From Bacteroidales bacterium (lineage in GTDB: Bacteria; Bacteroidota; Bacteroidia; Bacteroidales; JAAUTT01): a DNA stretch of 64,000 nucleotides. The notes under the pieces are model-generated. The model saw only the letters and a list, made by a program, of their open reading frames with translations. It did no database searches and was not told where the DNA came from. Of this stretch, positions 1 to 64,000 are shown in pieces; positions within the stretch are counted from its first letter, which is position 1; every line of letters begins with the position of its first letter. Both the position numbers and the translations under genes were made by a program. The stretch is from assembly GCA_036261135.1 (NCBI GenBank), contig DATALJ010000108.1, forward strand, positions 15,971 to 79,970, in the 5' to 3' direction.

Positions 1-185
1 TTCAATATCTCGTTATACCTTCGTTTCTGTTCTGCCAAAAGAAGCGCCTGCTCCTCAGCCGTGTTTATCAATGCATTTTCCCCGGCAGCAGAAAGATGGT
101 CCTCATAACGATCCTGCGTAGGCGGGTATGCGTCGGGAGTCTTTATTAAAGTATTAGCTTCGGATGATTTATCGGTATCTTGCAT
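1..185 (-). CDS. hypothetical protein, N-terminal fragment (gene runs off the left edge)
   Basis: Own translation of the minus strand from the ATG at 185-183 gives MQDTDKSSEANTLIKTPDAYPPTQDRYEDHLSAAGENALINTAEEQALLLAEQKRRYNEIL. The frame stays open to position 1. No family recognised. Confidence 0.3.
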   Translation of the reverse strand, partial: MQDTDKSSEANTLIKTPDAYPPTQDRYEDHLSAAGENALINTAEEQALLLAEQKRRYNEIL

Positions 186-296
186 ATATGACTAGTTAGG
201 GGTTTGCAACGAAGGTGAAAATACTGATTAGTTAAGAGTTAACAATGAATCGTTCTAATCGATCAACTATTAACTCTTAACTATTTGACTATTTAA

Positions 297-974
297 CTAA
301 AATAGGAAAGTAATTCCAACATAAGCGCCATGCGATTGGCGGGATGCATTAACAACCACATTGTAGGATCCTTCTCCCGCATCATCGTTCATTTTCACGA
401 AGCCGAAAAAGCCTCTATAACCTAGGTCCAGTCGAACATTATGGTTACCAATGCCAAGGCCTGCACCATATGCAAAACCAATATCGCCCTTTTTCATTGC
501 TACAGTAGCGTTTAAGGTTCCTGTATTATCAGTTCCCGAGGTATTGAGGCGCGAACCTACATTAACACCAAATTGAGGACCAGCCACAAAATTCAGGTTT
601 ACGATGCCTGCTTTATTCGTATTTAGCGAAAGCAAAACAGGGATATTGATATAACGAAGCTTTACCGTGCGATCCAGGCTATTGTCTCTATAATCCTGCG
701 AAACCTGGTAATAATTAACTTCGCTTTGTATTCCCACATGCTGTCCGAAGTTAATTCCCAACATCACTCCAAATCCATGACGTACTTTAACTGAACCGTT
801 AATCACATCTCCGTTGGATGTTTGTACGTCAATGGACGAAAATGTGGGCATATAACGAAAACCCAGTTCAAGAACCGGTGCATGGTTCGAATCGTCCTGC
901 GCTACGGCAAAATTTGCAGTTAGCATAACAAATGCTGCTACAATGGCCATTTTAAATCTATTTCCTTTTTTCAT
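297..974 (-). CDS. outer-membrane beta-barrel protein (porin/OmpA-like barrel family)
   Basis: Signal peptide MKKGNRFKMAIVAAFVMLTANFAVAQ. Alternating Gly/aromatic beta-strand pattern and a C-terminal ...GITFLF ending in F. Confidence 0.6.
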   Translation of the reverse strand: MKKGNRFKMAIVAAFVMLTANFAVAQDDSNHAPVLELGFRYMPTFSSIDVQTSNGDVINGSVKVRHGFGVMLGINFGQHVGIQSEVNYYQVSQDYRDNSLDRTVKLRYINIPVLLSLNTNKAGIVNLNFVAGPQFGVNVGSRLNTSGTDNTGTLNATVAMKKGDIGFAYGAGLGIGNHNVRLDLGYRGFFGFVKMNDDAGEGSYNVVVNASRQSHGAYVGITFLF

Positions 975-1037
975 ATTGCTCGATTTTAAATTATTACTAT
1001 TGGTCGGGCTGGTTTTAATAATCAGCCATTAACTGTT

Positions 1038-1541
1038 TTACCTGAAAATGTAGGTGATTCCAAACTTGCCGCCCGCAAAGGCATTACTTCCGCCGAATTC
1101 AATATTGAGCCCTAAGTTGGGTTGAAAAAAGTATCGCCCGCCCACCTGAAGGCCCAGGCCAAGACCTGAAGAACCATCACCCGGATAATTGGAAGGAGTT
1201 GACCAAATGAAAAAGCCCAGGTTTAGTCCGGCATAGAAATCCCATTCGCTTGGAATGTTAAGCAGTGTATTGAAATGATAATTCCCATTTCCTGAAATTC
1301 CGATGATTGTGCTGTTATAACGTTTTCCACCTAGTCTTTCGTTGTAGAACCTGAACGATCCTTCGAAACCTAGTGTAAAATCCTTTCCTACACCGAAATC
1401 CATTCCTACATAAATGGGAATACCCCATCCGGAGGTTCCAACTCCTACGTTTAATTGTTTTCGTCCATTAGCTAATGGACTCTGGGCTACAACCGGCAAC
1501 ACCAATAAGGTAAGTAATACAACAATCAACAATTTTCTCAT
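1038..1541 (-). CDS. small outer-membrane beta-barrel protein
   Basis: Signal peptide MRKLLIVVLLTLLVLPVVAQ. Gly-rich amphipathic strands and a C-terminal GITYIFR. Confidence 0.5.
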   Translation of the reverse strand: MRKLLIVVLLTLLVLPVVAQSPLANGRKQLNVGVGTSGWGIPIYVGMDFGVGKDFTLGFEGSFRFYNERLGGKRYNSTIIGISGNGNYHFNTLLNIPSEWDFYAGLNLGFFIWSTPSNYPGDGSSGLGLGLQVGGRYFFQPNLGLNIEFGGSNAFAGGKFGITYIFR

Positions 1542-1705
1542 ACTTGCTACATTTCGTTACATTTCATTACTGAAAAACAGTAATACAAAGGTCTGCGCTA
1601 TTATTATGAATAGTATTACATGCGTTTTGCATTTAGTTACAAAATTCACACTTAGCCGCAAAAAGAAACACCTTCCGGTTTATCCGAAAGGTGCTCTGCT
1701 GTTGT

Positions 1706-2059
1706 TTATTTGTCCATCATATGCTTAATTGAGTCAGGTTTCATTCTTTTCTTCATATGCGAAGTGTCTCGTTGTATGTGTTTATGGCGGTTAATACTGG
1801 CGGTGTCCATAATTTCCTTCTTCATTTTGGTTCGATCCTTAGGCGTAGCTTGCTGAGGCTCCTTTTGCAGTTCGAGTGTCATCCCGCATCGTGGGCATTT
1901 CCCTGGCTTTGTTTGATGAACATCGGGATGCATGGGGCAGGTATATACTTTCTGCTTTTGCCCGGTTTGGGTATTCGTTTGTCCAAACGAGCCCGACTGT
2001 AAGCTAAACAGCAATATTCCAACGATAAGTATTTTTGTATAAAGGAACGATGTCTTCAT
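1706..2059 (-). CDS. secreted heavy-metal-binding-domain (HMBD) protein
   Basis: Motif YTCPMHPDV...KPGKCPRCGMTL matches the YxCPMHP...CPxCGM metal-binding domain seen at the N-termini of CusB-type proteins. The start was moved to the internal Met (MKTSFLYTKILIVGILLFSLQSGSFGQ), which gives a signal peptide. The ORF itself extends to 2101. Confidence 0.65.
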   Translation of the reverse strand: MKTSFLYTKILIVGILLFSLQSGSFGQTNTQTGQKQKVYTCPMHPDVHQTKPGKCPRCGMTLELQKEPQQATPKDRTKMKKEIMDTASINRHKHIQRDTSHMKKRMKPDSIKHMMDK

Positions 2060-2102
2060 AATAAAATTGATTAATGATTGTTTGCAAATTGTAATCTTCA
2101 AA

Positions 2103-2582
2103 TTATTTACCCGTATCTATTTTCTTTGTAGGTACAATAAACAGAGGTACAGACGACCGATGCAGAATCTCTTCTGAAACGCTTCCCATGAGGATCTGGT
2201 CAAGCCAACGACGGCTGTGCGTACCCATAACAATAATATCGGCTCTAATACGGGCGGCAGTATTAATTATTCCCCCGGCTGTATCGCCCTTTTCTACAAT
2301 GGTACGGATACTTTCGTCGCCCAGGTATTTCTTAAAATTATCGAGGAAGTACTGCGCTGCATTAGAAAGCTCATCGGCATTTACCATTTGGGAAAATGTG
2401 GCTTCGCTATACCCGGTAAAACCAGTAATTGGCGAATAATCAAGCGAAGAATAATAGGTATCGTCTACGGTAACATGGAGTAGAAAAACTTCAGCCCCGA
2501 TTCCACGGGCTAATTCATAACCAGCCTGGGCCACTTTACGGGCCGTAGGATCAAAATCGAGCGTTATTAATACTTTCTTCAT
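2103..2582 (-). CDS. universal stress protein (UspA family)
   Basis: 159 aa with MKKVLITLDF...FLLHV...IIVMGTHSRRWLDQILMGSVSEEILHRSSVPLFIVP, a typical Usp ATP-binding fold signature. Confidence 0.85.
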   Translation of the reverse strand: MKKVLITLDFDPTARKVAQAGYELARGIGAEVFLLHVTVDDTYYSSLDYSPITGFTGYSEATFSQMVNADELSNAAQYFLDNFKKYLGDESIRTIVEKGDTAGGIINTAARIRADIIVMGTHSRRWLDQILMGSVSEEILHRSSVPLFIVPTKKIDTGK

Positions 2583-2598
2583 AATACTAAAGCTTTAA

Positions 2599-3705
2599 TT
2601 AGGGAGTCTCTTTTTTCACGCGGGGTTTTGGAGTGTCTACTACGGGCATATCGTCGCCTAACAAATATCCCCAGGGTTTCAGCTGCTCAATATGCTCAAA
2701 AATAAGTTTCACAATGGCAGTTAGAGGTATGGATAAAAACATACCAGGAATTCCCCACAATGCCGAAAAAGCGATAACTACAAATATGGATACGAGTGCA
2801 TTTATGCGAACCTGAGAAGCTACAATACGAGGAACAATTATATTATTATCGATAAACTGAACAACAATGTAAACACCCATTACCAGCAAAGCATACCACA
2901 AGGAAGGCTTAGTTGCAACTGCAACCAGCATGGGCAACGCTGCAGCAATCCATGCACCCACATATGGAATTAGATTCAGGAATGCTCCCAAAACACCGAA
3001 AAAAATAGCATAATCGATACCAAGAATAAGCAGACCTGTCGTAAACAGGATTGCAATAATTCCGGTTTCCATCATTAAGCCCACTAAATATCGCTGAATA
3101 AGCATTTTAATGTCTGAAATTATCCCATGTACCTCAACTCGACGGTCAGCTCCGAATAAGCGGCTAAAAAATTCGAGAACCAACGGGTGATAGAACAAAA
3201 TCATAAAAATGTAGACAGGAATTAAAAGCAAGAGTATTAAGCCACTGCCAACACCAATTATTGTCTTTCCAATAAAGGCACTGCTCGTATTCAGCATTTC
3301 ACCCCGTGTTTTTTCTACCCAGTTATTTATCTTTTTCTCGCTTATATCAAAGTGTCCGGAAGCATATGTGGTTGCCTGGTTAACAACATCGGCCAGTTTA
3401 TCAATTAGCTTTGGAACCGATTCGCTTAACATTCCGGTTTTGGAAAACAAGAACAAGGCAATACCTGCGAAAACCAAAATAGCCATGGTAATTGTAAGTA
3501 CAATAGCAAAAACCCGGTTCATGCGCCACTGTATTAATTTATTTACTACCGGATGGAGCAAGCTGGCAGCAATAGCGGCAAAAATCAATGGCAGAATTAT
3601 GCCTTGAGCTAAGTACAATATGTAAACAAAGGCATACAAACCAATTAAAATGATCGATGCCTTTGCATAAAACGGAAGTTTTATTTCTTTACCATTGTTA
3701 TTCAC
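2599..3705 (-). CDS. AI-2E family transporter (PerM/UPF0118)
   Basis: Polytopic membrane protein with a C-terminal ...ALWGIPGMFLSIPLTAIVKLIFEHIE typical of the AI-2E family. The ORF extends to 3786 but would then overlap the upstream gene. The GTG at 3705 (giving MNNNGKEIKLPFYAK...) is proposed as the start and is uncertain. Confidence 0.75.
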   Translation of the reverse strand: MNNNGKEIKLPFYAKASIILIGLYAFVYILYLAQGIILPLIFAAIAASLLHPVVNKLIQWRMNRVFAIVLTITMAILVFAGIALFLFSKTGMLSESVPKLIDKLADVVNQATTYASGHFDISEKKINNWVEKTRGEMLNTSSAFIGKTIIGVGSGLILLLLIPVYIFMILFYHPLVLEFFSRLFGADRRVEVHGIISDIKMLIQRYLVGLMMETGIIAILFTTGLLILGIDYAIFFGVLGAFLNLIPYVGAWIAAALPMLVAVATKPSLWYALLVMGVYIVVQFIDNNIIVPRIVASQVRINALVSIFVVIAFSALWGIPGMFLSIPLTAIVKLIFEHIEQLKPWGYLLGDDMPVVDTPKPRVKKETP

Positions 3706-3736
3706 AAGGATGATGATTTGAGAAACATTGTACCAA

Positions 3737-4159
3737 CTAATTTGGGGATGGTTCAAAAATGGCAGTAGAAACAGTAAGCAATACAACGCTTTCGTCGATA
3801 GCAGCCAGACAATACTTCACATTTTCGTGTAATGTAAGCACTTGTCCACGTTCAAGCATAACCGTTTCCTTACTTGTTCTGAACTTCAATTTCCCCTGAA
3901 CGACCTGAAATGTAACTGAAGCACTCGATTGAAAGGATTCAATTTCCACGTTCTTTTTCATTGTTGTGAGAACAAGCTGCCGATCCGGTTTTTTCAACAG
4001 TATCATTGAATTCAGTCCTTTTCTCCTCGCTTTTGGAGAGTCGTTCCTTAACTTTTCAATGAGCAGTGGCAAATCAGATGTAGATAACAGAGAATCGTAA
4101 ACCGAATAGCCCTTCTTTAGCGAAGGTTTGGGTTCTAGCACGTCAGTTTCCATATGCAA
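3737..4159 (-). CDS. hypothetical protein, cupin-like fold
   Basis: 140 aa. The C-terminal half (VTFQVVQGKLKFRTSKETVMLERGQVLTLHENVKYCLAAIDESVVLLTV) reads like a cupin beta-barrel. No metal-binding His motif was seen. Confidence 0.4.
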   Translation of the reverse strand: MHMETDVLEPKPSLKKGYSVYDSLLSTSDLPLLIEKLRNDSPKARRKGLNSMILLKKPDRQLVLTTMKKNVEIESFQSSASVTFQVVQGKLKFRTSKETVMLERGQVLTLHENVKYCLAAIDESVVLLTVSTAIFEPSPN

Positions 4160-4192
4160 ATCTGGTTTTATATGAATTTAATCGTTCTTCCG

Positions 4193-4450
4193 CTAGGACA
4201 TTGCTCGTTTTGCAGCTTTAATTTTCTCGCTGGCAAATCGTGTAGCTTCTTCCTTAGCCATGTCAATCTTTTCGGAGATATCATCTTTCAAATCGCCGAT
4301 GGATTCTTTTATGTTCTCGGCATACGCTTCACCTTTTTTAATGATTCGGCGCCGGGTGCTCGATCCTTTTGCAGGAGCAAACAATACTCCCAATAAGGCT
4401 CCTACTGCTAAACCAGCTAATACGCTGGCTACAACTTTTCCTCCATTCAT
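4193..4450 (-). CDS. YtxH domain-containing protein
   Basis: N-terminal TM helix VVASVLAGLAVGALLGVLFAPAKGSSTRR followed by a charged helical tail. This is the typical YtxH general-stress protein layout. Confidence 0.75.
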   Translation of the reverse strand: MNGGKVVASVLAGLAVGALLGVLFAPAKGSSTRRRIIKKGEAYAENIKESIGDLKDDISEKIDMAKEEATRFASEKIKAAKRAMS

Positions 4451-4473
4451 AATCGTATGTTTTAAGGTTTATA

Positions 4474-4629
4474 CTAAATATCCCGTCGTCCGGAAATAAG
4501 ACGTAACAAAACAGCTATAACTGCTATTACCAGAAGAATGTGAATAATGCTTCCGGCATGAAAGCCGAACAAACCAATAAGCCATGCAATGACTAGTATT
4601 ACGGCAATAATGTATAGAAGATTTCCCAT
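4474..4629 (-). CDS. lmo0937-family small membrane protein (51 aa, below the ORF-track cutoff)
   Basis: Own translation gives MGNLLYIIAVILVIAWLIGLFGFHAGSIIHILLVIAVIAVLLRLISGRRDI*. Two TM helices and the GxxIHILLVIAxIxxxLRxIxGRR ending resemble the lmo0937 family. It lies 23 nt upstream of ytxH on the same strand. Confidence 0.65.
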   Translation of the reverse strand: MGNLLYIIAVILVIAWLIGLFGFHAGSIIHILLVIAVIAVLLRLISGRRDI

Positions 4630-4845
4630 AATTGTTGAGTTTTAATGATTAAACAAATGCTAATACTTTGATTACTGTTTTACTTTAAGTAGAACTTAAT
4701 GACGGGTAAAATCAATAATTTACATTACAAAGGTGGAACTCTTTCAAATAATGTGCGTTACAAAACTTTTATTATTAATTATAACATTCACACATTTCAC
4801 AACAAATGACGCGTTTTATTAAACAAAATGATTTTTCAAGAGATT

Positions 4846-4985
4846 TGTCATTCCGGCGAAGGCTTATAGCCGTCAATCTAAGCGCGCGTTGAATTGCCGT
4901 TGACTTTAGTCAAGGGCTTGTAATTATTAAAATAATAAGGCTTTAGCCGAAATTATTTAAAGTTTGGCTAAAGCCAGGTTGACCC
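4846..4985. repeat. REP/MITE-like structured repeat, long form, truncated copy (left terminus only)
   Basis: Starts with TGTCATTCCGGCGAAGGC. It shares a ~110-nt core with 16857-17025, including GTTGAATTGCCGTTGACTTTAGTCAA and the hairpin GGCTTTAGCC-17nt-GGCTAAAGCC. No matching right terminus. Confidence 0.7.
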
Positions 4986-5030
4986 ACTTATTACTTACCA
5001 TCTAAAGCAGGTGGCAATTCATATCAGCTA

Positions 5031-5441
5031 CTATCCTTCCTTCGGTAAGGCGCTCATGTCCATGTACACGACCTCCCATTGATGGCCGTCCAGATCGGCA
5101 AAGCTGTGTCCGTAAATCCAGCCATGATCTTCAGGATCGCGGTAAATGAGTCCTCCTGCATTCTGTGCTTTCCGGACGAGTTCATCTACCTCGGACCTCG
5201 ATGCTGCATCAATTGCAATTATAACTTCGGTACTATCCTTCGCGCTACTAATGGGTTTGTTCGTAAATGTTTTAAAAAATGGCTCAGCCAGAAGCATGGC
5301 AAAAATATTATTGCCAATAACCATGCAAGCGCCATTCTCGTCGGTAAACTGGGGATTAAAGCTGAATCCCAGTTGTGTAAAGAAATCCATTGATTTTTGA
5401 AGATCCTTAACCGGAAGGTTTATAAAGATTTGTGTTGCCAT
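5031..5441 (-). CDS. VOC (glyoxalase/bleomycin-resistance/dioxygenase) family protein
   Basis: 136 aa with MATQIFINLPVKDLQKSMDFFTQLGF...DPEDHGWIYGHSFADLDGHQWEVVYMD, a typical VOC fold signature. Confidence 0.8.
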   Translation of the reverse strand: MATQIFINLPVKDLQKSMDFFTQLGFSFNPQFTDENGACMVIGNNIFAMLLAEPFFKTFTNKPISSAKDSTEVIIAIDAASRSEVDELVRKAQNAGGLIYRDPEDHGWIYGHSFADLDGHQWEVVYMDMSALPKEG

Positions 5442-5600
5442 AATATAGGGTTTAGGTGTTTACCTATATACAATTTTGGTTACCGTTTGTTAAAAGCATA
5501 CAATAAGTAACCGTTTAAATCAAATAGATAATTATAATTCAATCAATTACATTAATGAAAAAAAATAGTAAAAAAAAGAAACACTGTAAGAAATAATACG

Positions 5601-5625
5601 TATTTTTGCATACCGCTTGTGCGGT
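5601..5625 (+). promoter_or_regulatory. candidate -7 box (TATTTTTG) abutting a palindromic operator ACCGCTTGTGCGGT upstream of tetR
   Basis: TATTTTTG at 5601-5608 fits the Bacteroides-type TAnnTTTG -7 consensus. The 14-bp palindrome at 5612-5625 recurs at 6267-6280. Confidence 0.45.
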
Positions 5626-5643
5626 TTTTTAAGATTAACACAA

Positions 5644-6240
5644 ATGAAAGATACAAAAGACATTATCCTGAAAACAGCCTACGATATGTTCTTATACAGT
5701 AACTACGAGGCTGTAACCATACGCAATATTATTAAAGCTACAGGTCTCACCAAAGGCGCAATCTATCATTATTACGAAAGCAAAGAAGAACTTTTCAAGG
5801 CTGTTGTTGATAAATATATGCTCGAAAACCTTGAGGATAGCGATGTAACTTATGATAAGCTTAAAGACATAATTCAACATACCATAGATACAATTAAAGG
5901 AAAAACCAATGGAATGCTAATAGAAAGCGGATCTTCGCAAATCATTCTGCCAATTAATTATATCTCGCTTATGGTTTCTGCATATCGTTACTACCCTGAT
6001 TATGAAAAAATTGGAAGAACATTTTTTAAGCGAAAAATGGGAAAATGGGAACAAACCATTAAAACAGCTATAGAAAAAGGAGAAATTCGCCAGGACACAG
6101 ATATAAGAGCTACTGTGGCTACATTTATGCAAGTAAGCACTGGAATTGTAGCTAATATGATGATGGGTGGTTCAATTACCTATGCACTTAATATGCTCGA
6201 ACGCCAATTTTGGGAACTATATAAAAACATTAAAAAGTAA
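5644..6240 (+). CDS. TetR/AcrR family transcriptional regulator
   Basis: N-terminal HTH ILKTAYDMFLYSNYEAVTIRNIIKATGLTKGAIYHYYESKEELF. The start was moved to the ATG at 5644 because the 5617 start lies inside the operator/promoter. Confidence 0.85.
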   Translation: MKDTKDIILKTAYDMFLYSNYEAVTIRNIIKATGLTKGAIYHYYESKEELFKAVVDKYMLENLEDSDVTYDKLKDIIQHTIDTIKGKTNGMLIESGSSQIILPINYISLMVSAYRYYPDYEKIGRTFFKRKMGKWEQTIKTAIEKGEIRQDTDIRATVATFMQVSTGIVANMMMGGSITYALNMLERQFWELYKNIKK

Positions 6241-6263
6241 ACAATATTTTTTTTGTCCAAAAA

Positions 6264-6284
6264 CATACCGCCTGTGCGGTTTTA
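6264..6284 (+). promoter_or_regulatory. second copy of the palindromic operator candidate (CATACCGCCTGTGCGGTTTT), upstream of the TolC-like gene
   Basis: ACCGCCTGTGCGGT at 6267-6280. The flanks CAT...TTTT are shared with the 5609-5629 copy. Confidence 0.45.
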
Positions 6285-6313
6285 TAAAAACAAATTGCAA
6301 TTATAATAACCAT

Positions 6314-7720
6314 ATGAAAATCAAAACAATCGTCATTTATTCTGTACTAGGTTTAAGTTTGGTTTGCACCCAGTTATCGGCGCAAACCAAACTTCCGGAT
6401 CTTATCTCCTACTCCCTGGAACATAGTCGGGATATTAAAAAAGCTGAGTTGCAGCACAAAGAAGCCTCCTATTTATACAAGGAAGTTCGAGGGAACGGCC
6501 TTCCACAAATAGAAGCAACCGCAAGTTATAGTAAGATGATGCTTCCTGAAATTGAGATACCTGGCGGTGCCGGAGATCGATTGGGAGGCATGCTGGACAT
6601 GATAATTAACGAAAACGTAAGCGCCGATACCAAGCAGGCGTTGAAAGACCAGCTTACCGGATCGCTGAACGGACTTTCCGGCTTGGATGCTTTATACACC
6701 GCCAGTGCTGGTATACAAGTTACACAGCTTATCTACAGCCAATCGTACTGGACTGGTCTGAAAACAGCAAAGAAAACAAAGGAACTGTATGCTCTCCTGA
6801 AAACAAAAACAGAAGAGGACGTGATAGCCGAAGTTGCCTCAGGTTATTATCAAGCAGGCTCTTTGATGCTGCAACTGCAAACGATTAATAAATCATTGGA
6901 CAACCTGAAAGAAATCCATCGCATTGCTGAGCTGAGCTACAAAAACGACTTAACAAAAGAAACCAATGTGAACCGATTAAAAGTTAGCATTTCGAACTTG
7001 CAGGTAACCCGACAAACCATACAAAATGGCATTACCATACAGTTGAATTACCTGAAAGCGCTTGCAGGTATGCCTTCCGACACGCTGATTGCTATAGATA
7101 CAACCGCGATGATCACTGATTTTGTAGCAAGCAGGAACGACGCTTCTTTCAGCGTAAATAATGTTCCCTCCTTCCAGGTTCTATTGAAACAAAATGAGGT
7201 GTACGGTCAACAAATTAAAAGTAGTCAGGCCAAGTATTATCCCACACTTGCAGCATTCGGACAGTTCAACTTCTCATCATATAGTACAACAGGAAGTATC
7301 GACAGGCTCAGTAACATGAATACCATAGGATTGAACTTATCGGTACCCATTTTCACTTCGGGCGTAAACAGTTCGAAGGTTAAACAAGCCAAACTCAAGC
7401 AGGCCCAATTGCAGGAAGACATCCTGAAAACCCAGGACCTGCTCACTGTGAATTACAACAACGCATACCTCGAATATCAGACATCGCGCGACATGCTGGC
7501 TGCACAAAAAGAAAACCGCGAGCTTGCTCAAAAAGTATATAATCAAACCTCGTTGCAATATCAGGAAGGTATGGCATCTATGGCCGACCTTCTTAATGTG
7601 AATTCGGACTTCCTGCAAGCCGATAATTCATACAACCAACAGGTTCTGAAATGCAAAACATCCGAAATCAATATGCTAAAGGCTTCGGGTAATCTTAAAT
7701 CATTAGTAAACAATAAATAA
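6314..7720 (+). CDS. TolC-family outer-membrane efflux protein
   Basis: Signal peptide MKIKTIVIYSVLGLSLVCTQLSAQ beginning at the ATG at 6314. Two repeated coiled-coil/barrel halves typical of OMFs. First gene of the efflux operon. Confidence 0.85.
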   Translation: MKIKTIVIYSVLGLSLVCTQLSAQTKLPDLISYSLEHSRDIKKAELQHKEASYLYKEVRGNGLPQIEATASYSKMMLPEIEIPGGAGDRLGGMLDMIINENVSADTKQALKDQLTGSLNGLSGLDALYTASAGIQVTQLIYSQSYWTGLKTAKKTKELYALLKTKTEEDVIAEVASGYYQAGSLMLQLQTINKSLDNLKEIHRIAELSYKNDLTKETNVNRLKVSISNLQVTRQTIQNGITIQLNYLKALAGMPSDTLIAIDTTAMITDFVASRNDASFSVNNVPSFQVLLKQNEVYGQQIKSSQAKYYPTLAAFGQFNFSSYSTTGSIDRLSNMNTIGLNLSVPIFTSGVNSSKVKQAKLKQAQLQEDILKTQDLLTVNYNNAYLEYQTSRDMLAAQKENRELAQKVYNQTSLQYQEGMASMADLLNVNSDFLQADNSYNQQVLKCKTSEINMLKASGNLKSLVNNK

Positions 7721-7760
7721 ATCATCCGCGAAAGCTCAAAGGGGATAACACTCGCAAGAT

Positions 7761-7827
7761 GTCATTCCGGCGCAGGCCGGAATCCCTTAACAACGGAGCT
7801 ACGGAGGCCGGCCTACGCCGGAATGAC
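7761..7827. repeat. REP-like hairpin element, short form
   Basis: GTCATTCCGGCGCAGGCCGG ... CCGGCCTACGCCGGAATGAC forms 20-nt terminal inverted repeats with 1 mismatch. It lies between the TolC and MFP genes. Confidence 0.75.
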
Positions 7828-7852
7828 AAATGAAACGCAAAAAAAAGAAAAT

Positions 7853-8917
7853 ATGAAAAGCAAAAGAACACGCATCATTGTAATCGCAGTTTTAGCTATG
7901 GCTGCTTTCTTTATGGTAGTAAGATTAAAGAGTAACAAAAAGCAATTTCAGGACGACATTGCCTTCTCTCAGCGTAAAATAGAAAAGATACCTGTAACCA
8001 TCGAAAAAGCTTCGAAAGGAATCATGTCGGAAAACGTAATTGCCACTGGTACTTTAGAAGCCGCCGATGTGTTAAATGTAATATCTGAAACCCAAGGAAA
8101 AATCGTGAAAATATACAAGGAAAAAGGCGACCATGTGAAAGCCGGCGACGTTCTTGTTAAAGTAGACGATGAAGTAATTGCTGCGAACGTACTTACAGCT
8201 GAAGCCAATTATGAACAATTCCAGAAAGATGTAGAACGCTTTACCCGTCTTGCAGTAGAAAATGCCATAACCAAACGCGACTTAGAACAGGCTAACATTG
8301 GTTTAAAGAAAGCCAAGGCAGACCTTACTACGGCTCAAAAAGCACTGAGCAATACCGCTATTAAAGCTCCCATTTCTGGCTACATCAATAGCGACAATGT
8401 TACACTCGGCCAATTTATTGCCGGTGGCTCTACAATTTGCGAAATTGTGAATAACAGCACGCTAAAGCTCAATATTCGCATATCCGAAAAAGAAGTGTAC
8501 CGCATCAGCAAAGGACAGAACGTGGTTGTACACCTGTCGGTTTTCCCCGATAAGAAATTCAGCGGAAAGATCACTGCCATAACCGAAAAAGCCGATGCTT
8601 CCATGAAATTCAATGTTGAGATTACGTTGAACAACAACGCACAGGCCCAACTCAGGAGCGGACTTTATGCCGAAGCTGAGCTTCCCATTAAAAACCAGGA
8701 AAACCTGATCATCAGCAAACGTTGCATTGTTGGAAGTATGGAAAGCCCAGTAGTATACGTTGTCGAAAATGGCAAAGCAATACGCCGCGAGCTGATTGTT
8801 GGACAAAGCAACGATAAACTCATAGAAGTACTCAGCGGTCTGGTTGAAGGCGACCAGGTAATTGTAAGCGGACAGCTCAATTTGAAAGATGGCGACGATG
8901 TAAATGTCGTTAAATAA
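7853..8917 (+). CDS. efflux RND transporter periplasmic adaptor subunit (MFP/HlyD family)
   Basis: N-terminal anchor RIIVIAVLAMAAFFMVV plus a lipoyl/barrel-sandwich pattern (GDHVKAGDVLVKVDD...IKAPISGYI). The ATG at 7823 lies inside the REP hairpin, so the ATG at 7853 is preferred. Confidence 0.85.
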   Translation: MKSKRTRIIVIAVLAMAAFFMVVRLKSNKKQFQDDIAFSQRKIEKIPVTIEKASKGIMSENVIATGTLEAADVLNVISETQGKIVKIYKEKGDHVKAGDVLVKVDDEVIAANVLTAEANYEQFQKDVERFTRLAVENAITKRDLEQANIGLKKAKADLTTAQKALSNTAIKAPISGYINSDNVTLGQFIAGGSTICEIVNNSTLKLNIRISEKEVYRISKGQNVVVHLSVFPDKKFSGKITAITEKADASMKFNVEITLNNNAQAQLRSGLYAEAELPIKNQENLIISKRCIVGSMESPVVYVVENGKAIRRELIVGQSNDKLIEVLSGLVEGDQVIVSGQLNLKDGDDVNVVK

Positions 8918-8938
8918 ATAGTTTAACAGATAGAAAAT

Positions 8939-11900
8939 ATGAAAATAACTGATATATCAATCAAACGGACAACAATACCTGTTGTTATATTCGTTTTACT
9001 TGCGCTTGGAGGGCTGTTCAGCTATACACTGCTGAATAAGGAACTGGCTCCGACCATGGATGTACCTATAAACACGATAACCACTATTTACCCGGGTGCA
9101 GCTCCTCTGGAAGTTGAGAGCTCGGTTACCAAAAAGGTGGAAGAAGCTGTTGCTGCTATCGAAGGTATTGATAAAATTACCTCCTACTCCTTCGAAGGTG
9201 TTTCTATGGTGATGATCCAGTACAAGGACGATGTTGATGCCGATCTTGCGCTTCAGGAATGCGAACGGAAGATAAATGCTATCAACGAAAACCTTCCAGA
9301 AAACAGCAAGGATCCTCGCTTTGCCAAGTTCGATATGAACTCGTTCCCAATTATGACCATTGCAGCGAATGCCAATATCCCTGAAACTGAGTTTTACGAT
9401 CTTATTGACCAGGATATCAAATCCAAACTCTCGCAGATTAAAGGTGTTGCGCAAGTGGATCTGATTGGTGGTAACCAGCGCGAAATTGAAATTAAGGCAA
9501 ACGCTCAAAAGCTTCAGCAGTATGGTATTTCGCTGCTTCAGGTGCAGCAGGTTATTCAGGCTGCAAACGTCGACTTCCCTACGGGGAAAATTAAGGACGA
9601 TAATACCAAGTATATCATCCGTATAGCCGGTAAGTTTGAGAACCTTGAGCAAATCAGAAACCTGGTTGTAAGCTCCAAGGACGGTTCTAATGTTAAAATT
9701 AGCGATGTAGCTACGGTTGTTGATGGAACCCGCAAGCCAACCCGGCTTGCACGTATTAATGGCCAGGCCGCAATTGGCTTGACCATACAAAAGCAAACCG
9801 ATGGTAACGCTGTAGAAATAAGCAAAGAAGTACAGACCGTGCTTGCCGATTTCGAAAAAGCATACGCAGGCCAGAACCTTAAATTCAACATAGCCAGCGA
9901 CGTTTCGGTATTTACCAATGAAGCCATCGAAGGCGTAATGATCGACCTGGTATTCGCGATTGTTCTGGTTTCAGTAACCATGCTATTATTCCTGCATACG
10001 TTCCGTAACCTGGTGTTCATCTTCGTATCCATTCCAACGTCAATCATTTCAACCTTTACCTTTTTCTGGATGTTCGGGTTTTCGCTTAACCTGCTCACTC
10101 TGTTGGCCATGTCCATTGTAGTTGGGGTAATTGTTGACGATGCCATTGTTGTTCTCGAAAACATATACCGCCACCTCGAAATGGGGAAAAGCCGCTGGCA
10201 GGCTACTCTAGATGCCACCAAGGAAATCGGTATAACAGTAAGCTCAATAACCGTTGTATTGGTGGCTGTGTTCCTTCCTATTGGTTTAACTGTAGGTTTA
10301 ACAGGACAGGTACTGCGTTCGTTCTCTATTGTTTTAGTAATATCAATTCTTTTAAGTCTTTTGGTGTCGTTTACCCTTGTTCCTTTGCTTACTTCCCGCT
10401 TTGCAAAACTTAAGGAATTTGACCGTAAAAAGCCCTTCGATAGGTTTTTGCTTTGGGTAGAGCATATTATCACCTGGTTGCGTTTAACCATGATTTCGGG
10501 TACCCGATGGGCGTTGAATCACAAACGCATAACCATAGGGGTATCCACTGTACTGCTCTTCGGATCATTCTATCTTGTGGGAGGGGGCTTTATACAAACC
10601 GACTTTATGGATGCAGGCGACCGTGGGGAATTTTTGGTTACCATGGAGCTGGACCGTACGGCAACACTCGAACAGACCAATGGTATGTGTTTCGCCATAG
10701 AAAAGAAATTGCTCGAATACCCCGAAGTAAAGAAAGTATTTACCAAAGTAGGGGTCAAAAGTGGGACTCTGAGCGTAACTGAAGCTCCTTATGGCGCAGA
10801 ATTCAACGTTCAGCTGGTCGACAGGGATAAAAGAGCCCTGAACTCTAAACTCTTTTCGAAAAAGCTTCAAAACGAGCTGGGTTCAATATTTCCAGGCCCT
10901 AAATTCAAAATTTCCGAGCTGAGTATGATGGGTAACACCACCACGCCGCTCGAAATATATGTTCGCAGCATCGATTTCGAAAAGGCAAAGGCCTATAGCC
11001 AAATAGTAACAAGGGAATTGCGTGATATTGAAGGTACCACCGACATTGAATCGAGCGTAGAAAGCGGCGATAAGGAAATTGTGATCCGATTCGACCGTGA
11101 GAAACTGGCCAAATTGGGTCTTACCATCGGCGAAGTAGGTTCTCAGATGTACATTTCGTTCGAAGGGAACCGCGATCTGAAATTCCGTGACGGAAGCAAT
11201 GAATACGATCTGTTTATATCGCTTGACGAATTCGACCGCAAGAGCAAAAGCGACATCGAAAACATTGCCTTTAGCAATCGATCGGGGCAGCTTATTAAGC
11301 TCTCGCAGGTAGCTGATATAACCGAAGGCGAAAGCCCTTCAACACTCATCCGCTTCAAAAAGATGCCATCGGTAAGAATTACCGGTAACATGATTGGTAA
11401 AACCGTTGGTACAGTGGGTAATGAAATTAAGGCGCGACTTGCACAAAACCCCATGCCTGCCGGAGTTGATGTTTACTATGCCGGTAACATGGAGCAGCAA
11501 TCCAAATCGTTTGCCAGCCTTGGCATAGCCTTTCTTGCCTCCATCATCTTTATGTATCTAATAATGGTTGCGCTGTACGATAGTTATATCTACCCCATGG
11601 TAGTTATGCTTTCGCTGCCACTATCGTTTATCGGGGCATTGCTCGCGTTGGCCCTTGCGGGTAAAAGCTTAAGCTTGTTTTCTTTCATGGGTATCATCAT
11701 GCTTATGGGGCTGGTTGCCAAAAACGCCATATTGGTGGTCGACTATGCCAATGGTTTGCAGGGAAAAGGTAAAAAAGCCTTTATTGCTATTATTGAAGCG
11801 ACCAATGTGCGCTTCCGTCCTATTTTAATGACCAACCTGGCACTTATTGTCGGTCTTTTGCCTATTGCACTTGGTTCAGGCGCAGGTGCAGAATGGAAAA

Positions 11901-12073
11901 ACGGCTTGGGATGGGTTCTTATAGGCGGGTTAACATGTTCCATGTTCCTTTCGCTTATCATTGTTCCAGTGCTTTATGTTATCCTGGATAAACTGGTAAA
12001 AAAGAAATCGAGCGCTGATATTGAAAAGGAACTCATTTACAAAAACAAAGAATTAAAAATAACTATAAACTAA
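8939..12073 (+). CDS. RND multidrug efflux permease (AcrB/HAE1 family)
   Basis: 1044 aa with 12-TM RND architecture and conserved segments such as VGVIVDDAIVVLENIYRH. Confidence 0.95.
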   Translation: MKITDISIKRTTIPVVIFVLLALGGLFSYTLLNKELAPTMDVPINTITTIYPGAAPLEVESSVTKKVEEAVAAIEGIDKITSYSFEGVSMVMIQYKDDVDADLALQECERKINAINENLPENSKDPRFAKFDMNSFPIMTIAANANIPETEFYDLIDQDIKSKLSQIKGVAQVDLIGGNQREIEIKANAQKLQQYGISLLQVQQVIQAANVDFPTGKIKDDNTKYIIRIAGKFENLEQIRNLVVSSKDGSNVKISDVATVVDGTRKPTRLARINGQAAIGLTIQKQTDGNAVEISKEVQTVLADFEKAYAGQNLKFNIASDVSVFTNEAIEGVMIDLVFAIVLVSVTMLLFLHTFRNLVFIFVSIPTSIISTFTFFWMFGFSLNLLTLLAMSIVVGVIVDDAIVVLENIYRHLEMGKSRWQATLDATKEIGITVSSITVVLVAVFLPIGLTVGLTGQVLRSFSIVLVISILLSLLVSFTLVPLLTSRFAKLKEFDRKKPFDRFLLWVEHIITWLRLTMISGTRWALNHKRITIGVSTVLLFGSFYLVGGGFIQTDFMDAGDRGEFLVTMELDRTATLEQTNGMCFAIEKKLLEYPEVKKVFTKVGVKSGTLSVTEAPYGAEFNVQLVDRDKRALNSKLFSKKLQNELGSIFPGPKFKISELSMMGNTTTPLEIYVRSIDFEKAKAYSQIVTRELRDIEGTTDIESSVESGDKEIVIRFDREKLAKLGLTIGEVGSQMYISFEGNRDLKFRDGSNEYDLFISLDEFDRKSKSDIENIAFSNRSGQLIKLSQVADITEGESPSTLIRFKKMPSVRITGNMIGKTVGTVGNEIKARLAQNPMPAGVDVYYAGNMEQQSKSFASLGIAFLASIIFMYLIMVALYDSYIYPMVVMLSLPLSFIGALLALALAGKSLSLFSFMGIIMLMGLVAKNAILVVDYANGLQGKGKKAFIAIIEATNVRFRPILMTNLALIVGLLPIALGSGAGAEWKNGLGWVLIGGLTCSMFLSLIIVPVLYVILDKLVKKKSSADIEKELIYKNKELKITIN

Positions 12074-12113
12074 TGTTTTTCATATTTAAGAAGAGAGCCT
12101 CAAAGTCAAGTAA

Positions 12114-12139
12114 TAAGCGTAGTCAGGAGACTACGCTTA
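12114..12139 (+). terminator. stem-loop downstream of the RND gene
   Basis: TAAGCGTAGTC-AGGA-GACTACGCTTA is a perfect 11-bp stem with a 4-nt loop. No T-run follows. Confidence 0.55.
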
Positions 12140-12220
12140 GCTGAGGAGCTGGCGCGCATTTATAACGCGTGCCATTTACAATGTTTTAGAATAGCTTCTT
12201 CTTTAATTATTTCAATTATC

Positions 12221-12466
12221 ATGAAAACCAAACTAATACTAACCACCCACACGAAAGCATTTGAGTTCTGGACCAATCTACCCTTCATTCCGCGAACCGG
12301 CGAATGGCTGAATGTTAAGGATATTCTGCTTCCACAAGAAATCGATAATATCATACAATCGGCCAATCAATGGAATGGCGAAAAAGGTATTATTCAGTGG
12401 GTTGAATACAGACATGATGATAATGATTTCTTTCTGGAAATCAGGGTATCATGCGAAGATGAATAA
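12221..12466 (+). CDS. hypothetical small protein (81 aa)
   Basis: ORF bracketed by two hairpins. No signal peptide and no recognisable motif. Confidence 0.35.
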   Translation: MKTKLILTTHTKAFEFWTNLPFIPRTGEWLNVKDILLPQEIDNIIQSANQWNGEKGIIQWVEYRHDDNDFFLEIRVSCEDE

Positions 12467-12474
12467 ACATAAAA

Positions 12475-12504
12475 AAAGAGACTATTCTCTCGAATAGCCT
12501 CTTT
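12475..12504. terminator. bidirectional stem-loop between convergent genes
   Basis: AAAGAGACTATTC-TCTC-GAATAGCCTCTTT is a 13-bp stem with 1 mismatch, flanked by an A-run and a T-rich run. Confidence 0.6.
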
Positions 12505-12525
12505 TAAATTTACCTAATCATCAAT

Positions 12526-15500
12526 TTATTGTACGATAAGCTTTTTATTGAGTAATTCTTGCTTACCTACAACTTTCACAAAGTATACACCCGGTGCATA
12601 CCCTGTTATGTCGAGCTCATATACATCCTGATTTTCCGTTTCCACGATTTTAACCATTCTGCCATTACTATCGAGTAGGAATACTTTCACTTTCTCTTTC
12701 TCCATATGCTGAGCAAAGCGAATGTATACTTTTCCCGAAGCAGGATTAGGATACACTTCTGCTGAAACCTGGTTATCATTGTCTGCAATTCCTGTAGCAG
12801 GACTAACAGTAATATATCCGGTCTTTGTTTCGGTATCTGTTGATCCGGTTTTGGAAACAACCAGTTTTACAGTATAAGTACCGGAAGTGGTGTATGTAAA
12901 CGATGGATTTTTGGTTGTTGCATCAACGGTTCCATCGTTGTCGAAATCCCAGGCCCAGGTTGTAGGCGTTCCTGTAGACTGATCAGTGAAATTAACCTGT
13001 AATGGAGCTGAACCAGTGGTTTTATTTGCTGTAAATGCAGCTTCAACCGGAGCAGAAACAGTTATGTAGGCTGTCTTTGTTTCGGTATCCGAAGATCCGG
13101 TTTTGGAAGCAACCAGTTTTACCGTATAAGTGCCAGCAGCCGAATACGTGTACGACGGATTCTGCGTAGTAGCGTCTACTGTACCATCGTTGTTGAAATC
13201 CCAGGCCCAGGTTGTTGGTGTTCCTGTAGATTGATCGGTAAAATTAACCTGGAGTGGAGCAAGTCCTGAAGTTACATTTGCAGAGAAAGCAGCTTCTACC
13301 GGAGCAGAAACAGTTATGTATGCCGTCTTTGTTTCAGTATCCGAAGATCCGGTTTTGGAAGCAACCAATTTTACGGTATAAGTACCAGCTGCCGAATACG
13401 TGAACGACGGATTCTGCGTAGTAGCATCTACTGTACCATCGTTGTTAAAGTCCCAGGCCCAGGTTGTAGGTGTTCCTGTAGATTGATCGGTGAACGAAAC
13501 TACCAACGGACTTACTCCCGATGTTTTATTGGCTGTGAATTGAGCATCCACGGGTACATCAACCCTAATTTCATCAATTCCAATATCCGAGTTTCCACAA
13601 TCAGAAGTAGCCTTAAACCTCAGAACTGCATTTGACGATGTTATGTTCCCCAAATCAACAGAGACTTCTGTCCACTGATAATTGTATGATTCTGTAACTA
13701 AAGCATCCCCGAATGTCAGTCCTCCATCAACTGAGAGATAAACTTTTAAAAAGTCGCTTCCACCCGCATTGATATTCTGAAAGGTTAGTCTTTTGTTTCC
13801 TGCCAATGAAGAAAAATCAATATAAAAATCCAGGTATCCCGACTTGCCGGTATTTGCATAATAAGAATGAAAGCGTGCCGAATGCAAAGTATTTAATGCA
13901 CCTTCAGGACTATATGAACCATAATTATTGGACCAAACCCCTCTTGCGTAACCATCATCCGATCTGCTCCAGGAGGAATCGGTAGTTGCAGGTGAATTAA
14001 TCGCATATATTGAAGGGACATCGCGGGTAGCTCCTCTATTTACCCATTCATTTTCGAAATTCTCGGTAAATGGTAATGGTGCCTTATTGCAGGTTGTTAT
14101 GTATTGATTCTTTATTCGCGAAGCTATTGCTCCCGGTTTTGAGGTTACCAGTTTTACCGAATAAGACCCGATAGTTGTAAAGGTATAAGATGGATTTTGC
14201 GTTGTAGCATCCGTAATGCCGTCGTTATTGAAATCCCATGCCCAGGTTGTCGGTTCACCGGTGGACTGATCGGAAAAATTGACAGTGAAAGGGATTGGCC
14301 CAGTTTTTTTGTCAGCAGTAAATTCTGCGTTAATTGGTGTACTGGTTCCTATAGAAATTTCATCCAATCCGATATCCCAACTGCCATACGAGCCCTTTCC
14401 CTTAAACCGGACGATGCCTGTTGCCGTAGTTACATTTCCTAAATCGACAGTAACCATTGTCCAGGCATCAACAACACCCCTTTTATCAAGTAAATTGAAA
14501 GTAGCACCATTATCAGTAGACAAATACACTTTCAAAGAATCTCTTTCACTATAGCTTAAATACCAAAATGTAAGCGATTTACTTCCAGCAAGGGTGGAGA
14601 AATTAATATAATAATCCAGATTACCCTCTGCGGAAGTACTACATGAGTGGAATCTTGCTGAATGCCCTGTATTATTAGCTCCTACCGGAGTATAGTTTCC
14701 ATACGAACTGCCCCAGGCCCCTCTTTTTTCGCCATCATCATTACGACTCCAGGAATTATTGTCAGTTGCAGGAGAATTTACCACATACAGCGAGGGAACA
14801 TCGCGTGTTGCAGCTCTACTAATCCAATCGCCTTCAAAATTTTCGAATAATGGCAATGAAGCATAGCCACCCACAAAAATGGAGGCATTTTTTGAAATCG
14901 TTTCGGAGGAACCGGTTTTGTATGCCCTAAATTTAACCGAATAAACACCGGGCGTACTATAAGTGTGTGTTGCGTTTTGTGTAGATGCATCTACAGTTCC
15001 GTTGTTATCAAAATCCCACTCCCAATTGGTTGGGGCACCTGTTGATACATCTTTAAAACTCATAGTAAATGGAGCTATACCATAGGGAGTACCTGTATAA
15101 TAATCAGCCTTAACCGGCGATGCAGAAGGACTTTCAACGTAAATCTGATCCAGTCCGATATCACTCATCCCATTATCACCATAGGCAACAAACCGTACAA
15201 CACCTGTAGCAGAATTTACATCTCCCAATTCGACCTTAACATAGGTCCATGATGCAGCAACTTTTTGAACAGAAAGCCCTTTTCCAAAACTTGCCCCACC
15301 ATCTGTTGACAGGAACACTTTCAAGCTGTCCGATCCACTGGTATTGATATACCAAAAGCTTAGTGTTTTTGAACCTGCTTGCGTCGAAAAGTTAAGATTA
15401 AGATCCAGGTAACCACTTCTGCTTGTGCTATAAGTATGAATACGGGCCGAATGGTTTGTGCCATGTGCACCTTGAGGGAGATAACCGCCAGAATAGAAAT

Positions 15501-16518
15501 AATCATCGCGTCTCCACGAATTACTTCCTGTCGAATACTGATTTCTGAAATAAAGCGAAGGAACATCCGCTATGCTATCGCGGTTTATCCAATTGTTTTC
15601 GAAATTTTCGGTAAAAGGTAAACTGGCATAAGTTTGAGGGAGAACAATAATGTAATTGCTTTTTGTTTTTGAGAACGTTTCCGATCCTTTCGTACCTGTG
15701 AATTTAACTGAGTACGTCCCTGGAGTTGTATATGTATAACGGAAACCTTGCGTGGACGCATCTGCCGTACCATCATTATTAATGTCCCATTCCCACGCAG
15801 TTAAATCGATTGACGAAGAATCGGCAAACTGAATAGTAACCGGAGCCATTCCCGTATGTCTGCTGGCGAAAAAATCTAGCGTAATTGGAGTTGTAGGTGT
15901 TGTAACGCTTACATTATCGATACCTAAATCATCAGCGCCATAATCGCCTATTCCAACAAAGCGCAATACACATGTTGCTGATGTGGTTGATCCCAGGCTA
16001 ACCGAATATTTTGTCCATTTATTGGTTGGGTTGGTATTTAATTTAATAATAGGTTCCCCAAATGAAGTGCCGCCATCGGTAGAAAAATAGACCTTTAAAC
16101 TATCTACACCACTGGGATTAATATACCAAAAGGTCAATGTTTTTGTATCCGCATAACCCGAACAGTCGAGGTACAAGTCTAAAACACCTTTATTCTTCTT
16201 TGGCACAATATAAGCACGAAATCGGGCCGAATGGTTTGAGTAATTTGCACCGGAAGGGGAATATGCACCTCCCATACCACTCCATGCTCCACGATTCTGG
16301 CCATCATCATCCCTGCTCCAGGATGAGTCCGTAGTTGCAGGGGTATTCTTCCAATACGCAGAAGGGACATCGCGGGTAGCATCTTTATTTACCCAGGTAC
16401 CCTCAAATTGCTCATTAAAAGGCAAAGGAGCATACGTTTGTGCCGAATTTTTCTGATTTACGAAAAACCCGAAAAAAGATAAAGCAAGTAACAGAATGTA
16501 AAATTTCTTCATACGCAT
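12526..16518 (-). CDS. T9SS-secreted modular protein: 4 MAM/choice-of-anchor-J-like modules + 6 PKD domains + Por C-terminal sorting domain
   Basis: Signal peptide MRMKKFYILLLALSFFGFFVNQKNSAQ. The module (PLPFxENFExxW...RDVPSxY...SWSRxDDG...HSARFH...LTFWYIN...DSLKVYLSTDGGxTFG) occurs four times. PKD motif FxDxSTGxPTxWxWDFxNDGTxDA...Y occurs six times. C-terminus VYPNPASGKVYIRF...GVYFVKVVGKQELLNKKLIVQ. Confidence 0.85.
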   Translation of the reverse strand: MRMKKFYILLLALSFFGFFVNQKNSAQTYAPLPFNEQFEGTWVNKDATRDVPSAYWKNTPATTDSSWSRDDDGQNRGAWSGMGGAYSPSGANYSNHSARFRAYIVPKKNKGVLDLYLDCSGYADTKTLTFWYINPSGVDSLKVYFSTDGGTSFGEPIIKLNTNPTNKWTKYSVSLGSTTSATCVLRFVGIGDYGADDLGIDNVSVTTPTTPITLDFFASRHTGMAPVTIQFADSSSIDLTAWEWDINNDGTADASTQGFRYTYTTPGTYSVKFTGTKGSETFSKTKSNYIIVLPQTYASLPFTENFENNWINRDSIADVPSLYFRNQYSTGSNSWRRDDYFYSGGYLPQGAHGTNHSARIHTYSTSRSGYLDLNLNFSTQAGSKTLSFWYINTSGSDSLKVFLSTDGGASFGKGLSVQKVAASWTYVKVELGDVNSATGVVRFVAYGDNGMSDIGLDQIYVESPSASPVKADYYTGTPYGIAPFTMSFKDVSTGAPTNWEWDFDNNGTVDASTQNATHTYSTPGVYSVKFRAYKTGSSETISKNASIFVGGYASLPLFENFEGDWISRAATRDVPSLYVVNSPATDNNSWSRNDDGEKRGAWGSSYGNYTPVGANNTGHSARFHSCSTSAEGNLDYYINFSTLAGSKSLTFWYLSYSERDSLKVYLSTDNGATFNLLDKRGVVDAWTMVTVDLGNVTTATGIVRFKGKGSYGSWDIGLDEISIGTSTPINAEFTADKKTGPIPFTVNFSDQSTGEPTTWAWDFNNDGITDATTQNPSYTFTTIGSYSVKLVTSKPGAIASRIKNQYITTCNKAPLPFTENFENEWVNRGATRDVPSIYAINSPATTDSSWSRSDDGYARGVWSNNYGSYSPEGALNTLHSARFHSYYANTGKSGYLDFYIDFSSLAGNKRLTFQNINAGGSDFLKVYLSVDGGLTFGDALVTESYNYQWTEVSVDLGNITSSNAVLRFKATSDCGNSDIGIDEIRVDVPVDAQFTANKTSGVSPLVVSFTDQSTGTPTTWAWDFNNDGTVDATTQNPSFTYSAAGTYTVKLVASKTGSSDTETKTAYITVSAPVEAAFSANVTSGLAPLQVNFTDQSTGTPTTWAWDFNNDGTVDATTQNPSYTYSAAGTYTVKLVASKTGSSDTETKTAYITVSAPVEAAFTANKTTGSAPLQVNFTDQSTGTPTTWAWDFDNDGTVDATTKNPSFTYTTSGTYTVKLVVSKTGSTDTETKTGYITVSPATGIADNDNQVSAEVYPNPASGKVYIRFAQHMEKEKVKVFLLDSNGRMVKIVETENQDVYELDITGYAPGVYFVKVVGKQELLNKKLIVQ
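12795..13550. repeat. 3 x 252-bp near-identical tandem repeat (PKD domains 4-6) inside the T9SS gene
   Basis: CCGGAGCAGAAACAGTTATGTA recurs at 13047 and 13299, exactly 252 bp apart. The encoded 84-aa units are nearly identical (VEAAF(S/T)AN...TKTAYITVSAP). Confidence 0.85.
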
Positions 16519-16690
16519 TTTATTAAGTTTTATACTTAAAAATGCAGGTTGTAACGCTATTTTTTAGCAATTGAGTTATTGAATGGTGAATAATTAACCG
16601 TGAGTGGTTTTATGATTGTGTGAATGGTAAATTGCGATATTTGTGATGCATATATTTGAAGTCGATGTATTAATTTCACTGTTCAGCGTC

Positions 16691-16838
16691 ACTCCGAAAG
16701 GGTAAAATTTTACTCTGAAAGGGTAAAACTTAACTCCGAACGACAAAAATTTCACTCCGAATGGGTCATAACCCACTCCGAAAGGCAAAAACTTAAGTCT
16801 GAATGGGGTAAAAACTATTCTGTAGGTCAAAAGTCAAT
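16691..16838. repeat. phased tandem array, about 7 degenerate copies of a 21-bp unit (ACTCCGAAAGGGTAAAANTTN)
   Basis: Units start at 16691, 16712, 16733, 16754 and 16775 (exactly 21 bp apart), then 16796 (a 22-bp unit) and 16818 (degenerate). The array lies 173-320 nt upstream of the T9SS gene start. Confidence 0.85.
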
Positions 16839-16856
16839 CGCAAAATGATACGAAGG

Positions 16857-17025
16857 TGCAATTCCAGCAAAGGCCCATGACCGTCAAGCTAACAAGTGTT
16901 GAATTGCCGTTGACTTTAGTCAACGGTTTGGAACTACTAAGCTAAAAAGGCTTTAGCCAAAACTTTTTAAAATTTGGCTAAAGCCAGCTTCGTAGCAAAC
17001 GGATTCCGGCCTTCGCCGGAATGAC
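16857..17025. repeat. REP/MITE-like structured repeat, long form, complete copy
   Basis: Degenerate left terminus (C)AATTCCAGCAAAGGCC and right terminus ATTCCGGCCTTCGCCGGAATGAC, which is the reverse complement of GTCATTCCGGCGAAGGCCGGAAT. Internal hairpins are CCGTTGAC-TTTA-GTCAACGG and GGCTTTAGCC-17nt-GGCTAAAGCC. Confidence 0.75.
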
Positions 17026-17046
17026 ATTTTCGGAGCTTAATTCTTG

Positions 17047-18111
17047 CTACTTATACCTCTTTTTGAACTCCTTAACCTCCCGTATCATTTTCCCAAACTG
17101 CTTTCCAAGGCGCTTCTTATCCTCGGCTTTCAGGGCAAAATGGGCTTGTTCACGCACCAGTTTAATATAATTGTTATACTGAACAGCCTCCAGGGTTCCA
17201 TTCGCCAGAGCTGCCAATACAGCGCATCCTGCTTCGTTGATATGGCGACAATCGGCATAATGGCAGTAGGATGCCAGTTCATCTATTGCCGGGAAAAGCG
17301 TATTGGATGATGTTTCCTCGTCAAAAGCCACACCAAACTCGCGCATTCCGGGAGAATCAATTACAAGGCTTCCATTCGGCAATTGAAACATGTCCCGGGT
17401 AGTGGTTACATGTTTTCCCTTACCAGTAGAAGCACTTATTTCGCCTGTTTCGCGCTTAATATCGGTCTTTAAGGCCTTCAGCAACGAGCTTTTACCTACT
17501 CCGGACGAGCCAATAAGAATGTATGTCTTTGCCGGATAAAGCGCCTTCTCCAAAATATCTGAAATACCGTATTGTGTATATGTACTGCATAAATATACCT
17601 GACAATTCCGGTGCAATTTACTTACTTCATTCTTGTAGAATTCAGGATTATCCGTTAAATCCATCTTATTGAGAATAACAATGGGCTCTATTCCGCAGGC
17701 CAATACCTGTACAATGTACCGTTCGAGCCTGGCTACATTGAAATTCTGATCGATACCCTGTACAATAAAGGCATAGTCAATATTCGCAGCCAGCACCTGT
17801 TTTTCTGTCTTGTTTCCCGGACTTTTTCTTGTGAGAGCATTGGTACGCGGCAGCAAATCAATGATGTATCCTAACGAATCGTAGGGCATATAAAACACCC
17901 AGTCGCCCACCTTTGGCAAATGCTCGGAATCGTTACCGTACAACATTTTACCTGAGAGCTCCGCCTCTATTTCTTCGTTGTTTGTGATAAGAAGGTATTT
18001 AAAACCCTGGATAGATATCACTCTTCCGATTTCAAACCCTTGATTATGTTTGTTACGATATTCGTTATAAAAATTATTCCAGCCGAAATTTTCTAAATTT
18101 TTCATTTTCAT
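17047..18111 (-). CDS. rsgA: ribosome small-subunit-dependent GTPase A
   Basis: Circularly permuted GTPase motifs (ILNKMDL ... GSSGVGKSSLLKAL) and a C-terminal zinc knuckle CHYADCRHINEAGCAV. Confidence 0.9.
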   Translation of the reverse strand: MKMKNLENFGWNNFYNEYRNKHNQGFEIGRVISIQGFKYLLITNNEEIEAELSGKMLYGNDSEHLPKVGDWVFYMPYDSLGYIIDLLPRTNALTRKSPGNKTEKQVLAANIDYAFIVQGIDQNFNVARLERYIVQVLACGIEPIVILNKMDLTDNPEFYKNEVSKLHRNCQVYLCSTYTQYGISDILEKALYPAKTYILIGSSGVGKSSLLKALKTDIKRETGEISASTGKGKHVTTTRDMFQLPNGSLVIDSPGMREFGVAFDEETSSNTLFPAIDELASYCHYADCRHINEAGCAVLAALANGTLEAVQYNNYIKLVREQAHFALKAEDKKRLGKQFGKMIREVKEFKKRYK

Positions 18112-18310
18112 TCAATTCATTTGGACAATGGAAAGCACAACTAACCAATGCCTTGTTAAACTTAAGTTTCATACAACAGCAGTTATTCGCAGGCAACAAA
18201 ACCAAAGCCTGCTTAAGCTACAATCATCCCGGCTGGGAGAAGATAATATGAATTGAAAATTGTTTTCATCCGATGCAAATGTAGGAAGAAATTGGCAAAA
18301 CGGCAGTCTA

Positions 18311-18350
18311 AAAAACAAAAATCCTGCAAATGCCGGGCACTTGCAGGATT
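18311..18350 (-). terminator. rho-independent terminator downstream of the OM barrel gene
   Basis: The minus strand reads AATCCTGCAA-11nt-TTGCAGGATT followed by TTTTTGTTTTTT. Confidence 0.75.
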
Positions 18351-18369
18351 CGAAGTACTAAATATTTAA

Positions 18370-19011
18370 TTAGAACTTAATAATAAGCCCTATGGAGAAG
18401 TCGCCGGTATTCACAACATCATCCAAACCAACACCAAAACCAAAGTTTGAGGTATTGTCAGTAAATTCGCTGTTGCCAGCTTCATTCTTTTCCGATTTGT
18501 AGTTATATCCGAAGGTGAAAAGGTTTACTTTTCCTTCGAGTTCCACGCGGTTACTTAATGCATAAGCAATTCCGGGAGTTACATTTAATCCAATAGCTGT
18601 AGTTTTAGGGCCGTCGGTTGAAACGCCATTCTCTTCAGTTTTCGCTTTTCCGAATACTAATGAAAGCTCAGCTTCGCCAAACAACGAAAATTTGTTCCAA
18701 TTTAAAGCATAGTATCTTGCAAAAGGAGCAATACCAAAAGCAGAATACTTGTTTATCCGATCATTGGTTGTAGGGGTCTTGGAAGTAGCAATAATGAGTT
18801 GTCCACCAAATGCAAACTTTTCTGAGAGGAAGTATCCAACTTTTGGGGTAAAAACAAACGAAGTTTCGCTTTCTTTATCCACAGAATTTCCATTGGATTT
18901 ATAACTACCACCTTCAGAGCTAAAGCTGAAACCACCACCAATAAAAAGCTGTGCGTTGGCCGAAACCCCGAGAACTAACAAGAATAATGCTACATTAAAA
19001 ATCTTTTTCAT
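18370..19011 (-). CDS. outer-membrane beta-barrel protein (porin family)
   Basis: Signal peptide MKKIFNVALFLLVLGVSANAQ, alternating strand pattern and a C-terminal SIGLIIKF. Confidence 0.6.
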   Translation of the reverse strand: MKKIFNVALFLLVLGVSANAQLFIGGGFSFSSEGGSYKSNGNSVDKESETSFVFTPKVGYFLSEKFAFGGQLIIATSKTPTTNDRINKYSAFGIAPFARYYALNWNKFSLFGEAELSLVFGKAKTEENGVSTDGPKTTAIGLNVTPGIAYALSNRVELEGKVNLFTFGYNYKSEKNEAGNSEFTDNTSNFGFGVGLDDVVNTGDFSIGLIIKF

Positions 19012-19134
19012 TTTGTTTTATTTACAATTTAATAATTGTCCTATTTTCAGGTATTGGGACTTTTACCCCCTACTCTTCAGTGGATTTTCGGGTATCTCCA
19101 TAATCCATGAGCCTTTATAATAAAGGTATTTCAC

Positions 19135-19162
19135 ATGATGAAAGACATACAACTTTCATCAT
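19135..19162 (-). terminator. stem-loop downstream of fabH
   Basis: ATGATGAAAG-8nt-CTTTCATCAT is a perfect 10-bp stem. No clear T-run. Confidence 0.45.
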
Positions 19163-19192
19163 CCAATTAAGTTCAATCTTTTTTAGTTGCGA

Positions 19193-20188
19193 TCAGGAAT
19201 TATAGGCCCATTTCAGGTACATGGATCCCCACGTAAAACCACCACCAAATGCTGAGATAATGAGGTTATCTCCTTTCTTCAGGCTCTTTTCGAGTTCCCA
19301 CATACACAAAGGAATGGTTGCAGCGGTTGTATTACCATAGCGCTGAATATTGATCATTACCTTGTCTTTACTTATTCCCATGCGGCGTCCAACAGCATCT
19401 ATTATCCTGAGGTTGGCCTGGTGTGGTATAAACCATGCAATATCATCGGGCTGTAGATTATTCTTCTCCATCATAGCTACAGACACATCGGCCATTTTAG
19501 TTACAGCCACTTTAAATACAGCCTGGCCATCCTGGTAAATATAATGTTCCTTGGCATCAACTGTTTGATGTGAGGCAGGTTTATACGATCCGCCCGCTTT
19601 TAAATTTAGCAATTCTTTGGCATAACCATCAATATGAAGTAAGCTGTCCATTACGCCAATTTCCTCGGTTGTAGGCTCAAGCATTAATGCAACCGCAGCA
19701 TCGCCAAACAAAACACAGGTTGTACGATCGGTATAATCCGTAATTGCCGACATTTTATCGCCAGCAACTAGTATAACTTTCTTATGATTTCCGCTTTCTA
19801 TAAATTGAATAGCAGTTTGCAACGAAAACAAGAATCCACAACAGGCAGCGCTTACGTCAAATCCATAGGCATTCTTAATTCCTGCTTTATGTGCTATAAG
19901 GCATGCAGTGGAAGGAAACATCATGTCGGGCGTAATGGTGCCGACTACGACTAATTCAACTTCTTCGGGCTTGGTTCCGGTTTTAGCTAGTAATTTTTTT
20001 ACGGCTTCTGCTCCCATGTCTGAAGTAGCGAGACCTTCACCTTTTAAAATTCTTCTTTCCTTAATACCTACACGCTGCATGATCCATTCATCGGATGTTT
20101 CAACCATACGGCTTAATTCTTCGTTGGTTAAAACATAGTCAGGCAGAAAGGCTTCTATACCTGTGATGGCTGCTCTAATTTTACTCAT
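19193..20188 (-). CDS. fabH: beta-ketoacyl-ACP synthase III
   Basis: 331 aa with [46 protein letters not shown], active-site context DVSAACCGF and C-terminal HQANLRI ... GGGFTWGS. Confidence 0.9.
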
Positions 20189-20232
20189 TTATTACGTATT
20201 TAAATTGTAAAACAAATCGGGGCTAAAGTTAA

Positions 20233-20985
20233 TTATCTTTTGGTTCGCACAAGCGACAAAACTCCGTTTATAAACGTTAAAGGATGCACAGGATTGCCTG
20301 GCACATATAAATCGATGGTATGTTTATCGAGAAATGACCGGTTAATTGCCGGACTATCAACGAATATGCCACCACTAATAGCATCTGTTCCCGCTAAAAT
20401 AATTATTTTGGGAGAAGGGATTGCGTTATACGTCATTTCTAGTGCGTCAGCCATATTGTGAGAGATAGGACCGGTAATTACAATCCCATCGGCGTGGCGG
20501 GGCGATGCCACAAACTCAATCCCAAAGCGGCCCATATCGAAGTTTACATTACTACATGCGTTCAACTCCCATTCGCAGCTGTTATCGCCGGCAGCCGAAA
20601 CCTGACGGAGCTTAAGCGATCCTTTAAAGAAGGAATAAATCTCCTTGCGTATCTTGTCTGGATTAACCTCTATGGGGGCATCCACGTTTTCACCGAGTAT
20701 TAAACGGTGCCTATCGTTGGTTGATAGCTTGTAATCCTTTGTAAACTTTATTTTCTCCGGGAATTCACGGGCACATTCCCCACAGAACGTGCATTTACCC
20801 AAATCTATCCGTACAGGATTTGAAAGAATAGCATCTGTGGGGCAAAGCGCCACTAATGACAGTTCATCAACCTTTACATCGGTAATTACAGGCCTTCCCC
20901 TGAAAATACCAGGAACCTGCGCTTTGGTAACGTCTGGTATGTATTGTTTACCCTGATGGTATAATATTTTAATATTTTCCAGCAT
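20233..20985 (-). CDS. ferredoxin-like domain fused to a NuoB/HycG-like small subunit, proximal-cluster ligands degenerate
   Basis: The C-terminal half, GRFGIEFVASPRHADGIVITGP...PSPKIIILAGTDAISGG...YVPGNPVHP, matches the NuoB/HycG pattern. However D, D and N sit where cysteines are expected. The N-terminus carries LCPTDAI and CTFCGECAREFP. Confidence 0.75.
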   Translation of the reverse strand: MLENIKILYHQGKQYIPDVTKAQVPGIFRGRPVITDVKVDELSLVALCPTDAILSNPVRIDLGKCTFCGECAREFPEKIKFTKDYKLSTNDRHRLILGENVDAPIEVNPDKIRKEIYSFFKGSLKLRQVSAAGDNSCEWELNACSNVNFDMGRFGIEFVASPRHADGIVITGPISHNMADALEMTYNAIPSPKIIILAGTDAISGGIFVDSPAINRSFLDKHTIDLYVPGNPVHPLTFINGVLSLVRTKR

Positions 20986-21027
20986 TTTTTTTCTTCATTT
21001 TCAAATTTCAAATTACCTCAATTCAAA

Positions 21028-22527
21028 TTATAGATCGTGGCCACAATAAGAAAGATTGAAGCTCTTGTTACATATAGGAAAATCGGAGATTTCATTGTTT
21101 CGTACCGCCAAGGCTAACGCCAACCAGTTATGGAATGAAGGATCCTTAATTTTATATGTAGCGAGCTCGCCTGCATTATCGGTTATAGCGGCATGGCAGA
21201 TCTCACCGCGCCATCCTTCGGTTAATGAGATGGCAAATGTATTTGGCATTAAGCGCATATCAGCTTTAGACGGTGTTACCTGCTCAGAGACCTGATTCAA
21301 CAATTGTTTTATATAACCAAGCGATTGCTGAACCTCCTGTTTTCGTATCTGCGTGCGGGAATATACATCGCCATGATGTTTAATAATAGGTTCATGATTG
21401 AACTCACTGTACAAGCCGTATGGATGCGACTTACGAATATCCCGTTCCAGCGCATTCATACGCGCTGCCATACCCACCGTACCGATCGATTCCAATTGCT
21501 CTTTGGACAATGCTCCTGTACGTTCCAAGCGTGAAAGTGCGCTGGGTAAGGTCGAAGTCTGCTGGTACATTTCGTAGAATTCGGGTTCGTAAGCGTTTAA
21601 AATTTCTATAAACCGATTGGCCAGTTCTGCTGTATACGGATATTGGTTTCGTCCCGGGCGAATAAGTCCCTTGGCTAAACGATTACCACACCACTCCTGA
21701 AAATAGTTAATAATAGGCGTTCGCAATCGTCCAAACACGGAGCTTCCCAGTTGGTAAGCTATATCGGTGCTTATTGCACTTAAATCGCCGGTATGAATGG
21801 CAACCCGTTCGATTTCCTGCGCCAAAGTCCTTGCAAATAATATATCGCGACCGGCTTCAAATCCCGAAAGGCTCTCCCACAAATAGGCAAAGGCAGTGGT
21901 ATGCCCTACAACACTGTCGCCAGCAATATTTTCCGCTAACGTAGTGCGCTGCAACAACTTCTTTTTATTCAGGAATAAGTGTTCTACCCCCCTATGCTGA
22001 AATCCGAGTTGTATTTCAAGGTGCAAAATCTGCTCTCCGTTGCATACAAAACGGAAATGCCCAGGCTCTATAACACCTGCATGAACCGGACCTACTCCTA
22101 CTTCGTGCAATTCCTCACTTTCAATACCAAAGAAAGGGTAATTGCCAATTACCTGGCTTTGATCAGCCCTGTTGAATGGGTATTTTACAGGTTTTAGCCA
22201 TGGGTGGCCAACAAAGTTAACACCAAAGTTTTCGTGTATCTCACGTTCAAATTTCTCAAACGAGAGATGCCTGGTTGTAAAAGACTCCAATGAGGCTTTA
22301 GGATCCACAATGCACGAAGAAACCATGATATTGTGCTGCTGATCGTCTGCAATACAGCAAATAAGCTTTATGCCATTATCGGTACGATACCCAAAATAGG
22401 TAGCACAATGCCTTTCCTCATGTTTATCAATCAACCCTGTATTCAGTGCAAAGAATGTATTATAATCCAGTTCCGGAATACTGCTTACCGGTGTTGTTCC
22501 CTGGTTTTGTATAGTGATATATTCCAT
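21028..22527 (-). CDS. fused NuoC-NuoD/HycE(HyfG)-like large subunit lacking NiFe ligands
   Basis: GPVHAGVIEPGHFRF...LEIQLGFQHRGVEH is the conserved group-4 hydrogenase/NuoD core. The CGxC site reads NIAGDSVVGH and the C-terminus reads SFNLSYCGHDL. There is no CxxC anywhere in the 499 aa. Confidence 0.8.
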   Translation of the reverse strand: MEYITIQNQGTTPVSSIPELDYNTFFALNTGLIDKHEERHCATYFGYRTDNGIKLICCIADDQQHNIMVSSCIVDPKASLESFTTRHLSFEKFEREIHENFGVNFVGHPWLKPVKYPFNRADQSQVIGNYPFFGIESEELHEVGVGPVHAGVIEPGHFRFVCNGEQILHLEIQLGFQHRGVEHLFLNKKKLLQRTTLAENIAGDSVVGHTTAFAYLWESLSGFEAGRDILFARTLAQEIERVAIHTGDLSAISTDIAYQLGSSVFGRLRTPIINYFQEWCGNRLAKGLIRPGRNQYPYTAELANRFIEILNAYEPEFYEMYQQTSTLPSALSRLERTGALSKEQLESIGTVGMAARMNALERDIRKSHPYGLYSEFNHEPIIKHHGDVYSRTQIRKQEVQQSLGYIKQLLNQVSEQVTPSKADMRLMPNTFAISLTEGWRGEICHAAITDNAGELATYKIKDPSFHNWLALALAVRNNEISDFPICNKSFNLSYCGHDL

Positions 22528-22530
22528 AAA

Positions 22531-23958
22531 CTACTTAGGTAAAATGTTTATAGCATCGTATATAAGGCTGTTAAAAGCGGCAGGCGGATTTAAACCAAGC
22601 CACATAGCCGCAAACAACAGTAAATACTGGGTTAACGATTCCCATGGATTTATTTTAGGCACACTTCCTTCGTCAAATCCGACAGGTGGTGTGAACAGAA
22701 TCTTGAAAATGTTCTTACCAAAGGCCCAGATGATAATGGTAAGCAGCAAAAGCACCAGCAGCAAGACGATGATAAAATGACCTTCGAAAAGCGACCGGAA
22801 AATAAGAAATTCACTCACAAACATTCCTGAAGGAGGCATCGCGGTTGCGCTTATAAAACCAATTAATAGCACAATGGCGCCAGCAGGGTTATATTTAAAG
22901 TAGTTGCCTACGTGAAATATGCTCTTATTTTGAAAGACACGATACAACTGGTTGAACTGAAAGAACAGACTCGATTTAACAAAGGTATGAAGTACAATAT
23001 GCAGTAATGCCGCATAATAACCAATACCCCCTGCCGCAATTCCAAGCATTACAATACCCATGTGCTCAATGCCCGAGTAAGCCAGCATGCGTTTGATGTT
23101 CATCACCTTGGTCATGTAAACCGTAGCTACGAAAATAGAAAGTATAGCAGAAATAAGGATTACAAGGTTAGCCCAATGATGCAGCGGGGTATGGGCAACA
23201 ACTGCGTAGAAACGGAAGAACCCAACAAACCCCATATTCATAAGCACACTGGCAAGCAATGCTCCTACAGGTGCTGGCGCTGTATCTTTAGCATCGATAC
23301 CAGCCGTATACATAGGAACAAGACCCAACTTAGCTGTAAAACCAGTAAAAATAAACAGAAATGCCAGCCGCAACCAGAATGGATTCAGTTTGCTGCTATT
23401 GGCCATTAAGTTGGCGAACGAAAGATCATCGGACCCGGCATGCTGCAGCGATAGGCTTAGAAACAATATCCCAATAAAAATAAAGGTAACACTGATAGCA
23501 CAAATAAATACGTATTTCCAAACTCCCTCCAATGCTAACTTATTACGGTGATGATATATCAGAGCCGAAGCACTAAGCGTTGTTAGTTCGGTAAATATCC
23601 AGATTACCGCTATATGATTGGATAAGTAAGCTGCAGTAATAGATGTAATAAGAATGATAATGGATGAGAAATATATAGCCCTGGATTGAGGCGTTTCCTT
23701 ATGGGTTTCGATATATATATAACTATGAATAAGTGCAGGAATACTTACAATACTAAGCGTTATAAGAAGCAATAAGCCCAAAGAATCGATAGTGAAGTAT
23801 TCCAGCTCGGTGGCCTTGTGATGGTAGCAGCTGTAAATGGTAAATCCCAATTGCAATGCAGCAAAAGCCCCAATAAGTATATTATTCAAAAGCTTGTTCC
23901 GGTTAACGAAAAGCAAACCGCCAATTACAAATGCCCCTATTAAATAAATTGCAGTCAT
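22531..23958 (-). CDS. NuoN/HyfF-like antiporter-type membrane subunit
   Basis: 475 aa, about 14 TM helices, Mrp/NuoLMN-type proton-conducting membrane transporter pattern (...AKLGLVPMYTAGIDAKDTAPAPVGALLASVLMN...). Confidence 0.8.
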   Translation of the reverse strand: MTAIYLIGAFVIGGLLFVNRNKLLNNILIGAFAALQLGFTIYSCYHHKATELEYFTIDSLGLLLLITLSIVSIPALIHSYIYIETHKETPQSRAIYFSSIIILITSITAAYLSNHIAVIWIFTELTTLSASALIYHHRNKLALEGVWKYVFICAISVTFIFIGILFLSLSLQHAGSDDLSFANLMANSSKLNPFWLRLAFLFIFTGFTAKLGLVPMYTAGIDAKDTAPAPVGALLASVLMNMGFVGFFRFYAVVAHTPLHHWANLVILISAILSIFVATVYMTKVMNIKRMLAYSGIEHMGIVMLGIAAGGIGYYAALLHIVLHTFVKSSLFFQFNQLYRVFQNKSIFHVGNYFKYNPAGAIVLLIGFISATAMPPSGMFVSEFLIFRSLFEGHFIIVLLLVLLLLTIIIWAFGKNIFKILFTPPVGFDEGSVPKINPWESLTQYLLLFAAMWLGLNPPAAFNSLIYDAINILPK

Positions 23959-23973
23959 TATCTGTATTGTATA

Positions 23974-24606
23974 TTAATAATCTTTTAAATTGCTCAACTG
24001 GTCCACATCTACATCCTTAAACACGTCGCCAATCTTTTGTAAGAAGATACCCAGAATTAATACGCTGGCAAAGATGTCAAGCATTACGCCAAGGTTCACC
24101 AGCATGGGCATCTCATTACCTACAGCCAGCGAAAGTACAAACACGCCGTTTTCTATAATCAGGTAACCAATTACGTGTGTAATAATCTTTCTGCGTGATG
24201 CAATAAGGTACAATCCTGTAAACAGCGTAGAAAGCGCTACAATAAAGAATATCTTGTCCAGTTTGGTATCCTTAATGGAATTGGCGAGCAAAATCGTCAC
24301 AATAATAATAACCGTGGTAATTACCAGCGAAAGAAAATTTGGGAGGTAAGGCTCAGCCTCACGTGTAATATTATTCCGTTTCAACAGGTAACCCAAAAAG
24401 ATAGGGACAGCAAGCGCTTTGAACACAACCGTTTCCAAAAGTATGAGCACCAGGTTCAATGTATTGATCTCGTGCAGTTGAAGAAATGTAACTCCAAAGA
24501 GAATAAAGCCCTGTGCGGTTAGTATGTTGACATAGGTAATGATCCTGTTGGCAATTGAAAGGTACAACAGCGTAATAATAAATGTAATGAGCAAAACGTT
24601 TATCAT
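23974..24606 (-). CDS. HyfE-like small membrane subunit (NuoK-related)
   Basis: 210 aa, six to seven TM helices. It sits between the NuoH-like and NuoN-like genes, as hyfE does. Confidence 0.65.
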   Translation of the reverse strand: MINVLLITFIITLLYLSIANRIITYVNILTAQGFILFGVTFLQLHEINTLNLVLILLETVVFKALAVPIFLGYLLKRNNITREAEPYLPNFLSLVITTVIIIVTILLANSIKDTKLDKIFFIVALSTLFTGLYLIASRRKIITHVIGYLIIENGVFVLSLAVGNEMPMLVNLGVMLDIFASVLILGIFLQKIGDVFKDVDVDQLSNLKDY

Positions 24607-24618
24607 TTCTTCAATTTT

Positions 24619-25524
24619 TTAAATGAATTTTCCCAAAACCAACAGTACTCCGAAAAATATAAGCAGGCTCACCGACGAAAGCGCAAATATGAACTGTGCA
24701 TTATGGCTCATGCGGAAACGGGCCATAAATGATTCGATTAAACCTACTGATATGGCAAACAGCACCTGCGCCCCGGCGAATATGGCCAATGAAACAGGTA
24801 ACGAAAGTCCGCCAATAAAGAGATTCGTAATAATTGCACCATACATGGCAAATTTCAGATAGCCGGCAGACAGAATCAGTCCCAGATCGAAACCGCTATT
24901 ATCAAGTACAATCACCTCGTGTACCATAGTAAGCTCGAGATGTGTTTTTGGGTCGTCTATTGGCATTCGACTATTTTCGATCATCGCAATCATCACCAAC
25001 ACGAAGGTTGCAAGAGCACCCAACGCGTAAGTTATGTAACTACCGAGATGTAAAGCCGCAAATATGTCGTGAAAAGAAGTATAGCCAGTTAACAAAGCAA
25101 ATGAGCCCATAAGAATGAAGAATGCAGGCTCAGCAAACATCGAATACAATGCTTCGCGGCTGGCGCCCATGCCTTCGAAACTACTTCCCGTATCGAGTGC
25201 GGAAATGATAGTAAAAAACTTACCCAGGGCCAGTAAATAGGCGAAAAAGATGAAATCTCCGTCGAAACTGATCAGTCCTTTTTCACTTCCAAAGGGTACA
25301 GCGCATAAGGCCATTGCAACAGAAGAGAAATAAACAACCGGAGCCAGCTTAAACACAAAACTGGTGGTTTCGCTATATACAGCACCTTTCTTGAACAAAC
25401 GAACCACATCTTTCAAGGGCTGGAAAATGCCAGGGCCTTTCCTTCCCGCAGTAATGCTCTTGGTTCGGATAATTATTCCTGTGAAAAACAGGCTGGCTAT
25501 AAGAATTAATAATAAGCTCAGCAT
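24619..25524 (-). CDS. NuoH/HycD(HyfC)-like membrane subunit
   Basis: 301 aa. The N-terminus IIRTKSITAGRKGPGIFQPLKDVVRLFKKG matches the NuoH/HycD signature (GRxGPxxxQPxxDxxKLxxK). Confidence 0.8.
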   Translation of the reverse strand: MLSLLLILIASLFFTGIIIRTKSITAGRKGPGIFQPLKDVVRLFKKGAVYSETTSFVFKLAPVVYFSSVAMALCAVPFGSEKGLISFDGDFIFFAYLLALGKFFTIISALDTGSSFEGMGASREALYSMFAEPAFFILMGSFALLTGYTSFHDIFAALHLGSYITYALGALATFVLVMIAMIENSRMPIDDPKTHLELTMVHEVIVLDNSGFDLGLILSAGYLKFAMYGAIITNLFIGGLSLPVSLAIFAGAQVLFAISVGLIESFMARFRMSHNAQFIFALSSVSLLIFFGVLLVLGKFI

Positions 25525-25525
25525 C

Positions 25526-27553
25526 TTATATATGATTTAAAAAGTTCAAAAATACGGTTATCTTTTCGATCAGTAAGGGAACCACTATTACAGCGCCTAT
25601 AAACAATATCCCATAGAGGATGTAAATTTGAAGATTCCCATTTTGCAGGAAGGCAAAACGATCGATCGCTGTTTTTATCCATAATAGGGGTTTATCAATA
25701 AATATACGCTCAATTTTATCGTATGGGTGCGTTTCGTAATGTTTCGACGAGGGAAACACCTCTGTAATTTCAATTTCTTTTTTACCTATGTCTAAAACAG
25801 GCTTCACCAGTTTAGTATAGCTGCGCACAAATGAATTAGCTGTGTACTGTAGCTTGGTATCGGTAGTTTCATAAGCGCAACCCCAGGTAGGTTGTACTTC
25901 TACATCTCTGTTTTTTGTGGCAAGCTTACGTAATCCATATATTATAAGAATGAGTACAAGAAAGCCCGCACTGTACCAGTTAATGTCGAATAGTGAATCG
26001 ATAGCACCAACCTTGATCAGGTTCAGATTAAACACCCCCTCCTGAATAAAAAGACGGACGGGCTGTTGCAAGATCGTAATAAACAAAGTGGGGAACAATC
26101 CTATCAAAACAATCAATGTACCTATCAGATATAATGGGAAAAGCTGCCAGAATGTAACCTCCTTGATATGTTTATGCTCCTTGTGGCGCATGTTACCTAA
26201 AAATACAATTCCAAATGCCTTGGTAAAACAGAGTAAAGCAAGTCCTCCGATCATCACAAGCCCCAGAATGGCGAAAATAATTACAATTAACGATACCAGA
26301 CCGGCACTAAACAGCCAGTTGTAAATTCCACCATATATCAAAAATTCCGACACGAAGCCATTCAAAGGAGGCAATCCGCAAATAGCAAGAGCAGCAAGCA
26401 AAAACAAGAATGCCGTTTGGGGCATCTTCTTCACAAAGCCACCCATTCGCTCAATGTTCATGGAATGGATCTTCTGGTAAATATTTCCTGTACTAAAGAA
26501 CAGAAGCGACTTAAACAACGAATGATTCAGCGTATGCAGCAAAGCACCGGAAAATCCGAGTATAGCCATCCATTTATTGGCTTCGCCGATGCCTAAACAT
26601 CCAATACCTATTCCAATGCCAATTATTCCAATGTTTTCGATACTGTGATAAGCCAGTAACCTTTTCAAATTGTGCTGTATAATAGCTAACATCACTCCAT
26701 AAACGCCCGAAATAAGCGATACAAATAATATAATAAAACCAATACTGGTATAATCCGCTTTTATAAGCAATAACATGCGAAGAATACCATAAATTCCTAT
26801 CTTAATGATAACTCCAGACATCATACCCGATACATGCGAAGGAGCAGCAGGGTGTGCATAAGGCAGCCATGTATGAAAAGGAACAAATCCAGCCTTTATA
26901 GCAAAGCCAATAAAGAAACACAAGAAAAGAACTGTTCCTGCGAGTAGCGTCTGGCTCGAAGAAAAGGCTGTTATTGCAGAGAACTGATAACTACCCGTTT
27001 TATATGCAACAAATATGAAAGCCAGCATAAGGAACACAATAGAAATATGCGATTGCACCAGGTAATTGATACCTGCCTTTAATGTGTCCTCCTTGTAATG
27101 CTCAAAAATGACCAATACAAATGCCGAAACAGCCATTATTTCCCAGCAAAGAAGAAATGCCATCCCGTTTTGTACTCCACAAATGCTGATTAGCCCGGCA
27201 TGAGTAAGTATAAAAGCAATACAATGCAGTGTAATATTGTTTTTTTGGTTAATATACTGCCGCATATAATGAAAACCGTATATTCCACCGGTTATCATCG
27301 TAAAGTTAATAGTCAAAATAAACCATGCGGACAAGGCATCAACGGAAACAGGCACTTGGCCGAACGAAGTGGCACCTGTTAATACAGTTTCGAAGGTATG
27401 TCCCATCAAAGCCTGCGCTGCAACAAAAGAACTTAACAAAGCATTTGTAATTACAGCAACAAGCGCAATAATCCCCTTGCCTTTGGTTCCGGCAAACAGG
27501 ATAGCGCCTATAGCTATAAAAACGATGATTAAAAAAACACTAATCAATGCCAT
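25526..27553 (-). CDS. NuoL/HyfB-like antiporter-type membrane subunit (copy 2)
   Basis: 675 aa with TWLPYAHPAAPSHVSGMMSGVIIKIGIYGILR and ...HSLFKSLLFFSTG. C-terminal extension containing TWGCAY. Confidence 0.85.
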   Translation of the reverse strand: MALISVFLIIVFIAIGAILFAGTKGKGIIALVAVITNALLSSFVAAQALMGHTFETVLTGATSFGQVPVSVDALSAWFILTINFTMITGGIYGFHYMRQYINQKNNITLHCIAFILTHAGLISICGVQNGMAFLLCWEIMAVSAFVLVIFEHYKEDTLKAGINYLVQSHISIVFLMLAFIFVAYKTGSYQFSAITAFSSSQTLLAGTVLFLCFFIGFAIKAGFVPFHTWLPYAHPAAPSHVSGMMSGVIIKIGIYGILRMLLLIKADYTSIGFIILFVSLISGVYGVMLAIIQHNLKRLLAYHSIENIGIIGIGIGIGCLGIGEANKWMAILGFSGALLHTLNHSLFKSLLFFSTGNIYQKIHSMNIERMGGFVKKMPQTAFLFLLAALAICGLPPLNGFVSEFLIYGGIYNWLFSAGLVSLIVIIFAILGLVMIGGLALLCFTKAFGIVFLGNMRHKEHKHIKEVTFWQLFPLYLIGTLIVLIGLFPTLFITILQQPVRLFIQEGVFNLNLIKVGAIDSLFDINWYSAGFLVLILIIYGLRKLATKNRDVEVQPTWGCAYETTDTKLQYTANSFVRSYTKLVKPVLDIGKKEIEITEVFPSSKHYETHPYDKIERIFIDKPLLWIKTAIDRFAFLQNGNLQIYILYGILFIGAVIVVPLLIEKITVFLNFLNHI

Positions 27554-29568
27554 AAATTCAGTATAGTTCCAATGAATACAAAGAGCACAAACAAGATTCC
27601 ATAAAGGACATAAGCCTGTACCTTACCGTTTTGTACAAATTTAAAAAGGTCTATAAAATATTGAAGTCGATCCGTTACAGGATTGATCATGCGTTGTTCA
27701 AAAAAATCTAGATAATGAGAAGAATATCTGCGGGTTTTCGGAAAAATCTCATCGCTTTTCAGCTCGGTGTATGACTTTTTCTCAATCAATACAAAATGAA
27801 ACAACTTGCCCAGCGACTTGGAGAAAGATTTCCCGGTATATTGAATTTTAGACGTAGGCGCAACATAGCCACAGCCCCATGTTTGCCCATAATTAATTTC
27901 CTTAGCCACAGAAACACGCGAACGCAACAGGTATATCAATCCAACAAAAGCCAGGAACAACAGAGAGTATAAACTAATCTGCTGCATTACAGACGCATAG
28001 TGAAAGAAAGCTGGATTAGCCACCATATTTAAATTGGGGAATATGCCTCCAACTACCGTATTCATCAACTGAATGAAATAACCGGGAAGAAAAGCTACCA
28101 ACAGCATAAACCCAACAACAACATACTGAGGGACCAGCATAATCTTAGAAACTTCTTCCGGTTCGTGGTGTAAATGTTGGCGTTGGGTGCCAAGAAAAAT
28201 GGTACCAAAGGTTTTCGTAAAAGTAAGTATTGAGATACCACCTATAATGCTTAATCCGGCAAAGGACAGCACCATCAGGGTTATTTCTGCGATGTTCGAC
28301 GACTCAATGCCATTCAACAACCCGCAATAGATAATGAATTCAGAAATAAAACCATTAAATGGGGGAATTCCTCCAATGGCAATAGCGCCAAGCAGGAATA
28401 AGACTGCTGTTTGGGGCATTTTCTTTGCCAATCCGCCCAGTTTATCCATATCGCGTGTATGTGTTTGCTGGTACACAGCGCCAACAGAGAAAAACAACAG
28501 CGACTTAAACAGCGAATGGTTGAGTACATGCAACAAAGCGCCACCAAATCCCAGGAAAACTAGGAGATTATTGCTTCGGCCCAAGCCTATTAAACCAAGT
28601 CCCATTCCTATTCCAATAATACCAATATTTTCGATGGTACAATACGCCAACATCCTTTTAAAATCGCGATGTACCGCAGCGTTCATTATACCAAACAAGC
28701 CGGTTAATACGGATACCGAAAGAACTATCTCTCCAAGTAATATAAAATCTGACTTTACAAAGGTTATAACACGCAAAATACCGTAAATACCCATTTTTAC
28801 AATTACCCCCGACATTACCCCAGATACATGCGAAGGTGCAGCGGGATGTGCATGAGGCAACCATGTGTGTAACCCTATAAACCCGGCTTTTAAACCAAAA
28901 CCTGCAAAAAACAGAAGAAAAAGCCAGATATTGGCATTAGTGCCAAAAAACGTTCCTATTCCTTTAAAATCGAATGTTCCGGTTTGAAAATATACCCAGA
29001 TAAAAGCAATGGTAAGAAACACAACACTCAGGTGCATTTGGACCATATAGTTTATGCCTGCTTTCAATACCTTGGGGTCGGTATGCTCAAACAATACAAG
29101 AAACATAGATGATATGGACATGATTTCCCAAGCTACCAGAAAGGCGATGCTGTTTTGGATCATGCAAACCCAAAGCATAGAAGACTGGAAAAGCAAAAAG
29201 AAAATCCAATGTACTGTTAATATGGACCGCAAAGGTTTATACGCTTTTAAATAGCCTATACCATAAAGAATGCCAGCGGTAGAGATTAGGTTTATAATCA
29301 GAATGAACCATGCAGAGAGTGGATCAATTCGAAAAGGTATCACACCTAAAAAAGTGCCTCCGGCAACGTTCACTTCAATTCCATTGGAAATGATGCCCTG
29401 GATCGCAATATAACTTGTTATCAGTGCGTTTAAACCGGCAAATACAAAAGTTGAAATGGCTTTTACACGTTCAGGCAGTAGTATTACCAACGTAATACCT
29501 GCCACCAATACCCCAAAATGCAATAATAAAAGAAAGCTATTCAATTCAAAACCTTCAAATCCCATCAT
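27544..29568 (-). CDS. NuoL/HyfB-like antiporter-type membrane subunit (copy 1)
   Basis: 674 aa, a paralogue of the next gene (TWLPHAHPAAPSHVSGVMSGVIVKMGIYGILR; C-terminal TWGCGY). Overlaps the next gene by 10 nt. Confidence 0.85.
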   Translation of the reverse strand: MMGFEGFELNSFLLLLHFGVLVAGITLVILLPERVKAISTFVFAGLNALITSYIAIQGIISNGIEVNVAGGTFLGVIPFRIDPLSAWFILIINLISTAGILYGIGYLKAYKPLRSILTVHWIFFLLFQSSMLWVCMIQNSIAFLVAWEIMSISSMFLVLFEHTDPKVLKAGINYMVQMHLSVVFLTIAFIWVYFQTGTFDFKGIGTFFGTNANIWLFLLFFAGFGLKAGFIGLHTWLPHAHPAAPSHVSGVMSGVIVKMGIYGILRVITFVKSDFILLGEIVLSVSVLTGLFGIMNAAVHRDFKRMLAYCTIENIGIIGIGMGLGLIGLGRSNNLLVFLGFGGALLHVLNHSLFKSLLFFSVGAVYQQTHTRDMDKLGGLAKKMPQTAVLFLLGAIAIGGIPPFNGFISEFIIYCGLLNGIESSNIAEITLMVLSFAGLSIIGGISILTFTKTFGTIFLGTQRQHLHHEPEEVSKIMLVPQYVVVGFMLLVAFLPGYFIQLMNTVVGGIFPNLNMVANPAFFHYASVMQQISLYSLLFLAFVGLIYLLRSRVSVAKEINYGQTWGCGYVAPTSKIQYTGKSFSKSLGKLFHFVLIEKKSYTELKSDEIFPKTRRYSSHYLDFFEQRMINPVTDRLQYFIDLFKFVQNGKVQAYVLYGILFVLFVFIGTILNLWH

Positions 29569-29778
29569 TCCAAAAATTATATCTTCAACGCTCGGTTTAA
29601 AAAATGCAAATTAAAAGTAAAATTTACGACAATAATCCCAAAAACGCGAAATAATTTAAAATATTACAATATTATATAATAAAACCGCTATTTTCAATAT
29701 CATATTCTTTGAATTTTATTACATAAATTTATAATATGTTAAAATATTTTATATTTTCGCAATACATTTTTTGACTTT

Positions 29779-30390
29779 ATGATCGGAGTAATCACGGGTA
29801 ACATCATCAATTCCAATAAGTACGATGCGAAGTTTTGGCTTCCTATACTCAAGCACACCTTATTGCAGTACGGAACCGAAACCAATACATGGGAAATCTT
29901 CCGGGGCGATCATTTTCACCTGGAAATCGGCAAACCCGAGCTCTCGCTTTTGGTTGCCATTCATATCAAAGCGGCCATAAGGCAGGTAAAAGGCCCCGAT
30001 GTGCGAATGGCCATAGGCATTGGCGAAAAAGGGAATAATAGCACCAAAATGTACGAAAACAATGGTAGTGCCTACATTTTTTCGAATGAAGAGTTTCATA
30101 AGCAAAAACAGCCCTTATCCTTAAAAACACAATGGCCGGAATTCGATAAGGAATACAACATTCACCTCGCACTTGCCTCTATAATCATTGACGGATGGAC
30201 CACTAATGCCGCAAAAACCATCAACACCATATTCGAAAGCCGGTCGCCATTATCGCAAGCCGAAATTGGCCAAAAACTAGGCATTAAACAATCTGGCACC
30301 AGCCAACGCTTGGCGCGCGCAAACTACAAAGAAATTATTGAGTTCGAAGAATTGTTCTGTAAGAAGGTTATTGAGCTGATTGGCGCTTAA
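29779..30390 (+). CDS. SatD-family-like putative transcriptional regulator (N-terminal cyclase-like fold, C-terminal HTH)
   Basis: MIGVITGNIINS..., ...IFRGDHFHLEI... and ...RMAIGIGEK... follow the SatD pattern (ITGDIxxS / GDEFQ / GIGIG). C-terminal HTH is LSQAEIGQKLGIKQSGTSQRLARA. Confidence 0.45.
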   Translation: MIGVITGNIINSNKYDAKFWLPILKHTLLQYGTETNTWEIFRGDHFHLEIGKPELSLLVAIHIKAAIRQVKGPDVRMAIGIGEKGNNSTKMYENNGSAYIFSNEEFHKQKQPLSLKTQWPEFDKEYNIHLALASIIIDGWTTNAAKTINTIFESRSPLSQAEIGQKLGIKQSGTSQRLARANYKEIIEFEELFCKKVIELIGA

Positions 30391-30450
30391 CGAAAAAACT
30401 CTTGTTAATTTGCAACGCGCAAATCAACAAGAGTTCATCTATAAACTATT

Positions 30451-31788
30451 TTAAATTCCGGCAACAACAACCCCGTCGAACACCAGACTTGGTGTGCGTA
30501 CGTTACTGTACATCCACGGATCGTTACCTACTTCGATAAGTTTATTCCAGAATTTCAAATGATTGTCGGCAAGGTTCATTTCTGCAACATTTTGCACAAA
30601 CTGGCCTTTGTTAAACAATTTTCCTTGAATTCCCACAGAAAAGTCGCCGGTTGTTGCATTGGAGTTTCCTCCCAAGAAGCCGGTAACCAACAAGCAGCGA
30701 TCCATATCCTTTATAATAGATTCGACATTACGCGTGCCCGGAGGAATAAGGACATTAGAAGTAGAACCCGATGTAGGCTCCCATCCCAGCTTACGCCCAT
30801 AATACCAATCAATCAAAAATTCGTTGAGCACTCCCTGTGTAAAGAATTCCCTTTTGCGTGCCGGGAATCCATCACCATCGTATGTTTTAGAGCCAAAACC
30901 TTGGGAAATGAAAGGATCATCCTGAATAGTAAATAGCTTACTGCCTATGGTTTGCCCCTTTTTATCAGCCAGAAACGATCGTTTCTGTTGAATATTTCCT
31001 GCACTCATAGGACCTACCAAACCAGATAAAAGGCGCGAAACAATACTGTTTTCAATAATAACAGGAAGTGTTTCGGTTTCTATTTTCTTTGCTCCCAGCA
31101 AATCCAGCGTTTTGATTGCGGCTATCTCGCCAACTTCTTTCAGCGACGGCAAATTACTACGATACCTGCTTCCTACCCAATAATATCCATTGGGTTTGCG
31201 GTCTCCTTCATCCTGGGCAGTCATGTCTGCGCCAGTCCATATCTCAGTTGAGCGGTACGAACCTTCAAAACCATTACTGGTCATTACCAATTCCTCGTAT
31301 ATCTGATCGTATTCTCCGGCTTCTACTGAAATTACCTTACTTCCACCCCGGTCAATACATGCAGATTCAACAGCTTTAACCATATCGTGACGCATTTCGG
31401 GCTGCAAGCTATTGTAAGAAGCATCTACCAGATCAAGATCCTTGTCAGATCGGCCTTTGAAATACTTTGGATCTGGTAAAGTCCGGAATGGATCTTCTTC
31501 CATGATCTTTGTATTATCTACCAAATCGGAAATAAAGCCACTGAGCGTGCTTTTGCGGAAATCAGGCGTTGATTGGCTTGAGAACCTGTTATTCTTATAA
31601 ATCTCCAATCGCAATCCCTGTGTGGTAGCCTCTTTAATTGTTTCAGGCTTTCGGTTGCGGTAGTTTATTTCTACAAACCGGTTTTTCGAGATGCCTACAC
31701 GACAATCATTTGCGCCTGCTTTCTTTGCCTGGTCTACAACCCACGAAGCTAATTCGCGAAATTCGCGTTGATAATCGTTATTACTCAT
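30451..31788 (-). CDS. TldD/PmbA-family metallopeptidase, PmbA(TldE)-like partner
   Basis: 445 aa with family-typical C-terminal segments (GFLGGNSNATTGDFSVGIQG). No signal peptide. The start overlaps the upstream gene by 4 nt (ATGA). Confidence 0.8.
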   Translation of the reverse strand: MSNNDYQREFRELASWVVDQAKKAGANDCRVGISKNRFVEINYRNRKPETIKEATTQGLRLEIYKNNRFSSQSTPDFRKSTLSGFISDLVDNTKIMEEDPFRTLPDPKYFKGRSDKDLDLVDASYNSLQPEMRHDMVKAVESACIDRGGSKVISVEAGEYDQIYEELVMTSNGFEGSYRSTEIWTGADMTAQDEGDRKPNGYYWVGSRYRSNLPSLKEVGEIAAIKTLDLLGAKKIETETLPVIIENSIVSRLLSGLVGPMSAGNIQQKRSFLADKKGQTIGSKLFTIQDDPFISQGFGSKTYDGDGFPARKREFFTQGVLNEFLIDWYYGRKLGWEPTSGSTSNVLIPPGTRNVESIIKDMDRCLLVTGFLGGNSNATTGDFSVGIQGKLFNKGQFVQNVAEMNLADNHLKFWNKLIEVGNDPWMYSNVRTPSLVFDGVVVAGI

Positions 31789-33332
31789 GACTGGCCTCCT
31801 TTCTGCTTTTGTGTTCCACCTACAGTTAACGATTTAACAAGACAAGTGGGCATGCCAAAAGATACAGGTACGCCCTGACTATTTTTACCGCACTGGCCTC
31901 CGCCACCATAAAACATCTCCATGTCGTTGGCAACCATCGTGATATTAGCTAGCATTTTGGGGCCATTTCCCATAATATTTACATCTTTTATTGGTGTTGT
32001 TAGTTTTCCATTCTCTATACGTCTGCCTTGCGAAACGTAGAAAGCAAAATCGCCTTCTCCTATCTTTACCTGGCCATTGCTTACATCCTCTACATAAATT
32101 CCATTGCCGGCAGCCTTAATCACGTCGTCTGGATTTGCCTGCCCACCTAACATGTAGGTATTACGCATACGCGGAATCGGGTAATTCTGGAAGTCCTGAC
32201 GGCGACCATTTCCTGTAGGTTCTACGCCATAATGTTTTGCAGATATTTTATCGTGTAGATAACCAGTAAGTATACCATTTTCAACCAATACGGTTCGCTT
32301 GCCGGGAGTACCCTCATCGTCTACATTGAGGCTGCCGGAAAGATTCATGTTGGTTCCATCATCTATAATGGTAACAAAGGGCTCTGCTACTTTCTTTCCA
32401 AGCATAGTGCTGTAGGTAGAAACCTTCTTACGGTTAAAGTCCGCTTCCATGCCATGACCAATAGCCTCATGCAATAAAACACCTGTAATTCCAGGACCTA
32501 ACACAACAGGCATTTCGCCTGCAGGCGGTTGTGAGGCATCAAAAAGATTCAATGCGTTATTAACCGATTTGCTGGCAACTTTATTAACTACATCGTCGGT
32601 ATAATAAGATAAATCGCGCATACCGCCAAGATTGTATGATGCCTGTTCGCGCTTACCATTCCGTTCGGCGACTACTGATGCGTACATATAACCCGACGGG
32701 ATAACGTCTTCGGCTATTGACCCGTCGGAAGTAACAATCATAATGCGTTTAAAGGTATTTGAGAACCCTGCATTTACTTTAACCAGCTCCGACGACAAGG
32801 AGAAACACTTCTGATTTAAAGCTTGCAGCAATGGAAGCTTCGATTTAGGTGGAATCCCATTAAAAGTAGCACTTACAGGATAGTAGTTGCCGACCTGAAC
32901 CTTATTAAAAGTACTGGAACTATTAGCAGCTTTCATGTTGCATATAGTTGCAGCCGTTCCTGCGGCAGAGAGCATCGATTCGGGCGTAAGTTCCTGCGTA
33001 AAGCCATAGCCAATCTGGTCGTCTTTAACAGTGCGTATACCAACACCAAGAGAGATCCTCCCGGACGATTGGTTCACCTTGCCATCTTCCAAACCAATAT
33101 AGTTTGATACCGTGTATTCAAAATACAAGTCAGCGAAATCGCCACCTTTAGAGAGTGCCTTTGCCAATAATTTACGGCAAATGTTTTCATCAATCCCGAA
33201 CTCGTTCAGGAAATAGTTTGCAGGCCCTTTTGCTTCAACAAAATCGAAAGCCTCGAGCCCCGGAAGTAACAACAAAGCTCCACCAGCCATGGCAGTGCCT
33301 TGGATAAATTTTCGACGGGATAAGTTTTTCAT
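31785..33332 (-). CDS. TldD-family metallopeptidase with twin-arginine signal peptide
   Basis: N-terminus MKNLSRRKFIQGTAMAGGALLLLPGLEA (SRRxFI Tat motif). Active-site motif HEAIGHGMEADF. Confidence 0.85.
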   Translation of the reverse strand: MKNLSRRKFIQGTAMAGGALLLLPGLEAFDFVEAKGPANYFLNEFGIDENICRKLLAKALSKGGDFADLYFEYTVSNYIGLEDGKVNQSSGRISLGVGIRTVKDDQIGYGFTQELTPESMLSAAGTAATICNMKAANSSSTFNKVQVGNYYPVSATFNGIPPKSKLPLLQALNQKCFSLSSELVKVNAGFSNTFKRIMIVTSDGSIAEDVIPSGYMYASVVAERNGKREQASYNLGGMRDLSYYTDDVVNKVASKSVNNALNLFDASQPPAGEMPVVLGPGITGVLLHEAIGHGMEADFNRKKVSTYSTMLGKKVAEPFVTIIDDGTNMNLSGSLNVDDEGTPGKRTVLVENGILTGYLHDKISAKHYGVEPTGNGRRQDFQNYPIPRMRNTYMLGGQANPDDVIKAAGNGIYVEDVSNGQVKIGEGDFAFYVSQGRRIENGKLTTPIKDVNIMGNGPKMLANITMVANDMEMFYGGGGQCGKNSQGVPVSFGMPTCLVKSLTVGGTQKQKGGQS

Positions 33333-33447
33333 TGTTGCGGTTAGATTTTATGAATGAACAATTTATGAAATTTTTGTGAATTCGGATATTTTTTATTTTG
33401 GCATTTTTAGATTATATTAACTAATATTGAATTTTATTACAAACAGT

Positions 33448-34002
33448 ATGACCGAACAAATCAGACTTATAGCAGAAAGACTTAAGGGATTCAGGGATAT
33501 TGAAGGTATTTCGGCCGAAACATTGGCTAAAGAACTCAATATACCTATTGCAACGTACGTTGCATACGAAAAAGGCGACATGGATATTCCTGTTGGCTTC
33601 CTTATGGACTTTGCACAACGCTTCGATATTGAGCTCTCTGTTCTCTTAACAGGTGAAGATCCGAAGTTGAAGACGTACTGCGTGGTTCGCAAAGGAAAAG
33701 GCATAAAAGTAGAGCGCCGCAAACAATACAAGTACGAAAACCTTGCCTTTAACTTTGTCGATAAAAAGGCTGAGCCATTCATGGTAACCGTAGAGCCATC
33801 GGCAGAAAATACGCCTGTGGAATTCAACTCCCACCGGGGTCATGAATACAATTATATAATTGAAGGGTCAATGAAGCTTTTTATTGACACCCACGAGGTA
33901 GTGCTTAATGAAGGCGACTCGATATATTTCGATTCGGGGCACAAACATGCCATGAAAGCGTTAAACAACGCAACGGTTAAATTCCTCGCTATCATTCTAT
34001 AA
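33448..34002 (+). CDS. XRE-family HTH regulator with C-terminal cupin domain
   Basis: HTH_3-like region RLKGFRDIEGISAETLAKELNIPIATYVAYEKGDMDIPVGFL and a cupin region (HRGHEYNYIIEGSMKLFID...GDSIYFDSGHKHAMKA). The start at MTEQ (33448) is preferred over 33427. Confidence 0.8.
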   Translation: MTEQIRLIAERLKGFRDIEGISAETLAKELNIPIATYVAYEKGDMDIPVGFLMDFAQRFDIELSVLLTGEDPKLKTYCVVRKGKGIKVERRKQYKYENLAFNFVDKKAEPFMVTVEPSAENTPVEFNSHRGHEYNYIIEGSMKLFIDTHEVVLNEGDSIYFDSGHKHAMKALNNATVKFLAIIL

Positions 34003-34080
34003 ATATTACAAAATCATAAACACCTATAAACTTAAGTTTTCAGCTTACGACTGGAAACTTACGACTAAATAATTAATACA

Positions 34081-35742
34081 ATGAGCATCCTTAACAAATA
34101 CCTTTCGCAGGTAAATTTCAATTCTTACGAAGACTTTGTTGACAACTTTCACCTAAACATCCCTGAAAACTTCAATTTCGCGTACGATGTGGTTGACGAA
34201 ATAGCTGCTACAACGCCCGAAAAAATCGCCATGGTTTGGTGCGACGATAAAGGCGAAGAAGCAGTGTTTACCTTCGAGCAAATGAAGTATTTCAGCGATA
34301 AAGCTGCCAACTTCTTTAAAACAATTGGCATTAAAAAAGGCGATCCGGTAATGCTGATTCTTAAAAGACGTTACGAATTCTGGTTTTGCACGCTTGCTTT
34401 AAATAAAATTGGCGCTGTAACTATACCCGCAACACATCTTTTATGTAAAAAAGACATTGTTTACAGGAACAACGCGGCCGACATAAAGATGATCGTTTGT
34501 GTTCCCGAGGAGGAAGTAATTACACACGTTGAGGCCTCTGAACCAGAATCGCCATCGCTCATTCGCAAAGCACTCATTGGCGAAAGCCGCGAAGGGTGGC
34601 TCAATTTCAATACAGGGATGGAAAAAAGTCCGGCCGAGTTTGTTCGCCCAACAGGTAACGAAGCAACATGCAATACGGATACCATGTTGCTGTATTTCAC
34701 ATCTGGAACCACCGGTATGCCTAAAATGGTAAGCCACAATTTCACCTACCCGCTGGGTCACATCATTACTGCCCGTTATTGGCAGAATGTAGAAGATAAT
34801 GGGTTGCACTTTACCGTTGCCGATACAGGATGGGCAAAATCGGCCTGGGGTAAATTATACGGACAATGGCTTTCAGGTAGTGCAGTTATGACCTACGATT
34901 TCGATAAATTCATACCCAAAAACCTGATGGAGGTTATTGAACGCTACAAGGTTACTACATTCTGCGCCCCTCCTACCATTTATCGTTTCCTTATTAAAGA
35001 AGACCTTACCAAATATAACCTGAAGCATCTTAAATACTGTGTAGTTGCCGGCGAACCACTGAACCCCGAGGTATACAAGCAGTTCCTCGATATTACAGGC
35101 ATTAAGCTTATGGAGGGCTACGGACAAACCGAACTAACAGTTGTAATGGGTACCTACCCCTGGATGGAGCCTAAACCTGGCTCAATGGGCATGCCTTCGC
35201 CAGGATATGAAGTAGACCTCGTTGACGAAAACGGCAATACATGCGAAGTAGGCGACGAAGGCCAGATTGTAATTCATACCTCGAGAAAACAACCTGTAGG
35301 CATGTTCGATGGCTATTATCGCGACGAACAGCTTACCCATAAGGTTTGGCATGATGGTGTTTATTACACCGGCGATATGGCTTGGCGCGACGAGGATGGT
35401 TACTTCTGGTTTGTAGGAAGAGCCGACGATGTGATTAAAAGTTCCGGATACCGTATTGGACCTTTCGAAGTAGAAAGTGCATTACTTGAACACCCTGCTG
35501 TATTGGAATGTGCGATTACTGCCGTGCCCGACCCCGATCGTGGGCAGGTTGTGAAAGCAACCATCGTACTCACCAAGAATTACAGTGCCAGCGATGTTTT
35601 GGCAAAAGAATTACAGGAGCATGTTAAAAAAGTTACGGCTCCGTACAAATATCCCCGTATTGTTGAATTTGTGAACGAATTACCAAAGACGATCAGCGGT
35701 AAAATACGCCGTGTTCAGATCCGGGACAGCGATAACGCCTGA
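34081..35742 (+). CDS. AMP-forming acyl-CoA synthetase (medium-chain/ACSM-like)
   Basis: AMP-binding motif [15 protein letters not shown] plus [40 protein letters not shown] and a C-terminal [10 protein letters not shown]. Confidence 0.9.
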
Positions 35743-35748
35743 TTAATT

Positions 35749-35803
35749 GTCATTCCGGCGAAGGCCGAACCATTCACTTGCGACTAGTCTTTGCCGGAAT
35801 GAC
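35749..35803. repeat. REP-like hairpin element, short form, between convergent genes
   Basis: GTCATTCCGGCGAAGG...25 nt...CTTTGCCGGAATGAC. Same termini as the 7761-7827 copy. Confidence 0.75.
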
Positions 35804-35832
35804 AACCATCTTTACACAAACCTTCATTTTAC

Positions 35833-38697
35833 TCAGTATTTATTAATCTTAGCGAGAAGTTCTTCTCTCTTGATGGGTTTTGTTATATAGTCGACAAAAC
35901 CGCTCTTCATCAAATGTTCTTTTTCGTCGGATAGCACATAGGCCGTTTGAGCAATTATGGGCAGATTGGGTCGAAGCCCTTTGATGATGCGCATTGCCGT
36001 TTGTCCGTCCATTTCAGGCATTTTTATATCCATCAAAACGAGATCAATTCTGGCGCTTCTCTTGCATATTTCTACCGCTTCGAATCCATTTCTGGCATAC
36101 AGTAATGTAATATTCTTACCCGAAAGAATCTCTGCGATTAACTGATAATTATAATCTTCATCCTCGGCGATTAAAATAGTTCTGTGCCGCTCAACCGTTT
36201 TTTGCACATCTCTCGATTCTTGATTTTCCGTAGAAATAACCTCTTTATAAGGTATCGTAAATAAGAACTCTGCACCTTGACCAAATGTTGATTCCACCCA
36301 TATTTTACCCCCCAATAACTGTACGTAGGCCTTGCAGATTGACAAACCAAGCCCTGTTCCTCCATACTTTTTGTTTATAGAGACATCGGCCTGCGCAAAG
36401 CGCTCAAAAATAAACTCCTGATGCTCAGGCTTAATACCTATTCCGGTATCTTTAACATAAAACTCGAGGAATTCACCTTTACGAACGTAGCCAAAATCAA
36501 TAGTTCCACTATGTGTAAACCTTAATGAATTACTGATAAGATTAGACAATATCTGGTTTAGCTTGGTTGTATCGGTGAAAATTTCAGCATTTTCATTACT
36601 TAATGGATGTGAAACCGAAAGTAAAAGCCTTTTTTCGGTAGCTTTCGAATTAAAAATATACTGCAAACTATCACACAACTTATTAACATTAACTACAGTG
36701 TAATTCGCAACCTCCTGGCCAGTTTGGATGCGGGCCACCGTTAATATATCGTTTACAATAGAGAGCAACTGGTTACTGCTATTTATTATAATGGATGAAT
36801 AATTCTGTAACTTTTCAGGTGTAATGCCTGCATCAGTCAACAATTCAGAAAAACCAACAATGGCATTAAGTGGAGTGCGAATTTCGTGCGACATATTCTG
36901 AAGGAACGCATCTTTGAGCTTATCTGATTTCTCAGCACGCTCCAAAGCCAACATCAATGATTGCTCGGCCTTTTTTCGATCGGTAATATCCAGTGTAAAT
37001 CCGGCCAGCATAGGCTTCATACCTTCAATCTCTATGGGGAACTTAATGGTTGTGAAATACCTGCCATTAAATTCTTCGTCAACCTCCACCAGTTGGCCTT
37101 CTGTTAAAATCCGTTTATCATCTTCGACCATATTCTTTGCCAAATCGGACGGAAACAGGTCAAACATGGTTTTCCCAAGTATTTCAGAAAGCGGAAGACC
37201 TATCATCTTTTCATAATTGCGGCTCAGATGAATGGCTTTGATATCATGGTCTTTGAAGAAAATATAAACCGGGCTGAATTCCATCAGGGACTGAAAAACA
37301 ATATCTTTCTCGTGAAGCAGATTTTCCTGTTTCCTGAATTCGGTAATATCCTGAATGGTTCCAAAAACAACGTGATTAGCGTCATCGTATGCTGCAACCG
37401 ATCGTATCCAAAGGATTTCTTCGGTATTTGGTTTCTTAATCTTAAATTCAACATCGTACGGTTCACCGTTCTTAACAAGCGCAAGTATAGCTAAATCAAT
37501 CATTGAACGGTATTCAGGCAATGTCAATTCCTGAATCTTACTTGCAGGCCAGCATTCGCCTTCCATCCCGTATATTTGCTGGGCGCCTAAAGAGGCATAA
37601 ATTAGTCCATCGTTAAGATGCATCTCCCAATTACCTGTTTTTGAGATAAATTCGGCACGTTTTAACCGGGCGGAACCCTGCTCAATCTGGTTTAACACGG
37701 CGCGCTCATTTTTGCGCTGCTGCAATACGAGTAAAATACCGATGCCTGCTATCGATAACAAAATAAGAAAAGCTACAACCAGCACAGTTACCCCTGCACG
37801 AAAACGTAATTCCGAAAAAATCTCAGCCTTATCTACTTTAGTTACAATAAACCAATTGGTTCCTTCTATGTGCCTTACATCACTAAGTACCTCCACATTA
37901 CGGTAATCAATGCCTTCGAATTGTCCTTCCCTTCCAAGAATAGCCTGCACTGCCGGAGATGACAGTTTTTTAACAGAAACAGCAAGTGAAAAAGCAGTAT
38001 TTGACTTGTTTCGCATTTCGTTGACAAATAGCACACTATCTCCGTTACGCCGTAATATTGCTACTTCTGATGACTTGCTTGGAATAGGTAAATCATTAAC
38101 CAAAGGATAAAAATAATTCGCCGGATCTACCAAAAATACAAGCGCAGCAACCACCTTATCATTTCTGTTAATAATAGGAGAAATAATTGGCAAATGAATG
38201 TTGTGGGTTGCAGGATTAATGTAGAAATCAGAAAAACAAATCGTCCGTTTAATAAATACAGAATCAATATATTTTGACAAAATGCTGTCTGCATTGGGTT
38301 GGATTGAATCTGTTGATCCCAAATACAATTTATCGGGCGTTGCAATAAAAACTGATTCGAAACCACGCAGTTCTTTAATTAATTTATTCCTTCGGATTAT
38401 TTCAACTTCAAGCTTTTTGTCCCTGGTTTTTATTAGTTTTTCAAGCGCATCAACATACAAAGGGCTTGAAGAAAAGTGCACAGCGTCGGCCAACCGCTCT
38501 TTCTTCCATTCCAATATCTGATCAATTTTAAAATCGGTGATCGTTTTAAGATAAAGGTATTTTTCCTTTCTAATCCGGTAGGCTTCCTCCTTATAGTAAT
38601 AATAACCACCCAGAATCAGCAAAAAACTTAATACCACAATGAACAGATAGATATATTTCTGCCATGTGTTTTTGAAAAAGGCTTTAGCTCTGCTCAT
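35833..38697 (-). CDS. hybrid sensor histidine kinase/response regulator (Cache-like periplasmic domain, 2 PAS, HisKA, HATPase, REC)
   Basis: TM1 YIYLFIVVLSFLLILGGYYYY, a ~270-aa periplasmic domain and TM2 VTVLVVAFLILLSIAGIGILLVL. H-box FLQNMSHEIRTPLNAI, G-box GTGLGLSICKAYV and a receiver domain ILIAEDEDYN...DLVLMDIKMPEMDG. Confidence 0.9.
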   Translation of the reverse strand: MSRAKAFFKNTWQKYIYLFIVVLSFLLILGGYYYYKEEAYRIRKEKYLYLKTITDFKIDQILEWKKERLADAVHFSSSPLYVDALEKLIKTRDKKLEVEIIRRNKLIKELRGFESVFIATPDKLYLGSTDSIQPNADSILSKYIDSVFIKRTICFSDFYINPATHNIHLPIISPIINRNDKVVAALVFLVDPANYFYPLVNDLPIPSKSSEVAILRRNGDSVLFVNEMRNKSNTAFSLAVSVKKLSSPAVQAILGREGQFEGIDYRNVEVLSDVRHIEGTNWFIVTKVDKAEIFSELRFRAGVTVLVVAFLILLSIAGIGILLVLQQRKNERAVLNQIEQGSARLKRAEFISKTGNWEMHLNDGLIYASLGAQQIYGMEGECWPASKIQELTLPEYRSMIDLAILALVKNGEPYDVEFKIKKPNTEEILWIRSVAAYDDANHVVFGTIQDITEFRKQENLLHEKDIVFQSLMEFSPVYIFFKDHDIKAIHLSRNYEKMIGLPLSEILGKTMFDLFPSDLAKNMVEDDKRILTEGQLVEVDEEFNGRYFTTIKFPIEIEGMKPMLAGFTLDITDRKKAEQSLMLALERAEKSDKLKDAFLQNMSHEIRTPLNAIVGFSELLTDAGITPEKLQNYSSIIINSSNQLLSIVNDILTVARIQTGQEVANYTVVNVNKLCDSLQYIFNSKATEKRLLLSVSHPLSNENAEIFTDTTKLNQILSNLISNSLRFTHSGTIDFGYVRKGEFLEFYVKDTGIGIKPEHQEFIFERFAQADVSINKKYGGTGLGLSICKAYVQLLGGKIWVESTFGQGAEFLFTIPYKEVISTENQESRDVQKTVERHRTILIAEDEDYNYQLIAEILSGKNITLLYARNGFEAVEICKRSARIDLVLMDIKMPEMDGQTAMRIIKGLRPNLPIIAQTAYVLSDEKEHLMKSGFVDYITKPIKREELLAKINKY

Positions 38698-38842
38698 TTC
38701 AAATTGAAAATAAAAGGGGAATGTATGTTTTAAATATACACAACTGTTTATTAATAAACAAGTGGTTATAGGCAGTATTTATTTAAACAAGGCCAAGAAG
38801 ATATACTCAATAAACCTCCATTCTTTCAATCAAAAAAAATAT

Positions 38843-38850
38843 TACTTTTG
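38843..38850 (+). promoter_or_regulatory. candidate Bacteroides-type -7 box TACTTTTG
   Basis: Matches TAnnTTTG, 15 nt upstream of the ATG at 38865. No clear -33 TTTG was seen. Confidence 0.4.
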
Positions 38851-38864
38851 ATCCGATATAGATC

Positions 38865-39176
38865 ATGAAAATAATAGTAGCCATATTATCCGTTTACACC
38901 TTATTCCTAACAGCAATGCCATGCGTTGATGTCGTAAAGGATCGTATTGGCCATGCAACAGAGCATAGTACATCGTCAGACAACCACCATATGCCTGGTG
39001 ACGACCATTGTTCGCCCTTCTGCTCTTGCCAGTGCTGCGCTACACCAGTTGTTTTTATGGATTATACGGTTCAATTTGACTGTTTTCCTTTTGTTCAGAA
39101 ACTCCTTTCGGGATATTCCCCATCGTACCTTTCAATCACGCATATTGCCATCTGGCAGCCCCCAAAAACCGCTTAA
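38865..39176 (+). CDS. DUF6660-like Cys/His-rich small protein
   Basis: N-terminal hydrophobic helix MKIIVAILSVYTLFLTAMPCVD, then HATEHSTSSDNHHMPGDDHCSPFCSCQCC. As I recall, this pattern occurs in small proteins that precede czcA in Bacteroidota. Confidence 0.6.
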   Translation: MKIIVAILSVYTLFLTAMPCVDVVKDRIGHATEHSTSSDNHHMPGDDHCSPFCSCQCCATPVVFMDYTVQFDCFPFVQKLLSGYSPSYLSITHIAIWQPPKTA

Positions 39177-39316
39177 GAAATCTGTTTGAATTACGGAATT
39201 GAGATTGCATGTAATCTTCGTCGATTAACATGTAGTTTTTGTGTGTTATTCTGCATTGCAGGACATTCACCTTTTCTATGCCTATTCATTACTCCTTATT
39301 TATAATTCAAAAACAC

Positions 39317-42300
39317 ATGATTGAACGTATTATTCATTTTTCGATAAAGAATAAATTTATTGTTGGCTTGTTTGTTGTGGCTTTAATTAGCTGGGGGACT
39401 TATTCGCTTACGCGACTGCCTATTGATGCCATACCGGATATTACCAACAACCAGATACAGGTTATTTCGCTGGCTCCCTCGCTGGCAACACAAGAAATAG
39501 AAAGCTTTATAACTGCTCCAATTGAAGTGGCTGTAGCAAATATCCCCGATATTATTGAGCTTCGGTCCATCTCGCGGCTTGGATTGTCGGTTGTAACGGT
39601 AGTTTTTAAAGATGGTGTAGATGTATACTGGGCGAGGCAACAGCTTAGTGAACGCCTGAAAGAAGCCGAAGAAGCAATTCCCGAAGGCCTCGCTAGAATA
39701 GAGCTAGCTCCCGTTTCTACTGGTTTGGGTGAAATTTATCAATACCGGCTGGCGGTAAAAAAGGGATTTGAAGAGAAATACTCGGCAATGGACCTGCGCA
39801 CCTTTCAGGACTGGATAGTTCGCCGTGAAATGTTAGGTACACCAGGCATAGCTGATATTAATAGTTATGGAGGCTATGTAAAACAGTACGAAGTAGCCGT
39901 TAACCCCGAAAGACTGAGAGGGATGGACCTTACACTAAATGATATTTTCGAAGCCCTCGAAAAAAATAATGAAAATACAGGTAGTGCCTATATCGACAAG
40001 AAGCCCACTGCCTATTTCATTCGAGGCATCGGCCTGGTGAAGAATCTCGGAGACATTGAGAAAATAGTGGTAAAATCCAATGCCTCTGGCCTTCCTGTTT
40101 TAATACGCGATGTTGCAACCGTTCAATTCGGCAATGCTACAAGATATGGAGCACTGGTTATTGATACCACCGAAGCTGTAGGCGGTGTTGTAATGATGCT
40201 GAAAGGCGCCAACGCCCACGAAGTAATAAAAAACGTTGAAAAAAGAATAGAGTCCATCCAGAAATCGCTTCCAGAGGGGGTTATCATAGAACCATTCCTC
40301 AACCGGTCAGACCTGGTTGACCGTTCCATTGGTACAGTTACACGCAACTTAATAGAAGGTGCTTTAATTGTCATTTTCATATTGGTATTAATGCTTGGAA
40401 ACTTTAGGGCCGGGTTAGTGGTAGCATCGGTTATTCCACTTTCCATGCTATTTGCCATATCCATGATGCACATCTTCGGTGTTTCAGGTAACCTGATGAG
40501 TTTAGGAGCAATCGACTTTGGGTTGATAGTGGACGGAGCGGTCATCATTGTGGAAAGTGTTGTTCACCGCATATTTATGAGCAAGCACCACCATCCCGGC
40601 GTTATAAGGCTCACTCAGCAACAAATGGATGAGAATGTATTTGAATCGGCCCGGCGCATGATGAGTTCTGCAACCTTCGGACAAATAATCATTCTTATTG
40701 TATATCTGCCCATTATGGCCCTGGTAGGTATCGAAGGTAAGATGTTCAGGCCTATGGCGCAGGTTGTTGTTTTTGCATTGATAGGAGCAGCTATCCTTTC
40801 ACTTACCTATGTACCCATGGCTTCTGCATTATTCCTGAGCAAAAGCACGGAGCATAAAAGAAACTTCTCGGATAAGCTGATGGATGGGCTGCACAAGGCC
40901 TTCAATCCTCTTATTTTATTTGCTCTTCGCAGAAAGTTGCTTGTATCTGTTTCTGTAATAGTATTATTCATCCTCAGCTTATTTACATTTAGCAGGTTGG
41001 GCGGCGAATTCATACCGCAACTCGAAGAGGGCGACCTGGCAGCGGGCGTTATGACACTGCAGGGTGGTTCTCTTTCTTACACCATCGAAACCATAGAAAA
41101 GGCCAATAAGATACTGCTCGATAATTTCCCGGAAATAGAACATGCAGTTTGTAAAATCGGCGCCAGCGAAATACCTACCGACCCCACCCCAATGGAGACT
41201 GGCGATTACATTATTACGCTCAAGGATAAGCGTGAATGGACATCGGCTAAAACCCGCGAGGAACTTGTAGAAAAGATGGAAGAAAAACTCCTGGTGCTTG
41301 CTGGCGTTAAGTTTGAGTTCCAGCAACCCATACAAATGCGCTTCAATGAACTACTTTCGGGATCGAAACAGGATATTGCAGTTAAAATTTATGGCGACGA
41401 CCTCAATACGCTGGCCGAAAAAGCCGCAGAAGTTGAAAAATTGATACTTAACATTGAAGGTGTAGAGGACATTAATGTGGAAAAAGTAACCGGTCTGGCT
41501 CAGGTTCAGATCGATTATAACCGCGAAAAGCTGGCGCAGTATGGCTTATCTATTGATGATGTAAACCGGGTATTACGTGCCGCCTTTGCCGGAAGCCAGG
41601 CAGGTGTAGTTTTTGAGGAAGAGAAACGCTTTGCCCTTTTGGTGCGGCTTGATAAAGATTACCGCCAAAACCTGGAAGACATTAAAAATCTCACCGTTTC
41701 AGCGCCTAACAGCGTGCAGGTGCCATTTGAGCAGATCGCTTCTATCGAAATTAAGTCGGGTCCTGCCCAGGTGTCGCGCGAAGATACCAAACGCCGTATT
41801 ACCGTTGGGTTCAACGTACGAAACCGCGACATGCAAAGCGTTATAAAGGAAGTAAGCAGCCTTATTGATACACGCATTAATCTTCCAACGGGTTATTATG
41901 TTACCTACGGCGGACAATTCCAAAACCTTGAAGCTGCGAAAAATCGTCTCGCCATTGCTGTGCCGGTTGCGTTATTGCTCATCTTTGTTCTGTTGTTCTT
42001 CACATTTCATTCGGTAAAACAAACCTTGCTAATTTATACCGCAGTTCCGATGTCGGCTATAGGTGGTGTATTCGCCTTATGGATGAGAGATATGAACTTT
42101 TCAATATCTGCCGGTGTCGGTTTCATAGCATTATTCGGGGTTGCCGTACTCAATGGTATCGTACTTATATCTGAATTCAACCGTTTAGAAAAAGAAGGAG
42201 TTGCCGACATCACAGAGCGCGTACTTAAAGGACTTAAAACCCGCCTTCGACCTGTAATTATGACCGCAGGCGTTGCATCGTTAGGGTTTCTACCCATGGC

Positions 42301-43708
42301 TTTATCTACATCGGCGGGAGCCGAAGTGCAAAAACCGTTGGCAACCGTAGTTATTGGAGGGCTCATCTCCTCTACATTCCTTACGCTTGTTGTTTTGCCC
42401 ATATTTTACATTTTCTTTTCCACACATCATTTGCGACTTTCATTTATGCGGAAAAATTTAAGATCATTGTCAATTGTTGGTATCATTTCAACGTTAACGT
42501 TATACTCCAACACATTAAATGCACAGGAAACCAGGAAAATTGACCTTACCCAGGCCATACAAATGGCCTTGGACAGCAATTTAGCGGTACGCTCGGCATC
42601 CTATGCTGTAGATGCACAAAAGGCGTTGAAAGGAGCCTCATGGGACATTCCCAAAACCTCAATTGAAGCGGAATACGGGCAAATCAATTCGTACACAAAG
42701 GATAACAGCTTTACCATTTCGCAGACCTTTGCTTTCCCATCGGTGTATATAAACCAGAATAAACGGGCAAAAGCCAACATTAAAAGCAGTGAATGGGAAC
42801 TCAAAGCAAAACAGCTCGATATTGCTACGCAGGTAAAGCAGATATACTGGCAGTTAGCTTATTTATATTCCAAACAACACTTATATTCGTGGCAGGATAG
42901 CATGTACGATGGCCTCCTCAGGGCCGCTAAACTTAAGTCGGAGCTGGGAGAAAGTAATAAATTGGAGGTAATCACAGCTCGTTCGCAAAGCATGGAAGTT
43001 AAAAACCAATTACAGCAGGTAATATCAGATATTACCACATACAAACAAAAGCTGCAGCTGGCTTTAAATACAGATGCTCCTCTATCCATAATCGACACGG
43101 TATTACGACATGCAGGCGTGCATGAACCTCATGATACCGTAGCCTTAGCTTCAAACCCATCATTGGCGTATATGGAGCAACAAACGGCCATTGCGCATTT
43201 CGAGAAAAAGATAGAACGCAGCCAAATGATGCCGGACCTCACCATCGGATATTTCAGCCAAACCATGCAAGGCACACAGGAAGTAAATAGCATACCCCGT
43301 ACATTCAATACTGGTGATCGATTTACAGGCATCCAGGCTGGTATAGGCATTCCGTTGTGGTTTCGTTCGTACACATCGCGTTCTAAAGCAGCCCGGATTA
43401 AGGAGCAGGTAGCTCAAACCAATGCAAAATATTATGCAATGGAGCTTTCAGGAAATTACCGTGAATTACTTAATGAATATTCCAAGTATAACAGCAGCCT
43501 TGCATATTTCGAAAATCAGGCACTTCCTGAAGCCAACCTGATTATTGAGCAGATAACACGTATGTACAAAGCAGGCGCTATCGATTATTCCGACTATATC
43601 CTGAGTTTTGGCAGAGCCTTGGATATCAGACAGAATTACCTCGAAACGCTGAACGCATACAACCAAACCCTCATCAATATTGAATTTATTAACGGCAAAA
43701 TTTATTAA
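39317..43708 (+). CDS. CusA/CzcA-family heavy-metal efflux RND permease fused in frame to a TolC/CzcC-like outer-membrane factor
   Basis: Start at MIERIIHFSIKNKF (ATG 39317). The CzcA-like body covers 1043 codons. The frame then continues without a stop into MRKNLRSLSIVGIISTLTLYSNTLNAQ-ETRKIDLTQAIQMALDSNLAVR... (ATG 42446), a 420-aa OMF-like domain. Confidence 0.8.
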   Translation: MIERIIHFSIKNKFIVGLFVVALISWGTYSLTRLPIDAIPDITNNQIQVISLAPSLATQEIESFITAPIEVAVANIPDIIELRSISRLGLSVVTVVFKDGVDVYWARQQLSERLKEAEEAIPEGLARIELAPVSTGLGEIYQYRLAVKKGFEEKYSAMDLRTFQDWIVRREMLGTPGIADINSYGGYVKQYEVAVNPERLRGMDLTLNDIFEALEKNNENTGSAYIDKKPTAYFIRGIGLVKNLGDIEKIVVKSNASGLPVLIRDVATVQFGNATRYGALVIDTTEAVGGVVMMLKGANAHEVIKNVEKRIESIQKSLPEGVIIEPFLNRSDLVDRSIGTVTRNLIEGALIVIFILVLMLGNFRAGLVVASVIPLSMLFAISMMHIFGVSGNLMSLGAIDFGLIVDGAVIIVESVVHRIFMSKHHHPGVIRLTQQQMDENVFESARRMMSSATFGQIIILIVYLPIMALVGIEGKMFRPMAQVVVFALIGAAILSLTYVPMASALFLSKSTEHKRNFSDKLMDGLHKAFNPLILFALRRKLLVSVSVIVLFILSLFTFSRLGGEFIPQLEEGDLAAGVMTLQGGSLSYTIETIEKANKILLDNFPEIEHAVCKIGASEIPTDPTPMETGDYIITLKDKREWTSAKTREELVEKMEEKLLVLAGVKFEFQQPIQMRFNELLSGSKQDIAVKIYGDDLNTLAEKAAEVEKLILNIEGVEDINVEKVTGLAQVQIDYNREKLAQYGLSIDDVNRVLRAAFAGSQAGVVFEEEKRFALLVRLDKDYRQNLEDIKNLTVSAPNSVQVPFEQIASIEIKSGPAQVSREDTKRRITVGFNVRNRDMQSVIKEVSSLIDTRINLPTGYYVTYGGQFQNLEAAKNRLAIAVPVALLLIFVLLFFTFHSVKQTLLIYTAVPMSAIGGVFALWMRDMNFSISAGVGFIALFGVAVLNGIVLISEFNRLEKEGVADITERVLKGLKTRLRPVIMTAGVASLGFLPMALSTSAGAEVQKPLATVVIGGLISSTFLTLVVLPIFYIFFSTHHLRLSFMRKNLRSLSIVGIISTLTLYSNTLNAQETRKIDLTQAIQMALDSNLAVRSASYAVDAQKALKGASWDIPKTSIEAEYGQINSYTKDNSFTISQTFAFPSVYINQNKRAKANIKSSEWELKAKQLDIATQVKQIYWQLAYLYSKQHLYSWQDSMYDGLLRAAKLKSELGESNKLEVITARSQSMEVKNQLQQVISDITTYKQKLQLALNTDAPLSIIDTVLRHAGVHEPHDTVALASNPSLAYMEQQTAIAHFEKKIERSQMMPDLTIGYFSQTMQGTQEVNSIPRTFNTGDRFTGIQAGIGIPLWFRSYTSRSKAARIKEQVAQTNAKYYAMELSGNYRELLNEYSKYNSSLAYFENQALPEANLIIEQITRMYKAGAIDYSDYILSFGRALDIRQNYLETLNAYNQTLINIEFINGKIY

Positions 43709-43711
43709 AAC

Positions 43712-44899
43712 ATGACTAAATTTAAATATAGAACATTCCTTGTAATGATAATATCAGCATTATTGCTGACTGCAGCCTGCAATAGCGACAAAAAGGTGAA
43801 TGTACAGGAAATGGAAGAAGAAGTACTCCCTGAAGATATTGTGGAGCTTAGAGAAGATCAGATTAAGCTTGCGCAAATTGAGATGGGATCAGTAGAGTTA
43901 ATTTCACTGAAAGGATTACTAAAAGTAAACGGCATTGTTAGTGTTTCGCCTCAAAACCTTGCTACAGTTTGCATGCCAATGAACGGATTTATAAAAAGCA
44001 CATCGCTGCTTCCCGGAAACGCAGTAACGAAAGGGCAAACCTTAGCTATTCTCGAAAGTCCGGATTTTATTGAATTACAGCAAAGCTATCTCGAAACCAA
44101 AAACAAGTACGAATACGCCGAAGCTGAATACAAGCGGCATAGCGAGCTCTACCTCGATGAAGTATACTCGCAGAAGAACATGCAACAGGTTGCCTCCGAT
44201 TACAAAACACTTAAAGCCCAGTCAAATGCTTTAAAACAAAAACTCGCTCTTATCGGAATAAACGCTGCATCGCTTACCGAGGATAATATCAGCAGTTCCG
44301 TAGCGCTAATTTCGCCCATCACTGGGTATATAAAATCCATCAATGTGAATATCGGCAAATACGTTGCAACATCCGATGTGCTATTCGAAATTGTGAACAG
44401 CGACAAGCTTTCGCTGGAGCTAACCTTATTCGAAAAAGATGCAGAGAAGGTTTCGAAAGGTCAGAAAATCCGATTCTTCATAAACAATGAAACTGAACAA
44501 CACGAGGCCTCGATTTACCAGACAGGCAAATCGATTGACGCTGACAAAACCTATAAAGTTTATGCAAATGTTGTAGGAACCTGCAAAAATATATTACCTG
44601 GAATGTACGTGAACGCTGTTATAGAGACTTCAGGCAATAAGGTAACTGCCCTTCCGAGTGAGGCTATTGTTAGCTTCGATGACAAGGAATACATTTTCGT
44701 ATTCGATAAAAACAAGGAGGAAGATGGAAAGCCATTTACTGAATACCGCATGATTGAGGTGCATAAAGGGATTACCGATAACGGATACACCGAAATTATT
44801 CTGCCCGAAGGATTTGACGCAAATGGCAAAAAGGTAGTAATAAAAGGAGCCTACAATCTGTTATCCGCTAAAAAGAATGCCGGAGAAATGGCCTGCTAA
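43712..44899 (+). CDS. efflux RND periplasmic adaptor (CzcB/CusB-like lipoprotein)
   Basis: Lipobox LLLTAAC plus an MFP barrel-sandwich pattern (GNAVTKGQTLAILESPD...LISPITGYIKSINV). Starts 3 nt after the fusion gene. Confidence 0.85.
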   Translation: MTKFKYRTFLVMIISALLLTAACNSDKKVNVQEMEEEVLPEDIVELREDQIKLAQIEMGSVELISLKGLLKVNGIVSVSPQNLATVCMPMNGFIKSTSLLPGNAVTKGQTLAILESPDFIELQQSYLETKNKYEYAEAEYKRHSELYLDEVYSQKNMQQVASDYKTLKAQSNALKQKLALIGINAASLTEDNISSSVALISPITGYIKSINVNIGKYVATSDVLFEIVNSDKLSLELTLFEKDAEKVSKGQKIRFFINNETEQHEASIYQTGKSIDADKTYKVYANVVGTCKNILPGMYVNAVIETSGNKVTALPSEAIVSFDDKEYIFVFDKNKEEDGKPFTEYRMIEVHKGITDNGYTEIILPEGFDANGKKVVIKGAYNLLSAKKNAGEMAC

Positions 44900-44934
44900 C
44901 CGAAACAAGAATTTATGTATTTTGAAGCAACAAT

Positions 44935-44970
44935 AATCCGATTCGTTGATACCAATTGACGAATCGGATT
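44935..44970 (+). terminator. stem-loop downstream of the czc-like operon
   Basis: AATCCGATTCG-14nt-CGAATCGGATT is a perfect 11-bp stem. Confidence 0.55.
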
Positions 44971-45006
44971 GTTATCTTTATGTTCTAAATACTAAAAGAC
45001 TTTAAC

Positions 45007-46209
45007 GTGACCTATTACATTATAATAATTCTCTGCTTTATAGTATTAATCGCCTATCTTTTCGAAATCACCACCAAATTCACCAAAATACCGGGCGTTA
45101 TTTTATTAATGGCTTTAGGACTAACACTCAGGCACCTCGCCACTTTCTATGGCTTTCGAATGCCCGATTTTTCTATTCTTCTCCCAATCATGGGCACGCT
45201 GGGGCTTATTTTGATTGTTTTGGAAGGCAGTTTGGATTTAACCATAAGTACACACAAAAAACAATTACTCAAAACATCCTTTGCATCTGCGTTTTTCCTG
45301 TTTCTGATTTTTGTAACAGTTGTCGCCACTATTCTCTACTACTTCCTGGGCGTTCCTTTAAAAACAACGCTGATCAATGCCATTCCAATTGGTATTATAA
45401 GCAGTGCAGTAGCTATTCCATCGGCATTAAACCTTGAAACCAGCGACAGAGAATTTGTAATTTACGAAAGCTCTGTTTCGGATATCATTGGCATTTTGTT
45501 GTTTGACTTTGTGTTATATAATCAGTACTCTATTGGAGGTGGATTGATGTTTTTTTTACTTCAGATTGTGGTAAGTATTATAATTTCAGTGATCATCAGT
45601 GCAGGGTTAGCTTACATGCTCCATAAAATCAACCATCATGTAAAGTATATTATTATCTTAACAGCAGTGATTCTGGTGTTCATAGTTGCCAAAATGATTC
45701 ATTGGCCTTCGCTTATTGTTGTCCTGATTTTCGGACTAATTCTGAACAACAATCACCTTTTCCGGAACCTTATTATAACCAGAAGCATCAATTTTAATGA
45801 GTTTAATACGAATCTGTCTTCCTTCAAACAAATTACAGGCGAACTTACCTTTCTGGTCCGGTCTTTTTTCTTCCTTATATTTGGCTTCTATACGCCGGTT
45901 GAGGAGCTACTAAACCTTCAGAGCCTTGCCATTTCGGCATCTATATACCTGCTTATCCTTTTATTACGAGGCCTTTTCTTCCGGTTCATCATCAAAAAAT
46001 CGTTGGTTCCGCTCCTTTACTTTGCTCCACGAGGTCTTATTACCATTCTTCTGTTTTTAAGCATCCCTGCGCACTATAAACTGCCTTTTATCAACGAAGG
46101 AGTTGTTACCCAAACCATTTTCATCTCTATTATTATGATGACTGTAGGAACGATGCTTTCCTCCACGAGTAAAGAGCCTGCATTTAAGGAGAATTCAACT
46201 AATTCATAA
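45007..46209 (+). CDS. cation:proton antiporter family membrane protein (GTG start)
   Basis: 400-aa polytopic membrane protein with a Na+/H+-exchanger-like N-terminal region. No soluble domain. Confidence 0.5.
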   Translation: MTYYIIIILCFIVLIAYLFEITTKFTKIPGVILLMALGLTLRHLATFYGFRMPDFSILLPIMGTLGLILIVLEGSLDLTISTHKKQLLKTSFASAFFLFLIFVTVVATILYYFLGVPLKTTLINAIPIGIISSAVAIPSALNLETSDREFVIYESSVSDIIGILLFDFVLYNQYSIGGGLMFFLLQIVVSIIISVIISAGLAYMLHKINHHVKYIIILTAVILVFIVAKMIHWPSLIVVLIFGLILNNNHLFRNLIITRSINFNEFNTNLSSFKQITGELTFLVRSFFFLIFGFYTPVEELLNLQSLAISASIYLLILLLRGLFFRFIIKKSLVPLLYFAPRGLITILLFLSIPAHYKLPFINEGVVTQTIFISIIMMTVGTMLSSTSKEPAFKENSTNS

Positions 46210-46371
46210 CGTCAAACAGCTTTATTTTTCATTAAATACCGAATAGAATCAAACAAAATTCCCGGTTTTTTGTACTCTTTACAACTTTTGTAACTAACCG
46301 TTTTCATTAGTATCTTAGTAAATGATTAAACTGAAAGTAAGCACGGTTACAAACTTAGTATTCGCTGGAAT

Positions 46372-48165
46372 ATGGACAATCTGAATTATGGAGTAGTAGG
46401 CAACTGCAGAAGTGCAGCGCTTATATCGGACAAAGGTAGTATTGATTGGTTATGTATGCCCGATTTTGACTCACCATCGGTATTTGCTAAAATACTGGAT
46501 AAGGAAAAAGGCGGCAGCTTTAGCTTTGAAGTGGACGATACGTACACAATTAAGCAAAAATACATGCTTCGCACCAATATTTTGTGCACGCAATTTCATT
46601 CACCACAAGGGGCTTTTGAGATTATCGACTTTATGCCTCGCTATAAGACAGACGAAGCAACCTACTTTATTCCCGCTGAATTATACCGTTATATCAGGCT
46701 TATTTCAGGCTGTCCAAAGTTCAGGATTTCGTACAAACCTATGCTGAACTATGCTAGAGACGAGGTTTCGCATGTAGTGCAGGACGATCACGTGCGCACT
46801 TATTCAGTACAAAACCCAACCGATTGTCTTTACTTGTATACAAGCTTCGCATTCGATGAAATACTGGAATCAAAAGAGATTACGCTTACCGAACATCAGT
46901 TTGTGCTGCTTTCATATAACCAAAAGCTTATCGACATAGATATATACCGCGTATATCTTGAGTACCAGCGAACCAAAGTTTACTGGCTCAACTGGACCAA
47001 CCGCTCCAAAAAGTTTGAACAGTACACCGAAGAAATCATCCGTAGTTTGCTTATTTTGAAAGTGATGTCGTACGAGCCATCCGGAGCAATATTGGCAGCC
47101 CTCACAACCAGCATTCCTGAGACGATTGGCGAAGTGCGAAACTGGGATTATCGTTTTTGCTGGCTTCGCGATGCATCTATGTCCATAGATACCTTGGTGC
47201 ATATGGGTCATAAAAAGTCCGCAGAAAGTTTTCTGAGTTATATCAAAGGTATTTTAAAGACCAAACAGGATACCTTCCAGATTATGTATGGTATACGAGG
47301 AGAACGCGATTTAACCGAAGTATTACTGACCCATTTGTCGGGTTATGAGAATTCGCAACCTGTAAGAATTGGGAATGCAGCATACTATCAACGCCAAAAC
47401 GATGTATTTGGCTATTTGATGAATGTTATTCATCAGTATTACGCTTATTTTCCGGGAACGTTGGATGAAATTGAAGATATGTGGGAAATAGTGCGTAATA
47501 TAGCGCGGACTGTTTCCACCCACTGGGAGCAACCTGACAAAGGAATATGGGAAATACGTAAAACCGAACGCCACTTTGTGTTTTCGAAGATAATGAGTTG
47601 GGTAGCCATGGACCGGGCTGCAAAGATTGCCCGAATACTCCATAAAACCTACTACCTGGACACCTGGCAGGATGTTGCCGACGATATAAAGAAAGACATT
47701 CTAACGAATGGCTGGAACGACTCACTCCAAACCTTTACACAGACTTATGGCAGCCTCGATTTGGATGCATCGCTGCTATTAATGGCCGAGTATGGTTTCA
47801 TTGAATCGACCGATGAGAAGTTTCATAAGACGGTTAAAGCGGTTAAAGATGCCTTATTCTATAATGGATTGATGTATCGCTATGTTAATGTGGACGATTT
47901 TGGGAAACCATCGTCATCATTCACCATATGTACATTCTGGCTTATTCAGGCCTTACACCAGATAGGAGAAGTGGAAGAAGCCAAGGAAATCTTCGATCAT
48001 TTGCTCACTTTCGGGAATCACTTGGGGCTTTTCAGCGAAGATATTGACTTTATGTCGGGAAGGTTGTTAGGAAATTTTCCGCAAGCCTACTCTCACCTTG
48101 CATTAATAAATACGGCCCGCCTGTTTTCCAAGGAACGATTTGTTACAAGGTTTAACAAGCCCTAA
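46372..48165 (+). CDS. glycoside hydrolase family 15 protein (glucoamylase/trehalase-related)
   Basis: N-terminus MDNLNYGVVGNCRSAALISDKGSIDWLCMPDFDSPSVFAKILD and the catalytic region RNWDYRFCWLRDAS are typical of bacterial GH15. Confidence 0.85.
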   Translation: MDNLNYGVVGNCRSAALISDKGSIDWLCMPDFDSPSVFAKILDKEKGGSFSFEVDDTYTIKQKYMLRTNILCTQFHSPQGAFEIIDFMPRYKTDEATYFIPAELYRYIRLISGCPKFRISYKPMLNYARDEVSHVVQDDHVRTYSVQNPTDCLYLYTSFAFDEILESKEITLTEHQFVLLSYNQKLIDIDIYRVYLEYQRTKVYWLNWTNRSKKFEQYTEEIIRSLLILKVMSYEPSGAILAALTTSIPETIGEVRNWDYRFCWLRDASMSIDTLVHMGHKKSAESFLSYIKGILKTKQDTFQIMYGIRGERDLTEVLLTHLSGYENSQPVRIGNAAYYQRQNDVFGYLMNVIHQYYAYFPGTLDEIEDMWEIVRNIARTVSTHWEQPDKGIWEIRKTERHFVFSKIMSWVAMDRAAKIARILHKTYYLDTWQDVADDIKKDILTNGWNDSLQTFTQTYGSLDLDASLLLMAEYGFIESTDEKFHKTVKAVKDALFYNGLMYRYVNVDDFGKPSSSFTICTFWLIQALHQIGEVEEAKEIFDHLLTFGNHLGLFSEDIDFMSGRLLGNFPQAYSHLALINTARLFSKERFVTRFNKP

Positions 48166-48174
48166 ATAGACGTG

Positions 48175-49182
48175 CTAAACCTGTGTTGTAATAATATCAA
48201 CTATAGCCGAAGCCCATTCATCCGAATCATTCAGGCTTTTAACCAGTGTTAAATTGCGCCCGCCGTGCTCTATAAACAGTTGCTTATAATCCATTTCAAT
48301 TTCTACAATGGTTTCGAGGCAATCGGCAACAAACGATGGAGCTACAACGAGGATATTGGCGTTTCCTTTTGAAGCCTGCTCTTTAATAAGCTCGTCCGTA
48401 AACGGACTAAGCCAGTTACGCGTCAGGCGTGACTGAAATGCAACTGAAAATTTATGATCAGGAATGTTCAACGTTTTCACCAAGAGCCTTGTAGTTTCGT
48501 AGCAATTTGCTTTGTAGCACCATGTGCCACATTCAGGCATAGACTGTTCACATGAACAACCGTTGCAATTGTTCTCCGGATGTATCTTACGTATCTGGCT
48601 CAAGGGCAATCCATGATACGAGAAAATAATATGATCAAACCATTGCGGATTATACTTTCCAATTTGCGAGGAAAAAGCACTGATAAAAGCAGGATGGCTG
48701 TAAAAACGATCAATCACCCGTATGTCAGGAATAGCTTCCCATTTCTTTACTATTTCAAAAACTTTCTCGGTTACAGAGCCTGTTGTAGAGGATGCATACT
48801 GAGGGAACAAGGGCAATACAATAATTTCATCAGTATTTCGCTTCTTTAATTGCGCCAATCCCTCCTTTAATGAAGGCTCTCCGTACCTCATGCAGGCGTA
48901 AACATCGTATTTTCCTGCAAGTAGTTGGCTCAGCTTATCCTTAAGGCTTAATAAATGCAACAGAAGAGGAGATCCTTCGGGTGTCCAGAGCTTTTTATAG
49001 AGCGCTGTCGACTTCATTACCCGGAACGGGATAATTATCAGGTTTACTAGTATTTTCCGGAAAAGCCAAGGAATATCAATTACTCGCTTATCGTTCAAAA
49101 AAGCAGTAAGGAACTTCCGAACAGCCTTGGGTTCAGGCTTTTCTGGCGTTCCGACATTTACAAGCAATAGCGCTTTTTTCAT
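48175..49182 (-). CDS. hemH: ferrochelatase
   Basis: MKKALLLVNVGTPEKPEPKAVRKFLTAFLNDKRVIDIPW... and ...FSYHGLP are typical HemH signatures. Confidence 0.9.
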   Translation of the reverse strand: MKKALLLVNVGTPEKPEPKAVRKFLTAFLNDKRVIDIPWLFRKILVNLIIIPFRVMKSTALYKKLWTPEGSPLLLHLLSLKDKLSQLLAGKYDVYACMRYGEPSLKEGLAQLKKRNTDEIIVLPLFPQYASSTTGSVTEKVFEIVKKWEAIPDIRVIDRFYSHPAFISAFSSQIGKYNPQWFDHIIFSYHGLPLSQIRKIHPENNCNGCSCEQSMPECGTWCYKANCYETTRLLVKTLNIPDHKFSVAFQSRLTRNWLSPFTDELIKEQASKGNANILVVAPSFVADCLETIVEIEMDYKQLFIEHGGRNLTLVKSLNDSDEWASAIVDIITTQV

Positions 49183-49289
49183 CCCTTTTAATATTTATAT
49201 ATTTAATACCACCGCTTTTATACAATAAAGAAGGTAGGGTTATTTAGTTCTGAATCAACACCATATCGTTTACTACGAAGCTCAGTCCT

Positions 49290-49423
49290 CCTTGGCGAAG
49301 GGGGCCGGGGGGATTGAAGCATTATAATCAACTAAGTTCAATATCTATTTTACCAAAAAAAATAAGAGATAAATAGATATTGTTGTCCAACAAAATCAAT
49401 CCCCCTGCCCCCCTTCGCCAAGG
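49290..49423. repeat. nested inverted repeat (28-nt G/C-run arms around a 12-bp AT-rich inner hairpin)
   Basis: The outer arms CCTTGGCGAAGGGGGCCGGGGGGATTGA (49290-49317) and TCAATCCCCCTGCCCCCCTTCGCCAAGG (49396-49423) are complementary at 26 of 28 positions. The inner hairpin CAATATCTATTT (49339-49350) / AAATAGATATTG (49371-49382) is perfect. Confidence 0.85.
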
Positions 49424-49466
49424 GGGAAACCGACGTACCATGTATCAATATAAGTAAGACCTGATT

Positions 49467-50846
49467 TCAACCCCAATTCATATTAATCAAGCTATCTGCT
49501 ATTTGTACGGCCTGTTTAACCCTGTCGGACATACCAATGCCATTGCGGATATTCCCAGCCAGTATAAGACCTGGAAACCGGCTCTGAATATCTTCGATAG
49601 CCTGAAAACGTTGTCCGCTGCTTAGTTCGTATTGTGGAATAGCGTTTTCGTGCCGGAATATCTTAATCAAATCGGGCTTTTGCTCGCATTGCAAAGTCTC
49701 TTTTAATTCATTAAGAACTATTTGCGTAATTTCTTCATTCGATTTGGTAATAATTTCAGGCTTTTTAATGCCTCCCAAAAACATAGAAAGCAACGCTCCG
49801 CCCTCAGGTGCACGGTTTTCGAAAAGCGACGACGGAAAAAGAATACCCAGGCAGTTTCTTTTCTCCAATGAAGGAACCAGACCACCAAATGCATTCAGGG
49901 GTTTGCCTGTCCATGTTTTATAACCAACCGCTACCTGAACGACTTTCGCGTAATTCAAATTGGTAATCGGCTGCAAATCCTTATCATCTAAAAAGGAGAA
50001 CATTCCAGGCAAACAATTACCGGGAACGGTACTCACTACATATTGGGATTGAAGCTGTATATTCGAACTCTCCTTGTTTGTAAAACTACAAACATAGCCA
50101 TTATCGTCTTTATGCACTTTTATGCCATGGCAATCTGTTATAACGTGCTGCTCTCCTATTCCTGTGTACAAAGCCTGAATTAAATGCTTCAAACCTCCTC
50201 TAGCTGAAAAAACCTCTCGCGTCACTCGTTTTTCCAATGCGGTTTTTGGCAACTTTCTCTTTTTCATCGAGCCTTTTACAAAGCTTCCGTAGTTATTTTC
50301 GAGCGCATACAGCTTAGGCAGGGCAAATCGGGTAACCAACCGGTGCGGATCGCCGGCGTAAACACCAGAGATAAAAGGATCGACTGCGTAATCAAGAAAA
50401 CTACGACCCATACGACGGATAACCATGTCCGCTACTGTTTCGTCAGGGTTTGTGCCCGGTTTGCGAAAAGGCTCGCCCAGAATTCTGAACTTATCTTTCA
50501 TTGTAAATAAGGGCGTTGAAATTGCCGATAGTAACCCGGATGGCAATGCGTTCCATTTCCCATCTTTCCATATCCAGCGGAATTTGGCTTCGGGACCCGG
50601 AGTTTCAACATTCAAGGTACCTTTCAGGCTATCGAATAAAGCAACCAATTCGGGAGAACCTATAACACCAGTATTGGGGCCGGTTTCATATGTAAAGCCA
50701 TTTTCTGTATTTGTGTTAATAACACCTCCAACATGGCTGCTTCTTTCTAATACTTTTACCTCTTTGCCTGCCTTGCGCAGCCAATACGCAAGCGATAATC
50801 CTGTAAGGCCTGCACCAATTATGACTATGTCTGTTTTAGTTTCCAT
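49467..50846 (-). CDS. hemY: protoporphyrinogen/coproporphyrinogen oxidase, FAD-dependent (HemY type)
   Basis: N-terminal FAD fold DIVIIGAGLTGLSLAYWL. 459 aa. C-terminus GLILAGNIRNGIGMSDRV. Confidence 0.8.
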   Translation of the reverse strand: METKTDIVIIGAGLTGLSLAYWLRKAGKEVKVLERSSHVGGVINTNTENGFTYETGPNTGVIGSPELVALFDSLKGTLNVETPGPEAKFRWIWKDGKWNALPSGLLSAISTPLFTMKDKFRILGEPFRKPGTNPDETVADMVIRRMGRSFLDYAVDPFISGVYAGDPHRLVTRFALPKLYALENNYGSFVKGSMKKRKLPKTALEKRVTREVFSARGGLKHLIQALYTGIGEQHVITDCHGIKVHKDDNGYVCSFTNKESSNIQLQSQYVVSTVPGNCLPGMFSFLDDKDLQPITNLNYAKVVQVAVGYKTWTGKPLNAFGGLVPSLEKRNCLGILFPSSLFENRAPEGGALLSMFLGGIKKPEIITKSNEEITQIVLNELKETLQCEQKPDLIKIFRHENAIPQYELSSGQRFQAIEDIQSRFPGLILAGNIRNGIGMSDRVKQAVQIADSLINMNWG

Positions 50847-50847
50847 C

Positions 50848-52227
50848 TTATACCGTTTTTGAATACAGGTTACTCTGCTGCCTGTAAGCCGGATCGAACA
50901 ATGCCGCGATATTCCTTATAAAGAGTTCTCCTGTTTCGGAAACCAGGATCTTTTCATCTGTATATTCCAGAAGCCCATCCTCAATAAAGGGCGTTAACTT
51001 ATCCACTTTAAAGCCAGTGATGACATAAAAAGCCTCTTTTGTTATTTCATGAGCCTTGCAAAACGAATCAATATCAAGATAGTTATTACACATAACCGAT
51101 GTAATCAACTCTTTTATTACTTTCTCGCTTTTACTGAGGATATATCCCTTTTCAATGGGTAATTTATCGGTATCCATCAGCGATATGTAGAGGTCCACCT
51201 CTTTTACATTCTGAATAAAGCCATCCTCTAGCTGACTAATAGCCGAAACGCCGAAAGCATAAACCTGTCCGGTAGTGCGCCGTGTACAGTAACCCTGAAA
51301 GTTACGGTGCAGCAGATTTTGACGCAATGCCAGATTCAATTCGTCATTGGGCAACACATAATGATCCAATCCCACAGGTAAATAACCCGCAGCTTTAAGT
51401 ATTTCCCGGGATGCAAGGAACATATCCATTTTCTCTTCTGCACCCGGCAGACCTTTCTTTGCCAGTATTTCCTGGTGCTTCTTTAGCCAGGGTACATGTG
51501 CGTATGAGAAAGTTACCAAGCGGTCCGGCCTTACCTCTATTGCCTGCGATATAGTTTCAGAGAAGCTTTCGACCGTTTGACCCGGCAAACCATAAATAAA
51601 ATCAAGATTTACGGTGTTTGCACTATTCAACTGCTTGATAAAATGGACCAGTTCAGGAACTGGAATAGCTGAAGGCTCACGGTTTACTGTTTTCAGCACC
51701 GATGTATCAAAATCCTGAATACCCAGGCTGAACCGGTTGAACCCAGCTTTAACCAAATGCTCAATATATTGAAAATCTAAGTATGCAGGATTGCATTCAA
51801 TAGCAATTTCAGGATTTTCAATAAAAGTAAAGTTACGGGCAAATAAATCTACGATTTCTCCGAGATAATGCGCATCAATGGCATTGGGAGTGCCTCCGCC
51901 AAAATGGATTTGAGAAACCTTGCGGTTTTTATCCAGCATTGGTATTACATTTTCGATTTCCTTTTTTAGCGCCTTAATGTAGTTCTCTACTTCAGCGCCT
52001 TTTTTTAAGGCACAGGCATTACAACCACAGTAAAAGCAAATCTTTTTACAAAAAGGAATATGAATGTAAAACCCGATATGAGCGGGTTGTCCGGCATTCG
52101 ACCGTTCTACCATGCTGATATAATCAGCATCTGCCAGCTTATCGTGAAAATAATTTGCAGGTGGATAGCTGGTATAGCGGGGTACCGGATAGTTATATTT
52201 ATCTATTAAAGACTTAGTCAATTTCAT
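50848..52227 (-). CDS. hemN: oxygen-independent coproporphyrinogen III oxidase (radical SAM)
   Basis: 459 aa with the radical-SAM motif YIHIPFCKKICFYCGCN (CxxxCxxC) and HemN-length N- and C-terminal domains. Confidence 0.85.
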   Translation of the reverse strand: MKLTKSLIDKYNYPVPRYTSYPPANYFHDKLADADYISMVERSNAGQPAHIGFYIHIPFCKKICFYCGCNACALKKGAEVENYIKALKKEIENVIPMLDKNRKVSQIHFGGGTPNAIDAHYLGEIVDLFARNFTFIENPEIAIECNPAYLDFQYIEHLVKAGFNRFSLGIQDFDTSVLKTVNREPSAIPVPELVHFIKQLNSANTVNLDFIYGLPGQTVESFSETISQAIEVRPDRLVTFSYAHVPWLKKHQEILAKKGLPGAEEKMDMFLASREILKAAGYLPVGLDHYVLPNDELNLALRQNLLHRNFQGYCTRRTTGQVYAFGVSAISQLEDGFIQNVKEVDLYISLMDTDKLPIEKGYILSKSEKVIKELITSVMCNNYLDIDSFCKAHEITKEAFYVITGFKVDKLTPFIEDGLLEYTDEKILVSETGELFIRNIAALFDPAYRQQSNLYSKTV

Positions 52228-53425
52228 TTTTCGCGAATTTTAAGGGATAATTGTAATATACAAGGCCCAATGTTACTAACCCAAACAGTATCTCGGTTAC
52301 AAACAATCCACTATAGCCAAACTTGTCGCCAAGCCGGCTGCAAATTATGGTCACAAGCAAACTGCTTAAATGCGAGACAACAATCTGTATGGTAAAGTCT
52401 GTACCCTCACTGTTTCTGCGCACTTTGTCCATTGACGACGTGTAAATGATTACTGTAGAGAACCCGTACGCCCCCCACAGCAAGCAAATACCCGTATATA
52501 TTCCCATTAAGGATGGTACTTGCTTCGAAAGGAAGAAAAAGTAAGCCGCTACTGCAATATTTAAGCAGGCAAACAGGTAAAATGATGCTCTGCGGCCAAT
52601 CTTCTTCACTACAAAACCGCCAAGCAACGCACACAAAGCTGCAACCGAAGTACCTACTATACCCGACATAAAACCAATTTGCTTAATGTTATATCCAAGG
52701 TCTACCAGGTAAGGTTTTAGCATAGCCAGAATCCCTATAAGTGCCGAATAATAAAAGATAAGCAATAGCATATGCCGGAAAGTATCCTTGCTGTTGAAGA
52801 ATAGGAATACATCCTTTATTTTTACCTTTTTTTTCGGCTCCTCGCTCGTGTTTAAATCTGGCTTATAAAGTAATACCGGAATTAGCGCAAAAACAACAAA
52901 CGAAGCCAGCACAAATAGCAGGTTTTGCCACCCGAAATAATGGTAAACAACCAATAATACACCGGTTCCAAAAAGGCTGCCAACAAAACTTCCGGCGGAT
53001 TGCATACTGTTACCAAGGCTGCGTTCATTGTGTTTCAACACCTTTATGGCAAATATATCGGTTGCAATATCCTGCGTTGCCGACAATATGAATGCGGCAA
53101 TAATCAGTGTTACAATAAGAACAAAATCTGTCTTGAGATCAAAAAAGCCAATTCCAAGGATAATAGCAGCATAGAACAGCTCCGAAATCACGATCCATTG
53201 GCGTATCTGTCTTCTATTGGCTGTATGGTTATCAACCAAAGGCGCCCATAGGAATTTAATAATCCATGGCAGCTTAACCAATTGCAGCAAACCTATTGAG
53301 CCGAGCGAATAGTTCCCCTGCCGCATAATAACTGGAATCACGGTTGAGAAAAAGCTCATGGGTATAGACTGCGCTATGTACAGACTAAATAAAACAGGAA
53401 ACTTTGGCCAATTCTTTGAATTCAT
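52214..53425 (-). CDS. MFS transporter, AmpG/acetyl-CoA-transporter-like
   Basis: 12-TM protein. The N-terminus ...LLQLVKLPWIIKFLWAPLVD resembles the AmpG signature (xKFLWSPLMD). Its stop overlaps the hemN start by 14 nt. Confidence 0.7.
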   Translation of the reverse strand: MNSKNWPKFPVLFSLYIAQSIPMSFFSTVIPVIMRQGNYSLGSIGLLQLVKLPWIIKFLWAPLVDNHTANRRQIRQWIVISELFYAAIILGIGFFDLKTDFVLIVTLIIAAFILSATQDIATDIFAIKVLKHNERSLGNSMQSAGSFVGSLFGTGVLLVVYHYFGWQNLLFVLASFVVFALIPVLLYKPDLNTSEEPKKKVKIKDVFLFFNSKDTFRHMLLLIFYYSALIGILAMLKPYLVDLGYNIKQIGFMSGIVGTSVAALCALLGGFVVKKIGRRASFYLFACLNIAVAAYFFFLSKQVPSLMGIYTGICLLWGAYGFSTVIIYTSSMDKVRRNSEGTDFTIQIVVSHLSSLLVTIICSRLGDKFGYSGLFVTEILFGLVTLGLVYYNYPLKFAKNEID

Positions 53426-53439
53426 TATTATTTATTTTA

Positions 53440-55539
53440 TTAAAATTTTACCAACACATTTACGCCCAATTGCATAGGCTTTCCTTTTTGAATATAGGTA
53501 TTCCCCAGTGCTTCGAACAAAAATGAATGATAATCGGCATTCAGGAGATTTTTGCCCCAAATATCAAACTGAACATTGCCTTTGATAAATGAGACCTTTG
53601 CACTTAGTGTTCGGTAGGGTGTTTCAATAAGTCTATAGGCCCTTTTATTAAGATTATTTTCCAAATCCCAATACAAAAGTCCATTTTGGTTATATAATAC
53701 ATTCAGCTTAATTTGATCAATAAAAGACGATTTATTAAACAATAAAGTTTGGGTGGCCTGAATTGCCAAGGTGTGGCGAGGTATATATTGTGTAAAGTTG
53801 TTGTTATAATTGGTAACCGCATCTTTTTCATATTTAAGTATTTTAGAATACGTGTATCCATAAGCTACCATCGCTTCGAAACCTCTTACTGGGCTACTTT
53901 TCAAAGTTACTTCAATTCCCTTGTTCTCGGAAACACCGGCATTTTCTAAATATGCGCCCCGCCCACTCAGCGTAGTGCGATAAATCTGCTGGTCTTTCAA
54001 TTTAGTATAAAACAAAGCCAAATCTGCGTAAAGCAAACTGAATAGAGATGCTTTAGCACCCACTTCATAATTATTGCTCTTTTCGTTTTTGAATTTCAAA
54101 TCCTCCGGGCGCTCAAACGTTGTATTGAAGCCTCCTGGTTTGTAACCCCAGGTATACGACGCGTACACCGAAACATGGTTGAATTTATAGTTTAGCGCCA
54201 GTTTGGGTAAAAAGATATGATCTTTCATATCCGGATAAATAGTATCCGTGCGGGGCAGCTCAATATTTGCCTTTGTAGACCTGTATTTATAGTGTAAACC
54301 CGAGGTTTCGTAATCGAATCGAAGTCCTCCTGTAACCGATAAATTATCCGTTACCTTAAACGTGGATTGATGAAAGAAAGCAACTCCCGTCACATCTGCA
54401 TCATATGTCTTCAGATACCACAACTTGATCTTATAGGTATTTACGTCAACATCCGACTCTGAGCCCTGCATAAACCCGAAAGCACCGAATAACCAGCTAT
54501 ATCTGCTATTTCCACGCGACTTGACCATCAATTCATTAGCTACCATTTGCTGGGTTTGAAGTTGTTTTATAAAATACAGTGAATCGGGCGTAAAATCCTG
54601 GTCTATCTTCTGAATATCGTCAATATACTGGTACGAAACGGTATTGGTGAGCTCCCAGTTAGCGGCTGTATACTTAAAATTCAAGGCATCCGAAAACATC
54701 AACCGGTCGTATGAACTGGGCTGGTTATAACTTACATCTCCGTCAGTCTGCGTTTCAACATTATACAAGGCATACGGATAACCACCCTGCTTACTGTTAT
54801 CGATTGATGCTACATTTTCGACGGTAAATTTGCCAGAAGCCTGATAAACAATCTTATTTCTGAAACCAAAAGAATTGAGTTTATCTACCTTCTGATTAAG
54901 AAACTTGTTTTCGTAAAAGCCATCGTTGTGCAAATAGTTGCCAGAAAGCGATACAGCCAGTTTATCGTTCAATTTCATGTAGCCACCGCCACGTAGCCTA
55001 TACGAACCATAGGTAGCAGCAGATACGCTCAAATTGGCACCCTGATAATTCAGAGGCGAACGGGTAACAATGTTTATGAGCCCACCCATGCTGTTACGAC
55101 CATACAATGTACCTTGTGGGCCACGTAGTATTTCAATCCGTTCCAGATCGAAGAAGTCGAATTCGAAGGCAGATTTTTCGAAGTACGGCACATTGTCTAC
55201 ATACAACCCAATTGACGGATTGTTGATGCGCGAACCAATACCACGTATATACACTGGCGAAGTAAGTTTCGATCCGTATTCGGGCATTACAAAATTGGGG
55301 GATAAAGTACCCAACTGGCTTAAAGATGTGATTTCGTTGGCCGTAATAGATTTCATAGGAATTACAGAAACAGATGCGGGTAATTCCTTAAGTTTGGTTT
55401 CGTTTTTTGAGGCGGTGATTACAATTTCGGATAGTTCAACCTGGGTCGACAGGGTGCTGTCGGGCCGGAGAACGAGCGTTTGAGCACTCAGCCCATAACT
55501 ATATAACAGGAGAATGATGGTTAAATATTTATATCTCAT
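53440..55539 (-). CDS. TonB-dependent receptor
   Basis: Signal peptide MRYKYLTIILLLYSYGLSAQ, plug motifs (IEILRGPQGTLYGRNSMGGLINIVT) and a 22-strand-type C-terminus ending in VNVLVKF. Confidence 0.9.
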   Translation of the reverse strand: MRYKYLTIILLLYSYGLSAQTLVLRPDSTLSTQVELSEIVITASKNETKLKELPASVSVIPMKSITANEITSLSQLGTLSPNFVMPEYGSKLTSPVYIRGIGSRINNPSIGLYVDNVPYFEKSAFEFDFFDLERIEILRGPQGTLYGRNSMGGLINIVTRSPLNYQGANLSVSAATYGSYRLRGGGYMKLNDKLAVSLSGNYLHNDGFYENKFLNQKVDKLNSFGFRNKIVYQASGKFTVENVASIDNSKQGGYPYALYNVETQTDGDVSYNQPSSYDRLMFSDALNFKYTAANWELTNTVSYQYIDDIQKIDQDFTPDSLYFIKQLQTQQMVANELMVKSRGNSRYSWLFGAFGFMQGSESDVDVNTYKIKLWYLKTYDADVTGVAFFHQSTFKVTDNLSVTGGLRFDYETSGLHYKYRSTKANIELPRTDTIYPDMKDHIFLPKLALNYKFNHVSVYASYTWGYKPGGFNTTFERPEDLKFKNEKSNNYEVGAKASLFSLLYADLALFYTKLKDQQIYRTTLSGRGAYLENAGVSENKGIEVTLKSSPVRGFEAMVAYGYTYSKILKYEKDAVTNYNNNFTQYIPRHTLAIQATQTLLFNKSSFIDQIKLNVLYNQNGLLYWDLENNLNKRAYRLIETPYRTLSAKVSFIKGNVQFDIWGKNLLNADYHSFLFEALGNTYIQKGKPMQLGVNVLVKF

Positions 55540-55613
55540 GCGATTAATTTATGTAAAAATGAAATACAAAGCATCCCTTTTCACAAAGGAGCTTGAAAAT
55601 TTAAATAAATCGA

Positions 55614-55967
55614 TTAGGAAAATGAGACTGGCGGTGGGTTAGGAAACAGCTTGAAAAACAAGCACTGCGTTACAAGCTTGAAATCTCTTATTTCGTAATT
55701 GGGAACAACGGCTACATGTACTATGGGTAAAGCCTTTTCCTCTTGTTTGATGAGTAAAAAATCAGTATAAAACGCGTTTCTATGGCAGGCAGCCCTCTCA
55801 ACTTTAATATCGTTAACGCTTATCGACTTTACCTCGCATGTATTGGGATTGAAACCTTCGAAACCGGGATTAAGTTTTACAAATGCAAATGTAATCAGGT
55901 ATATCGAATAAAATATACCGATTATAATATAAGGCAGATGCGTAGAAAATAGCCCGAAAAAGAACAT
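55614..55967 (-). CDS. hypothetical membrane-anchored protein (117 aa)
   Basis: The start was moved to MFFFGLFSTHLPYIIIGIFYSIYLITFAFV because a -7 box lies inside the longer ORF (which runs to 56024). One N-terminal TM segment. No family recognised. Confidence 0.35.
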   Translation of the reverse strand: MFFFGLFSTHLPYIIIGIFYSIYLITFAFVKLNPGFEGFNPNTCEVKSISVNDIKVERAACHRNAFYTDFLLIKQEEKALPIVHVAVVPNYEIRDFKLVTQCLFFKLFPNPPPVSFS

Positions 55968-55981
55968 TTTTGCATTTTTGC

Positions 55982-55989
55982 CAAATATA
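55982..55989 (-). promoter_or_regulatory. candidate Bacteroides-type -7 box TATATTTG (minus strand)
   Basis: The plus strand reads CAAATATA. It lies 14 nt upstream of the ATG at 55967 and would drive the hyp-TBDR-MFS-hemN-hemY cluster. Confidence 0.4.
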
Positions 55990-56061
55990 TAAATACTTCC
56001 CTTTGAAAAGTGATTTTTTTGCAAAAAAACAAAAAAAAACTGGCAAAAAAGTTCTATTCCC

Positions 56062-57330
56062 TTATCCTAATGCCCATTGTTGCAATATAAACATCATTGA
56101 TCCGCCCAAAAACCCAAAAAATGCGAGCCAACTAATGTTTTTCATATACCAGCCAAATGAAATTTTTTCAATGCCCATAACTGCCACGCCAGCCGCTGAA
56201 CCTATAATAATAGCACTGCCGCCGGTTCCTGTAGACAAGGCAAGAAATTGCCAGAAATTATGATCGGTAGGATACATATCCATGCTAAACATGCCTTGTG
56301 CAGCAGCAACAAGAGGTACATTATCCACTATAGCCGAAAGAATCCCAAGTATGCCCCCGATAAGATATTGGTTATTGACATGTGCTACTGCAAACTGAGC
56401 CAGGTCTCCCAGTATGTTGAAGGCCTGAAGCGCCGAAACCGCCAATAAAATACCTAAGAAGAACAAAATACTTGAATTGTCAATTTTATGCAGAGCATTC
56501 GTTACAGAGTATTTGTACCTTTCCTCAGGATGTTTTCGGAAATGAATAATGCTGCTTACAAACCAGATGATACCTAAAGACAACAGCATACCCATAAAAG
56601 GCGGCATGTGCGTAATGGTTTTAAAGACAGGAACAAACACAAGCAGCAATACGCCTGTAATTAACATGATTATACTTTCAACAGGATGCTTTATTTGCTG
56701 TTTGGAGGCGCTTTCGATGTGCTGACCACGAAACCTGGCCATCAGTATCAATAAAGGCACAACGGCAACTACAATGCTAGGCAAAAAAGTATTTAATACG
56801 ATTTTGGAGGCTGTAATCTGTTCCCCAATCCAAAGCATGGTTGTGGTAACATCACCCAAAGGCGACCAAGCTCCACCGGCATTTGCAGCAATAATAACCA
56901 TTGAAACAAACCATAAACGGTCACTTTTATCCGTTAGTAACTTGCGACATAAAGATGTCATCACAATGGCCGTAGTCAGGTTATCTAAAATGGCTGATAA
57001 AAAGAAAGTAAACGAAGTTACGATGATCAAAAGCTTAGATTTAGAGCGTGTTTGAATAGCATCCGTAATAACACTGAAACCATTGTGGGAGTCTACAACT
57101 TCAACAATGGTCATTGCGCCCATAAGAAAAAACAGAATAGTTGCAATTTCGCCCATATGATGCATTAACAGCTCTTCTGACTCAGCCGCTGATGGACCAC
57201 TGAAGAAATAAAGTGTCCAGCACTGGATACCAATTACAAGTGCCATTCCTGCTTTATCTACTTTCGTGTTATGTTCTAAAGCTATACCAATATAGCCCAA
57301 TACAAATATTACAATTGTTACAGTAATCAT
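56062..57330 (-). CDS. nhaD: NhaD-family Na+/H+ antiporter (ArsB/NhaD permease superfamily)
   Basis: 422 aa, polytopic. The N-terminus VLGYIGIALEHNTKVDKAGMAL and the overall layout resemble NhaD. Confidence 0.65.
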   Translation of the reverse strand: MITVTIVIFVLGYIGIALEHNTKVDKAGMALVIGIQCWTLYFFSGPSAAESEELLMHHMGEIATILFFLMGAMTIVEVVDSHNGFSVITDAIQTRSKSKLLIIVTSFTFFLSAILDNLTTAIVMTSLCRKLLTDKSDRLWFVSMVIIAANAGGAWSPLGDVTTTMLWIGEQITASKIVLNTFLPSIVVAVVPLLILMARFRGQHIESASKQQIKHPVESIIMLITGVLLLVFVPVFKTITHMPPFMGMLLSLGIIWFVSSIIHFRKHPEERYKYSVTNALHKIDNSSILFFLGILLAVSALQAFNILGDLAQFAVAHVNNQYLIGGILGILSAIVDNVPLVAAAQGMFSMDMYPTDHNFWQFLALSTGTGGSAIIIGSAAGVAVMGIEKISFGWYMKNISWLAFFGFLGGSMMFILQQWALG

Positions 57331-57406
57331 TGTTTCTAGTATTTAAAGGCCAAAAATATTATTTTAAACTTCATGCTGAAATGTTGCGGGAAAATTTAAT
57401 AACATT

Positions 57407-59005
57407 TTAATGTACTAATTGCCTGTATTTTAATTTAAGATCAAGATACACCCCGTTGGTCCACCCAAAACCATCCTGATTAGGGTATTCGCCATTGCTT
57501 GGCGAGAGTGTTGTATCCACTACATTGTACTTTTCGACCATTTTATGTGTTTTGCTGAAGTATGATTCGTTCAGTGTTAACCATCTGTTTTCTACCGTAT
57601 CTGCAAGTCCGTTGTATTCATAATTACGTAACCCTTGAATAGAAATCCATTGCAGCGGAGCCCATCCGTTGGGTGCGTCCCACTGTTGACCTGAGCGTAT
57701 TAACGTGGTTACCAACCCGCCATACTTAAGAAACCGGCTACGAACAACTTGTGTAACCTTGGCGGCTTGAGAGGAATCTGCAAGCCCCATAAACAAAGGA
57801 AACATCGCTGCAAGTGTGTATCTTCCGGATGTTTTATGGTATTTCAAATGATAATCGAAATAAAAGCCCGCCTCTTCATCCCAGAAATAGGTATTAATTA
57901 ATGTTTTTCGCATTTGCGCGATCAATGCATATTTTGCAGCTTTGTATTTGTCCTTTTTTAGATTGTAAGCTTTACTCAGCGTTTTTTCGAGATGATAAAG
58001 CAAGCAATTCAAGTCGACAGGAAGAATGTCAAGCGTAGAAGTAGTTGCCAGATTGGTAGTGTCAGCCATCCAGCGCGACGAAAAGTCCCATCCAGACTCC
58101 GCAGCGGTTCGGATATTCCGGTAGAAAACGCCCTCGTTGTATATGATGTGCCTGTTTTGATTATACGTTTGAACGTCGGCATGGAACATTTCAACCCTGG
58201 GTTCATAATTATTGTCGTAATACCGGTGCAAAAATGCTGTATCGTCTAATATAACCGAGTGCTTATGAAGTGTTTTCCCGCCCGTGTATTCAGTCCAGTA
58301 GGCATATTCTTTCTCCATAGCTGGTAAAAAGTGCAAATACATTGAGTCTCCTGCTACCTGGGCATTCATCTCAACAATAAGCGAGAAGAAGGGCGGCTGC
58401 GAGCGCGACAGATAATAGCTTCGGTTGCCATTAGGCATAAATCCGAATTTATGAATGAGGTAAGCCATGTTTTCCGTGACCGTGTAAACCACGTCATTCC
58501 TTTTCAGGGCTTTATATCCCAGCAAAGTAAAATACGTATCCCAATAGTAAATCTCACGGAAACGGCCACCAGGAATCACAAAATCGTTGGGCAGCGGGAT
58601 GAGCGAAGAATTCTCTGGCTGTTTATCGCTTTGTACAAGCAGAGCATTAAACACATCCTTAACATGTTCAAGAATATGGGTACTGTGAGGAACTGAGTCG
58701 ATATATAATCCAGGAAGATCAAAGTGCGCCAGCACAAAGTCTTTTAATTCTTCCGGCTTATGCGCAATGTTCCAGAACCGATATTTGAAATTAATGCGCC
58801 ATGGAGCCATTTTCGGCACACAATCGGCGAAAGTTTTATCGTCGGGGAAAACCTGGCGGTACTGAACATCGCGGAATAAACGTGGGAAAGCCCTTTCAGG
58901 GTAAATAAATTTATCGCTGGGGCCACTACAAAGGACAAATAACAAGAGAACAACCGGAATAACCCATGCAATATGCTTTACAACTTTCACTTTTTTCATT
59001 TCCAA
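57407..59005 (-). CDS. treA: alpha,alpha-trehalase (GH37), secreted/lipoprotein
   Basis: Trehalase signature 1 PGGRFREIYYWDTYF and signature 2 region QWDAPNGWAPLQ. N-terminal signal sequence with LFVLC. Confidence 0.9.
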   Translation of the reverse strand: MEMKKVKVVKHIAWVIPVVLLLFVLCSGPSDKFIYPERAFPRLFRDVQYRQVFPDDKTFADCVPKMAPWRINFKYRFWNIAHKPEELKDFVLAHFDLPGLYIDSVPHSTHILEHVKDVFNALLVQSDKQPENSSLIPLPNDFVIPGGRFREIYYWDTYFTLLGYKALKRNDVVYTVTENMAYLIHKFGFMPNGNRSYYLSRSQPPFFSLIVEMNAQVAGDSMYLHFLPAMEKEYAYWTEYTGGKTLHKHSVILDDTAFLHRYYDNNYEPRVEMFHADVQTYNQNRHIIYNEGVFYRNIRTAAESGWDFSSRWMADTTNLATTSTLDILPVDLNCLLYHLEKTLSKAYNLKKDKYKAAKYALIAQMRKTLINTYFWDEEAGFYFDYHLKYHKTSGRYTLAAMFPLFMGLADSSQAAKVTQVVRSRFLKYGGLVTTLIRSGQQWDAPNGWAPLQWISIQGLRNYEYNGLADTVENRWLTLNESYFSKTHKMVEKYNVVDTTLSPSNGEYPNQDGFGWTNGVYLDLKLKYRQLVH

Positions 59006-59143
59006 AGTATTAACAGCTATTCCAATCTTTAAAACGTTTTCACAGGTTTATTGTTTATTCTTCTCAATTACCATTTCATTGACTATGGCGTATTTGTGAC
59101 CATATTTTTCTTGTATCAATTTTTCGTTTACTTTTACAACATC

Positions 59144-59521
59144 ATGATAAAGATTCTTCTCATCATAGGCACAGGCAGCTTTGTAGGAGGTATTTCGCGG
59201 TTTCTGGCTTCCAGATTCGTGCAAAACACCGTGATATCTGCTTTTCCTTATGGAACATTTGTTGTAAACATACTCGGATGCTTTCTTATTGGCTTGTTTT
59301 ACGGTATATCGGAACGTGGCAGTATAATGAGCAATGAATGGCGTATATTCCTCACCGTTGGTTTCTGTGGCGGCTTTACAACCTTCTCTACCTTCGCCAA
59401 TGAGAATCTGGCATTACTCAAAGACGGAAGCTTCTTCCATTTTGCGCTGTATACCAGTTTGAGCGTTTTTATTGGTCTTATGGCCACCTATCTGGGCAAT
59501 TTAACCACCAAAATATTTTAG
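59144..59521 (+). CDS. crcB: fluoride ion channel CrcB (Fluc)
   Basis: MIKILLIIGTGSFVGGISRF... and ...GFCGGFTTFSTF are typical of CrcB. The start at ATG 59144 is preferred over 59051. Confidence 0.9.
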   Translation: MIKILLIIGTGSFVGGISRFLASRFVQNTVISAFPYGTFVVNILGCFLIGLFYGISERGSIMSNEWRIFLTVGFCGGFTTFSTFANENLALLKDGSFFHFALYTSLSVFIGLMATYLGNLTTKIF

Positions 59522-59523
59522 TT

Positions 59524-59877
59524 ATGGAAATAAAAGGAGAAGCGAAGCTATTACGCATTTTCATTAGCAATACCGACAATTTCAAACATACCCCACTGTA
59601 CGAAACCATTGTTTATGCGGCTAAGCGATATGGTATGGCCGGAGCAACAGTTCTAAAAGGCACCATGGGATTTGGCTCCAGCAATATAGTGCGTTCGGCA
59701 AAATTCTGGGAACTCACCGAAAAGCTCCCCTTAGTGATTGAAATTATTGATGAAGCCGACAAAATCGACAAATTCACAGAAAAGATTCTTCCCTGGTTTG
59801 ACAAACTGCGGTACGGATGTATGATTACCGTTGAAAAAGCAAATATAGTGCTGTATAAGAAGGGGACAAAAGCATAA
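59524..59877 (+). CDS. DUF190 domain protein (PII-like, commonly crcB-associated)
   Basis: 117 aa with KLLRIFISNTDNFKHTPLYETIVYAAKRYGMAGATVLKGTMGFG, matching the DUF190 pattern. Starts 2 nt after crcB. Confidence 0.8.
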   Translation: MEIKGEAKLLRIFISNTDNFKHTPLYETIVYAAKRYGMAGATVLKGTMGFGSSNIVRSAKFWELTEKLPLVIEIIDEADKIDKFTEKILPWFDKLRYGCMITVEKANIVLYKKGTKA

Positions 59878-59927
59878 ATATCCCTGGCATCCTGCATTAC
59901 CAAGAAAAAGGTTGAAAACCGTTTTGT

Positions 59928-59953
59928 GCTTAGGAAAAAATAATTTCCTAAGC
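59928..59953. terminator. stem-loop between convergent genes
   Basis: GCTTAGGAAA-6nt-TTTCCTAAGC is a perfect 10-bp stem. Confidence 0.5.
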
Positions 59954-59980
59954 AGCGGAGAAAATTTTCCTAGTTAAGAA

Positions 59981-60010
59981 ATTTTAATTTTCTGCTTAGA
60001 AAATTAAAAT
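59981..60010. terminator. AT-rich stem-loop between convergent genes
   Basis: ATTTTAATTTTCT-GCTT-AGAAAATTAAAAT is a perfect 13-bp stem. Confidence 0.45.
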
Positions 60011-60087
60011 CCCCTAGCTATCTGTTTCTTCTTTCATAAGTACTCAAAGACGCCATTTTTTTTCTCTGAAGATTGTACAATTGATTA

Positions 60088-61146
60088 TTACTGCTTCAAA
60101 TAAGCTATGGCACTCTCCAGTACCCTGTCATTTGAGGCGGCGATATCATCTTTGGTGTTTTCAACCCATATATCGGGAACAATTCCGATTCCTTCAGGAC
60201 ATTTGCCATCGGGCGTTGTTGTGAGTGTGCATGGGTAGCGGAATGTCCATCCATTGGGCATTTGCGCCATATTGGTCACTTCACCGAACTCACCAAAGGT
60301 TGTATCGCCGATATGCTTTGTATAAGGAAGATTTTTAAAAATCTGAGTAAAGTATTCGCCGCCACTGCCGGTAAACCGGTTGGTAAGCAAAGCAATCTTC
60401 TTTGTAAAGGGAACTATTCCCGAACGCGGACTAACGGAAACAGGCAACTTCTCCCCCAGATCATTATGCTTGGCGCCTGTTTTTCGCTGAGAGTACAAGT
60501 AAGTTATGGGATGATCGATAAACGCGGCAGCAATGGTGTTTTCGTTTACAATCAATCCCCCGCCATTATTGCGTAAATCGATGATCATGGCATCACAATT
60601 CTTGAGCGCTGCAATGGCTTTGTCGATATCGAAGGCCCAATTACTCATGCTTCCTGTCGAGCCCGCAAAGGACGCTATATGGATATAACCCATTCTTTCA
60701 TTTCGTACCAGCCCATATGTAATATAGCCCTCTCCAATGGTTTTTGGATTATCGATAAATTTCGACCTCACCAGATTAAGGCTGAAGTCATCTGGCACTC
60801 TTGTGCGGACGAGTTTACTTGCACTTACAACTTTTGTAGCTCCTTTGTTGAATATATTCACATGACCATCGTCAAGGTTCAAAATCAGATCGGAGGCTAT
60901 GTTCCACAATTCTGCGTCGGTAGTTGTGCTATTTATTTTGCTGCTATAAACCACATACAACGAATCCCAGTTTGCATGACGGACTTCAAACTGAGCATAG
61001 TTCTCGTCGAGCGTTTTCCAAAGCACATCGAAATTACCCTTGGGCGTATTCTCAGGTTCTTTTCCTATCAGCATCTTGTCGCAACTCCCGAAAAGAAGCG
61101 GAATTACCATGAAAACAAAAAGTATCGTGTTTCTCATTTCTTCCAT
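60088..61146 (-). CDS. S41-family peptidase (tail-specific protease-like)
   Basis: Motif MIIDLRNNGGGLI and ...LTNRFTGSGGEYF are typical of S41. N-terminal signal/lipobox-like LLFGSC. Confidence 0.8.
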   Translation of the reverse strand: MEEMRNTILFVFMVIPLLFGSCDKMLIGKEPENTPKGNFDVLWKTLDENYAQFEVRHANWDSLYVVYSSKINSTTTDAELWNIASDLILNLDDGHVNIFNKGATKVVSASKLVRTRVPDDFSLNLVRSKFIDNPKTIGEGYITYGLVRNERMGYIHIASFAGSTGSMSNWAFDIDKAIAALKNCDAMIIDLRNNGGGLIVNENTIAAAFIDHPITYLYSQRKTGAKHNDLGEKLPVSVSPRSGIVPFTKKIALLTNRFTGSGGEYFTQIFKNLPYTKHIGDTTFGEFGEVTNMAQMPNGWTFRYPCTLTTTPDGKCPEGIGIVPDIWVENTKDDIAASNDRVLESAIAYLKQ

Positions 61147-61941
61147 TTAAAAGCAATAAAACAAACCAATTCTAAAGGCATTGGAATACATTTTCAATTC
61201 AACAGGTTTCGTATATTTTACATGCTGAAATTCATAGCTCAATTGCAGATTAAACTTCTCTGCAAGCAATGTTTGAAAGGCTATATGGGCATTGAATGAA
61301 AGATTATCCGTTAAGAATACCGTTTTGCCAAACGTTTTCATATCCCAGCTGTTTGTGGTATAGTTGTAATCGCCACTCGGTGAATATTCCGGTCGGGAAA
61401 CATTACTGATCAAAGGAATAAACAACCTTGCTGTTATAAATTTGCGGGAAGCAAAGGAATATTCAACCTGCGAAGCCAGATCGAACGAATGACTCCAGTA
61501 CCAAGAAGTTATTGCCCGCACATTGGGAATGGTTAAATACGTGTAGCTATAATCGGACCGATTGAAAAACGATTGAATGGAACCTCCGGCGTATATATGA
61601 AGCCTTTCATTGCTACGAAATAAATTAGTCATTAACGCATACCTGACTCTTCCGGCGTAATGCTGTGTGGTGAAGTTATCGGGCAAAGCTTTGAGCTTGT
61701 TATACGCAAAAGACACCTCTGCAAAGTGAATATAGACGTCCGATTGGTGTATAAATTGAAGCGACGGAGCAATGCCATTGCTTCTATAAATCAATGGTGA
61801 TGCATGCTGATCCTGTAAATGAAGATTGCTGCCACCAAAACAAATTCCCAAATAGTTGAGGGCACTCTGTGCTAAAACATTACATGAATTCCAAACCAAA
61901 ACAGCAATAAGAGCAAGCGATACAAACGTTTTACGTGTCAT
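61147..61941 (-). CDS. hypothetical outer-membrane beta-barrel-like protein
   Basis: Signal peptide MTRKTFVSLALIAVLVWNSCNVLAQ, Tyr/Ser-rich strand pattern and a C-terminal RIGLFYCF. Its stop directly abuts the S41 start. Confidence 0.45.
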   Translation of the reverse strand: MTRKTFVSLALIAVLVWNSCNVLAQSALNYLGICFGGSNLHLQDQHASPLIYRSNGIAPSLQFIHQSDVYIHFAEVSFAYNKLKALPDNFTTQHYAGRVRYALMTNLFRSNERLHIYAGGSIQSFFNRSDYSYTYLTIPNVRAITSWYWSHSFDLASQVEYSFASRKFITARLFIPLISNVSRPEYSPSGDYNYTTNSWDMKTFGKTVFLTDNLSFNAHIAFQTLLAEKFNLQLSYEFQHVKYTKPVELKMYSNAFRIGLFYCF

Positions 61942-62155
61942 GGAGGCAAATTAAGATAATTGCTAGCGGCTATTTGAAGCTATGTGCCAAAGGTATAATT
62001 ATTTAAGATATCGCAAAATGATTGATACTATAATTAATAGATTAAACAAAAGACCATCGCAAGTCAAAGCTATTAGCTCGTGACTCTCATTATGGAATTC
62101 ACACTTTCTTAAAAAGTTCCAACAAATTATTTTCGCATCCTAGCATGGTTTGTAT

Positions 62156-62163
62156 TATATTTG
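62156..62163 (+). promoter_or_regulatory. candidate Bacteroides-type -7 box TATATTTG
   Basis: Matches TAnnTTTG, 35 nt upstream of the ATG at 62199. It lies inside the longer ORF-track call, which argues against the 62145 start. Confidence 0.45.
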
Positions 62164-62198
62164 TCGCCGAAAATAATTCAAATCCAAATTATAATTAT

Positions 62199-62891
62199 AT
62201 GAGTTTCACACACGAAGTTGAAGGAATGATCTGCCTTGCCCAAGGCGCGAATCATGGCCCTGCCCCAATTCCCGAAGAAGGTCGTTGGGTAAAGGCAAAA
62301 GAAGTTAAAGATATCTCGGGGTTGACCCACGGTGTTGGCTGGTGTGCTCCACAACAAGGCGCTTGCAAGCTCACATTAAACGTAAAAGACGGTATTATCC
62401 AGGAAGCATTGGTAGAAACTATCGGTTGCACCGGTATGACTCACTCTGCTGCTATGGCTGCCGAAATTCTACCCAACAAAACCATTCTCGAAGCATTGAA
62501 CACTGACTTGGTTTGCGATGCAATCAACACAGCAATGCGCGAATTATTCCTGCAAATCGTTTACGGACGTACACAAACTGCATTCTCTGAAGGCGGTCTG
62601 CCTATTGGTGCTGGTCTCGAAGACTTAGGTAAAGGCCTTCGTGGTGTTACCGGTACATTGTATGGAACATCGGCTAAAGGTCCTCGCTACCTCGAAATGG
62701 CCGAAGGTTATATCACCAAAATCGGTATCGACAAAGACAACGAAATTATCGGTTACGAATTCGTTAGCCTTGGCCGTATGATGGATATGATCAAAACCGG
62801 TATGGATGCTAATGAAGCATTAAAGAAAGCATCTGGCAAATATGGCCGTATAGAAGATGCAGTAAAAGTTATTGACCCACGTAAAGAATAG
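62199..62891 (+). CDS. NifU/IscU-N-terminal-like protein with a ~100-aa C-terminal extension
   Basis: Three Cys contexts parallel IscU: GVGWCAPQQGAC, ETIGCTGMTHSAAMAAEIL and DLVCDAINTAM. A Gly-rich extension follows. Confidence 0.65.
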   Translation: MSFTHEVEGMICLAQGANHGPAPIPEEGRWVKAKEVKDISGLTHGVGWCAPQQGACKLTLNVKDGIIQEALVETIGCTGMTHSAAMAAEILPNKTILEALNTDLVCDAINTAMRELFLQIVYGRTQTAFSEGGLPIGAGLEDLGKGLRGVTGTLYGTSAKGPRYLEMAEGYITKIGIDKDNEIIGYEFVSLGRMMDMIKTGMDANEALKKASGKYGRIEDAVKVIDPRKE

Positions 62892-62903
62892 GAGGAACTG
62901 AAG

Positions 62904-63908
62904 ATGTCACAAAACGCACAATTATTCGAAAGCTACGGCCGCCGTATTAACCAAATCAACAAAGTCCTCAATTCTTACGGAATTTCTTCAATTGAAGAAG
63001 CTAAAAAGATTTGCGACGACAAAGGTGTTGACGTTTACAAGATTGTAAAAGACATTCAACCTATTGCATTTGAAAACGCAATGTGGGCTTACATTACAGG
63101 CGCTGCTATTGCTATCAAAAAAGGTCAGAAGAATGCTGCTGAAATCGCTGAAACATTAGGCGAAGGCTTACAGGCTTTCTGTATCCCTGGCTCAGTAGCC
63201 GACGACCGTAAGGTAGGTCTTGGCCATGGTAACCTCGCGGCGATGTTGCTTCGCGAAGAAACCAAATGTTTCGCATTCCTCGCTGGTCACGAATCATTCG
63301 CTGCTGCCGAAGGTGCTATTGGTATTGCTAAATCGGCAAACAAAGTACGTAAAGAACCACTCCGCGTTATTCTTAACGGTTTAGGTAAGGACGCAGCTAA
63401 GATCATTGCTCGTATAAACGGCTTTACTTATGTTCAAACCCAGTTCGACTATGCTACCGGCGAAGTAAAAGAAGTAAAACGTACAGCTTACTCAACCGGC
63501 GACCGTGCTAAGGTTAACTGCTATGGTGCTGACGATGTTCGCGAAGGTGTTGCTATTTTCCACAAGGAAGGTGTAGACGTATCGATTACCGGTAACTCTA
63601 CCAACCCTACCCGCTTCCAACACCCTGTAGCTGGTACTTACAAGAAAGAATGTATCGAACAAGGCAAGAAATACTTCTCTGTAGCTTCTGGTGGCGGTAC
63701 AGGACGTACATTACATCCTGATAACATGGCTGCTGGTCCTGCTTCGTATGGTATGACTGATACAATGGGTCGCATGCACTCTGATGCTCAGTTTGCCGGT
63801 TCTTCTTCAGTTCCTGCTCACGTTGAAATGATGGGTCTTATCGGTATGGGTAACAACCCAATGGTAGGCGCATCTGTAGCTGTAGCTGTAGCATTATCTC
63901 AGGCTTAA
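62904..63908 (+). CDS. GGGtGRT-family protein (function unknown)
   Basis: 334 aa containing the name-giving motif SVASGGGTGRTLHPDNMAAGPASYGMTD and a C-terminal GMGNNPMVGASVAVAVA. Confidence 0.8.
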   Translation: MSQNAQLFESYGRRINQINKVLNSYGISSIEEAKKICDDKGVDVYKIVKDIQPIAFENAMWAYITGAAIAIKKGQKNAAEIAETLGEGLQAFCIPGSVADDRKVGLGHGNLAAMLLREETKCFAFLAGHESFAAAEGAIGIAKSANKVRKEPLRVILNGLGKDAAKIIARINGFTYVQTQFDYATGEVKEVKRTAYSTGDRAKVNCYGADDVREGVAIFHKEGVDVSITGNSTNPTRFQHPVAGTYKKECIEQGKKYFSVASGGGTGRTLHPDNMAAGPASYGMTDTMGRMHSDAQFAGSSSVPAHVEMMGLIGMGNNPMVGASVAVAVALSQA

Positions 63909-63942
63909 ATAATACACATAGTAAACACGGAGGCACTGAGGC

Positions 63943-63971
63943 ACGGAGATCATCCGGCTCTTTGTCTCCGT
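63943..63971 (+). terminator. stem-loop followed by a T-rich run
   Basis: ACGGAGA-15nt-TCTCCGT followed by TTTATTTGT. Confidence 0.5.
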
Positions 63972-64000
63972 TTTATTTGTACCAACTGTCTTCCAAGTAA

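Follow-up and report, generated by a model that had tools for sequence, protein, structure and literature searches.

The window (the whole 64-kb stretch of Bacteroidales DNA that was analyzed) carries an array of seven 21-bp units, five good and two degenerate, at positions 16691-16837. The array lies between rsgA and a gene for a T9SS cargo protein, and the features of this intergenic region and its surroundings are as follows.

12526-16518, minus strand: T9SS cargo gene, 1330 aa, with six PKD domains, a MAM domain and a Por_Secre_tail domain (Pfam)
16519-16690, minus strand: AT-rich segment from the array to the cargo start codon, GC about 0.27-0.33
16691-16795, plus strand: five well-kept 21-bp units, ACTCCGAAAGGGTAAAATTTT, ACTCTGAAAGGGTAAAACTTA, ACTCCGAACGACAAAAATTTC, ACTCCGAATGGGTCATAACCC and ACTCCGAAAGGCAAAAACTTA
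16796-16837, plus strand: two degenerate units, AGTCTGAATGGGGTAAAAACT and ATTCTGTAGGTCAAAAGTCAA, which keep the exact 21-bp register
about 16850-17040, no strand assigned: composite REP/MITE-like hairpin element; the terminal inverted arms around GTCATTCCGGCGAAGGCC are imperfect, and two hairpins lie inside the element
about 16600-17046, no strand assigned: block missing from the syntenic relative L153/L154 (alignment A1; cargo-side boundary approximate)
17047-18111, minus strand: rsgA (ribosome small-subunit-dependent GTPase A; Pfam), on the same strand as, and upstream of, the cargo gene

An NCBI protein labeled "MAG TPA: Bacteroidales bacterium", for which the start is placed two codons later (1328 aa), matches the cargo protein at 100% identity. 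The PKD, MAM and Por_Secre_tail domains of the cargo protein agree with the first-pass annotation, in which a T9SS cargo gene had been assigned downstream of the array. The neighboring genes in the window are rsgA, an OMP gene, fabH, the nuo genes and an RND efflux operon. A Pfam scan, which covered most, not all, window ORFs of at least 110 aa, found no DNA-binding regulator within about 10 kb of the array, as had been claimed when the cargo gene was first described as lacking a nearby regulator; the nearest is a TetR protein (5617-6240) beside the efflux operon. Besides this TetR protein, the regulators found among the scanned ORFs were an XRE-cupin protein and a hybrid kinase that has no DNA-binding domain. 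ORF 62904-63908, near the end of the window, codes for a member of the GGGtGRT family (PF14057, E = 2e-196), and the two ORFs beside it (61147-61941 and 62145-62891) have no Pfam family.

Each of the five well-kept units consists of an 8-bp core followed by a variable tail that is mainly an A-tract. Exact matches to the core, ACTCYGAA, were found at 16691, 16712, 16733, 16754 and 16775, and Tandem Repeats Finder (TRF) reported the array at 16691-16813 (period 21, 5.8 copies, 66% matches, score 90), which together confirmed the previous description of five units starting exactly 21 bp apart from 16691, each with an ACTC(C/T)GAA core and an A-rich tail. A repeat-family search likewise returned the array, as family D3 with spacings of 21, 21, 21 and 21. 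The two degenerate units form the decaying end of the array, where it borders the REP/MITE-like element, and they (AGTCTGAA for unit 6 at 16796 and ATTCTGTA for unit 7 at 16817) each start 21 bp past their predecessor, placing all 7/7 cores in the 21-bp register. Unit 6 had been described previously as a 22-bp unit; instead, it contains a one-base insertion (GGGG) that is compensated by a one-base loss in the same unit, leaving the register intact. With 21 bp corresponding to two helical turns, the cores do lie on the same DNA face, as stated previously and as found here with all seven in register.

Pairwise identity between units ranges from 10 to 18 of 21 positions (about 50-86%). An alternative 42-bp reading of the array by TRF gave 73% matches (score 114), and the units two apart resemble one another, with units 3 and 5 agreeing at 17/21 positions and units 4 and 6 at 14/21. 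The higher match rate at 42 bp than at 21 bp and these unit pairs record a duplication history as a higher-order periodicity. Overall, TRF and the core positions describe uninterrupted head-to-tail copies of a single unit, as is characteristic of a minisatellite. Elsewhere in the 64 kb, ACTCYGAA has a single occurrence (24647), and a 20-mer consensus searched with up to three mismatches is confined to the array (3 matches versus 0.04 expected). Outside the array, the 64 kb thus contain one isolated core and no further phased copies; the uniqueness of the motif applies to about 1-2% of the genome, and other copies may occur elsewhere.

The array begins 173 nt upstream of the cargo ATG at 16518 and spans 173-320 nt, in agreement with the distance reported before. 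The AT-rich segment between the array and the start codon presumably holds the cargo promoter and leader. A sigma-70 scan between array and ATG returned no relevant promoter, no sigma-54 promoter was found in the same interval, and the TAnnTTTG box was neither present upstream of the cargo gene nor enriched upstream of window genes. Weak near-matches to the Bacteroidetes -7 box occur at 16848 and 16835, which is at or past the distal end of the array. A second predicted curved segment (16486-16611, ratio 0.76) covers the cargo start codon and signal-peptide region, and this segment and the array bracket ~100 bp of straighter DNA.

On its rsgA side, the array abuts the REP/MITE-like element, which had been recognized as MITE-like from the outset. 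This assignment is reinforced by the fold of the element segment (16840-17046; -81.5 kcal/mol, z = -7.7) and by related copies in the window at 4838-4980, 7751-7828 and 35751-35812, which include a partial second copy of the composite element (4888-4980, 86% identity). The element probably also terminates rsgA transcription. Its internal hairpins are GTTGACTTTAGTCAAC and GGCTTTAGCC...GGCTAAAGCC, and a dispersed family of REP-like palindromes, GTCATTCCGGCGAAGGCCGGAATGAC, is found at 4838-4864, 7751-7828, 16999-17035 and 35751-35812. No member of this family was found in the close relatives compared (L001-L004, L153-L155), and none of the three other REP/MITE-like copies in the window is flanked by a 21-bp array. 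An inverted 10/13 match to the core, GCTCCGAAAATGT (minus strand, 17024-17036), lies immediately past the rsgA stop codon, at the end of the element distal to the array. The corresponding position in a relative with 87% RsgA identity (L003 1108) is a hairpin that includes CTTTCGGAGT.

A cargo homologue (P0123) on Logan contigs L153-L155 provided a syntenic comparison, as the gene order (FabH, OMP, RsgA, cargo) and the gene orientation there both match those of the window. RsgA of this relative is 91% identical to the window protein and the cargo protein 58-68% identical. The rsgA stop and cargo start are separated by only about 42-85 bp in the relative, and the array, its core and the REP motif are all absent from L153-L155. 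The array therefore sits in a lineage-specific block of ~450 bp, in which it is joined by the REP/MITE-like element and by roughly 90 bp of unique AT-rich DNA. Presence of the array is accordingly restricted by lineage, as expected of a minisatellite, when judged at 91% RsgA identity, with the closest relative compared being only about that similar. Differing DNA was found downstream of rsgA in other relatives (92%, 87% and 69% identical in RsgA), which identifies the site as a hypervariable spot. Fewer PKD modules are present in the relative's cargo orthologue (1079 versus 1330 aa), indicating that domain number varies among lineages; in the window, the cargo gene contains internal tandem repeats of 252 bp (12805-13560 and 14092-14343) that correspond to PKD modules 75-79% identical to one another.

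Three further cargo homologues (52-58% identical; L125, L126-128 and L129-130) have no upstream tandem repeat or core, and 21-bp-spaced repeats were found upstream of none of the four homologues. Absence from both the syntenic relative and the cargo homologues indicates that the array is lineage-specific and not needed by the cargo gene family. One of the homologues, P0124 (L129 727-3663), adjoins an ECF-type sigma gene and a divergent gene for a hybrid two-component sensor that has an HTH_AraC domain. This neighborhood, which is free of 21-bp repeats, hints at how the cargo family may be regulated elsewhere.

Curvature was predicted using a wedge model with Bolshoy-type parameters, which reproduced the classical results for phased versus unphased A6 tracts and for A4T4 versus T4A4. 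In this model, no other 126-bp segment of the 64 kb is as curved as the array, whose end-to-end/contour ratio is 0.70-0.72 compared to 0.953 +/- 0.033. The AA/TT phasor at 10.5 bp, which is free of parameters, was 15.5 versus 4.9 +/- 2.6, which ranks the array within the highest 0.1% of all segments. A-tracts 4 bp or more in length recur in helical phase in five or six of the 7 units, centered at 16707.5, 16726.5, 16748.5, 16789, 16812 and 16830.5. The predicted curvature of the array exceeds that of 98.7% of column-permuted versions (1.3% of trials were as curved), and as permuting the columns rarely matches it, the contiguity of the A-tracts appears to matter. However, repeats that recur every two turns add their bend in one plane, which makes the curvature largely generic to the 21-bp period, and 12-15% of random window 21-mers repeated six times reach the curvature of the array. 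The predicted bend is by itself no evidence of design. Of the earlier suggestion of intrinsically bent DNA, it therefore holds that the array has the strongest predicted bend in the window, but this bend is for the most part what a tandem repeat of this length would be predicted to show. Similar to the phased A-tract curved DNA found upstream of promoters, the array combines A4-A5 and A4T4 tracts in phase with a planar predicted bend and a position upstream of a gene start; it differs by having one tract per two turns, not one per turn, and a bend that would be a by-product of tandem repetition.

Mismatches between units avoid the 8-bp block, with permutation p values of 0.0125 (five units) and 0.007 (six units) if cells are treated as independent. 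Duplication is expected to leave variants in common between units, and several such shared variants are present. When shared variants were counted as single events (14-15 independent events), such a block arose by chance in 9-13% of cases. The evidence for a constrained core is thus weak, and the strict register is suggestive, though few indels are expected.

To search for similar arrays, genome contigs were scanned for three ACTCYGAA cores at 21-bp spacing, which gave at least 120 matches. Of the 120 matches listed, 90 are heptamer arrays and the other 30, which come from many phyla, are 21-bp arrays whose tails are unrelated; none is a related array. The genome of the window is not among these matches, and the scan thus bears on other genomes, not on further copies in that one. 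Heptamer arrays, (ACTCYGA)n, fit the three-core pattern trivially, and the genome-contig scan is therefore confounded. A metagenome scan with two copies of ACTCYGAAWGG returned 20 unrelated arrays, in none of which the tail GGGTAAAA was present, and neither plasmids (72,556) nor phage collections gave a match to a related array. The heptamer arrays, (ACTCCGA)n or (ACTCTGA)n, are themselves very widespread (L005-L124; for example, L041 4376-4474, L052 3279-3349 and L058 76-349), occurring among the matches listed in Bacteroidota, Cyanobacteriota, Acidobacteriota, Verrucomicrobiota, Planctomycetota and others. A single genome can carry several of them, as in Blastocatellia nzgw74 and Chitinophagales SVL1_sbin.56.

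Considering these results together, we favor, at a probability of about one half, the reading that the array is a young, lineage-specific, decaying minisatellite whose bend is a by-product of its 21-bp period, and that it would lack a selected function. This reading is favored by the array-free syntenic relative, the uniqueness of the motif in 64 kb and the lack of related arrays in the scans, by the hypervariable DNA downstream of rsgA and the higher-order 42-bp structure, and by weak core conservation, a generic bend and the lack of any RNA, Rfam or coding signal. Replication slippage or unequal recombination would have produced head-to-tail copies of a 21-bp segment, inside the ~450-bp block that parts rsgA from the cargo gene and in this lineage only, with at least one duplication step copying a 42-bp dimer. 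The copies would then have drifted, the REP-side end decaying most. As 21 bp make two turns, the bend of one unit (mostly from A4-5 tracts) would sum in one plane, and both the predicted bend and the same-face cores follow from the period with no requirement for selection. The cargo gene may now require its own promoter, whose output the bend could affect incidentally. Bacterial intergenic minisatellites (VNTR) are likewise composed of 10-100-bp units arranged head to tail between genes, and the array shares further VNTR-like features in its 42-bp higher-order duplication, one decaying end, an occurrence that differs between relatives and a lack of conservation beyond the lineage. Compared to VNTR loci, divergence between units is high here, and the array is probably no longer expanding actively. 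Several observations argue against a decaying minisatellite: all seven cores hold an exact register despite 14-50% unit divergence, the one indel being compensated; an 8-bp block is poor in mismatches (p 0.01, independent cells); the curvature, a maximum for the window, exceeds 98.7% of column permutations; and the array occupies the sole possible site for a new cargo promoter.

Tandem repeats upstream of genes for surface or secreted proteins are the classical setting of contingency loci, and slippage in the array could alter copy number and thereby adjust the expression of the cargo gene, either like a rheostat or through phase variation. A precedent is the repeat-length rheostat documented for Helicobacter sabA (PMC4081817). 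However, we regard such a role as very unlikely here, as units of 50-86% identity, far from the near-identity of an active locus, are a poor substrate for slippage, and the array lies neither between promoter hexamers nor within the ORF. Only slightly less improbable is that the array represents subterminal transposase- or recombinase-binding repeats at one end of an inserted MITE-like or Tn7-like element. The array does adjoin the REP/MITE-like element, both lie within the block absent from the syntenic relative, and the inverted 10/13 core match (GCTCCGAAAATGT, at 17036) sits at the far element end; yet a match of this quality is expected by chance at ~9% (17 comparable matches in 128 kb), the other window copies of the family are without an array, and an inverted partner array and inverted cores are absent from the window. 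Neither a transposase nor an integrase was found among the Pfam-scanned window ORFs. A Tn7-like end was rejected on the lack of inverted cores and the chance-level far-end match, and an att site in a tRNA context was rejected as a tRNA gene is absent. An action as RNA or protein, either through a 5' leader with repeated protein-binding motifs (UUCGGAGU) or through translation, is highly improbable as well. Two open reading frames run through the array, one of them a 78-codon ORF (16594-16830, minus strand) encoding KFYPFGV heptads, and the weak -7 box near-matches described above would put the array in a leader. In opposition to an RNA element, which was rejected, neither strand folds better than its shuffles (z = -0.72 and -0.63), and Rfam gave no match at the gathering threshold and only chance-level ones at E up to 10. 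A coding repeat was rejected too: the 78-codon ORF has no Pfam match, and in its frame wobble positions fall within the invariant core whereas the residues encoded by the tails vary freely, which is a non-coding pattern. A word-based protein search with this ORF gave no match, and a search of representative proteins gave 26 weak matches, all of them heptad ORFs over other 21-bp repeats, one fungal; L151, a eukaryote-like minisatellite, is among these database relatives. The first-pass description of the array as iteron-like was also not upheld. Plasmid iterons (17-22-bp Rep-binding repeats with ~22-bp phasing) resemble the array in unit length, direct orientation, two-turn phasing and an adjoining AT-rich stretch, but here a rep gene is lacking, 0/72,556 plasmids match, and the context is one of chromosomal housekeeping genes (rsgA, fabH, nuo). 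No DnaA box occurs within 2 kb of the array, the nearest (18875) being inside a gene and the window total being at the level of chance, and the origin or iteron reading was rejected on the lack of a rep gene, a nearby DnaA box and a plasmid or phage match.

A more substantial, if still tentative, alternative to the decaying minisatellite is that the array has been co-opted as an upstream module, presenting same-face sites to a regulator that recognizes 21-bp direct repeats (an AraC/XylS-type domain, including those of Bacteroidota hybrid two-component systems, or a LytTR-type response regulator) or to an architectural protein of curved DNA. Cooperative binding or DNA wrapping could then activate or silence a cargo promoter located between array and ATG, which would be in use now that REP hairpins separate the gene from rsgA. 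In keeping with this, the 13-bp tails vary around a maintained 8-bp core, the 21-bp register is strict, the phased A-tracts give the strongest predicted bend in the window, and the array lies in the cargo gene's own intergenic region, 173-320 nt upstream of its start codon. AraC-family regulators, including those of Bacteroides, are known to bind direct repeats that recur every 21 bp (PMC3870299). The array has this exact periodicity in common with AraC/XylS operators (araI1-araI2; the Bacteroides RhaR motif), in which, as here, the conserved and A-rich parts of the unit are about one turn apart. It departs from them in having seven units, not two, no AraC-family gene in the scanned ORFs and no match to a known consensus. 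LytTR response regulators likewise use direct repeats at 21-bp periodicity, and in their operators (AgrA, ComE; ~12-bp spacer), as in the array, an 8-9-bp repeat and a 12-13-bp spacer make up the 21-bp period. Here too the array differs, with seven units, not two or three, no LytTR gene among the Pfam-scanned window ORFs, and a core (ACTCYGAA / TTCRGAGT) unlike the LytTR consensus. Paired direct repeats upstream of P2 and P3 serve as binding sites for AgrA (PMC4227749), and BldC, a small protein, forms head-to-tail oligomers on direct repeats of variable number and bends the DNA (PMC5859096). These resemblances are of geometry only; no cognate regulator was found among the scanned ORFs, though one may be encoded elsewhere, and the core matches no known consensus. 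Co-option also draws on the HTH_AraC hybrid sensor that adjoins P0124 and on an array of 8 x 21 bp with a CCCTTCGGA core on contig L152, which lies in the same orientation upstream of a Por_Secre_tail operon, though this likeness was selected for by the search itself. Further points against co-option are that the window contains no second site in 64 kb, that seven sites far exceed known AraC or LytTR operators, that the array is absent in the syntenic relative and all cargo homologues, and that the core-constraint statistics are marginal and the bend generic. Beyond its geometry, the cooperative array for a regulator or nucleoid protein that was proposed initially thus found no support.

If the array were nonetheless a functional set of binding sites, it would offer a handle on the regulation of T9SS cargo in uncultured Bacteroidota, where the cis-elements of such genes are almost unknown, and would represent a promoter module built from scratch after a mobile-element insertion had uncoupled a gene from its upstream neighbor. 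Its main value is cautionary, as a 21-bp tandem repeat automatically yields same-face motifs and a predicted bend, which alone are therefore no evidence of regulatory design.

It is also conceivable, though unlikely, that the array belongs to an undescribed class of Bacteroidota cis-elements, defined by 21-bp-phased repeats with a (A)CTCCGAA(A)G / C(T)TTCGGAG core and tails that vary freely. That members of such a class would be bound cooperatively, on one DNA face, by a direct-repeat regulator of surface or secreted protein genes seems equally doubtful. Leads in this direction are the L152 array and a group of Prevotellaceae arrays of 3-5 x 21 bp, which have an invariant ACTCCGAAAG and diverged tails and are located as follows.

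L014 1905-1954, L070 7817-7866 and L068 4879-4949, reverse strand: Prevotellaceae arrays
L049 1956-2005, L048 3801-3871 and L116 1843-1913: Prevotellaceae arrays

Their 10-nt core equals that of window units 1, 2 and 5, but the search pattern selected for it, and any relationship is therefore only putative. In L014 and L049 the array is conserved between different species and precedes an HU-like gene (MALELNLTKN...) by about 40 bp, and L049 and L070 have the upstream DNA and the array in common but differ downstream. A similar array, ACTCCGAAAGTAATTCCCGTT, is present on two IMG/VR viral contigs (L158 1330-1360 and L159). The L152 array (1574-1744; Bacteroidota metagenome contig) consists of units of GATTCCCTTCGGAGTCAAATT with a conserved block, ATTCCCTTCGGA, and lies 65 bp upstream of a 248-aa uncharacterized gene that is followed by a Laminin_G_3/Por_Secre_tail cargo gene. 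It is oriented toward these genes as the array is in the window, and its predicted curvature is low (0.91).

Follow-up and report, generated by a model that had tools for sequence, protein, structure and literature searches.

Organization of the operon and its membrane arm

The window (the whole stretch of DNA analysed, 64,000 nucleotides) carries on its minus strand, between positions 20233 and 29568, seven intact open reading frames (Table 1). Recomputed gene coordinates and junctions are identical to those of the original prediction, which had described a compact operon. In the direction of transcription the genes are separated by −10, 1, 12, 15, 3 and 42 nt, followed by 44 nt to fabH. All seven proteins have Pfam and PDB matches; the Pfam families are Proton_antipo_M (three times), NADHdh, Oxidored_q2 (weak), Complex1_30kDa with Complex1_49kDa, and Fer4 (weak) with Oxidored_q6. 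The products comprise two HyfB-like subunits, a HycD/NuoH-like, a HyfE-like and a HyfF-like subunit, a NuoC–NuoD fusion and a fusion of half a ferredoxin with NuoB.

The operon is self-contained. AT-rich promoter-like matches lie upstream of ehrB1 (29742–29668), and the preceding tldD/pmbA pair is closed by its own terminator with a 19-bp stem (30436–30396), so that the ehr genes need a promoter of their own; an Rfam search of the upstream intergenic region matched no family. At the other end, the 44-nt spacing behind the suggested co-transcription of fabH is confirmed, but the link is not conserved: fabH adjoins the operon in a single 91%-identical relative and at none of the 80 genome loci examined, so its position here is local and fortuitous. 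The hairpin described after fabH (19135–19163) is real, but it is AT-rich, has no T-run and did not register as a terminator.

Table 1. Features of the ehr locus, in the direction of transcription (positions in the window).
Feature	Coordinates	Strand	Basis
Intergenic region upstream of the operon, probably its promoter/5' UTR	29569..29778	-	promoter role putative
ehrB1, HyfB/NuoL-like antiporter-like subunit, 674 aa	27544..29568	-	Pfam Proton_antipo_M 6e-53
ehrB2, HyfB-like antiporter-like subunit, the second of the pair, 675 aa, 10-nt overlap with ehrB1	25526..27553	-	Pfam Proton_antipo_M 3e-52
ehrH, HycD/HyfC/NuoH-like subunit, 301 aa	24619..25524	-	Pfam NADHdh 4e-36
ehrE, small HyfE-like membrane subunit, 210 aa, NuoK-like in its C-terminal half	23974..24606	-	NCBIfam and Pfam
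ehrF, HyfF/NuoN-like antiporter-like subunit, 475 aa	22531..23958	-	Pfam Proton_antipo_M 1e-41
ehrCD, fused NuoC–NuoD/HycE-like large subunit, 499 aa	21028..22527	-	Pfam Complex1_30kDa and Complex1_49kDa
A202-G-D204-S205-V-V-G-H209 in place of hydrogenase L1 motif C-G-x-C-x-x-x-H	21901..21924	-	alignment, translation checked
D462, Ehr-specific aspartate beside conserved P463-S464	21142..21144	-	alignment
N-L-S493-Y-C495-G496-H-D-L(stop) in place of L2 motif D-P-C-Y-S-C-T-D-R	21031..21057	-	alignment
ehrIB, half-ferredoxin (NuoI/HycF-like) fused to NuoB/HycG-like domain, 250 aa	20233..20985	-	Pfam Oxidored_q6 1e-18, Fer4 weak
Sole retained [4Fe-4S] motif, C48-P49 ... C65-x-x-C68-x-x-C71	20773..20844	-	alignment with HycF/HyfH/NuoI
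D134-N-S-C137-E138 in place of first two proximal-cluster cysteines (C-x-x-C-E)	20572..20586	-	alignment, translation checked
D201 (GAC cysteine) through G230-N231-P-V-H234 (PGCP)	20284..20385	-	alignment

Consistent with the proposed likeness to E. coli hyfBCDEFGHI, content and order (B, C, E, F, G, H/I) are similar to those of hydrogenase 4/FHL-2 (HyfA-J) and hydrogenase 3/FHL-1 (HycB-G; PDB 7Z0S). The HyfB/HycC signature W-x-C-G-Y and the E-P-G-H-F-R loop recur in the operon, and its membrane arm has the same charged residues. At the key positions of NuoL/M/N, ehrB1 keeps E148, K227, K258, H351 and E410, ehrB2 (45% identical to ehrB1) E138, K220, K251, H344 and E403, and ehrF E124, K210, H324 and E383, with Asn at the TM8 position as in E. 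coli HyfF. Across the three antiporter-like subunits, Glu in TM5 and TM12, Lys in TM7 and His in TM11 are all kept, as is Lys in TM8 except in ehrF, which has Asn. The acidic residues of HycD are retained in ehrH (AEP, IENS, LEL and IES motifs), the most conserved subunit (72–84% identity across loci, dN/dS 0.014), and the membrane acidic residues of ehrE line up with those of HyfE. Unlike E. coli Hyf, the operon has a second HyfB-like subunit in place of HyfD and has no HyfA, HyfJ, HyfR or FdhF. The HyfB duplication, which brings the genes to seven as against six in other Ehr operons, is specific to the Bacteroidales form; in relatives at 36–46% identity HyfB is encoded once. In a Draconibacterium MAG the operon is directly followed by an additional B-H-E-F set made up of membrane subunits only, in agreement with a membrane module that needs no redox head of its own.

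Former metal sites of the head subunits

The best PDB matches of ehrCD are MbhL of the Pyrococcus MBH (6cfw_L, 2e-28) and HycE (7z0s_E, 2e-27); those of ehrIB are MbhJ of the same MBH structure (PDB 6CFW; 2e-21) and HycG (1e-16). Ligand positions were read from three agreeing alignments: phmmer against the PDB, MAFFT with E. coli sequences (HycE/HyfG/NuoCD for the large and HycG/HyfI/NuoB for the small subunit), and MAFFT with Ehr relatives. As the original prediction had stated, ehrCD has no CxxC; its cysteines lie at 41, 57, 58, 72, 162, 280, 444, 486 and 495. HycE C241, C244, C531 and C534 correspond to A202, S205, S493 and G496 in all three alignments, and the comparison with HycE and HyfG shows the four NiFe cysteines to be truly absent rather than misaligned, so that a canonical [NiFe] hydrogenase is precluded, as proposed.

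In the L1 region, N-I-A202-G-D-S205-V-V-G-H aligns with R-V-C-G-I-C-G-F-A-H of HycE and with MbhL; G203, D204 and H209 are invariant within the clade, and A202 and S205 nearly so (at least 90%). Across 102 diverse Ehr representatives, 93% have D204, where the nearest true hydrogenases have V or A. D462, invariant in the clade, is Asp in 90% of Ehr representatives versus Ser in the four nearest true hydrogenases; from the general architecture of [NiFe] hydrogenases it presumably lies in the former cofactor cavity. S493 and G496 are likewise invariant in the clade (95–96% of Ehr representatives), whereas C495, out of register with the L2 ligands, is variable (C in 43, S in 28 and A in 7 of 80 sequences). 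The pocket second-sphere residues E154, H149, R440, P463-S464 and D498 are tightly conserved; the AF2 model of the large subunit is poor around the pocket. The protein ends at GHDL, the cleavage position of HycE, and lacks the cleavable C-terminal extension of its E. coli counterparts.

The small subunit is 100% identical to HEX2934972.1 from a Bacteroidales MAG, annotated 'NADH:ubiquinone oxidoreductase'. Its AF2 model (pLDDT 82.6, pTM 0.84) superposes on MbhJ at 2.4 Å over the C-terminal domain. In the ferredoxin part, which amounts to only half of HyfH, the first CxxCxxC motif is lost and the second CP is replaced by F75-P76; C48, C65, C68 and C71 are invariant in 77–78 of 78 family members. 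In the NuoB-like domain, the HycG cysteines of CxxC, GAC and PGCP align with D134, C137, D201 and N231 in the three alignments, which bears out the reported loss of three of the four proximal ligands. D134 and H234 occur in 78/78 sequences, D201 in 77/78 (one E) and N231 in 77/78. C137 is found in just 68/78 (T, A, V or N in the rest), and since it is not itself conserved the site equivalent to N2 is fully degenerate and a single Fe-S motif is left, which extends the original observation.

Homologues are named 'Ni,Fe-hydrogenase III large subunit', 'NADH dehydrogenase subunit' or 'NADH:ubiquinone oxidoreductase' in public databases, and the resemblance to hyfBCDEFGHI would favour taking such names literally, as Ni,Fe-hydrogenase 3/4 (formate hydrogenlyase) or NADH:quinone oxidoreductase. 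That annotation is almost certainly wrong, and the sequences already refute it. Four NiFe and three to four proximal-cluster cysteines are missing, and the position of the NuoD quinone-site Tyr is Gly (A-G-D-S versus E-Y-L-G in NuoCD and D-Y-I-S in Aquifex; consensus D-Y-x-S). Every NCBIfam score falls below its curated cutoff (HyfB, the best match of ehrB1 as hydrogenase 4 subunit B, 485 bits versus 667; HyfE, hydrogenase 4 membrane subunit, 67 versus 136; HyfF 197–213 versus 511–610; NuoD 144 versus 360; NuoB 81 versus 116), and HydDB deliberately leaves Ehr out (PMC5037454).

The gene complement points the same way. Pfam found no hyp, hycI, hycH, hycB/hyfA or nuoEFG in the window, and tblastn found no homologue of Hyp, HycI, HycH, HycB, HyfA or NuoEFG in 1.53 Mb (window and related loci); HypA-E, HycI and HycH are absent from the window and 88 related loci. 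NuoA, NuoJ and NuoEFG gave no tblastn match in the window or related loci, nor are NuoA or NuoJ among the seven products by Pfam. No formate dehydrogenase gene, FdhF included, lies near the operon, in line with the original survey of its surroundings. Group 4 [NiFe] hydrogenases (Hyc/Hyf/Ech/Mbh) were thus rejected for want of both CxxC motifs, the proximal-cluster cysteines, a two-cluster HycF/NuoI-type subunit, maturation genes in the window and 88 related loci, the C-terminal extension and scores above the equivalog cutoffs. Complex I and the 11-subunit NDH-1 share homologues of NuoB, C, D, H, (I), K and L/M/N and an L-shaped architecture with the operon, but respiratory complex I was rejected as well, as the quinone-site Tyr and N2 ligands are missing and the window and related loci yielded neither NuoA/NuoJ nor the N-module (NuoEFG).

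A cluster-less branch of the Ehr complexes

Complexes of the 'energy-converting hydrogenase-related' type (Ehr) were reportedly so named by Marreiros in 2013. According to PMC6349859, PMC10284858 and PMC7304191, what defines them is a homologue of the group 4 hydrogenase large subunit that has no NiFe-binding cysteines. This is what ehrCD shows, and the operon unites antiporter-like, NuoH-like, large and small subunits. Other Ehr have the same core of HyfB, HyfC, HyfE, HyfF, large subunit and ferredoxin–NuoB small subunit, which recurs in the distant loci L085–L087, L090 and L091. They likewise lack both CxxC motifs (for example M. tuberculosis Rv0082–Rv0087 and Ehr of Nitrospira, Margulisbacteria and CPR) and share the motifs (A/S/C)-G-D-(S/T) and N-L-S-Y-x-G-x-D-L with ehrCD; the signature D204/D462/S493/G496 is common to about 100 diverse Ehr representatives. 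In a neighbour-joining tree (Kimura distance, 100 bootstraps) the window falls inside the Ehr clade with 83% bootstrap, apart from true hydrogenases. The shared signature and this grouping uphold the suggested kinship, and the locus encodes a seven-subunit Ehr complex of a Bacteroidota-specific, cofactor-stripped type.

Its proximal site sets it apart from the distant Ehr sampled. The distant operons L085–L088 keep the proximal C-x-x-C, and L085–L087 also GAC and PGCP (the L088 sequence ends before these motifs), whereas the four positions are D, variable, D (E) and N (A) in the present clade. The proximal-cluster cysteines are not kept in the window, in 80 Bacteroidales loci or in L089–L091, which have A, T or V at position 137 and lack Cys at each of the other three. 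This cluster-less set is monophyletic (97% bootstrap in the same type of tree) and the other sampled Ehr retain the cluster; the complex of the window is therefore an Ehr variant. In these comparisons loss of the proximal cluster defines a monophyletic Bacteroidota clade, and this point is new. The novelty of the operon as such had been overstated, because Ehr have already been described and the family is abundant in Bacteroidales; its homologues number in the thousands.

The seven-gene order is identical in 80/80 Bacteroidales genome loci, around which no conserved neighbour genes were found. The losses could in principle be read as stages in the decay of a hydrogenase operon whose head subunits have become pseudo-proteins, as the successive disappearance of two metal centres and one cluster might suggest. 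This reading is very improbable and effectively refuted: all seven frames are intact and syntenic at every one of these loci, identity across Bacteroidales families is high (large subunit 64–72%, small subunit 65–75%, membrane subunits up to 88%) and the replacement residues are invariant. The head subunits are under strong purifying selection (dN/dS of about 0.05; ehrCD 0.047, range 0.047–0.051), similar to rsgA (0.053).

Possible function of the complex

No experiment has addressed any Ehr, and the function of the class is unsolved (PMC10284858, PMC6728331, PMC10432482). As judged from the proteins, a Hyf-type arm with three antiporter-like subunits, a NuoH/HycD-like and a HyfE-like subunit would carry a complex I-style 'Q-module' head, formed by the NuoC–NuoD fusion and the NuoI-half–NuoB fusion, with neither NiFe site nor proximal (N2-type) cluster. 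The lone [4Fe-4S] cluster would have no next cluster to receive its electrons, and the complex would probably be unable to make or use H2 or to pass electrons in the usual way from ferredoxin along a chain of clusters into the pocket. The hydrogenase-derived head of Pyrococcus MBS/Mbx (PDB 6U8Y) still works after loss of the NiFe site (PMC7684303), but MBS keeps three [4Fe-4S] clusters and catalyses at the proximal one, whereas the Bacteroidales operon has a single non-proximal cluster and is without the Mrp-type module (MbhA-G/MbsA-G) of MBH and MBS.

An enzyme with a new active site, in which reduced ferredoxin docks at the single cluster, a substrate yet to be named is reduced and the arm pumps ions, is an unlikely candidate. 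The invariant cluster motif, which hints at some redox role and against a redox-independent reading, would fit it, as would the retained hydrogenase proton-path residues such as E154. Its metal centre would be novel and free of cysteine ligands; candidate sites are D134/D201/N231/H234 at the former N2 position, invariant rather than random, and D204/D462/S205/S493 at the former NiFe position, where the aspartates are conserved and Ehr-specific. Such Asp/Asn/His sets take redox-inert ions no less readily than redox metals, and as position 137 has no conserved Cys, an Fe-S cluster cannot form at the former N2 site. By analogy with established complex I structures, the gap from cluster to pocket would then span two hops. 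Genes for electron input or maturation show no conservation near the operon in the window and related loci; an FDH/NuoEF-type partner has been proposed for Margulisbacteria Ehr (PMC6349859), but none is found at the Bacteroidales operon.

The second-sphere residues and the two Ehr-specific aspartates are conserved far more tightly than a structural cap would seem to require, so that the head may still carry out chemistry, a point against a redox-independent ion translocator. In another reading the chemistry would be non-redox, the proton or sodium motive force powering a reaction at a carboxylate/His metal site. This is improbable, as is its example, a vectorial hydration like that of CO2 by NDH-1-Cup or DAB complexes. 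Antiporter-like modules are known to power such reactions (PMC6981117 for NDH-1MS; PMC13144422 for DAB2), and the pocket carboxylates and the selection on the head would be accommodated; the seven products contain no carbonic-anhydrase-like or other catalytic domain by Pfam, the 80 loci reveal no conserved tie to carbon-fixation or other pathway genes, and a candidate substrate is lacking.

We tentatively favour an ion translocator that is independent of redox chemistry, coupled to a gradient and lined with carboxylates at its former active site. Since no exergonic reaction is available to it, gradient coupling is most likely, as cation/proton exchange in the manner of Mrp. The cavity carboxylates D204, D462 and E154 of the large and D134 and D201 of the small subunit may serve as the coupling element: by taking up protons or binding ions they would drive or gate the three antiporter-like subunits and the NuoH-like channel, and the lone cluster could be structural or act as a redox or O2 sensor. 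The working analogy is the Mrp cation/proton antiporter (PMC7419157), a redox-independent relative of complex I built from MrpA/MrpD and NuoK-like subunits. The operon shares its TM5 Glu, TM7 Lys and TM12 residues and has three PF00361 subunits with Glu/Lys pairs of the MrpA/MrpD type. But Mrp has no NuoH-like subunit or peripheral head, whereas the operon has a NuoCD/NuoB head, and none of the seven products matched the MrpB, MrpE, MrpF or MrpG families in Pfam, which counts against an Mrp-like exchanger. Membership of Mrp was rejected on these grounds; the operon would resemble Mrp in function at best.

The original proposal, an ion translocator that is redox-poor or independent of redox chemistry, or else a new site within the NuoD/NuoB pocket, agrees with all findings. 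It is strengthened by three of them: fixation of the ligand losses throughout a large clade, purifying selection on the head and the absence of conserved partner genes. Against a redox-independent reading, distant Ehr keep the proximal cluster with the same large-subunit pocket, so that the ancestral function may well be redox-linked.

Metal ligands of the head

The seven minus-strand genes lie where they had first been placed, and rechecking of the ORFs and their junctions gives, in gene order, a 10-nt overlap followed by gaps of 1, 12, 15, 3 and 42 nt, with fabH a further 44 nt on. Pfam families for all seven products agree with the set of Hyf/complex-I-like subunits originally proposed. Among NCBIfam models, those for hydrogenase 4 subunits B, E and F and for NuoD, NuoB and NuoH match best; all scores fall far under the curated cutoffs, and no product therefore counts as an equivalog among Hyf, Hyc or Nuo subunits.

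Coordinates of the operon, of other features of the window and of features in related loci (L-numbers)
Feature	Position	Strand	Description
ehrB1	27544-29568	-	674 aa; Pfam Proton_antipo_M
ehrB2	25526-27553	-	675 aa; Pfam Proton_antipo_M
ehrH	24619-25524	-	301 aa; Pfam NADHdh
ehrE	23974-24606	-	210 aa; weak NuoK-type Pfam match
ehrF	22531-23958	-	475 aa; Pfam Proton_antipo_M
ehrCD (large subunit)	21028-22527	-	499 aa; Pfam Complex1_30kDa + Complex1_49kDa
H40-C41, C57-C58 of ehrCD	22354-22410	-	NuoC-like domain
ehrIB (small subunit)	20233-20985	-	250 aa; Pfam weak Fer4 + Oxidored_q6
fabH	19193-20188	-	downstream of operon
Hairpin	19135-19163		after fabH
Terminator	30436-30396		strong; closes upstream tldD/pmbA pair
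Low-GC stretch	3786-5617		~1.8 kb, GC 0.37 (window ~0.41)
RND-OEP ORF	39239-43708	+	1489 aa; Pfam ACR_tran (31-1060, AcrB-type RND) + OEP (1302-1484, TolC-like)
Adaptor gene	43712-44899	+	HlyD-type
Haem-biosynthesis-like cluster	48175-52227	-	ferrochelatase, flavin amine-oxidase-type (protoporphyrinogen-oxidase-like), radical-SAM
crcB	59051-59521	+	fluoride channel
ORF	61147-61941	-	no Pfam match
ORF	62145-62891	+	no Pfam match
GGGtGRT-family gene	62904-63908	+	PF14057, E 2e-196
L060 membrane-only set	12398-17401		HyfB/HyfC/HyfE/HyfF-like; Draconibacterium MAG
L014 partial membrane-only set	7-2821	-	opposite strand
L090 chrA pair	11396-12462		split chromate-transporter (ChrA) genes
L091 chrA pair	9436-10514		split chromate-transporter (ChrA) genes

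Ligand positions were assigned by alignment of the window proteins with those of the E. coli hyf, hyc and nuo operons, with HMMER alignment to solved structures as an independent check. In the large subunit, N-I-A202-G-D204-S205-V-V-G-H209 aligns with R-V-C241-G-I-C244-G-F-A-H of HycE, and the C-terminal N-L-S493-Y-C495-G496-H-D-L-stop with D-P-C531-Y-S-C534-T-D-R. Since C241, C244, C531 and C534 are all substituted, the four NiFe ligands are absent from the large subunit, in line with the original remark that it has no CxxC motif. The sole cysteine near the L2 motif, C495, is out of register, and its lack of conservation (C in 43, S in 28 and A in 7 of 80 sequences) rules it out as a shifted NiFe ligand. 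Alignment with HycE also shows no C-terminal extension that an endopeptidase could cleave.

In the small subunit, D134, C137, D201 and N231 stand at the positions of the C-x-x-C, G-A-C and P-G-C-P cysteines of HycG, HyfI and NuoB. Three of the four proximal-cluster cysteines had been described as missing, a claim that was, if anything, understated, since the apparent survivor C137 is present in only 68 of 78 family members and is ruled out as a remnant ligand. D134, D201, N231 and the adjacent H234 are invariant or nearly so in the family alignment. The N-terminal 115 residues of ehrIB align with HycF, HyfH and NuoI, and retain only C48 (the 'CP' cysteine of the first motif) and C65-x-x-C68-x-x-C71 of the second; the first CxxCxxC is missing and the second 'CP' is replaced by F75-P76. 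Such a combination, in two-cluster ferredoxin folds, holds exactly one [4Fe-4S] cluster, and the count of one remaining Fe-S centre in the first reading is thus borne out. We take this cluster to be of the N6b type, the neighbour of N2 in the Thermus complex I structure; its identity is immaterial to the argument, because the chain is broken at N2 either way. Running the alignment check that had been proposed at the outset recovered neither the four NiFe nor the four proximal-cluster cysteines: the head can hold neither a NiFe site nor a proximal cluster, and the one cluster motif that it keeps is invariant.

The AlphaFold2 model of the small subunit is of good overall confidence (pLDDT 82.6, pTM 0.84) and has a C-terminal domain that superposes on MbhJ at 2.4 Å and on NuoB homologues; its loop 135-148, the former CxxC region, which would enclose a proximal cluster, has pLDDT values below 50. 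The large-subunit model (mean pLDDT 71) falls below 50 at 113-178 and 467-499, exactly the pocket-forming segments, and was discarded as evidence.

Loss of the proximal cluster within the Ehr class

HMMER, run exhaustively against 1.84 billion representatives, returned 499 proteins at E <= 1e-30. About 100 of 110 full-length representatives carry (A/S/C)-G-D-(S/T)...H and N-K-S-F-N-L-S-Y-(C/S/A)-G-x-D-L, and four others (33-36% identity) are true hydrogenases, in which C-G-x-C and L-C-Y-S-C-T-D-R stand in register with these motifs. D204, D462, S493 and G496 are present in 85% or more of the NiFe-less sequences and differ in all four hydrogenases, and some 60 further positions are common to both groups, including E154, H149, R440, P463-S464 and D498. 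This pattern implies that the family retained the second sphere of the hydrogenase site, while its first sphere was converted to small residues and two aspartates were gained. The residues that replace the lost ligands are themselves invariant.

Together with the ligand alignments, these representatives leave little room for doubt that the complex is an energy-converting hydrogenase-related (Ehr) complex, neither a hydrogenase nor an NADH dehydrogenase, in agreement with the initial assignment. The class reportedly goes back to Marreiros et al. in 2013, and its members have since been reported in many phyla, among them Mycobacterium tuberculosis, Nitrospira, ammonia-oxidising archaea and CPR bacteria. 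To our knowledge no Ehr has a known function, and most authors assume some electron-transfer role. Ehr complexes have repeatedly been described as unable to bind NiFe and as being of unknown function (PMC6349859, PMC7304191, PMC10284858, PMC10432482), as has the Ehr encoded by M. tuberculosis Rv0081-0087 with regard to function (PMC6728331), and the HydDB classifier was trained to exclude them (PMC5037454). Our literature search turned up neither a study of Bacteroidales Ehr nor one of the biochemistry of any Ehr.

Comparison operons were chosen from representatives at decreasing large-subunit identity, leaving aside P0004 and the distant P0140, whose gene context could not be used. Proximal-cluster ligands are retained in L085, L086, L087 and L088 (42, 40, 36 and 33% identity), with G-G-C-x-x-C-E in all four and G-A-C and P-G-C-P in L085-L087, L088 ending before these motifs. 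They are lost in L089, L090 and L091 (51, 46 and 46%), which have D, A/T/V, D/E and N/A in their place. The operons of L085, L086 and L087 each comprise six genes, with a single HyfB-like subunit, L088 being a 2.3-kb contig on which the gene set is not visible; those of L090 and L091 likewise have six genes, amid surroundings typical of Bacteroidota, L089 (4.8 kb) being too short for either to be read. A neighbour-joining tree of the large subunits unites the cluster-less sequences in a single clade (97% bootstrap) nested within an Ehr clade (83%); the cluster-retaining Ehr sequences fall outside the cluster-less group. We infer that a group 4 hydrogenase gave rise to Ehr (NiFe lost, D204 and D462 gained), that the proximal cluster was then lost in a Bacteroidota lineage, and that HyfB was later duplicated to yield the seven-gene form of Bacteroidales.

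What is new here is that loss of the proximal cluster, on top of that of the NiFe site, is shown for an entire Bacteroidota clade, in which the full architecture stays under selection. No mention of this loss in Ehr was found in the accessible literature, whose scope does not take in the founding paper of 2013. The finding is real and had been correctly read, yet the class had been described before and the family is very abundant. Databases contain more than 8000 close relatives of the large subunit, at about 70% identity, under the source names 'Ni,Fe-hydrogenase III large subunit' or 'NADH dehydrogenase subunit'. HEX2934972.1, an entry from a Bacteroidales MAG that carries the annotation 'NADH:ubiquinone oxidoreductase', matches the small subunit at 100% identity.

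H40-C41 and C57-C58 in the large subunit are invariant in the seven-gene Bacteroidales clade and could form a clade-specific metal or disulfide site. They are absent from the cluster-less six-gene relatives L090 and L091 and from Ehr at large, for which reason a new metal site tied to cluster loss was rejected. In L090 and L091 an RsmE-type methyltransferase gene precedes the Ehr operon and the chrA pair follows it on the same strand, a context that probably goes back to a common ancestor of the two related genomes and not to a link in function.

Selection, membrane arm and genomic context

Against L092, a 91%-identical relative, dN/dS is 0.047 for the large subunit, 0.051 for the small subunit, 0.014 for the NuoH-like subunit and 0.03-0.05 for the other membrane subunits (fabH, 0.018; rsgA, 0.053), dS being about 1 and the values approximate. 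These low ratios and the invariance of the replacement residues led us to reject a decaying operon. Aligned with E. coli NuoL/M/N, HyfB/D/F and HycC, ehrB1, ehrB2 and ehrF all keep the TM5 Glu, TM7 Lys, TM11 His and TM12 Glu; the TM8 Lys is kept in ehrB1 and ehrB2 and is Asn in ehrF, matching E. coli HyfF. The acidic residues of HycD in the NuoH-like subunit and the membrane carboxylates of HyfE in ehrE are intact by alignment, and the membrane arm looks fully competent. A W-x-C-G-Y motif (W-G-C-G-Y) in the long C-termini of ehrB1 and ehrB2 was dismissed as a special feature, as E. coli HyfB and HycC have it too.

With one genome scanned per species, the count of encoding loci is at least 581. 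All of the best 80 belong to Bacteroidota, mostly Bacteroidales (among them Prolixibacteraceae, Paludibacter, Lentimicrobiaceae, Draconibacterium, Rikenellaceae and Salinivirgaceae), and the order B1-B2-H-E-F-CD-IB is kept at every one of sufficient length. Clustering of 656 flanking ORFs from the same 80 loci gave no conserved neighbour, the commonest family occurring at 8; a divergent Crp/Fnr-type regulator lies beside the operon at 6, which is no signal. Searches with tblastn for E. coli HypA-E, HycI, HycH, HycB, HyfA, HyfJ and NuoA/E/F/G/J gave zero matches in the window and 88 related loci (1.53 Mb), and Pfam found no hydrogenase, FDH or CODH components among the remaining window ORFs, consistent with the earlier view that no hyp, endopeptidase, FDH or CODH gene adjoins the operon. 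The terminator of the tldD/pmbA pair implies that the operon has its own promoter region; Rfam at gathering threshold found no riboswitch or other RNA family across the window, the region upstream of the operon included. The operon is a self-contained unit. No terminator separates it from fabH, and the hairpin noted after fabH exists, although it is AT-rich and has no T-run. However, fabH follows the operon only in L092 and in none of the best 80 of the at least 581 loci, and was rejected as part of the Ehr system; the arrangement fabH-OMP-rsgA is likewise common to the window and this relative only.

Elsewhere in the window, an inner-membrane pump and an outer-membrane channel occupy one polypeptide, directly followed by the adaptor gene; this is unusual and could be a genuine fusion or an assembly or frameshift artefact. 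The haem-biosynthesis-like cluster is adjoined by an MFS transporter and a TonB-dependent receptor. The GGGtGRT-family protein, of a family of unknown function, is preceded by the two ORFs that lack Pfam matches. No fluoride riboswitch was found with crcB at the Rfam gathering threshold. The low-GC stretch contains short overlapping ORFs only and has no Rfam or tRNA match, and there are no tRNAs in the window.

Candidate functions of a head without a proximal cluster

Electrons reach the pocket of complex I and hydrogenases solely via the proximal cluster, which lies about 10 Å from the preceding cluster and about 12 Å from the pocket. With this cluster gone, the remaining one would be too isolated to feed the pocket, and pumping would have no exergonic reaction behind it. 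The function would then be of one of two classes, a secondary ion translocator coupled to a gradient, or a gradient that drives something in the head. We favour, tentatively and short of an even chance, a redox-independent translocator performing Mrp-like cation/proton exchange, gradient-coupled and free of electron transfer, in which the carboxylate-lined former cofactor sites would provide the coupling, by taking up protons or binding ions, and the lone [4Fe-4S] cluster would be structural or sensory. The membrane-only set of L060, which lies directly behind a seven-gene operon, has no head and encodes proteins 44-71% identical to those of the window, hints in the same direction. A portion of another membrane-only set is found in L014.

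Tight conservation of pocket and cluster would suit a new redox site in the head, which we regard as unlikely. The same conservation would fit gradient-driven non-redox chemistry of the Cup/DAB kind, for which there are precedents (PMC6981117, PMC13144422) and which seems more improbable still. The clade could, though this is rather doubtful, be the first complex-I-superfamily machine in which a complete 'Q-module' head operates without any electron-transfer chain. Its NiFe and proximal sites would have become conserved carboxylate sites (D204/D462; D134/D201 with N231/H234) with affinity for protons, alkali cations or divalent metals, and the head would link the antiporter-like arm to ion binding or to a non-redox reaction. 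If so, redox chemistry would be dispensable for the long-range coupling mechanism common with complex I.

Metagenomic surveys should leave the thousands of Bacteroidales entries named 'Ni,Fe-hydrogenase III' or 'NADH dehydrogenase' out of their tallies of H2 metabolism or respiration. The Bacteroidota clade amounts to a natural knockout, in which the whole architecture is under strong purifying selection and the cluster that would deliver electrons to the pocket is lost; either Ehr function is independent of that electron path, or the clade has changed function. The loss puts the question of Ehr function more sharply and opens a non-redox answer to testing. Should the complex be a redox-independent translocator with a head, the conformational coupling of complex I and hydrogenases would be separable from redox chemistry, which bears on a central question in bioenergetics.

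Follow-up and report, generated by a model that had tools for sequence, protein, structure and literature searches.

Geobacter sulfurreducens is said to carry the Ehr subunits EhrA-D/EhrL/EhrS, reportedly described by Coppi in 2005 and by Marreiros et al. in 2013 (BBA 1827:198). Like the locus described here, the Geobacter system is a group 4 hydrogenase-related membrane complex with NuoH-like and NuoL/M/N-like subunits and a large subunit without [NiFe] motifs. The Ehr class is defined by a large subunit that lacks RxCGxCxxxH and DPCxxCxxH/R (PMC6349859, PMC10284858, PMC4378227, PMC7894505); Ehr complexes have otherwise been proposed to be redox-coupled (PMC6349859), and the Geobacter subunits rise on formate (PMC7894505). 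By its predicted subunits, the operon reported here encodes a complex of the Ehr type, which the literature has already named. Whereas the literature definition concerns the large subunit only, in our operon one fused protein takes the place of the ferredoxin and small subunits, and the N2 and N6a cluster sites are gone. Searching the Ehr literature for small-subunit cysteine loss, we found statements on the large subunit only; Coppi 2005 and Marreiros 2013 may mention the small subunit.

Other described systems share parts of this architecture. Escherichia coli hydrogenase-4 and hydrogenase-3 (Hyf/Hyc; FHL; PDB 7Z0S) match the operon in subunit composition and order (HyfB, C, D, E, F, G, H, I-like), but HycF/HyfH and HycG/HyfI are separate proteins whose two and one [4Fe-4S] clusters feed [NiFe], whereas here there is one chain with a predicted single cluster and no [NiFe]. 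Hyf/Hyc also work with HyfA/HycB or a formate dehydrogenase partner, none of which occurs in our operon or its flanks. The best sequence and fold match of the fused subunit is MbhJ of Pyrococcus furiosus MBH (6CFW: MbhJ/MbhN/MbhL), and MBS/Mbx (6U8Y) is a family member that has lost NiFe chemistry and still works. In both MBH and MBS all three [4Fe-4S] clusters are present, in contrast to the fusion, which lacks the proximal one. The proximal cluster of MBS is proposed as its catalytic site (PMC7684303); the three clusters of an MBS/Mbx-type sulfane-sulfur reductase, with the proximal one at the active site, are not found here, the proximal ligands being absent.

Complex I / NDH-1 shares homologous folds in NuoB (PSST, NdhK) and NuoI (TYKY, NdhI) and the station order N6a-N6b-N2 (PMC7021789). 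It differs in having the N2 and N6a ligands and the quinone-site Tyr/Arg of NuoD, all absent here, and NCBIfam scores for NuoB, NuoI and NuoD are far below cutoffs. Mrp-type antiporters have antiporter-like subunits (three here) with a TM5 Glu and TM7 Lys and no demonstrable redox input, an analogy by which antiport may be supposed for our complex. Mrp has MrpE/F/G but no NuoH-, NuoB-, NuoD- or NuoI-like subunits; the opposite holds here, with no MrpE/F/G homologues within the operon, so the complex would not simply be an Mrp.

A seven-gene operon and its NiFe-less large subunit

The fused gene is the last of a self-contained seven-gene Hyf-like operon, ordered HyfB-HyfB-NuoH-HyfE-HyfF-large subunit-fusion, in the window (the whole stretch of DNA analysed, 64,000 nucleotides). 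The genes and one loop are as follows.

27544..29568, minus strand: HyfB-like antiporter-like subunit 1, 674 aa, the operon's first gene (Pfam; match below cutoff to NCBIfam 'hydrogenase 4 subunit B' at E 3.5e-145)
25526..27553, minus strand: HyfB-like antiporter-like subunit 2, 675 aa (Pfam Proton_antipo_M, 2.7e-52)
24619..25524, minus strand: NuoH/HycD-like subunit, 301 aa (Pfam NADHdh, 3.5e-36; HycD alignment)
24931-24978, minus strand: TM5-6 loop of the NuoH-like subunit with the altered motif ENSRMPIDDPKTHLEL (HycD alignment, motif conservation)
23974..24606, minus strand: HyfE-like small membrane subunit, 210 aa (match below cutoff to NCBIfam 'hydrogenase 4 membrane subunit' at E 1.8e-18; weak Pfam Oxidored_q2)
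22531..23958, minus strand: HyfF/NuoN-like antiporter-like subunit, 475 aa (Pfam Proton_antipo_M, 1.4e-41)
21028..22527, minus strand: Ehr-type large subunit, 499 aa, resembling NuoC-NuoD/HycE and lacking [NiFe] ligands (Pfam Complex1_49kDa and Complex1_30kDa)
20233..20985, minus strand: fused NuoI/HycF-like and NuoB/HycG-like subunit, 250 aa (ORF, Pfam, PDB alignments, AF2)

Proton_antipo_M is found in three subunits; the antiporter-like subunits carry the TM5 Glu and TM7 Lys motifs (WE..., K...H.WLP.AH..AP), and alignment of the HyfF/NuoN-like subunit with NdhB and NuoM shows that the TM7 Lys region is kept. Filing the subunits as NuoB, NuoD, NuoI or Hyf equivalogs was rejected on NCBIfam matches below cutoff (four of the seven subunits scanned). 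Database labels for Ehr subunits are 'hydrogenase-4', 'Ni,Fe-hydrogenase III small subunit' and 'NADH:ubiquinone oxidoreductase'.

The large subunit is homologous to its hydrogenase and complex I counterparts (Complex1_49kDa, 3.2e-32; MbhL, E 2.2e-28; HycE, E 2.3e-27). All four [NiFe] cysteines are missing in register, here and in the relatives: the L1 motif RxCGxC(xxxH) reads N-I-A-G-D-S...H (nt 21913-21930) and the C-terminal DPCxxC reads NLSYCG (N-L-S-Y-C-G-H-D-L; nt 21031-21057). The NiFe-centre cysteines of a group 4 [NiFe]-hydrogenase are thus lacking, and the set of genes expected of an Ehr locus (NuoH-like, antiporter-like NuoL/M/N and HyfB/F, and small-subunit genes) is found together. 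The Tyr and Arg of the complex I quinone site are absent as well. The hydrogenase-type GPxHxGxIEPGHFRF segment is kept, Glu included, and neither G203 nor D204 varies. C486 and C495 were considered as substitute ligands, as they looked conserved in five sequences, but they vary in the wider set (60/72 and 47/72), and no conserved substitute Cys was found in the large subunit among the 72 sequences.

About 60 complete loci in Bacteroidota species genomes, that of cultured Chryseolinea serpens DSM 24574 among them, have the operon in strict synteny, and synteny with 68-76% identity holds across orders of the phylum. Conserved neighbours were not found: 826 flanking ORFs of 80 loci were clustered and no family occurred in more than five loci, nor was any electron-input module or redox partner gene conserved near these 80 loci. 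The window and the conserved flanks hold no Hyp maturation genes, and neither metallochaperone nor maturation genes accompany the operon in the window or the flanks of the 80 loci. FabH downstream is peculiar to the window locus and was seen elsewhere only in L067. Median identity is 72% for the fusion vs 55-65% for HyfB, HyfF and the large subunit, a comparison biased by the choice of loci for similarity to the fusion; the fusion is among the best-conserved subunits, a degree of conservation that exceeds the need of a passive cap. We considered whether K/R in the NuoH loop goes with loss of N2 but dropped the idea, as two lineages vs two, with exceptions, is too thin.

The fused subunit and its cluster ligands

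An initial annotation had proposed that this gene fuses HycF-like and HycG-like subunits and retains one plausible [4Fe-4S] site. The ORF is intact and its product is identical to an NCBI MAG protein. The strand, unstated in that annotation, is minus (20985→20233); translation of the plus strand of 20233..20985 has many stops.

Both halves of the proposed fusion were recovered. The C-terminal half has the Oxidored_q6 fold of NuoB / PSST / Nqo6, with a Pfam match at aa 136-244 (E 1.3e-18, 67.4 bits vs a cutoff of 27). The AF2 model (pLDDT 93.2, pTM 0.89) places this half within 1.8 A rmsd of MbhJ over 132 columns, and in Foldseek many NuoB chains match the fusion at probability 1.00 and HycG at E 2.9e-11. 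The N-terminal domain is collinear with NuoI/HycF and shares both its N-terminal P..FRG segment and the stretch past motif 2: aa 59-97 align with motif 2 (CxxCxxCxxxCP) of NdhI (E 7.6e-8), aa 16-93 run collinear with MbhN 23-106 (E 0.12) and NCBIfam NF006221 aligns to aa 16-94 (E 7e-4). Curated scores stay low, with NuoI and PRK08348 matches to the N-terminal domain under cutoff (NCBIfam; TIGR01971, the NuoI family, 26.9 vs 113), NuoB at 81.4 vs 116 and nuoB_fam at 74.7 vs 142.7.

The domain and ligand positions within the fused gene are as follows.

20686..20985, minus strand: N-terminal NuoI/NdhI/HycF-like domain, aa 1 to ~100, with the sole complete [4Fe-4S] site (NdhI and MbhN alignments)
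20842..20844, minus strand: Cys48 (TGC), the 'CP' Cys of motif 1 and fourth N6b-type ligand (invariant, 120/120 and 85/85)
20773..20793, minus strand: Cys65-x2-Cys68-x2-Cys71 of motif 2, the other three N6b-type ligands (NdhI alignment; invariant)
20761..20763, minus strand: Phe75 (TTC), replacing the fourth Cys of motif 2, an N6a ligand (alignment with NdhI 'CveyCP')
20584..20586, minus strand: Asp134 (GAT), N2 ligand 1 position (phmmer alignments; invariant in N2-less family members)
20575..20577, minus strand: Cys137 (TGC), retained N2 ligand 2 (phmmer alignments; not strictly conserved)
20383..20385, minus strand: Asp201 (GAT), N2 ligand 3 position (phmmer alignments; invariant in N2-less members)
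20293..20295, minus strand: Asn231 (AAT), N2 ligand 4 position, PGCPP becoming PGNPV (phmmer alignments; invariant in N2-less members)

The motifs quoted in the annotation lie at aa 44 (LVALCPTDAI), 65 (CTFCGECAREFP), 132 (AGDNSCEWE), 152 (GRFGIEFVASPRHADGIVITGP), 190 (PSPKIIILAG), 199 (GTDAISGG) and 228 (VPGNPVHP). phmmer alignment with solved MbhJ, HycG and NDUFS7 puts D134, C137, D201 and N231 at proximal (N2) ligands 1-4, reproducing the D/D/N that had been placed by eye at ligands 1, 3 and 4; E values are 1.7e-21 for MbhJ (6cfw_J), 1.2e-16 for HycG (7z0s_G) and a weak 9.5e-10 for MbsJ. The cysteines of the fusion are 48, 65, 68, 71, 137 and 144. The earlier statement that no Cys follows residue ~135 therefore needs amending, as C137 (the retained second ligand) and C144 exist; it holds beyond residue 144. 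With three of four N2 cysteines replaced, the fusion lacks both the four-Cys proximal [4Fe-4S] site of group 4 [NiFe]-hydrogenase small subunits and the N2 ligands and curated scores of NuoB.

The ferredoxin half is reduced much as had been described, with a CP half-site and a motif carrying Phe at the fourth Cys. Instead of the eight Cys of two complete CxxCxxCxxxCP motifs in NuoI/HycF, motif 1 is C48-P only and motif 2 is C65xxC68xxC71xxxF75-P; PMC9783039, with residue numbering matched, assigns the fourth Cys of the latter motif to N6a, and position 75 is F in 67/85 and C in 9/85 sequences. Distal N6a has lost all four ligands. Medial N6b keeps its full set, C48/C65/C68/C71, one composite four-Cys site in line with the single-cluster ligation that had been proposed.

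These residues are highly conserved. Across the 120 best homologues, which are 73-100% identical, D134, D201, N231 and C48/C65/C68/C71 are unchanged, and all are invariant in 82/82 N2-less sequences from species genomes and contigs, so the D/D/N substitutions extend to orthologues and the D/C/D/N pattern is not chance decay. Each Cys (TGY) to Asp (GAY) replacement takes two base changes. C137 is Cys in 118/120 best homologues and 79/85 of the wider set (T/A/G/N in some members), Thr in the DTDN relatives and T/N/I/V/E/D across sister lineages. That C137 is dispensable in 6/85, and Thr in DTDN relatives, argues against a residual cluster at the N2 site.

Graded cluster loss in related lineages

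Related Ehr lineages have the ligand sets of three, two or one cluster, and all share an Ehr-type large subunit; since this large subunit accompanies every cluster number, NiFe was lost before the clusters. Where the other clusters disappear, N6b stays. Judged from these ligand sets, the one-cluster state of the fusion is a fixed end-point of graded loss, conserved across Bacteroidota. The rise of Geobacter Ehr on formate together with the N2-retaining relatives suggests that the Ehr family was ancestrally redox-linked, and N2-retaining relatives probably still transfer electrons; both points weigh against a redox-independent mechanism.

Acidic replacements at N2 ligands 1 and 3 recur as DCDN/DTDN, DIDD/DEDS/DDDS, DVDS and ECED, and these types fall in separate parts of the tree among CCCC lineages (NJ tree, with weakly supported deep nodes). 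The fourth N2 position differs by lineage (N, S, D, H). The D134/C137/D201/N231 pocket might hold another cofactor (mononuclear Fe, Mn, Zn or an unconventional cluster), which would either let electrons pass on from the N6b-type cluster again or create a new catalytic site, leaving the complex chemically driven. All three replacements are invariant and could, by their chemistry, bind metal; separate lineages again have acidic residues at ligand positions 1 and 3, and the pocket backbone is predicted unchanged in the model, at 1.8 A rmsd to MbhJ. We nevertheless consider such a cofactor unlikely: we know of no Fe-S cluster with single-Cys ligation, C137 is itself replaced in some members and sister lineages, the fourth position varies, Asn is a poor metal ligand, and a metallochaperone or maturation gene linked to the operon is lacking. 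A precedent in its favour is the NiFe-less relative MBS, in which chemistry moved to the proximal site (PMC7684303).

Apparent cluster-free variants were rejected. In P0121, P0140, P0153 and P0183 the N6b Cys seem lost, but the N-termini are out of frame through frameshift artefacts, and nearly all genes on the P0121 contig are fragmented; the '-/-' (no-cluster) rows of the relatives' cluster table are therefore unreliable, and among credible sequences the four N6b ligands are never lost. That these four genes really are frameshifted, on error-rich contigs, might invite the view that the operon is a functionless, decaying remnant, or its pattern an assembly or annotation artefact. For the window locus this is hardly credible, with its ORF intact and identical to the MAG protein, seven-gene synteny at 68-76% identity across Bacteroidota orders, invariant key residues and a confident AF2 model; the conservation data effectively refute it.

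Electron wire and possible mechanisms

We regard it as very probable, from sequence comparison, that the gene encodes the peripheral fused subunit of an Ehr-type complex with the cofactor inventory given above. How the complex works is less certain, and taken as a whole, mechanism included, our explanation stands only slightly better than an even chance.

The ancestral wire ran from distal N6a through medial N6b and proximal N2 to [NiFe] or a quinone site. In homologous structures the order is Fd-N6a-N6b-N2-Q, with the medial cluster buried between N6a and N2 (PMC7021789). By alignment, three of these four stations are without ligands (N6a has lost 4/4, N2 3/4 and [NiFe] 4/4) and N6b alone is complete, so the break in the canonical wire that was suspected from the fusion itself extends further. 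Because the adjacent large subunit has no [NiFe] cysteines the wire has no destination, and because the retained cluster is the medial N6b it is cut off on both sides. We infer that the fusion binds one [4Fe-4S] cluster without a redox neighbour on either side, with distances drawn from homologous structures. The initial annotation, made from the fused gene, had missed this context: the NiFe-less large subunit, the medial position of the retained cluster and the fixation of the state across Bacteroidota.

The complex probably stopped working by electron passage. It would then be not a ferredoxin- or H2-linked redox pump but a redox-independent ion translocator resembling an Mrp antiporter, with the conserved peripheral module surviving as a conformational or regulatory cap; its own three antiporter-like subunits seem to be intact. 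We put this mechanism forward tentatively, as somewhat short of an even chance. The lone cluster would most likely hold the NuoI-like fold together, or may act as a redox or O2 sensor. For an isolated cluster that the structure requires, there is a precedent in N7 of bacterial NuoG. N7 lies off-pathway (PMC8577454). Asp134 and Asp201 in the former N2 cavity could stand in for the ~-2 charge of the lost cluster, or alternatively form a proton- or cation-binding switch.

Strict N6b retention fits a redox role too. The single cluster could be a working one-cluster relay, passing electrons from a soluble donor (ferredoxin, flavodoxin) to a substrate (menaquinone, polysulfide or other) at a relocated site, so that the complex would still be a redox pump with a shortened wire, in line with the redox coupling proposed for other Ehr complexes (PMC6349859). 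The unfailing N6b ligands, the highly conserved peripheral subunits and the GPxHxGxIEPGHFRF segment with its Glu would all suit such a relay, but the geometry does not: the medial cluster is buried in homologous structures (PMC7021789), the cluster ~12 A from the substrate site is N2, not N6b (PMC8577454), and the known donor site adjoins N6a, now gone. With the quinone-binding Tyr/Arg and NiFe ligands all missing and no conserved partner genes nearby, we find this reading quite improbable.

A more specific form of the redox-independent mechanism, possible but doubtful, is that this machine, widespread in aerobic and anaerobic Bacteroidota, has abandoned electron transfer altogether and its redox module has become a non-redox switch, in which D134/D201 and N231 take up and give off a proton or cation, thereby gating or driving the antiporter-like subunits via the altered NuoH loop (DDPKTHLEL), N6b being structural or an O2/redox sensor. 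If so, the repeated independent Cys to Asp/Glu changes at the same two positions would be adaptive.

The ligands of one isolated cluster, with neither NiFe nor quinone-site Tyr/Arg, in a Bacteroidota clade argue against all standard redox annotations and sharpen the question to what energises a complex-I-like pump with its wire cut. Ehr complexes occur in many phyla, and the three-, two- and one-cluster series with recurrent Asp offers a natural experiment on which Q-module parts serve coupling and which electron transfer. Cultured Chryseolinea serpens DSM 24574 carries the operon, which opens the question to experiment.

Ligand positions of the fusion protein

20985→20233, minus strand: fusion protein, 250 aa (ORF translation)

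Plus-strand translation of 20233–20985 is full of stops, and every motif quoted in the initial annotation was found in its place in the minus-strand frame. The protein has cysteines at positions 48, 65, 68, 71, 137 and 144. Pfam places an Oxidored_q6 domain (NuoB/hydrogenase small subunit) at aa 136–244 (E = 1.3e-18, above the gathering score) and gives only sub-threshold Fer4 signals around aa 58–90. In a phmmer search of all PDB chains, aa 120–244 aligned with MbhJ (6cfw_J, E = 1.7e-21), from the membrane-bound hydrogenase of Pyrococcus, as well as with HycG of E. coli (7z0s_G, E = 1.2e-16) and dozens of complex I PSST/NuoB chains. 'AGDNSCEWE', 'GTDAISGG' and 'VPGNPVHP' align opposite MbhJ 'GSCNGCDIE', 'GACPTGG' and 'VPGCPPRP', respectively. 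These alignments with solved homologues therefore assign ligand positions 1–4 of cluster N2 to Asp134, Cys137 (kept), Asp201 and Asn231, the same D, D and N at ligands 1, 3 and 4 that had been placed by eye; the sole slip in that alignment was the claim of no Cys after residue ~135, since both C137 and C144 are present. AlphaFold2, run on an alignment of 70 sequences, gave a confident model (pLDDT 93.2, pTM 0.89) whose C-terminal half fits MbhJ at 1.8 Å rmsd over 132 columns.

The first 100 residues are homologous to NuoI/NdhI/HycF. NdhI from chloroplasts and cyanobacteria matches residues 59–97 with its second CxxCxxCxxxCP motif (E = 7.6e-8 to 3.8e-4), and residues 16–93 are collinear with MbhN 23–106; NCBIfam NuoI, ndhI and PRK08348 matches to this half fall below curated cutoffs, as do the scores of all operon proteins scanned. 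In 2×[4Fe-4S] ferredoxins, each cluster is held by three Cys of one motif and the Cys-Pro of the other. For NuoI/TYKY, Ala159 has been described as 'next to Cys126 coordinating cluster N6a' (PMC9783039). In CIYCGFCQEACP, the residue after Ala159 is the fourth Cys; its number, 160, becomes 126 once the 34-residue presequence is subtracted, so the last Cys of motif 2 is an N6a ligand. The ligand assignment of Thermus Nqo9 agrees. Of motif 1, the fusion protein keeps only C48-P, and its motif 2 is C65-x2-C68-x2-C71-x3-F75-P; none of the four N6a ligands is therefore left, and all four N6b ligands (C48, C65, C68, C71) are retained, in line with the initial proposal that this half can hold one cluster. 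In this superfamily, electrons pass from the donor through distal N6a, medial N6b and proximal N2 to the substrate (PMC7021789). The surviving site is the medial N6b one and is cut off from both neighbours, which supports the earlier interpretation of a broken canonical wire.

Operon and large subunit

29568→20233, minus strand: operon, in order two HyfB-like antiporter-like subunits, NuoH/HycD-like, HyfE-like, HyfF/NuoN-like, large subunit, fusion protein
19193–20188, minus strand: FabH (3-oxoacyl-ACP synthase III), after the fusion gene across a 44-nt gap (20189–20232)
29779–30390, plus strand: divergent 203-aa ORF, 210 nt upstream of the operon, with a sub-threshold SatD-family match (E = 5e-4)
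12526–16518, minus strand: predicted secreted protein, 1330 aa (translation only)

The seven genes are co-directional and tightly spaced, with the fusion gene last. The 499-aa NuoC-NuoD/HycE-like large subunit matches MbhL and HycE (E about 1e-28), and in alignment to them it has no in-register cysteine for any of the four NiFe ligands: N-I-A-G-D-S-V-V-G-H replaces the L1 motif RxCGxCxxxH, and N-L-S-Y-C-G-H-D-L replaces the C-terminal DPCxxCxxR. Aligned with Aquifex NuoCD, the complex I Arg and quinone-site Tyr are Asn and Gly. Complexes of the Ehr type (energy-converting hydrogenase-related) are defined by missing NiFe cysteines and their function is stated to be unknown; the accessible literature, which excludes the primary Ehr papers, treats the large subunit only (PMC4758237, PMC6349859, PMC10284858, PMC4378227, PMC10432482, PMC7304191). 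By this published definition, the operon encodes an Ehr complex, and the one-cluster complex belongs to a known, uncharacterised class. As far as that literature shows, its fixed N6b-only state, fusion and recurrent Asp replacements together make an undescribed variant. The variant overturns nothing; it flags widespread misannotation and makes the question of what drives an Ehr complex concrete and testable in a cultured organism.

Large-subunit residues 200–205 (21913–21930, minus strand) read N-I-A-G-D-S instead of RxCGxC. G203 and D204 do not vary among 72 sequences, N2-retaining relatives included, and the hydrogenase-type segment GPxHAGxIEPGHFRF is retained with its Glu; C486 and C495 are not invariant. 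The former active site conserves a feature other than NiFe binding. In the NuoH-like subunit, the TM5–6 loop (aa 183–198; 24931–24978, minus strand) reads ENSRMPIDDPKTHLEL, with Lys and His for two Glu of the canonical E..R.PFDL.E.E.EL (HycD: PFDLAEAEQEL). DDPKTHLEL occurs in about 61 of 67 Bacteroidota loci; the Lys position is A or N in two N2-retaining Ehr relatives (L089, L092) and R in a relative with DTDN at the N2 positions (L084), too few lineages for us to claim co-variation with N2 state.

None of the window's other genes is related (FabH, an outer-membrane beta-barrel protein, RsgA, a TldD/PmbA pair, an acyl-CoA ligase and a hybrid histidine kinase). FabH may be co-transcribed with the fusion gene here; elsewhere among 80 related loci, the two are neighbours only in L067. 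The 203-aa ORF had no match in NCBIfam and is not kept beside the operon in other loci. The 1330-aa protein has four ~280-aa repeats ('YA(S/P)LPF.E.FE..W..R....DVPS...') alternating with PKD-like modules, and a C-terminal tail similar to a sorting domain for type IX secretion.

Distribution and graded cluster loss

The fusion protein is identical to a protein of a Bacteroidales MAG and matches >8,000 database proteins, the best 120 at 73–100% identity. A scan of one genome per species confirmed at least 597 relatives. Bacteroidota account for all of the best 80, which comprise both anaerobes and aerobes and take in Bacteroidales, Prolixibacteraceae, Lentimicrobiaceae, Rikenellaceae, Paludibacter, Chitinophagaceae, Saprospiraceae, Flavobacteriales and, as a cultured strain, Chryseolinea serpens DSM 24574. 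On every contig of sufficient length, the seven genes keep identical order with the fusion gene last. No flanking family is common to more than five of the 80 loci, so that genes for formate dehydrogenase, NuoEF or HyfA and hyp genes are absent near the operon in these flanks. A Crp/FNR-like ORF lies upstream in five. In a Draconibacterium MAG, a second, partial membrane gene set (HyfB-NuoH-HyfE-HyfF; L056, 10839–15842) directly follows the complete operon, with no large- or small-subunit gene before an assembly gap of N's.

Median identities are 72% for the fusion protein, 74% for the NuoH-like subunit and 55–65% for the remaining subunits, biased because loci were picked by fusion-protein similarity. 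C48, C65, C68 and C71 are invariant across all sequences, and the D/D/N replacements raised earlier (D134, D201, N231) across all N2-less ones, a conservation that contradicts decay or artefact and makes either scarcely credible as the source of the ligand losses. C137 is substituted in 6 of 85 sequences.

Among 1.84 billion cluster representatives searched, 3,838 matched. Credible full-length fusions retained N6a, N6b and N2 in 18 cases, N6b and N2 in 12 and N6b alone in at least 12, the last with DCDN, DTDN, DNDH, DIDD, DVDS, DEDS, DDDS and others at N2 positions 1–4. N6b is the cluster retained when its neighbours disappear. That the D/C/D/N pocket forms a new metal site is unlikely, Cys137 being dispensable and the fourth position variable.

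The genes of relatives with all four N2 Cys lie beside those of large subunits whose motifs, IAGD[ST] and CNKSFxLSYCGxDL, are likewise of the Ehr type (representatives P0125, P0126, P0127, P0128 and P0133; loci L001, L082, L083, L089 and L092), and NiFe-site loss therefore preceded N2 loss. N2 is also missing from a second lineage (P0159, locus L087), whose gene order differs and whose large subunit carries other motifs, RVSGTA and C-terminal ...AGCDR. On a neighbour-joining tree built without ligand columns, acidic replacements fall at two or more, up to four, separate positions among four-Cys lineages, a placement that is suggestive only because deep-node bootstrap is <70. Each Cys (TGY) to Asp (GAY) change takes two base changes, so the recurring Asp at ligands 1 and 3 looks selected, not neutral.

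Four apparently cluster-free variants (P0121, P0140, P0153, P0183), 50%-identity cluster representatives in a public protein library, were rejected as frameshifted products of error-rich assemblies that mimic cluster loss. Nearly every gene is fragmented on one relative's contig (L094, gene at 10001–10756). On metagenome contigs, an Rrf2-family regulator lies just downstream of N2-retaining Ehr operons (L089 and L090, both 10976–11410), and a protein with HTH_17 and PTS_EIIA_2 domains just upstream of another (L092, 2721–3461). Rrf2 regulators often bind Fe-S.

Roles of the remaining cluster and membrane arm

In known structures, it is N2 that lies about 12 Å from the substrate pocket, and the docking site for donors adjoins N6a (PMC8577454, PMC7021789). 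With the medial site as its one complete Fe-S site, the NiFe cysteines and quinone-site Tyr and Arg missing, and no redox partner gene in cis with the operon, the remaining cluster would be unable to link donor to substrate by the canonical route. A relay through it alone is improbable, as the N6b position is buried and the substrate residues are missing. Most likely the cluster is structural, because it bridges the two halves of the NuoI fold; alternatively, it could be a redox sensor. Bacterial complex I offers, in N7, a precedent for a structural cluster.

All three antiporter-like subunits carry the TM5 Glu and TM7 Lys/His motifs and the NuoH-like subunit keeps its conserved core with an altered TM5–6 loop, so that the membrane arm looks intact. 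Given this arm and one isolated cluster, we tentatively favour an ion translocator that works independently of redox chemistry, much like the Mrp antiporter. In such a translocator, the peripheral module would be retained as a conformational or regulatory element, and the D134/D201 pair might make up for the charge of about −2 carried by [Fe4S4(Cys)4] or form a proton or cation site.
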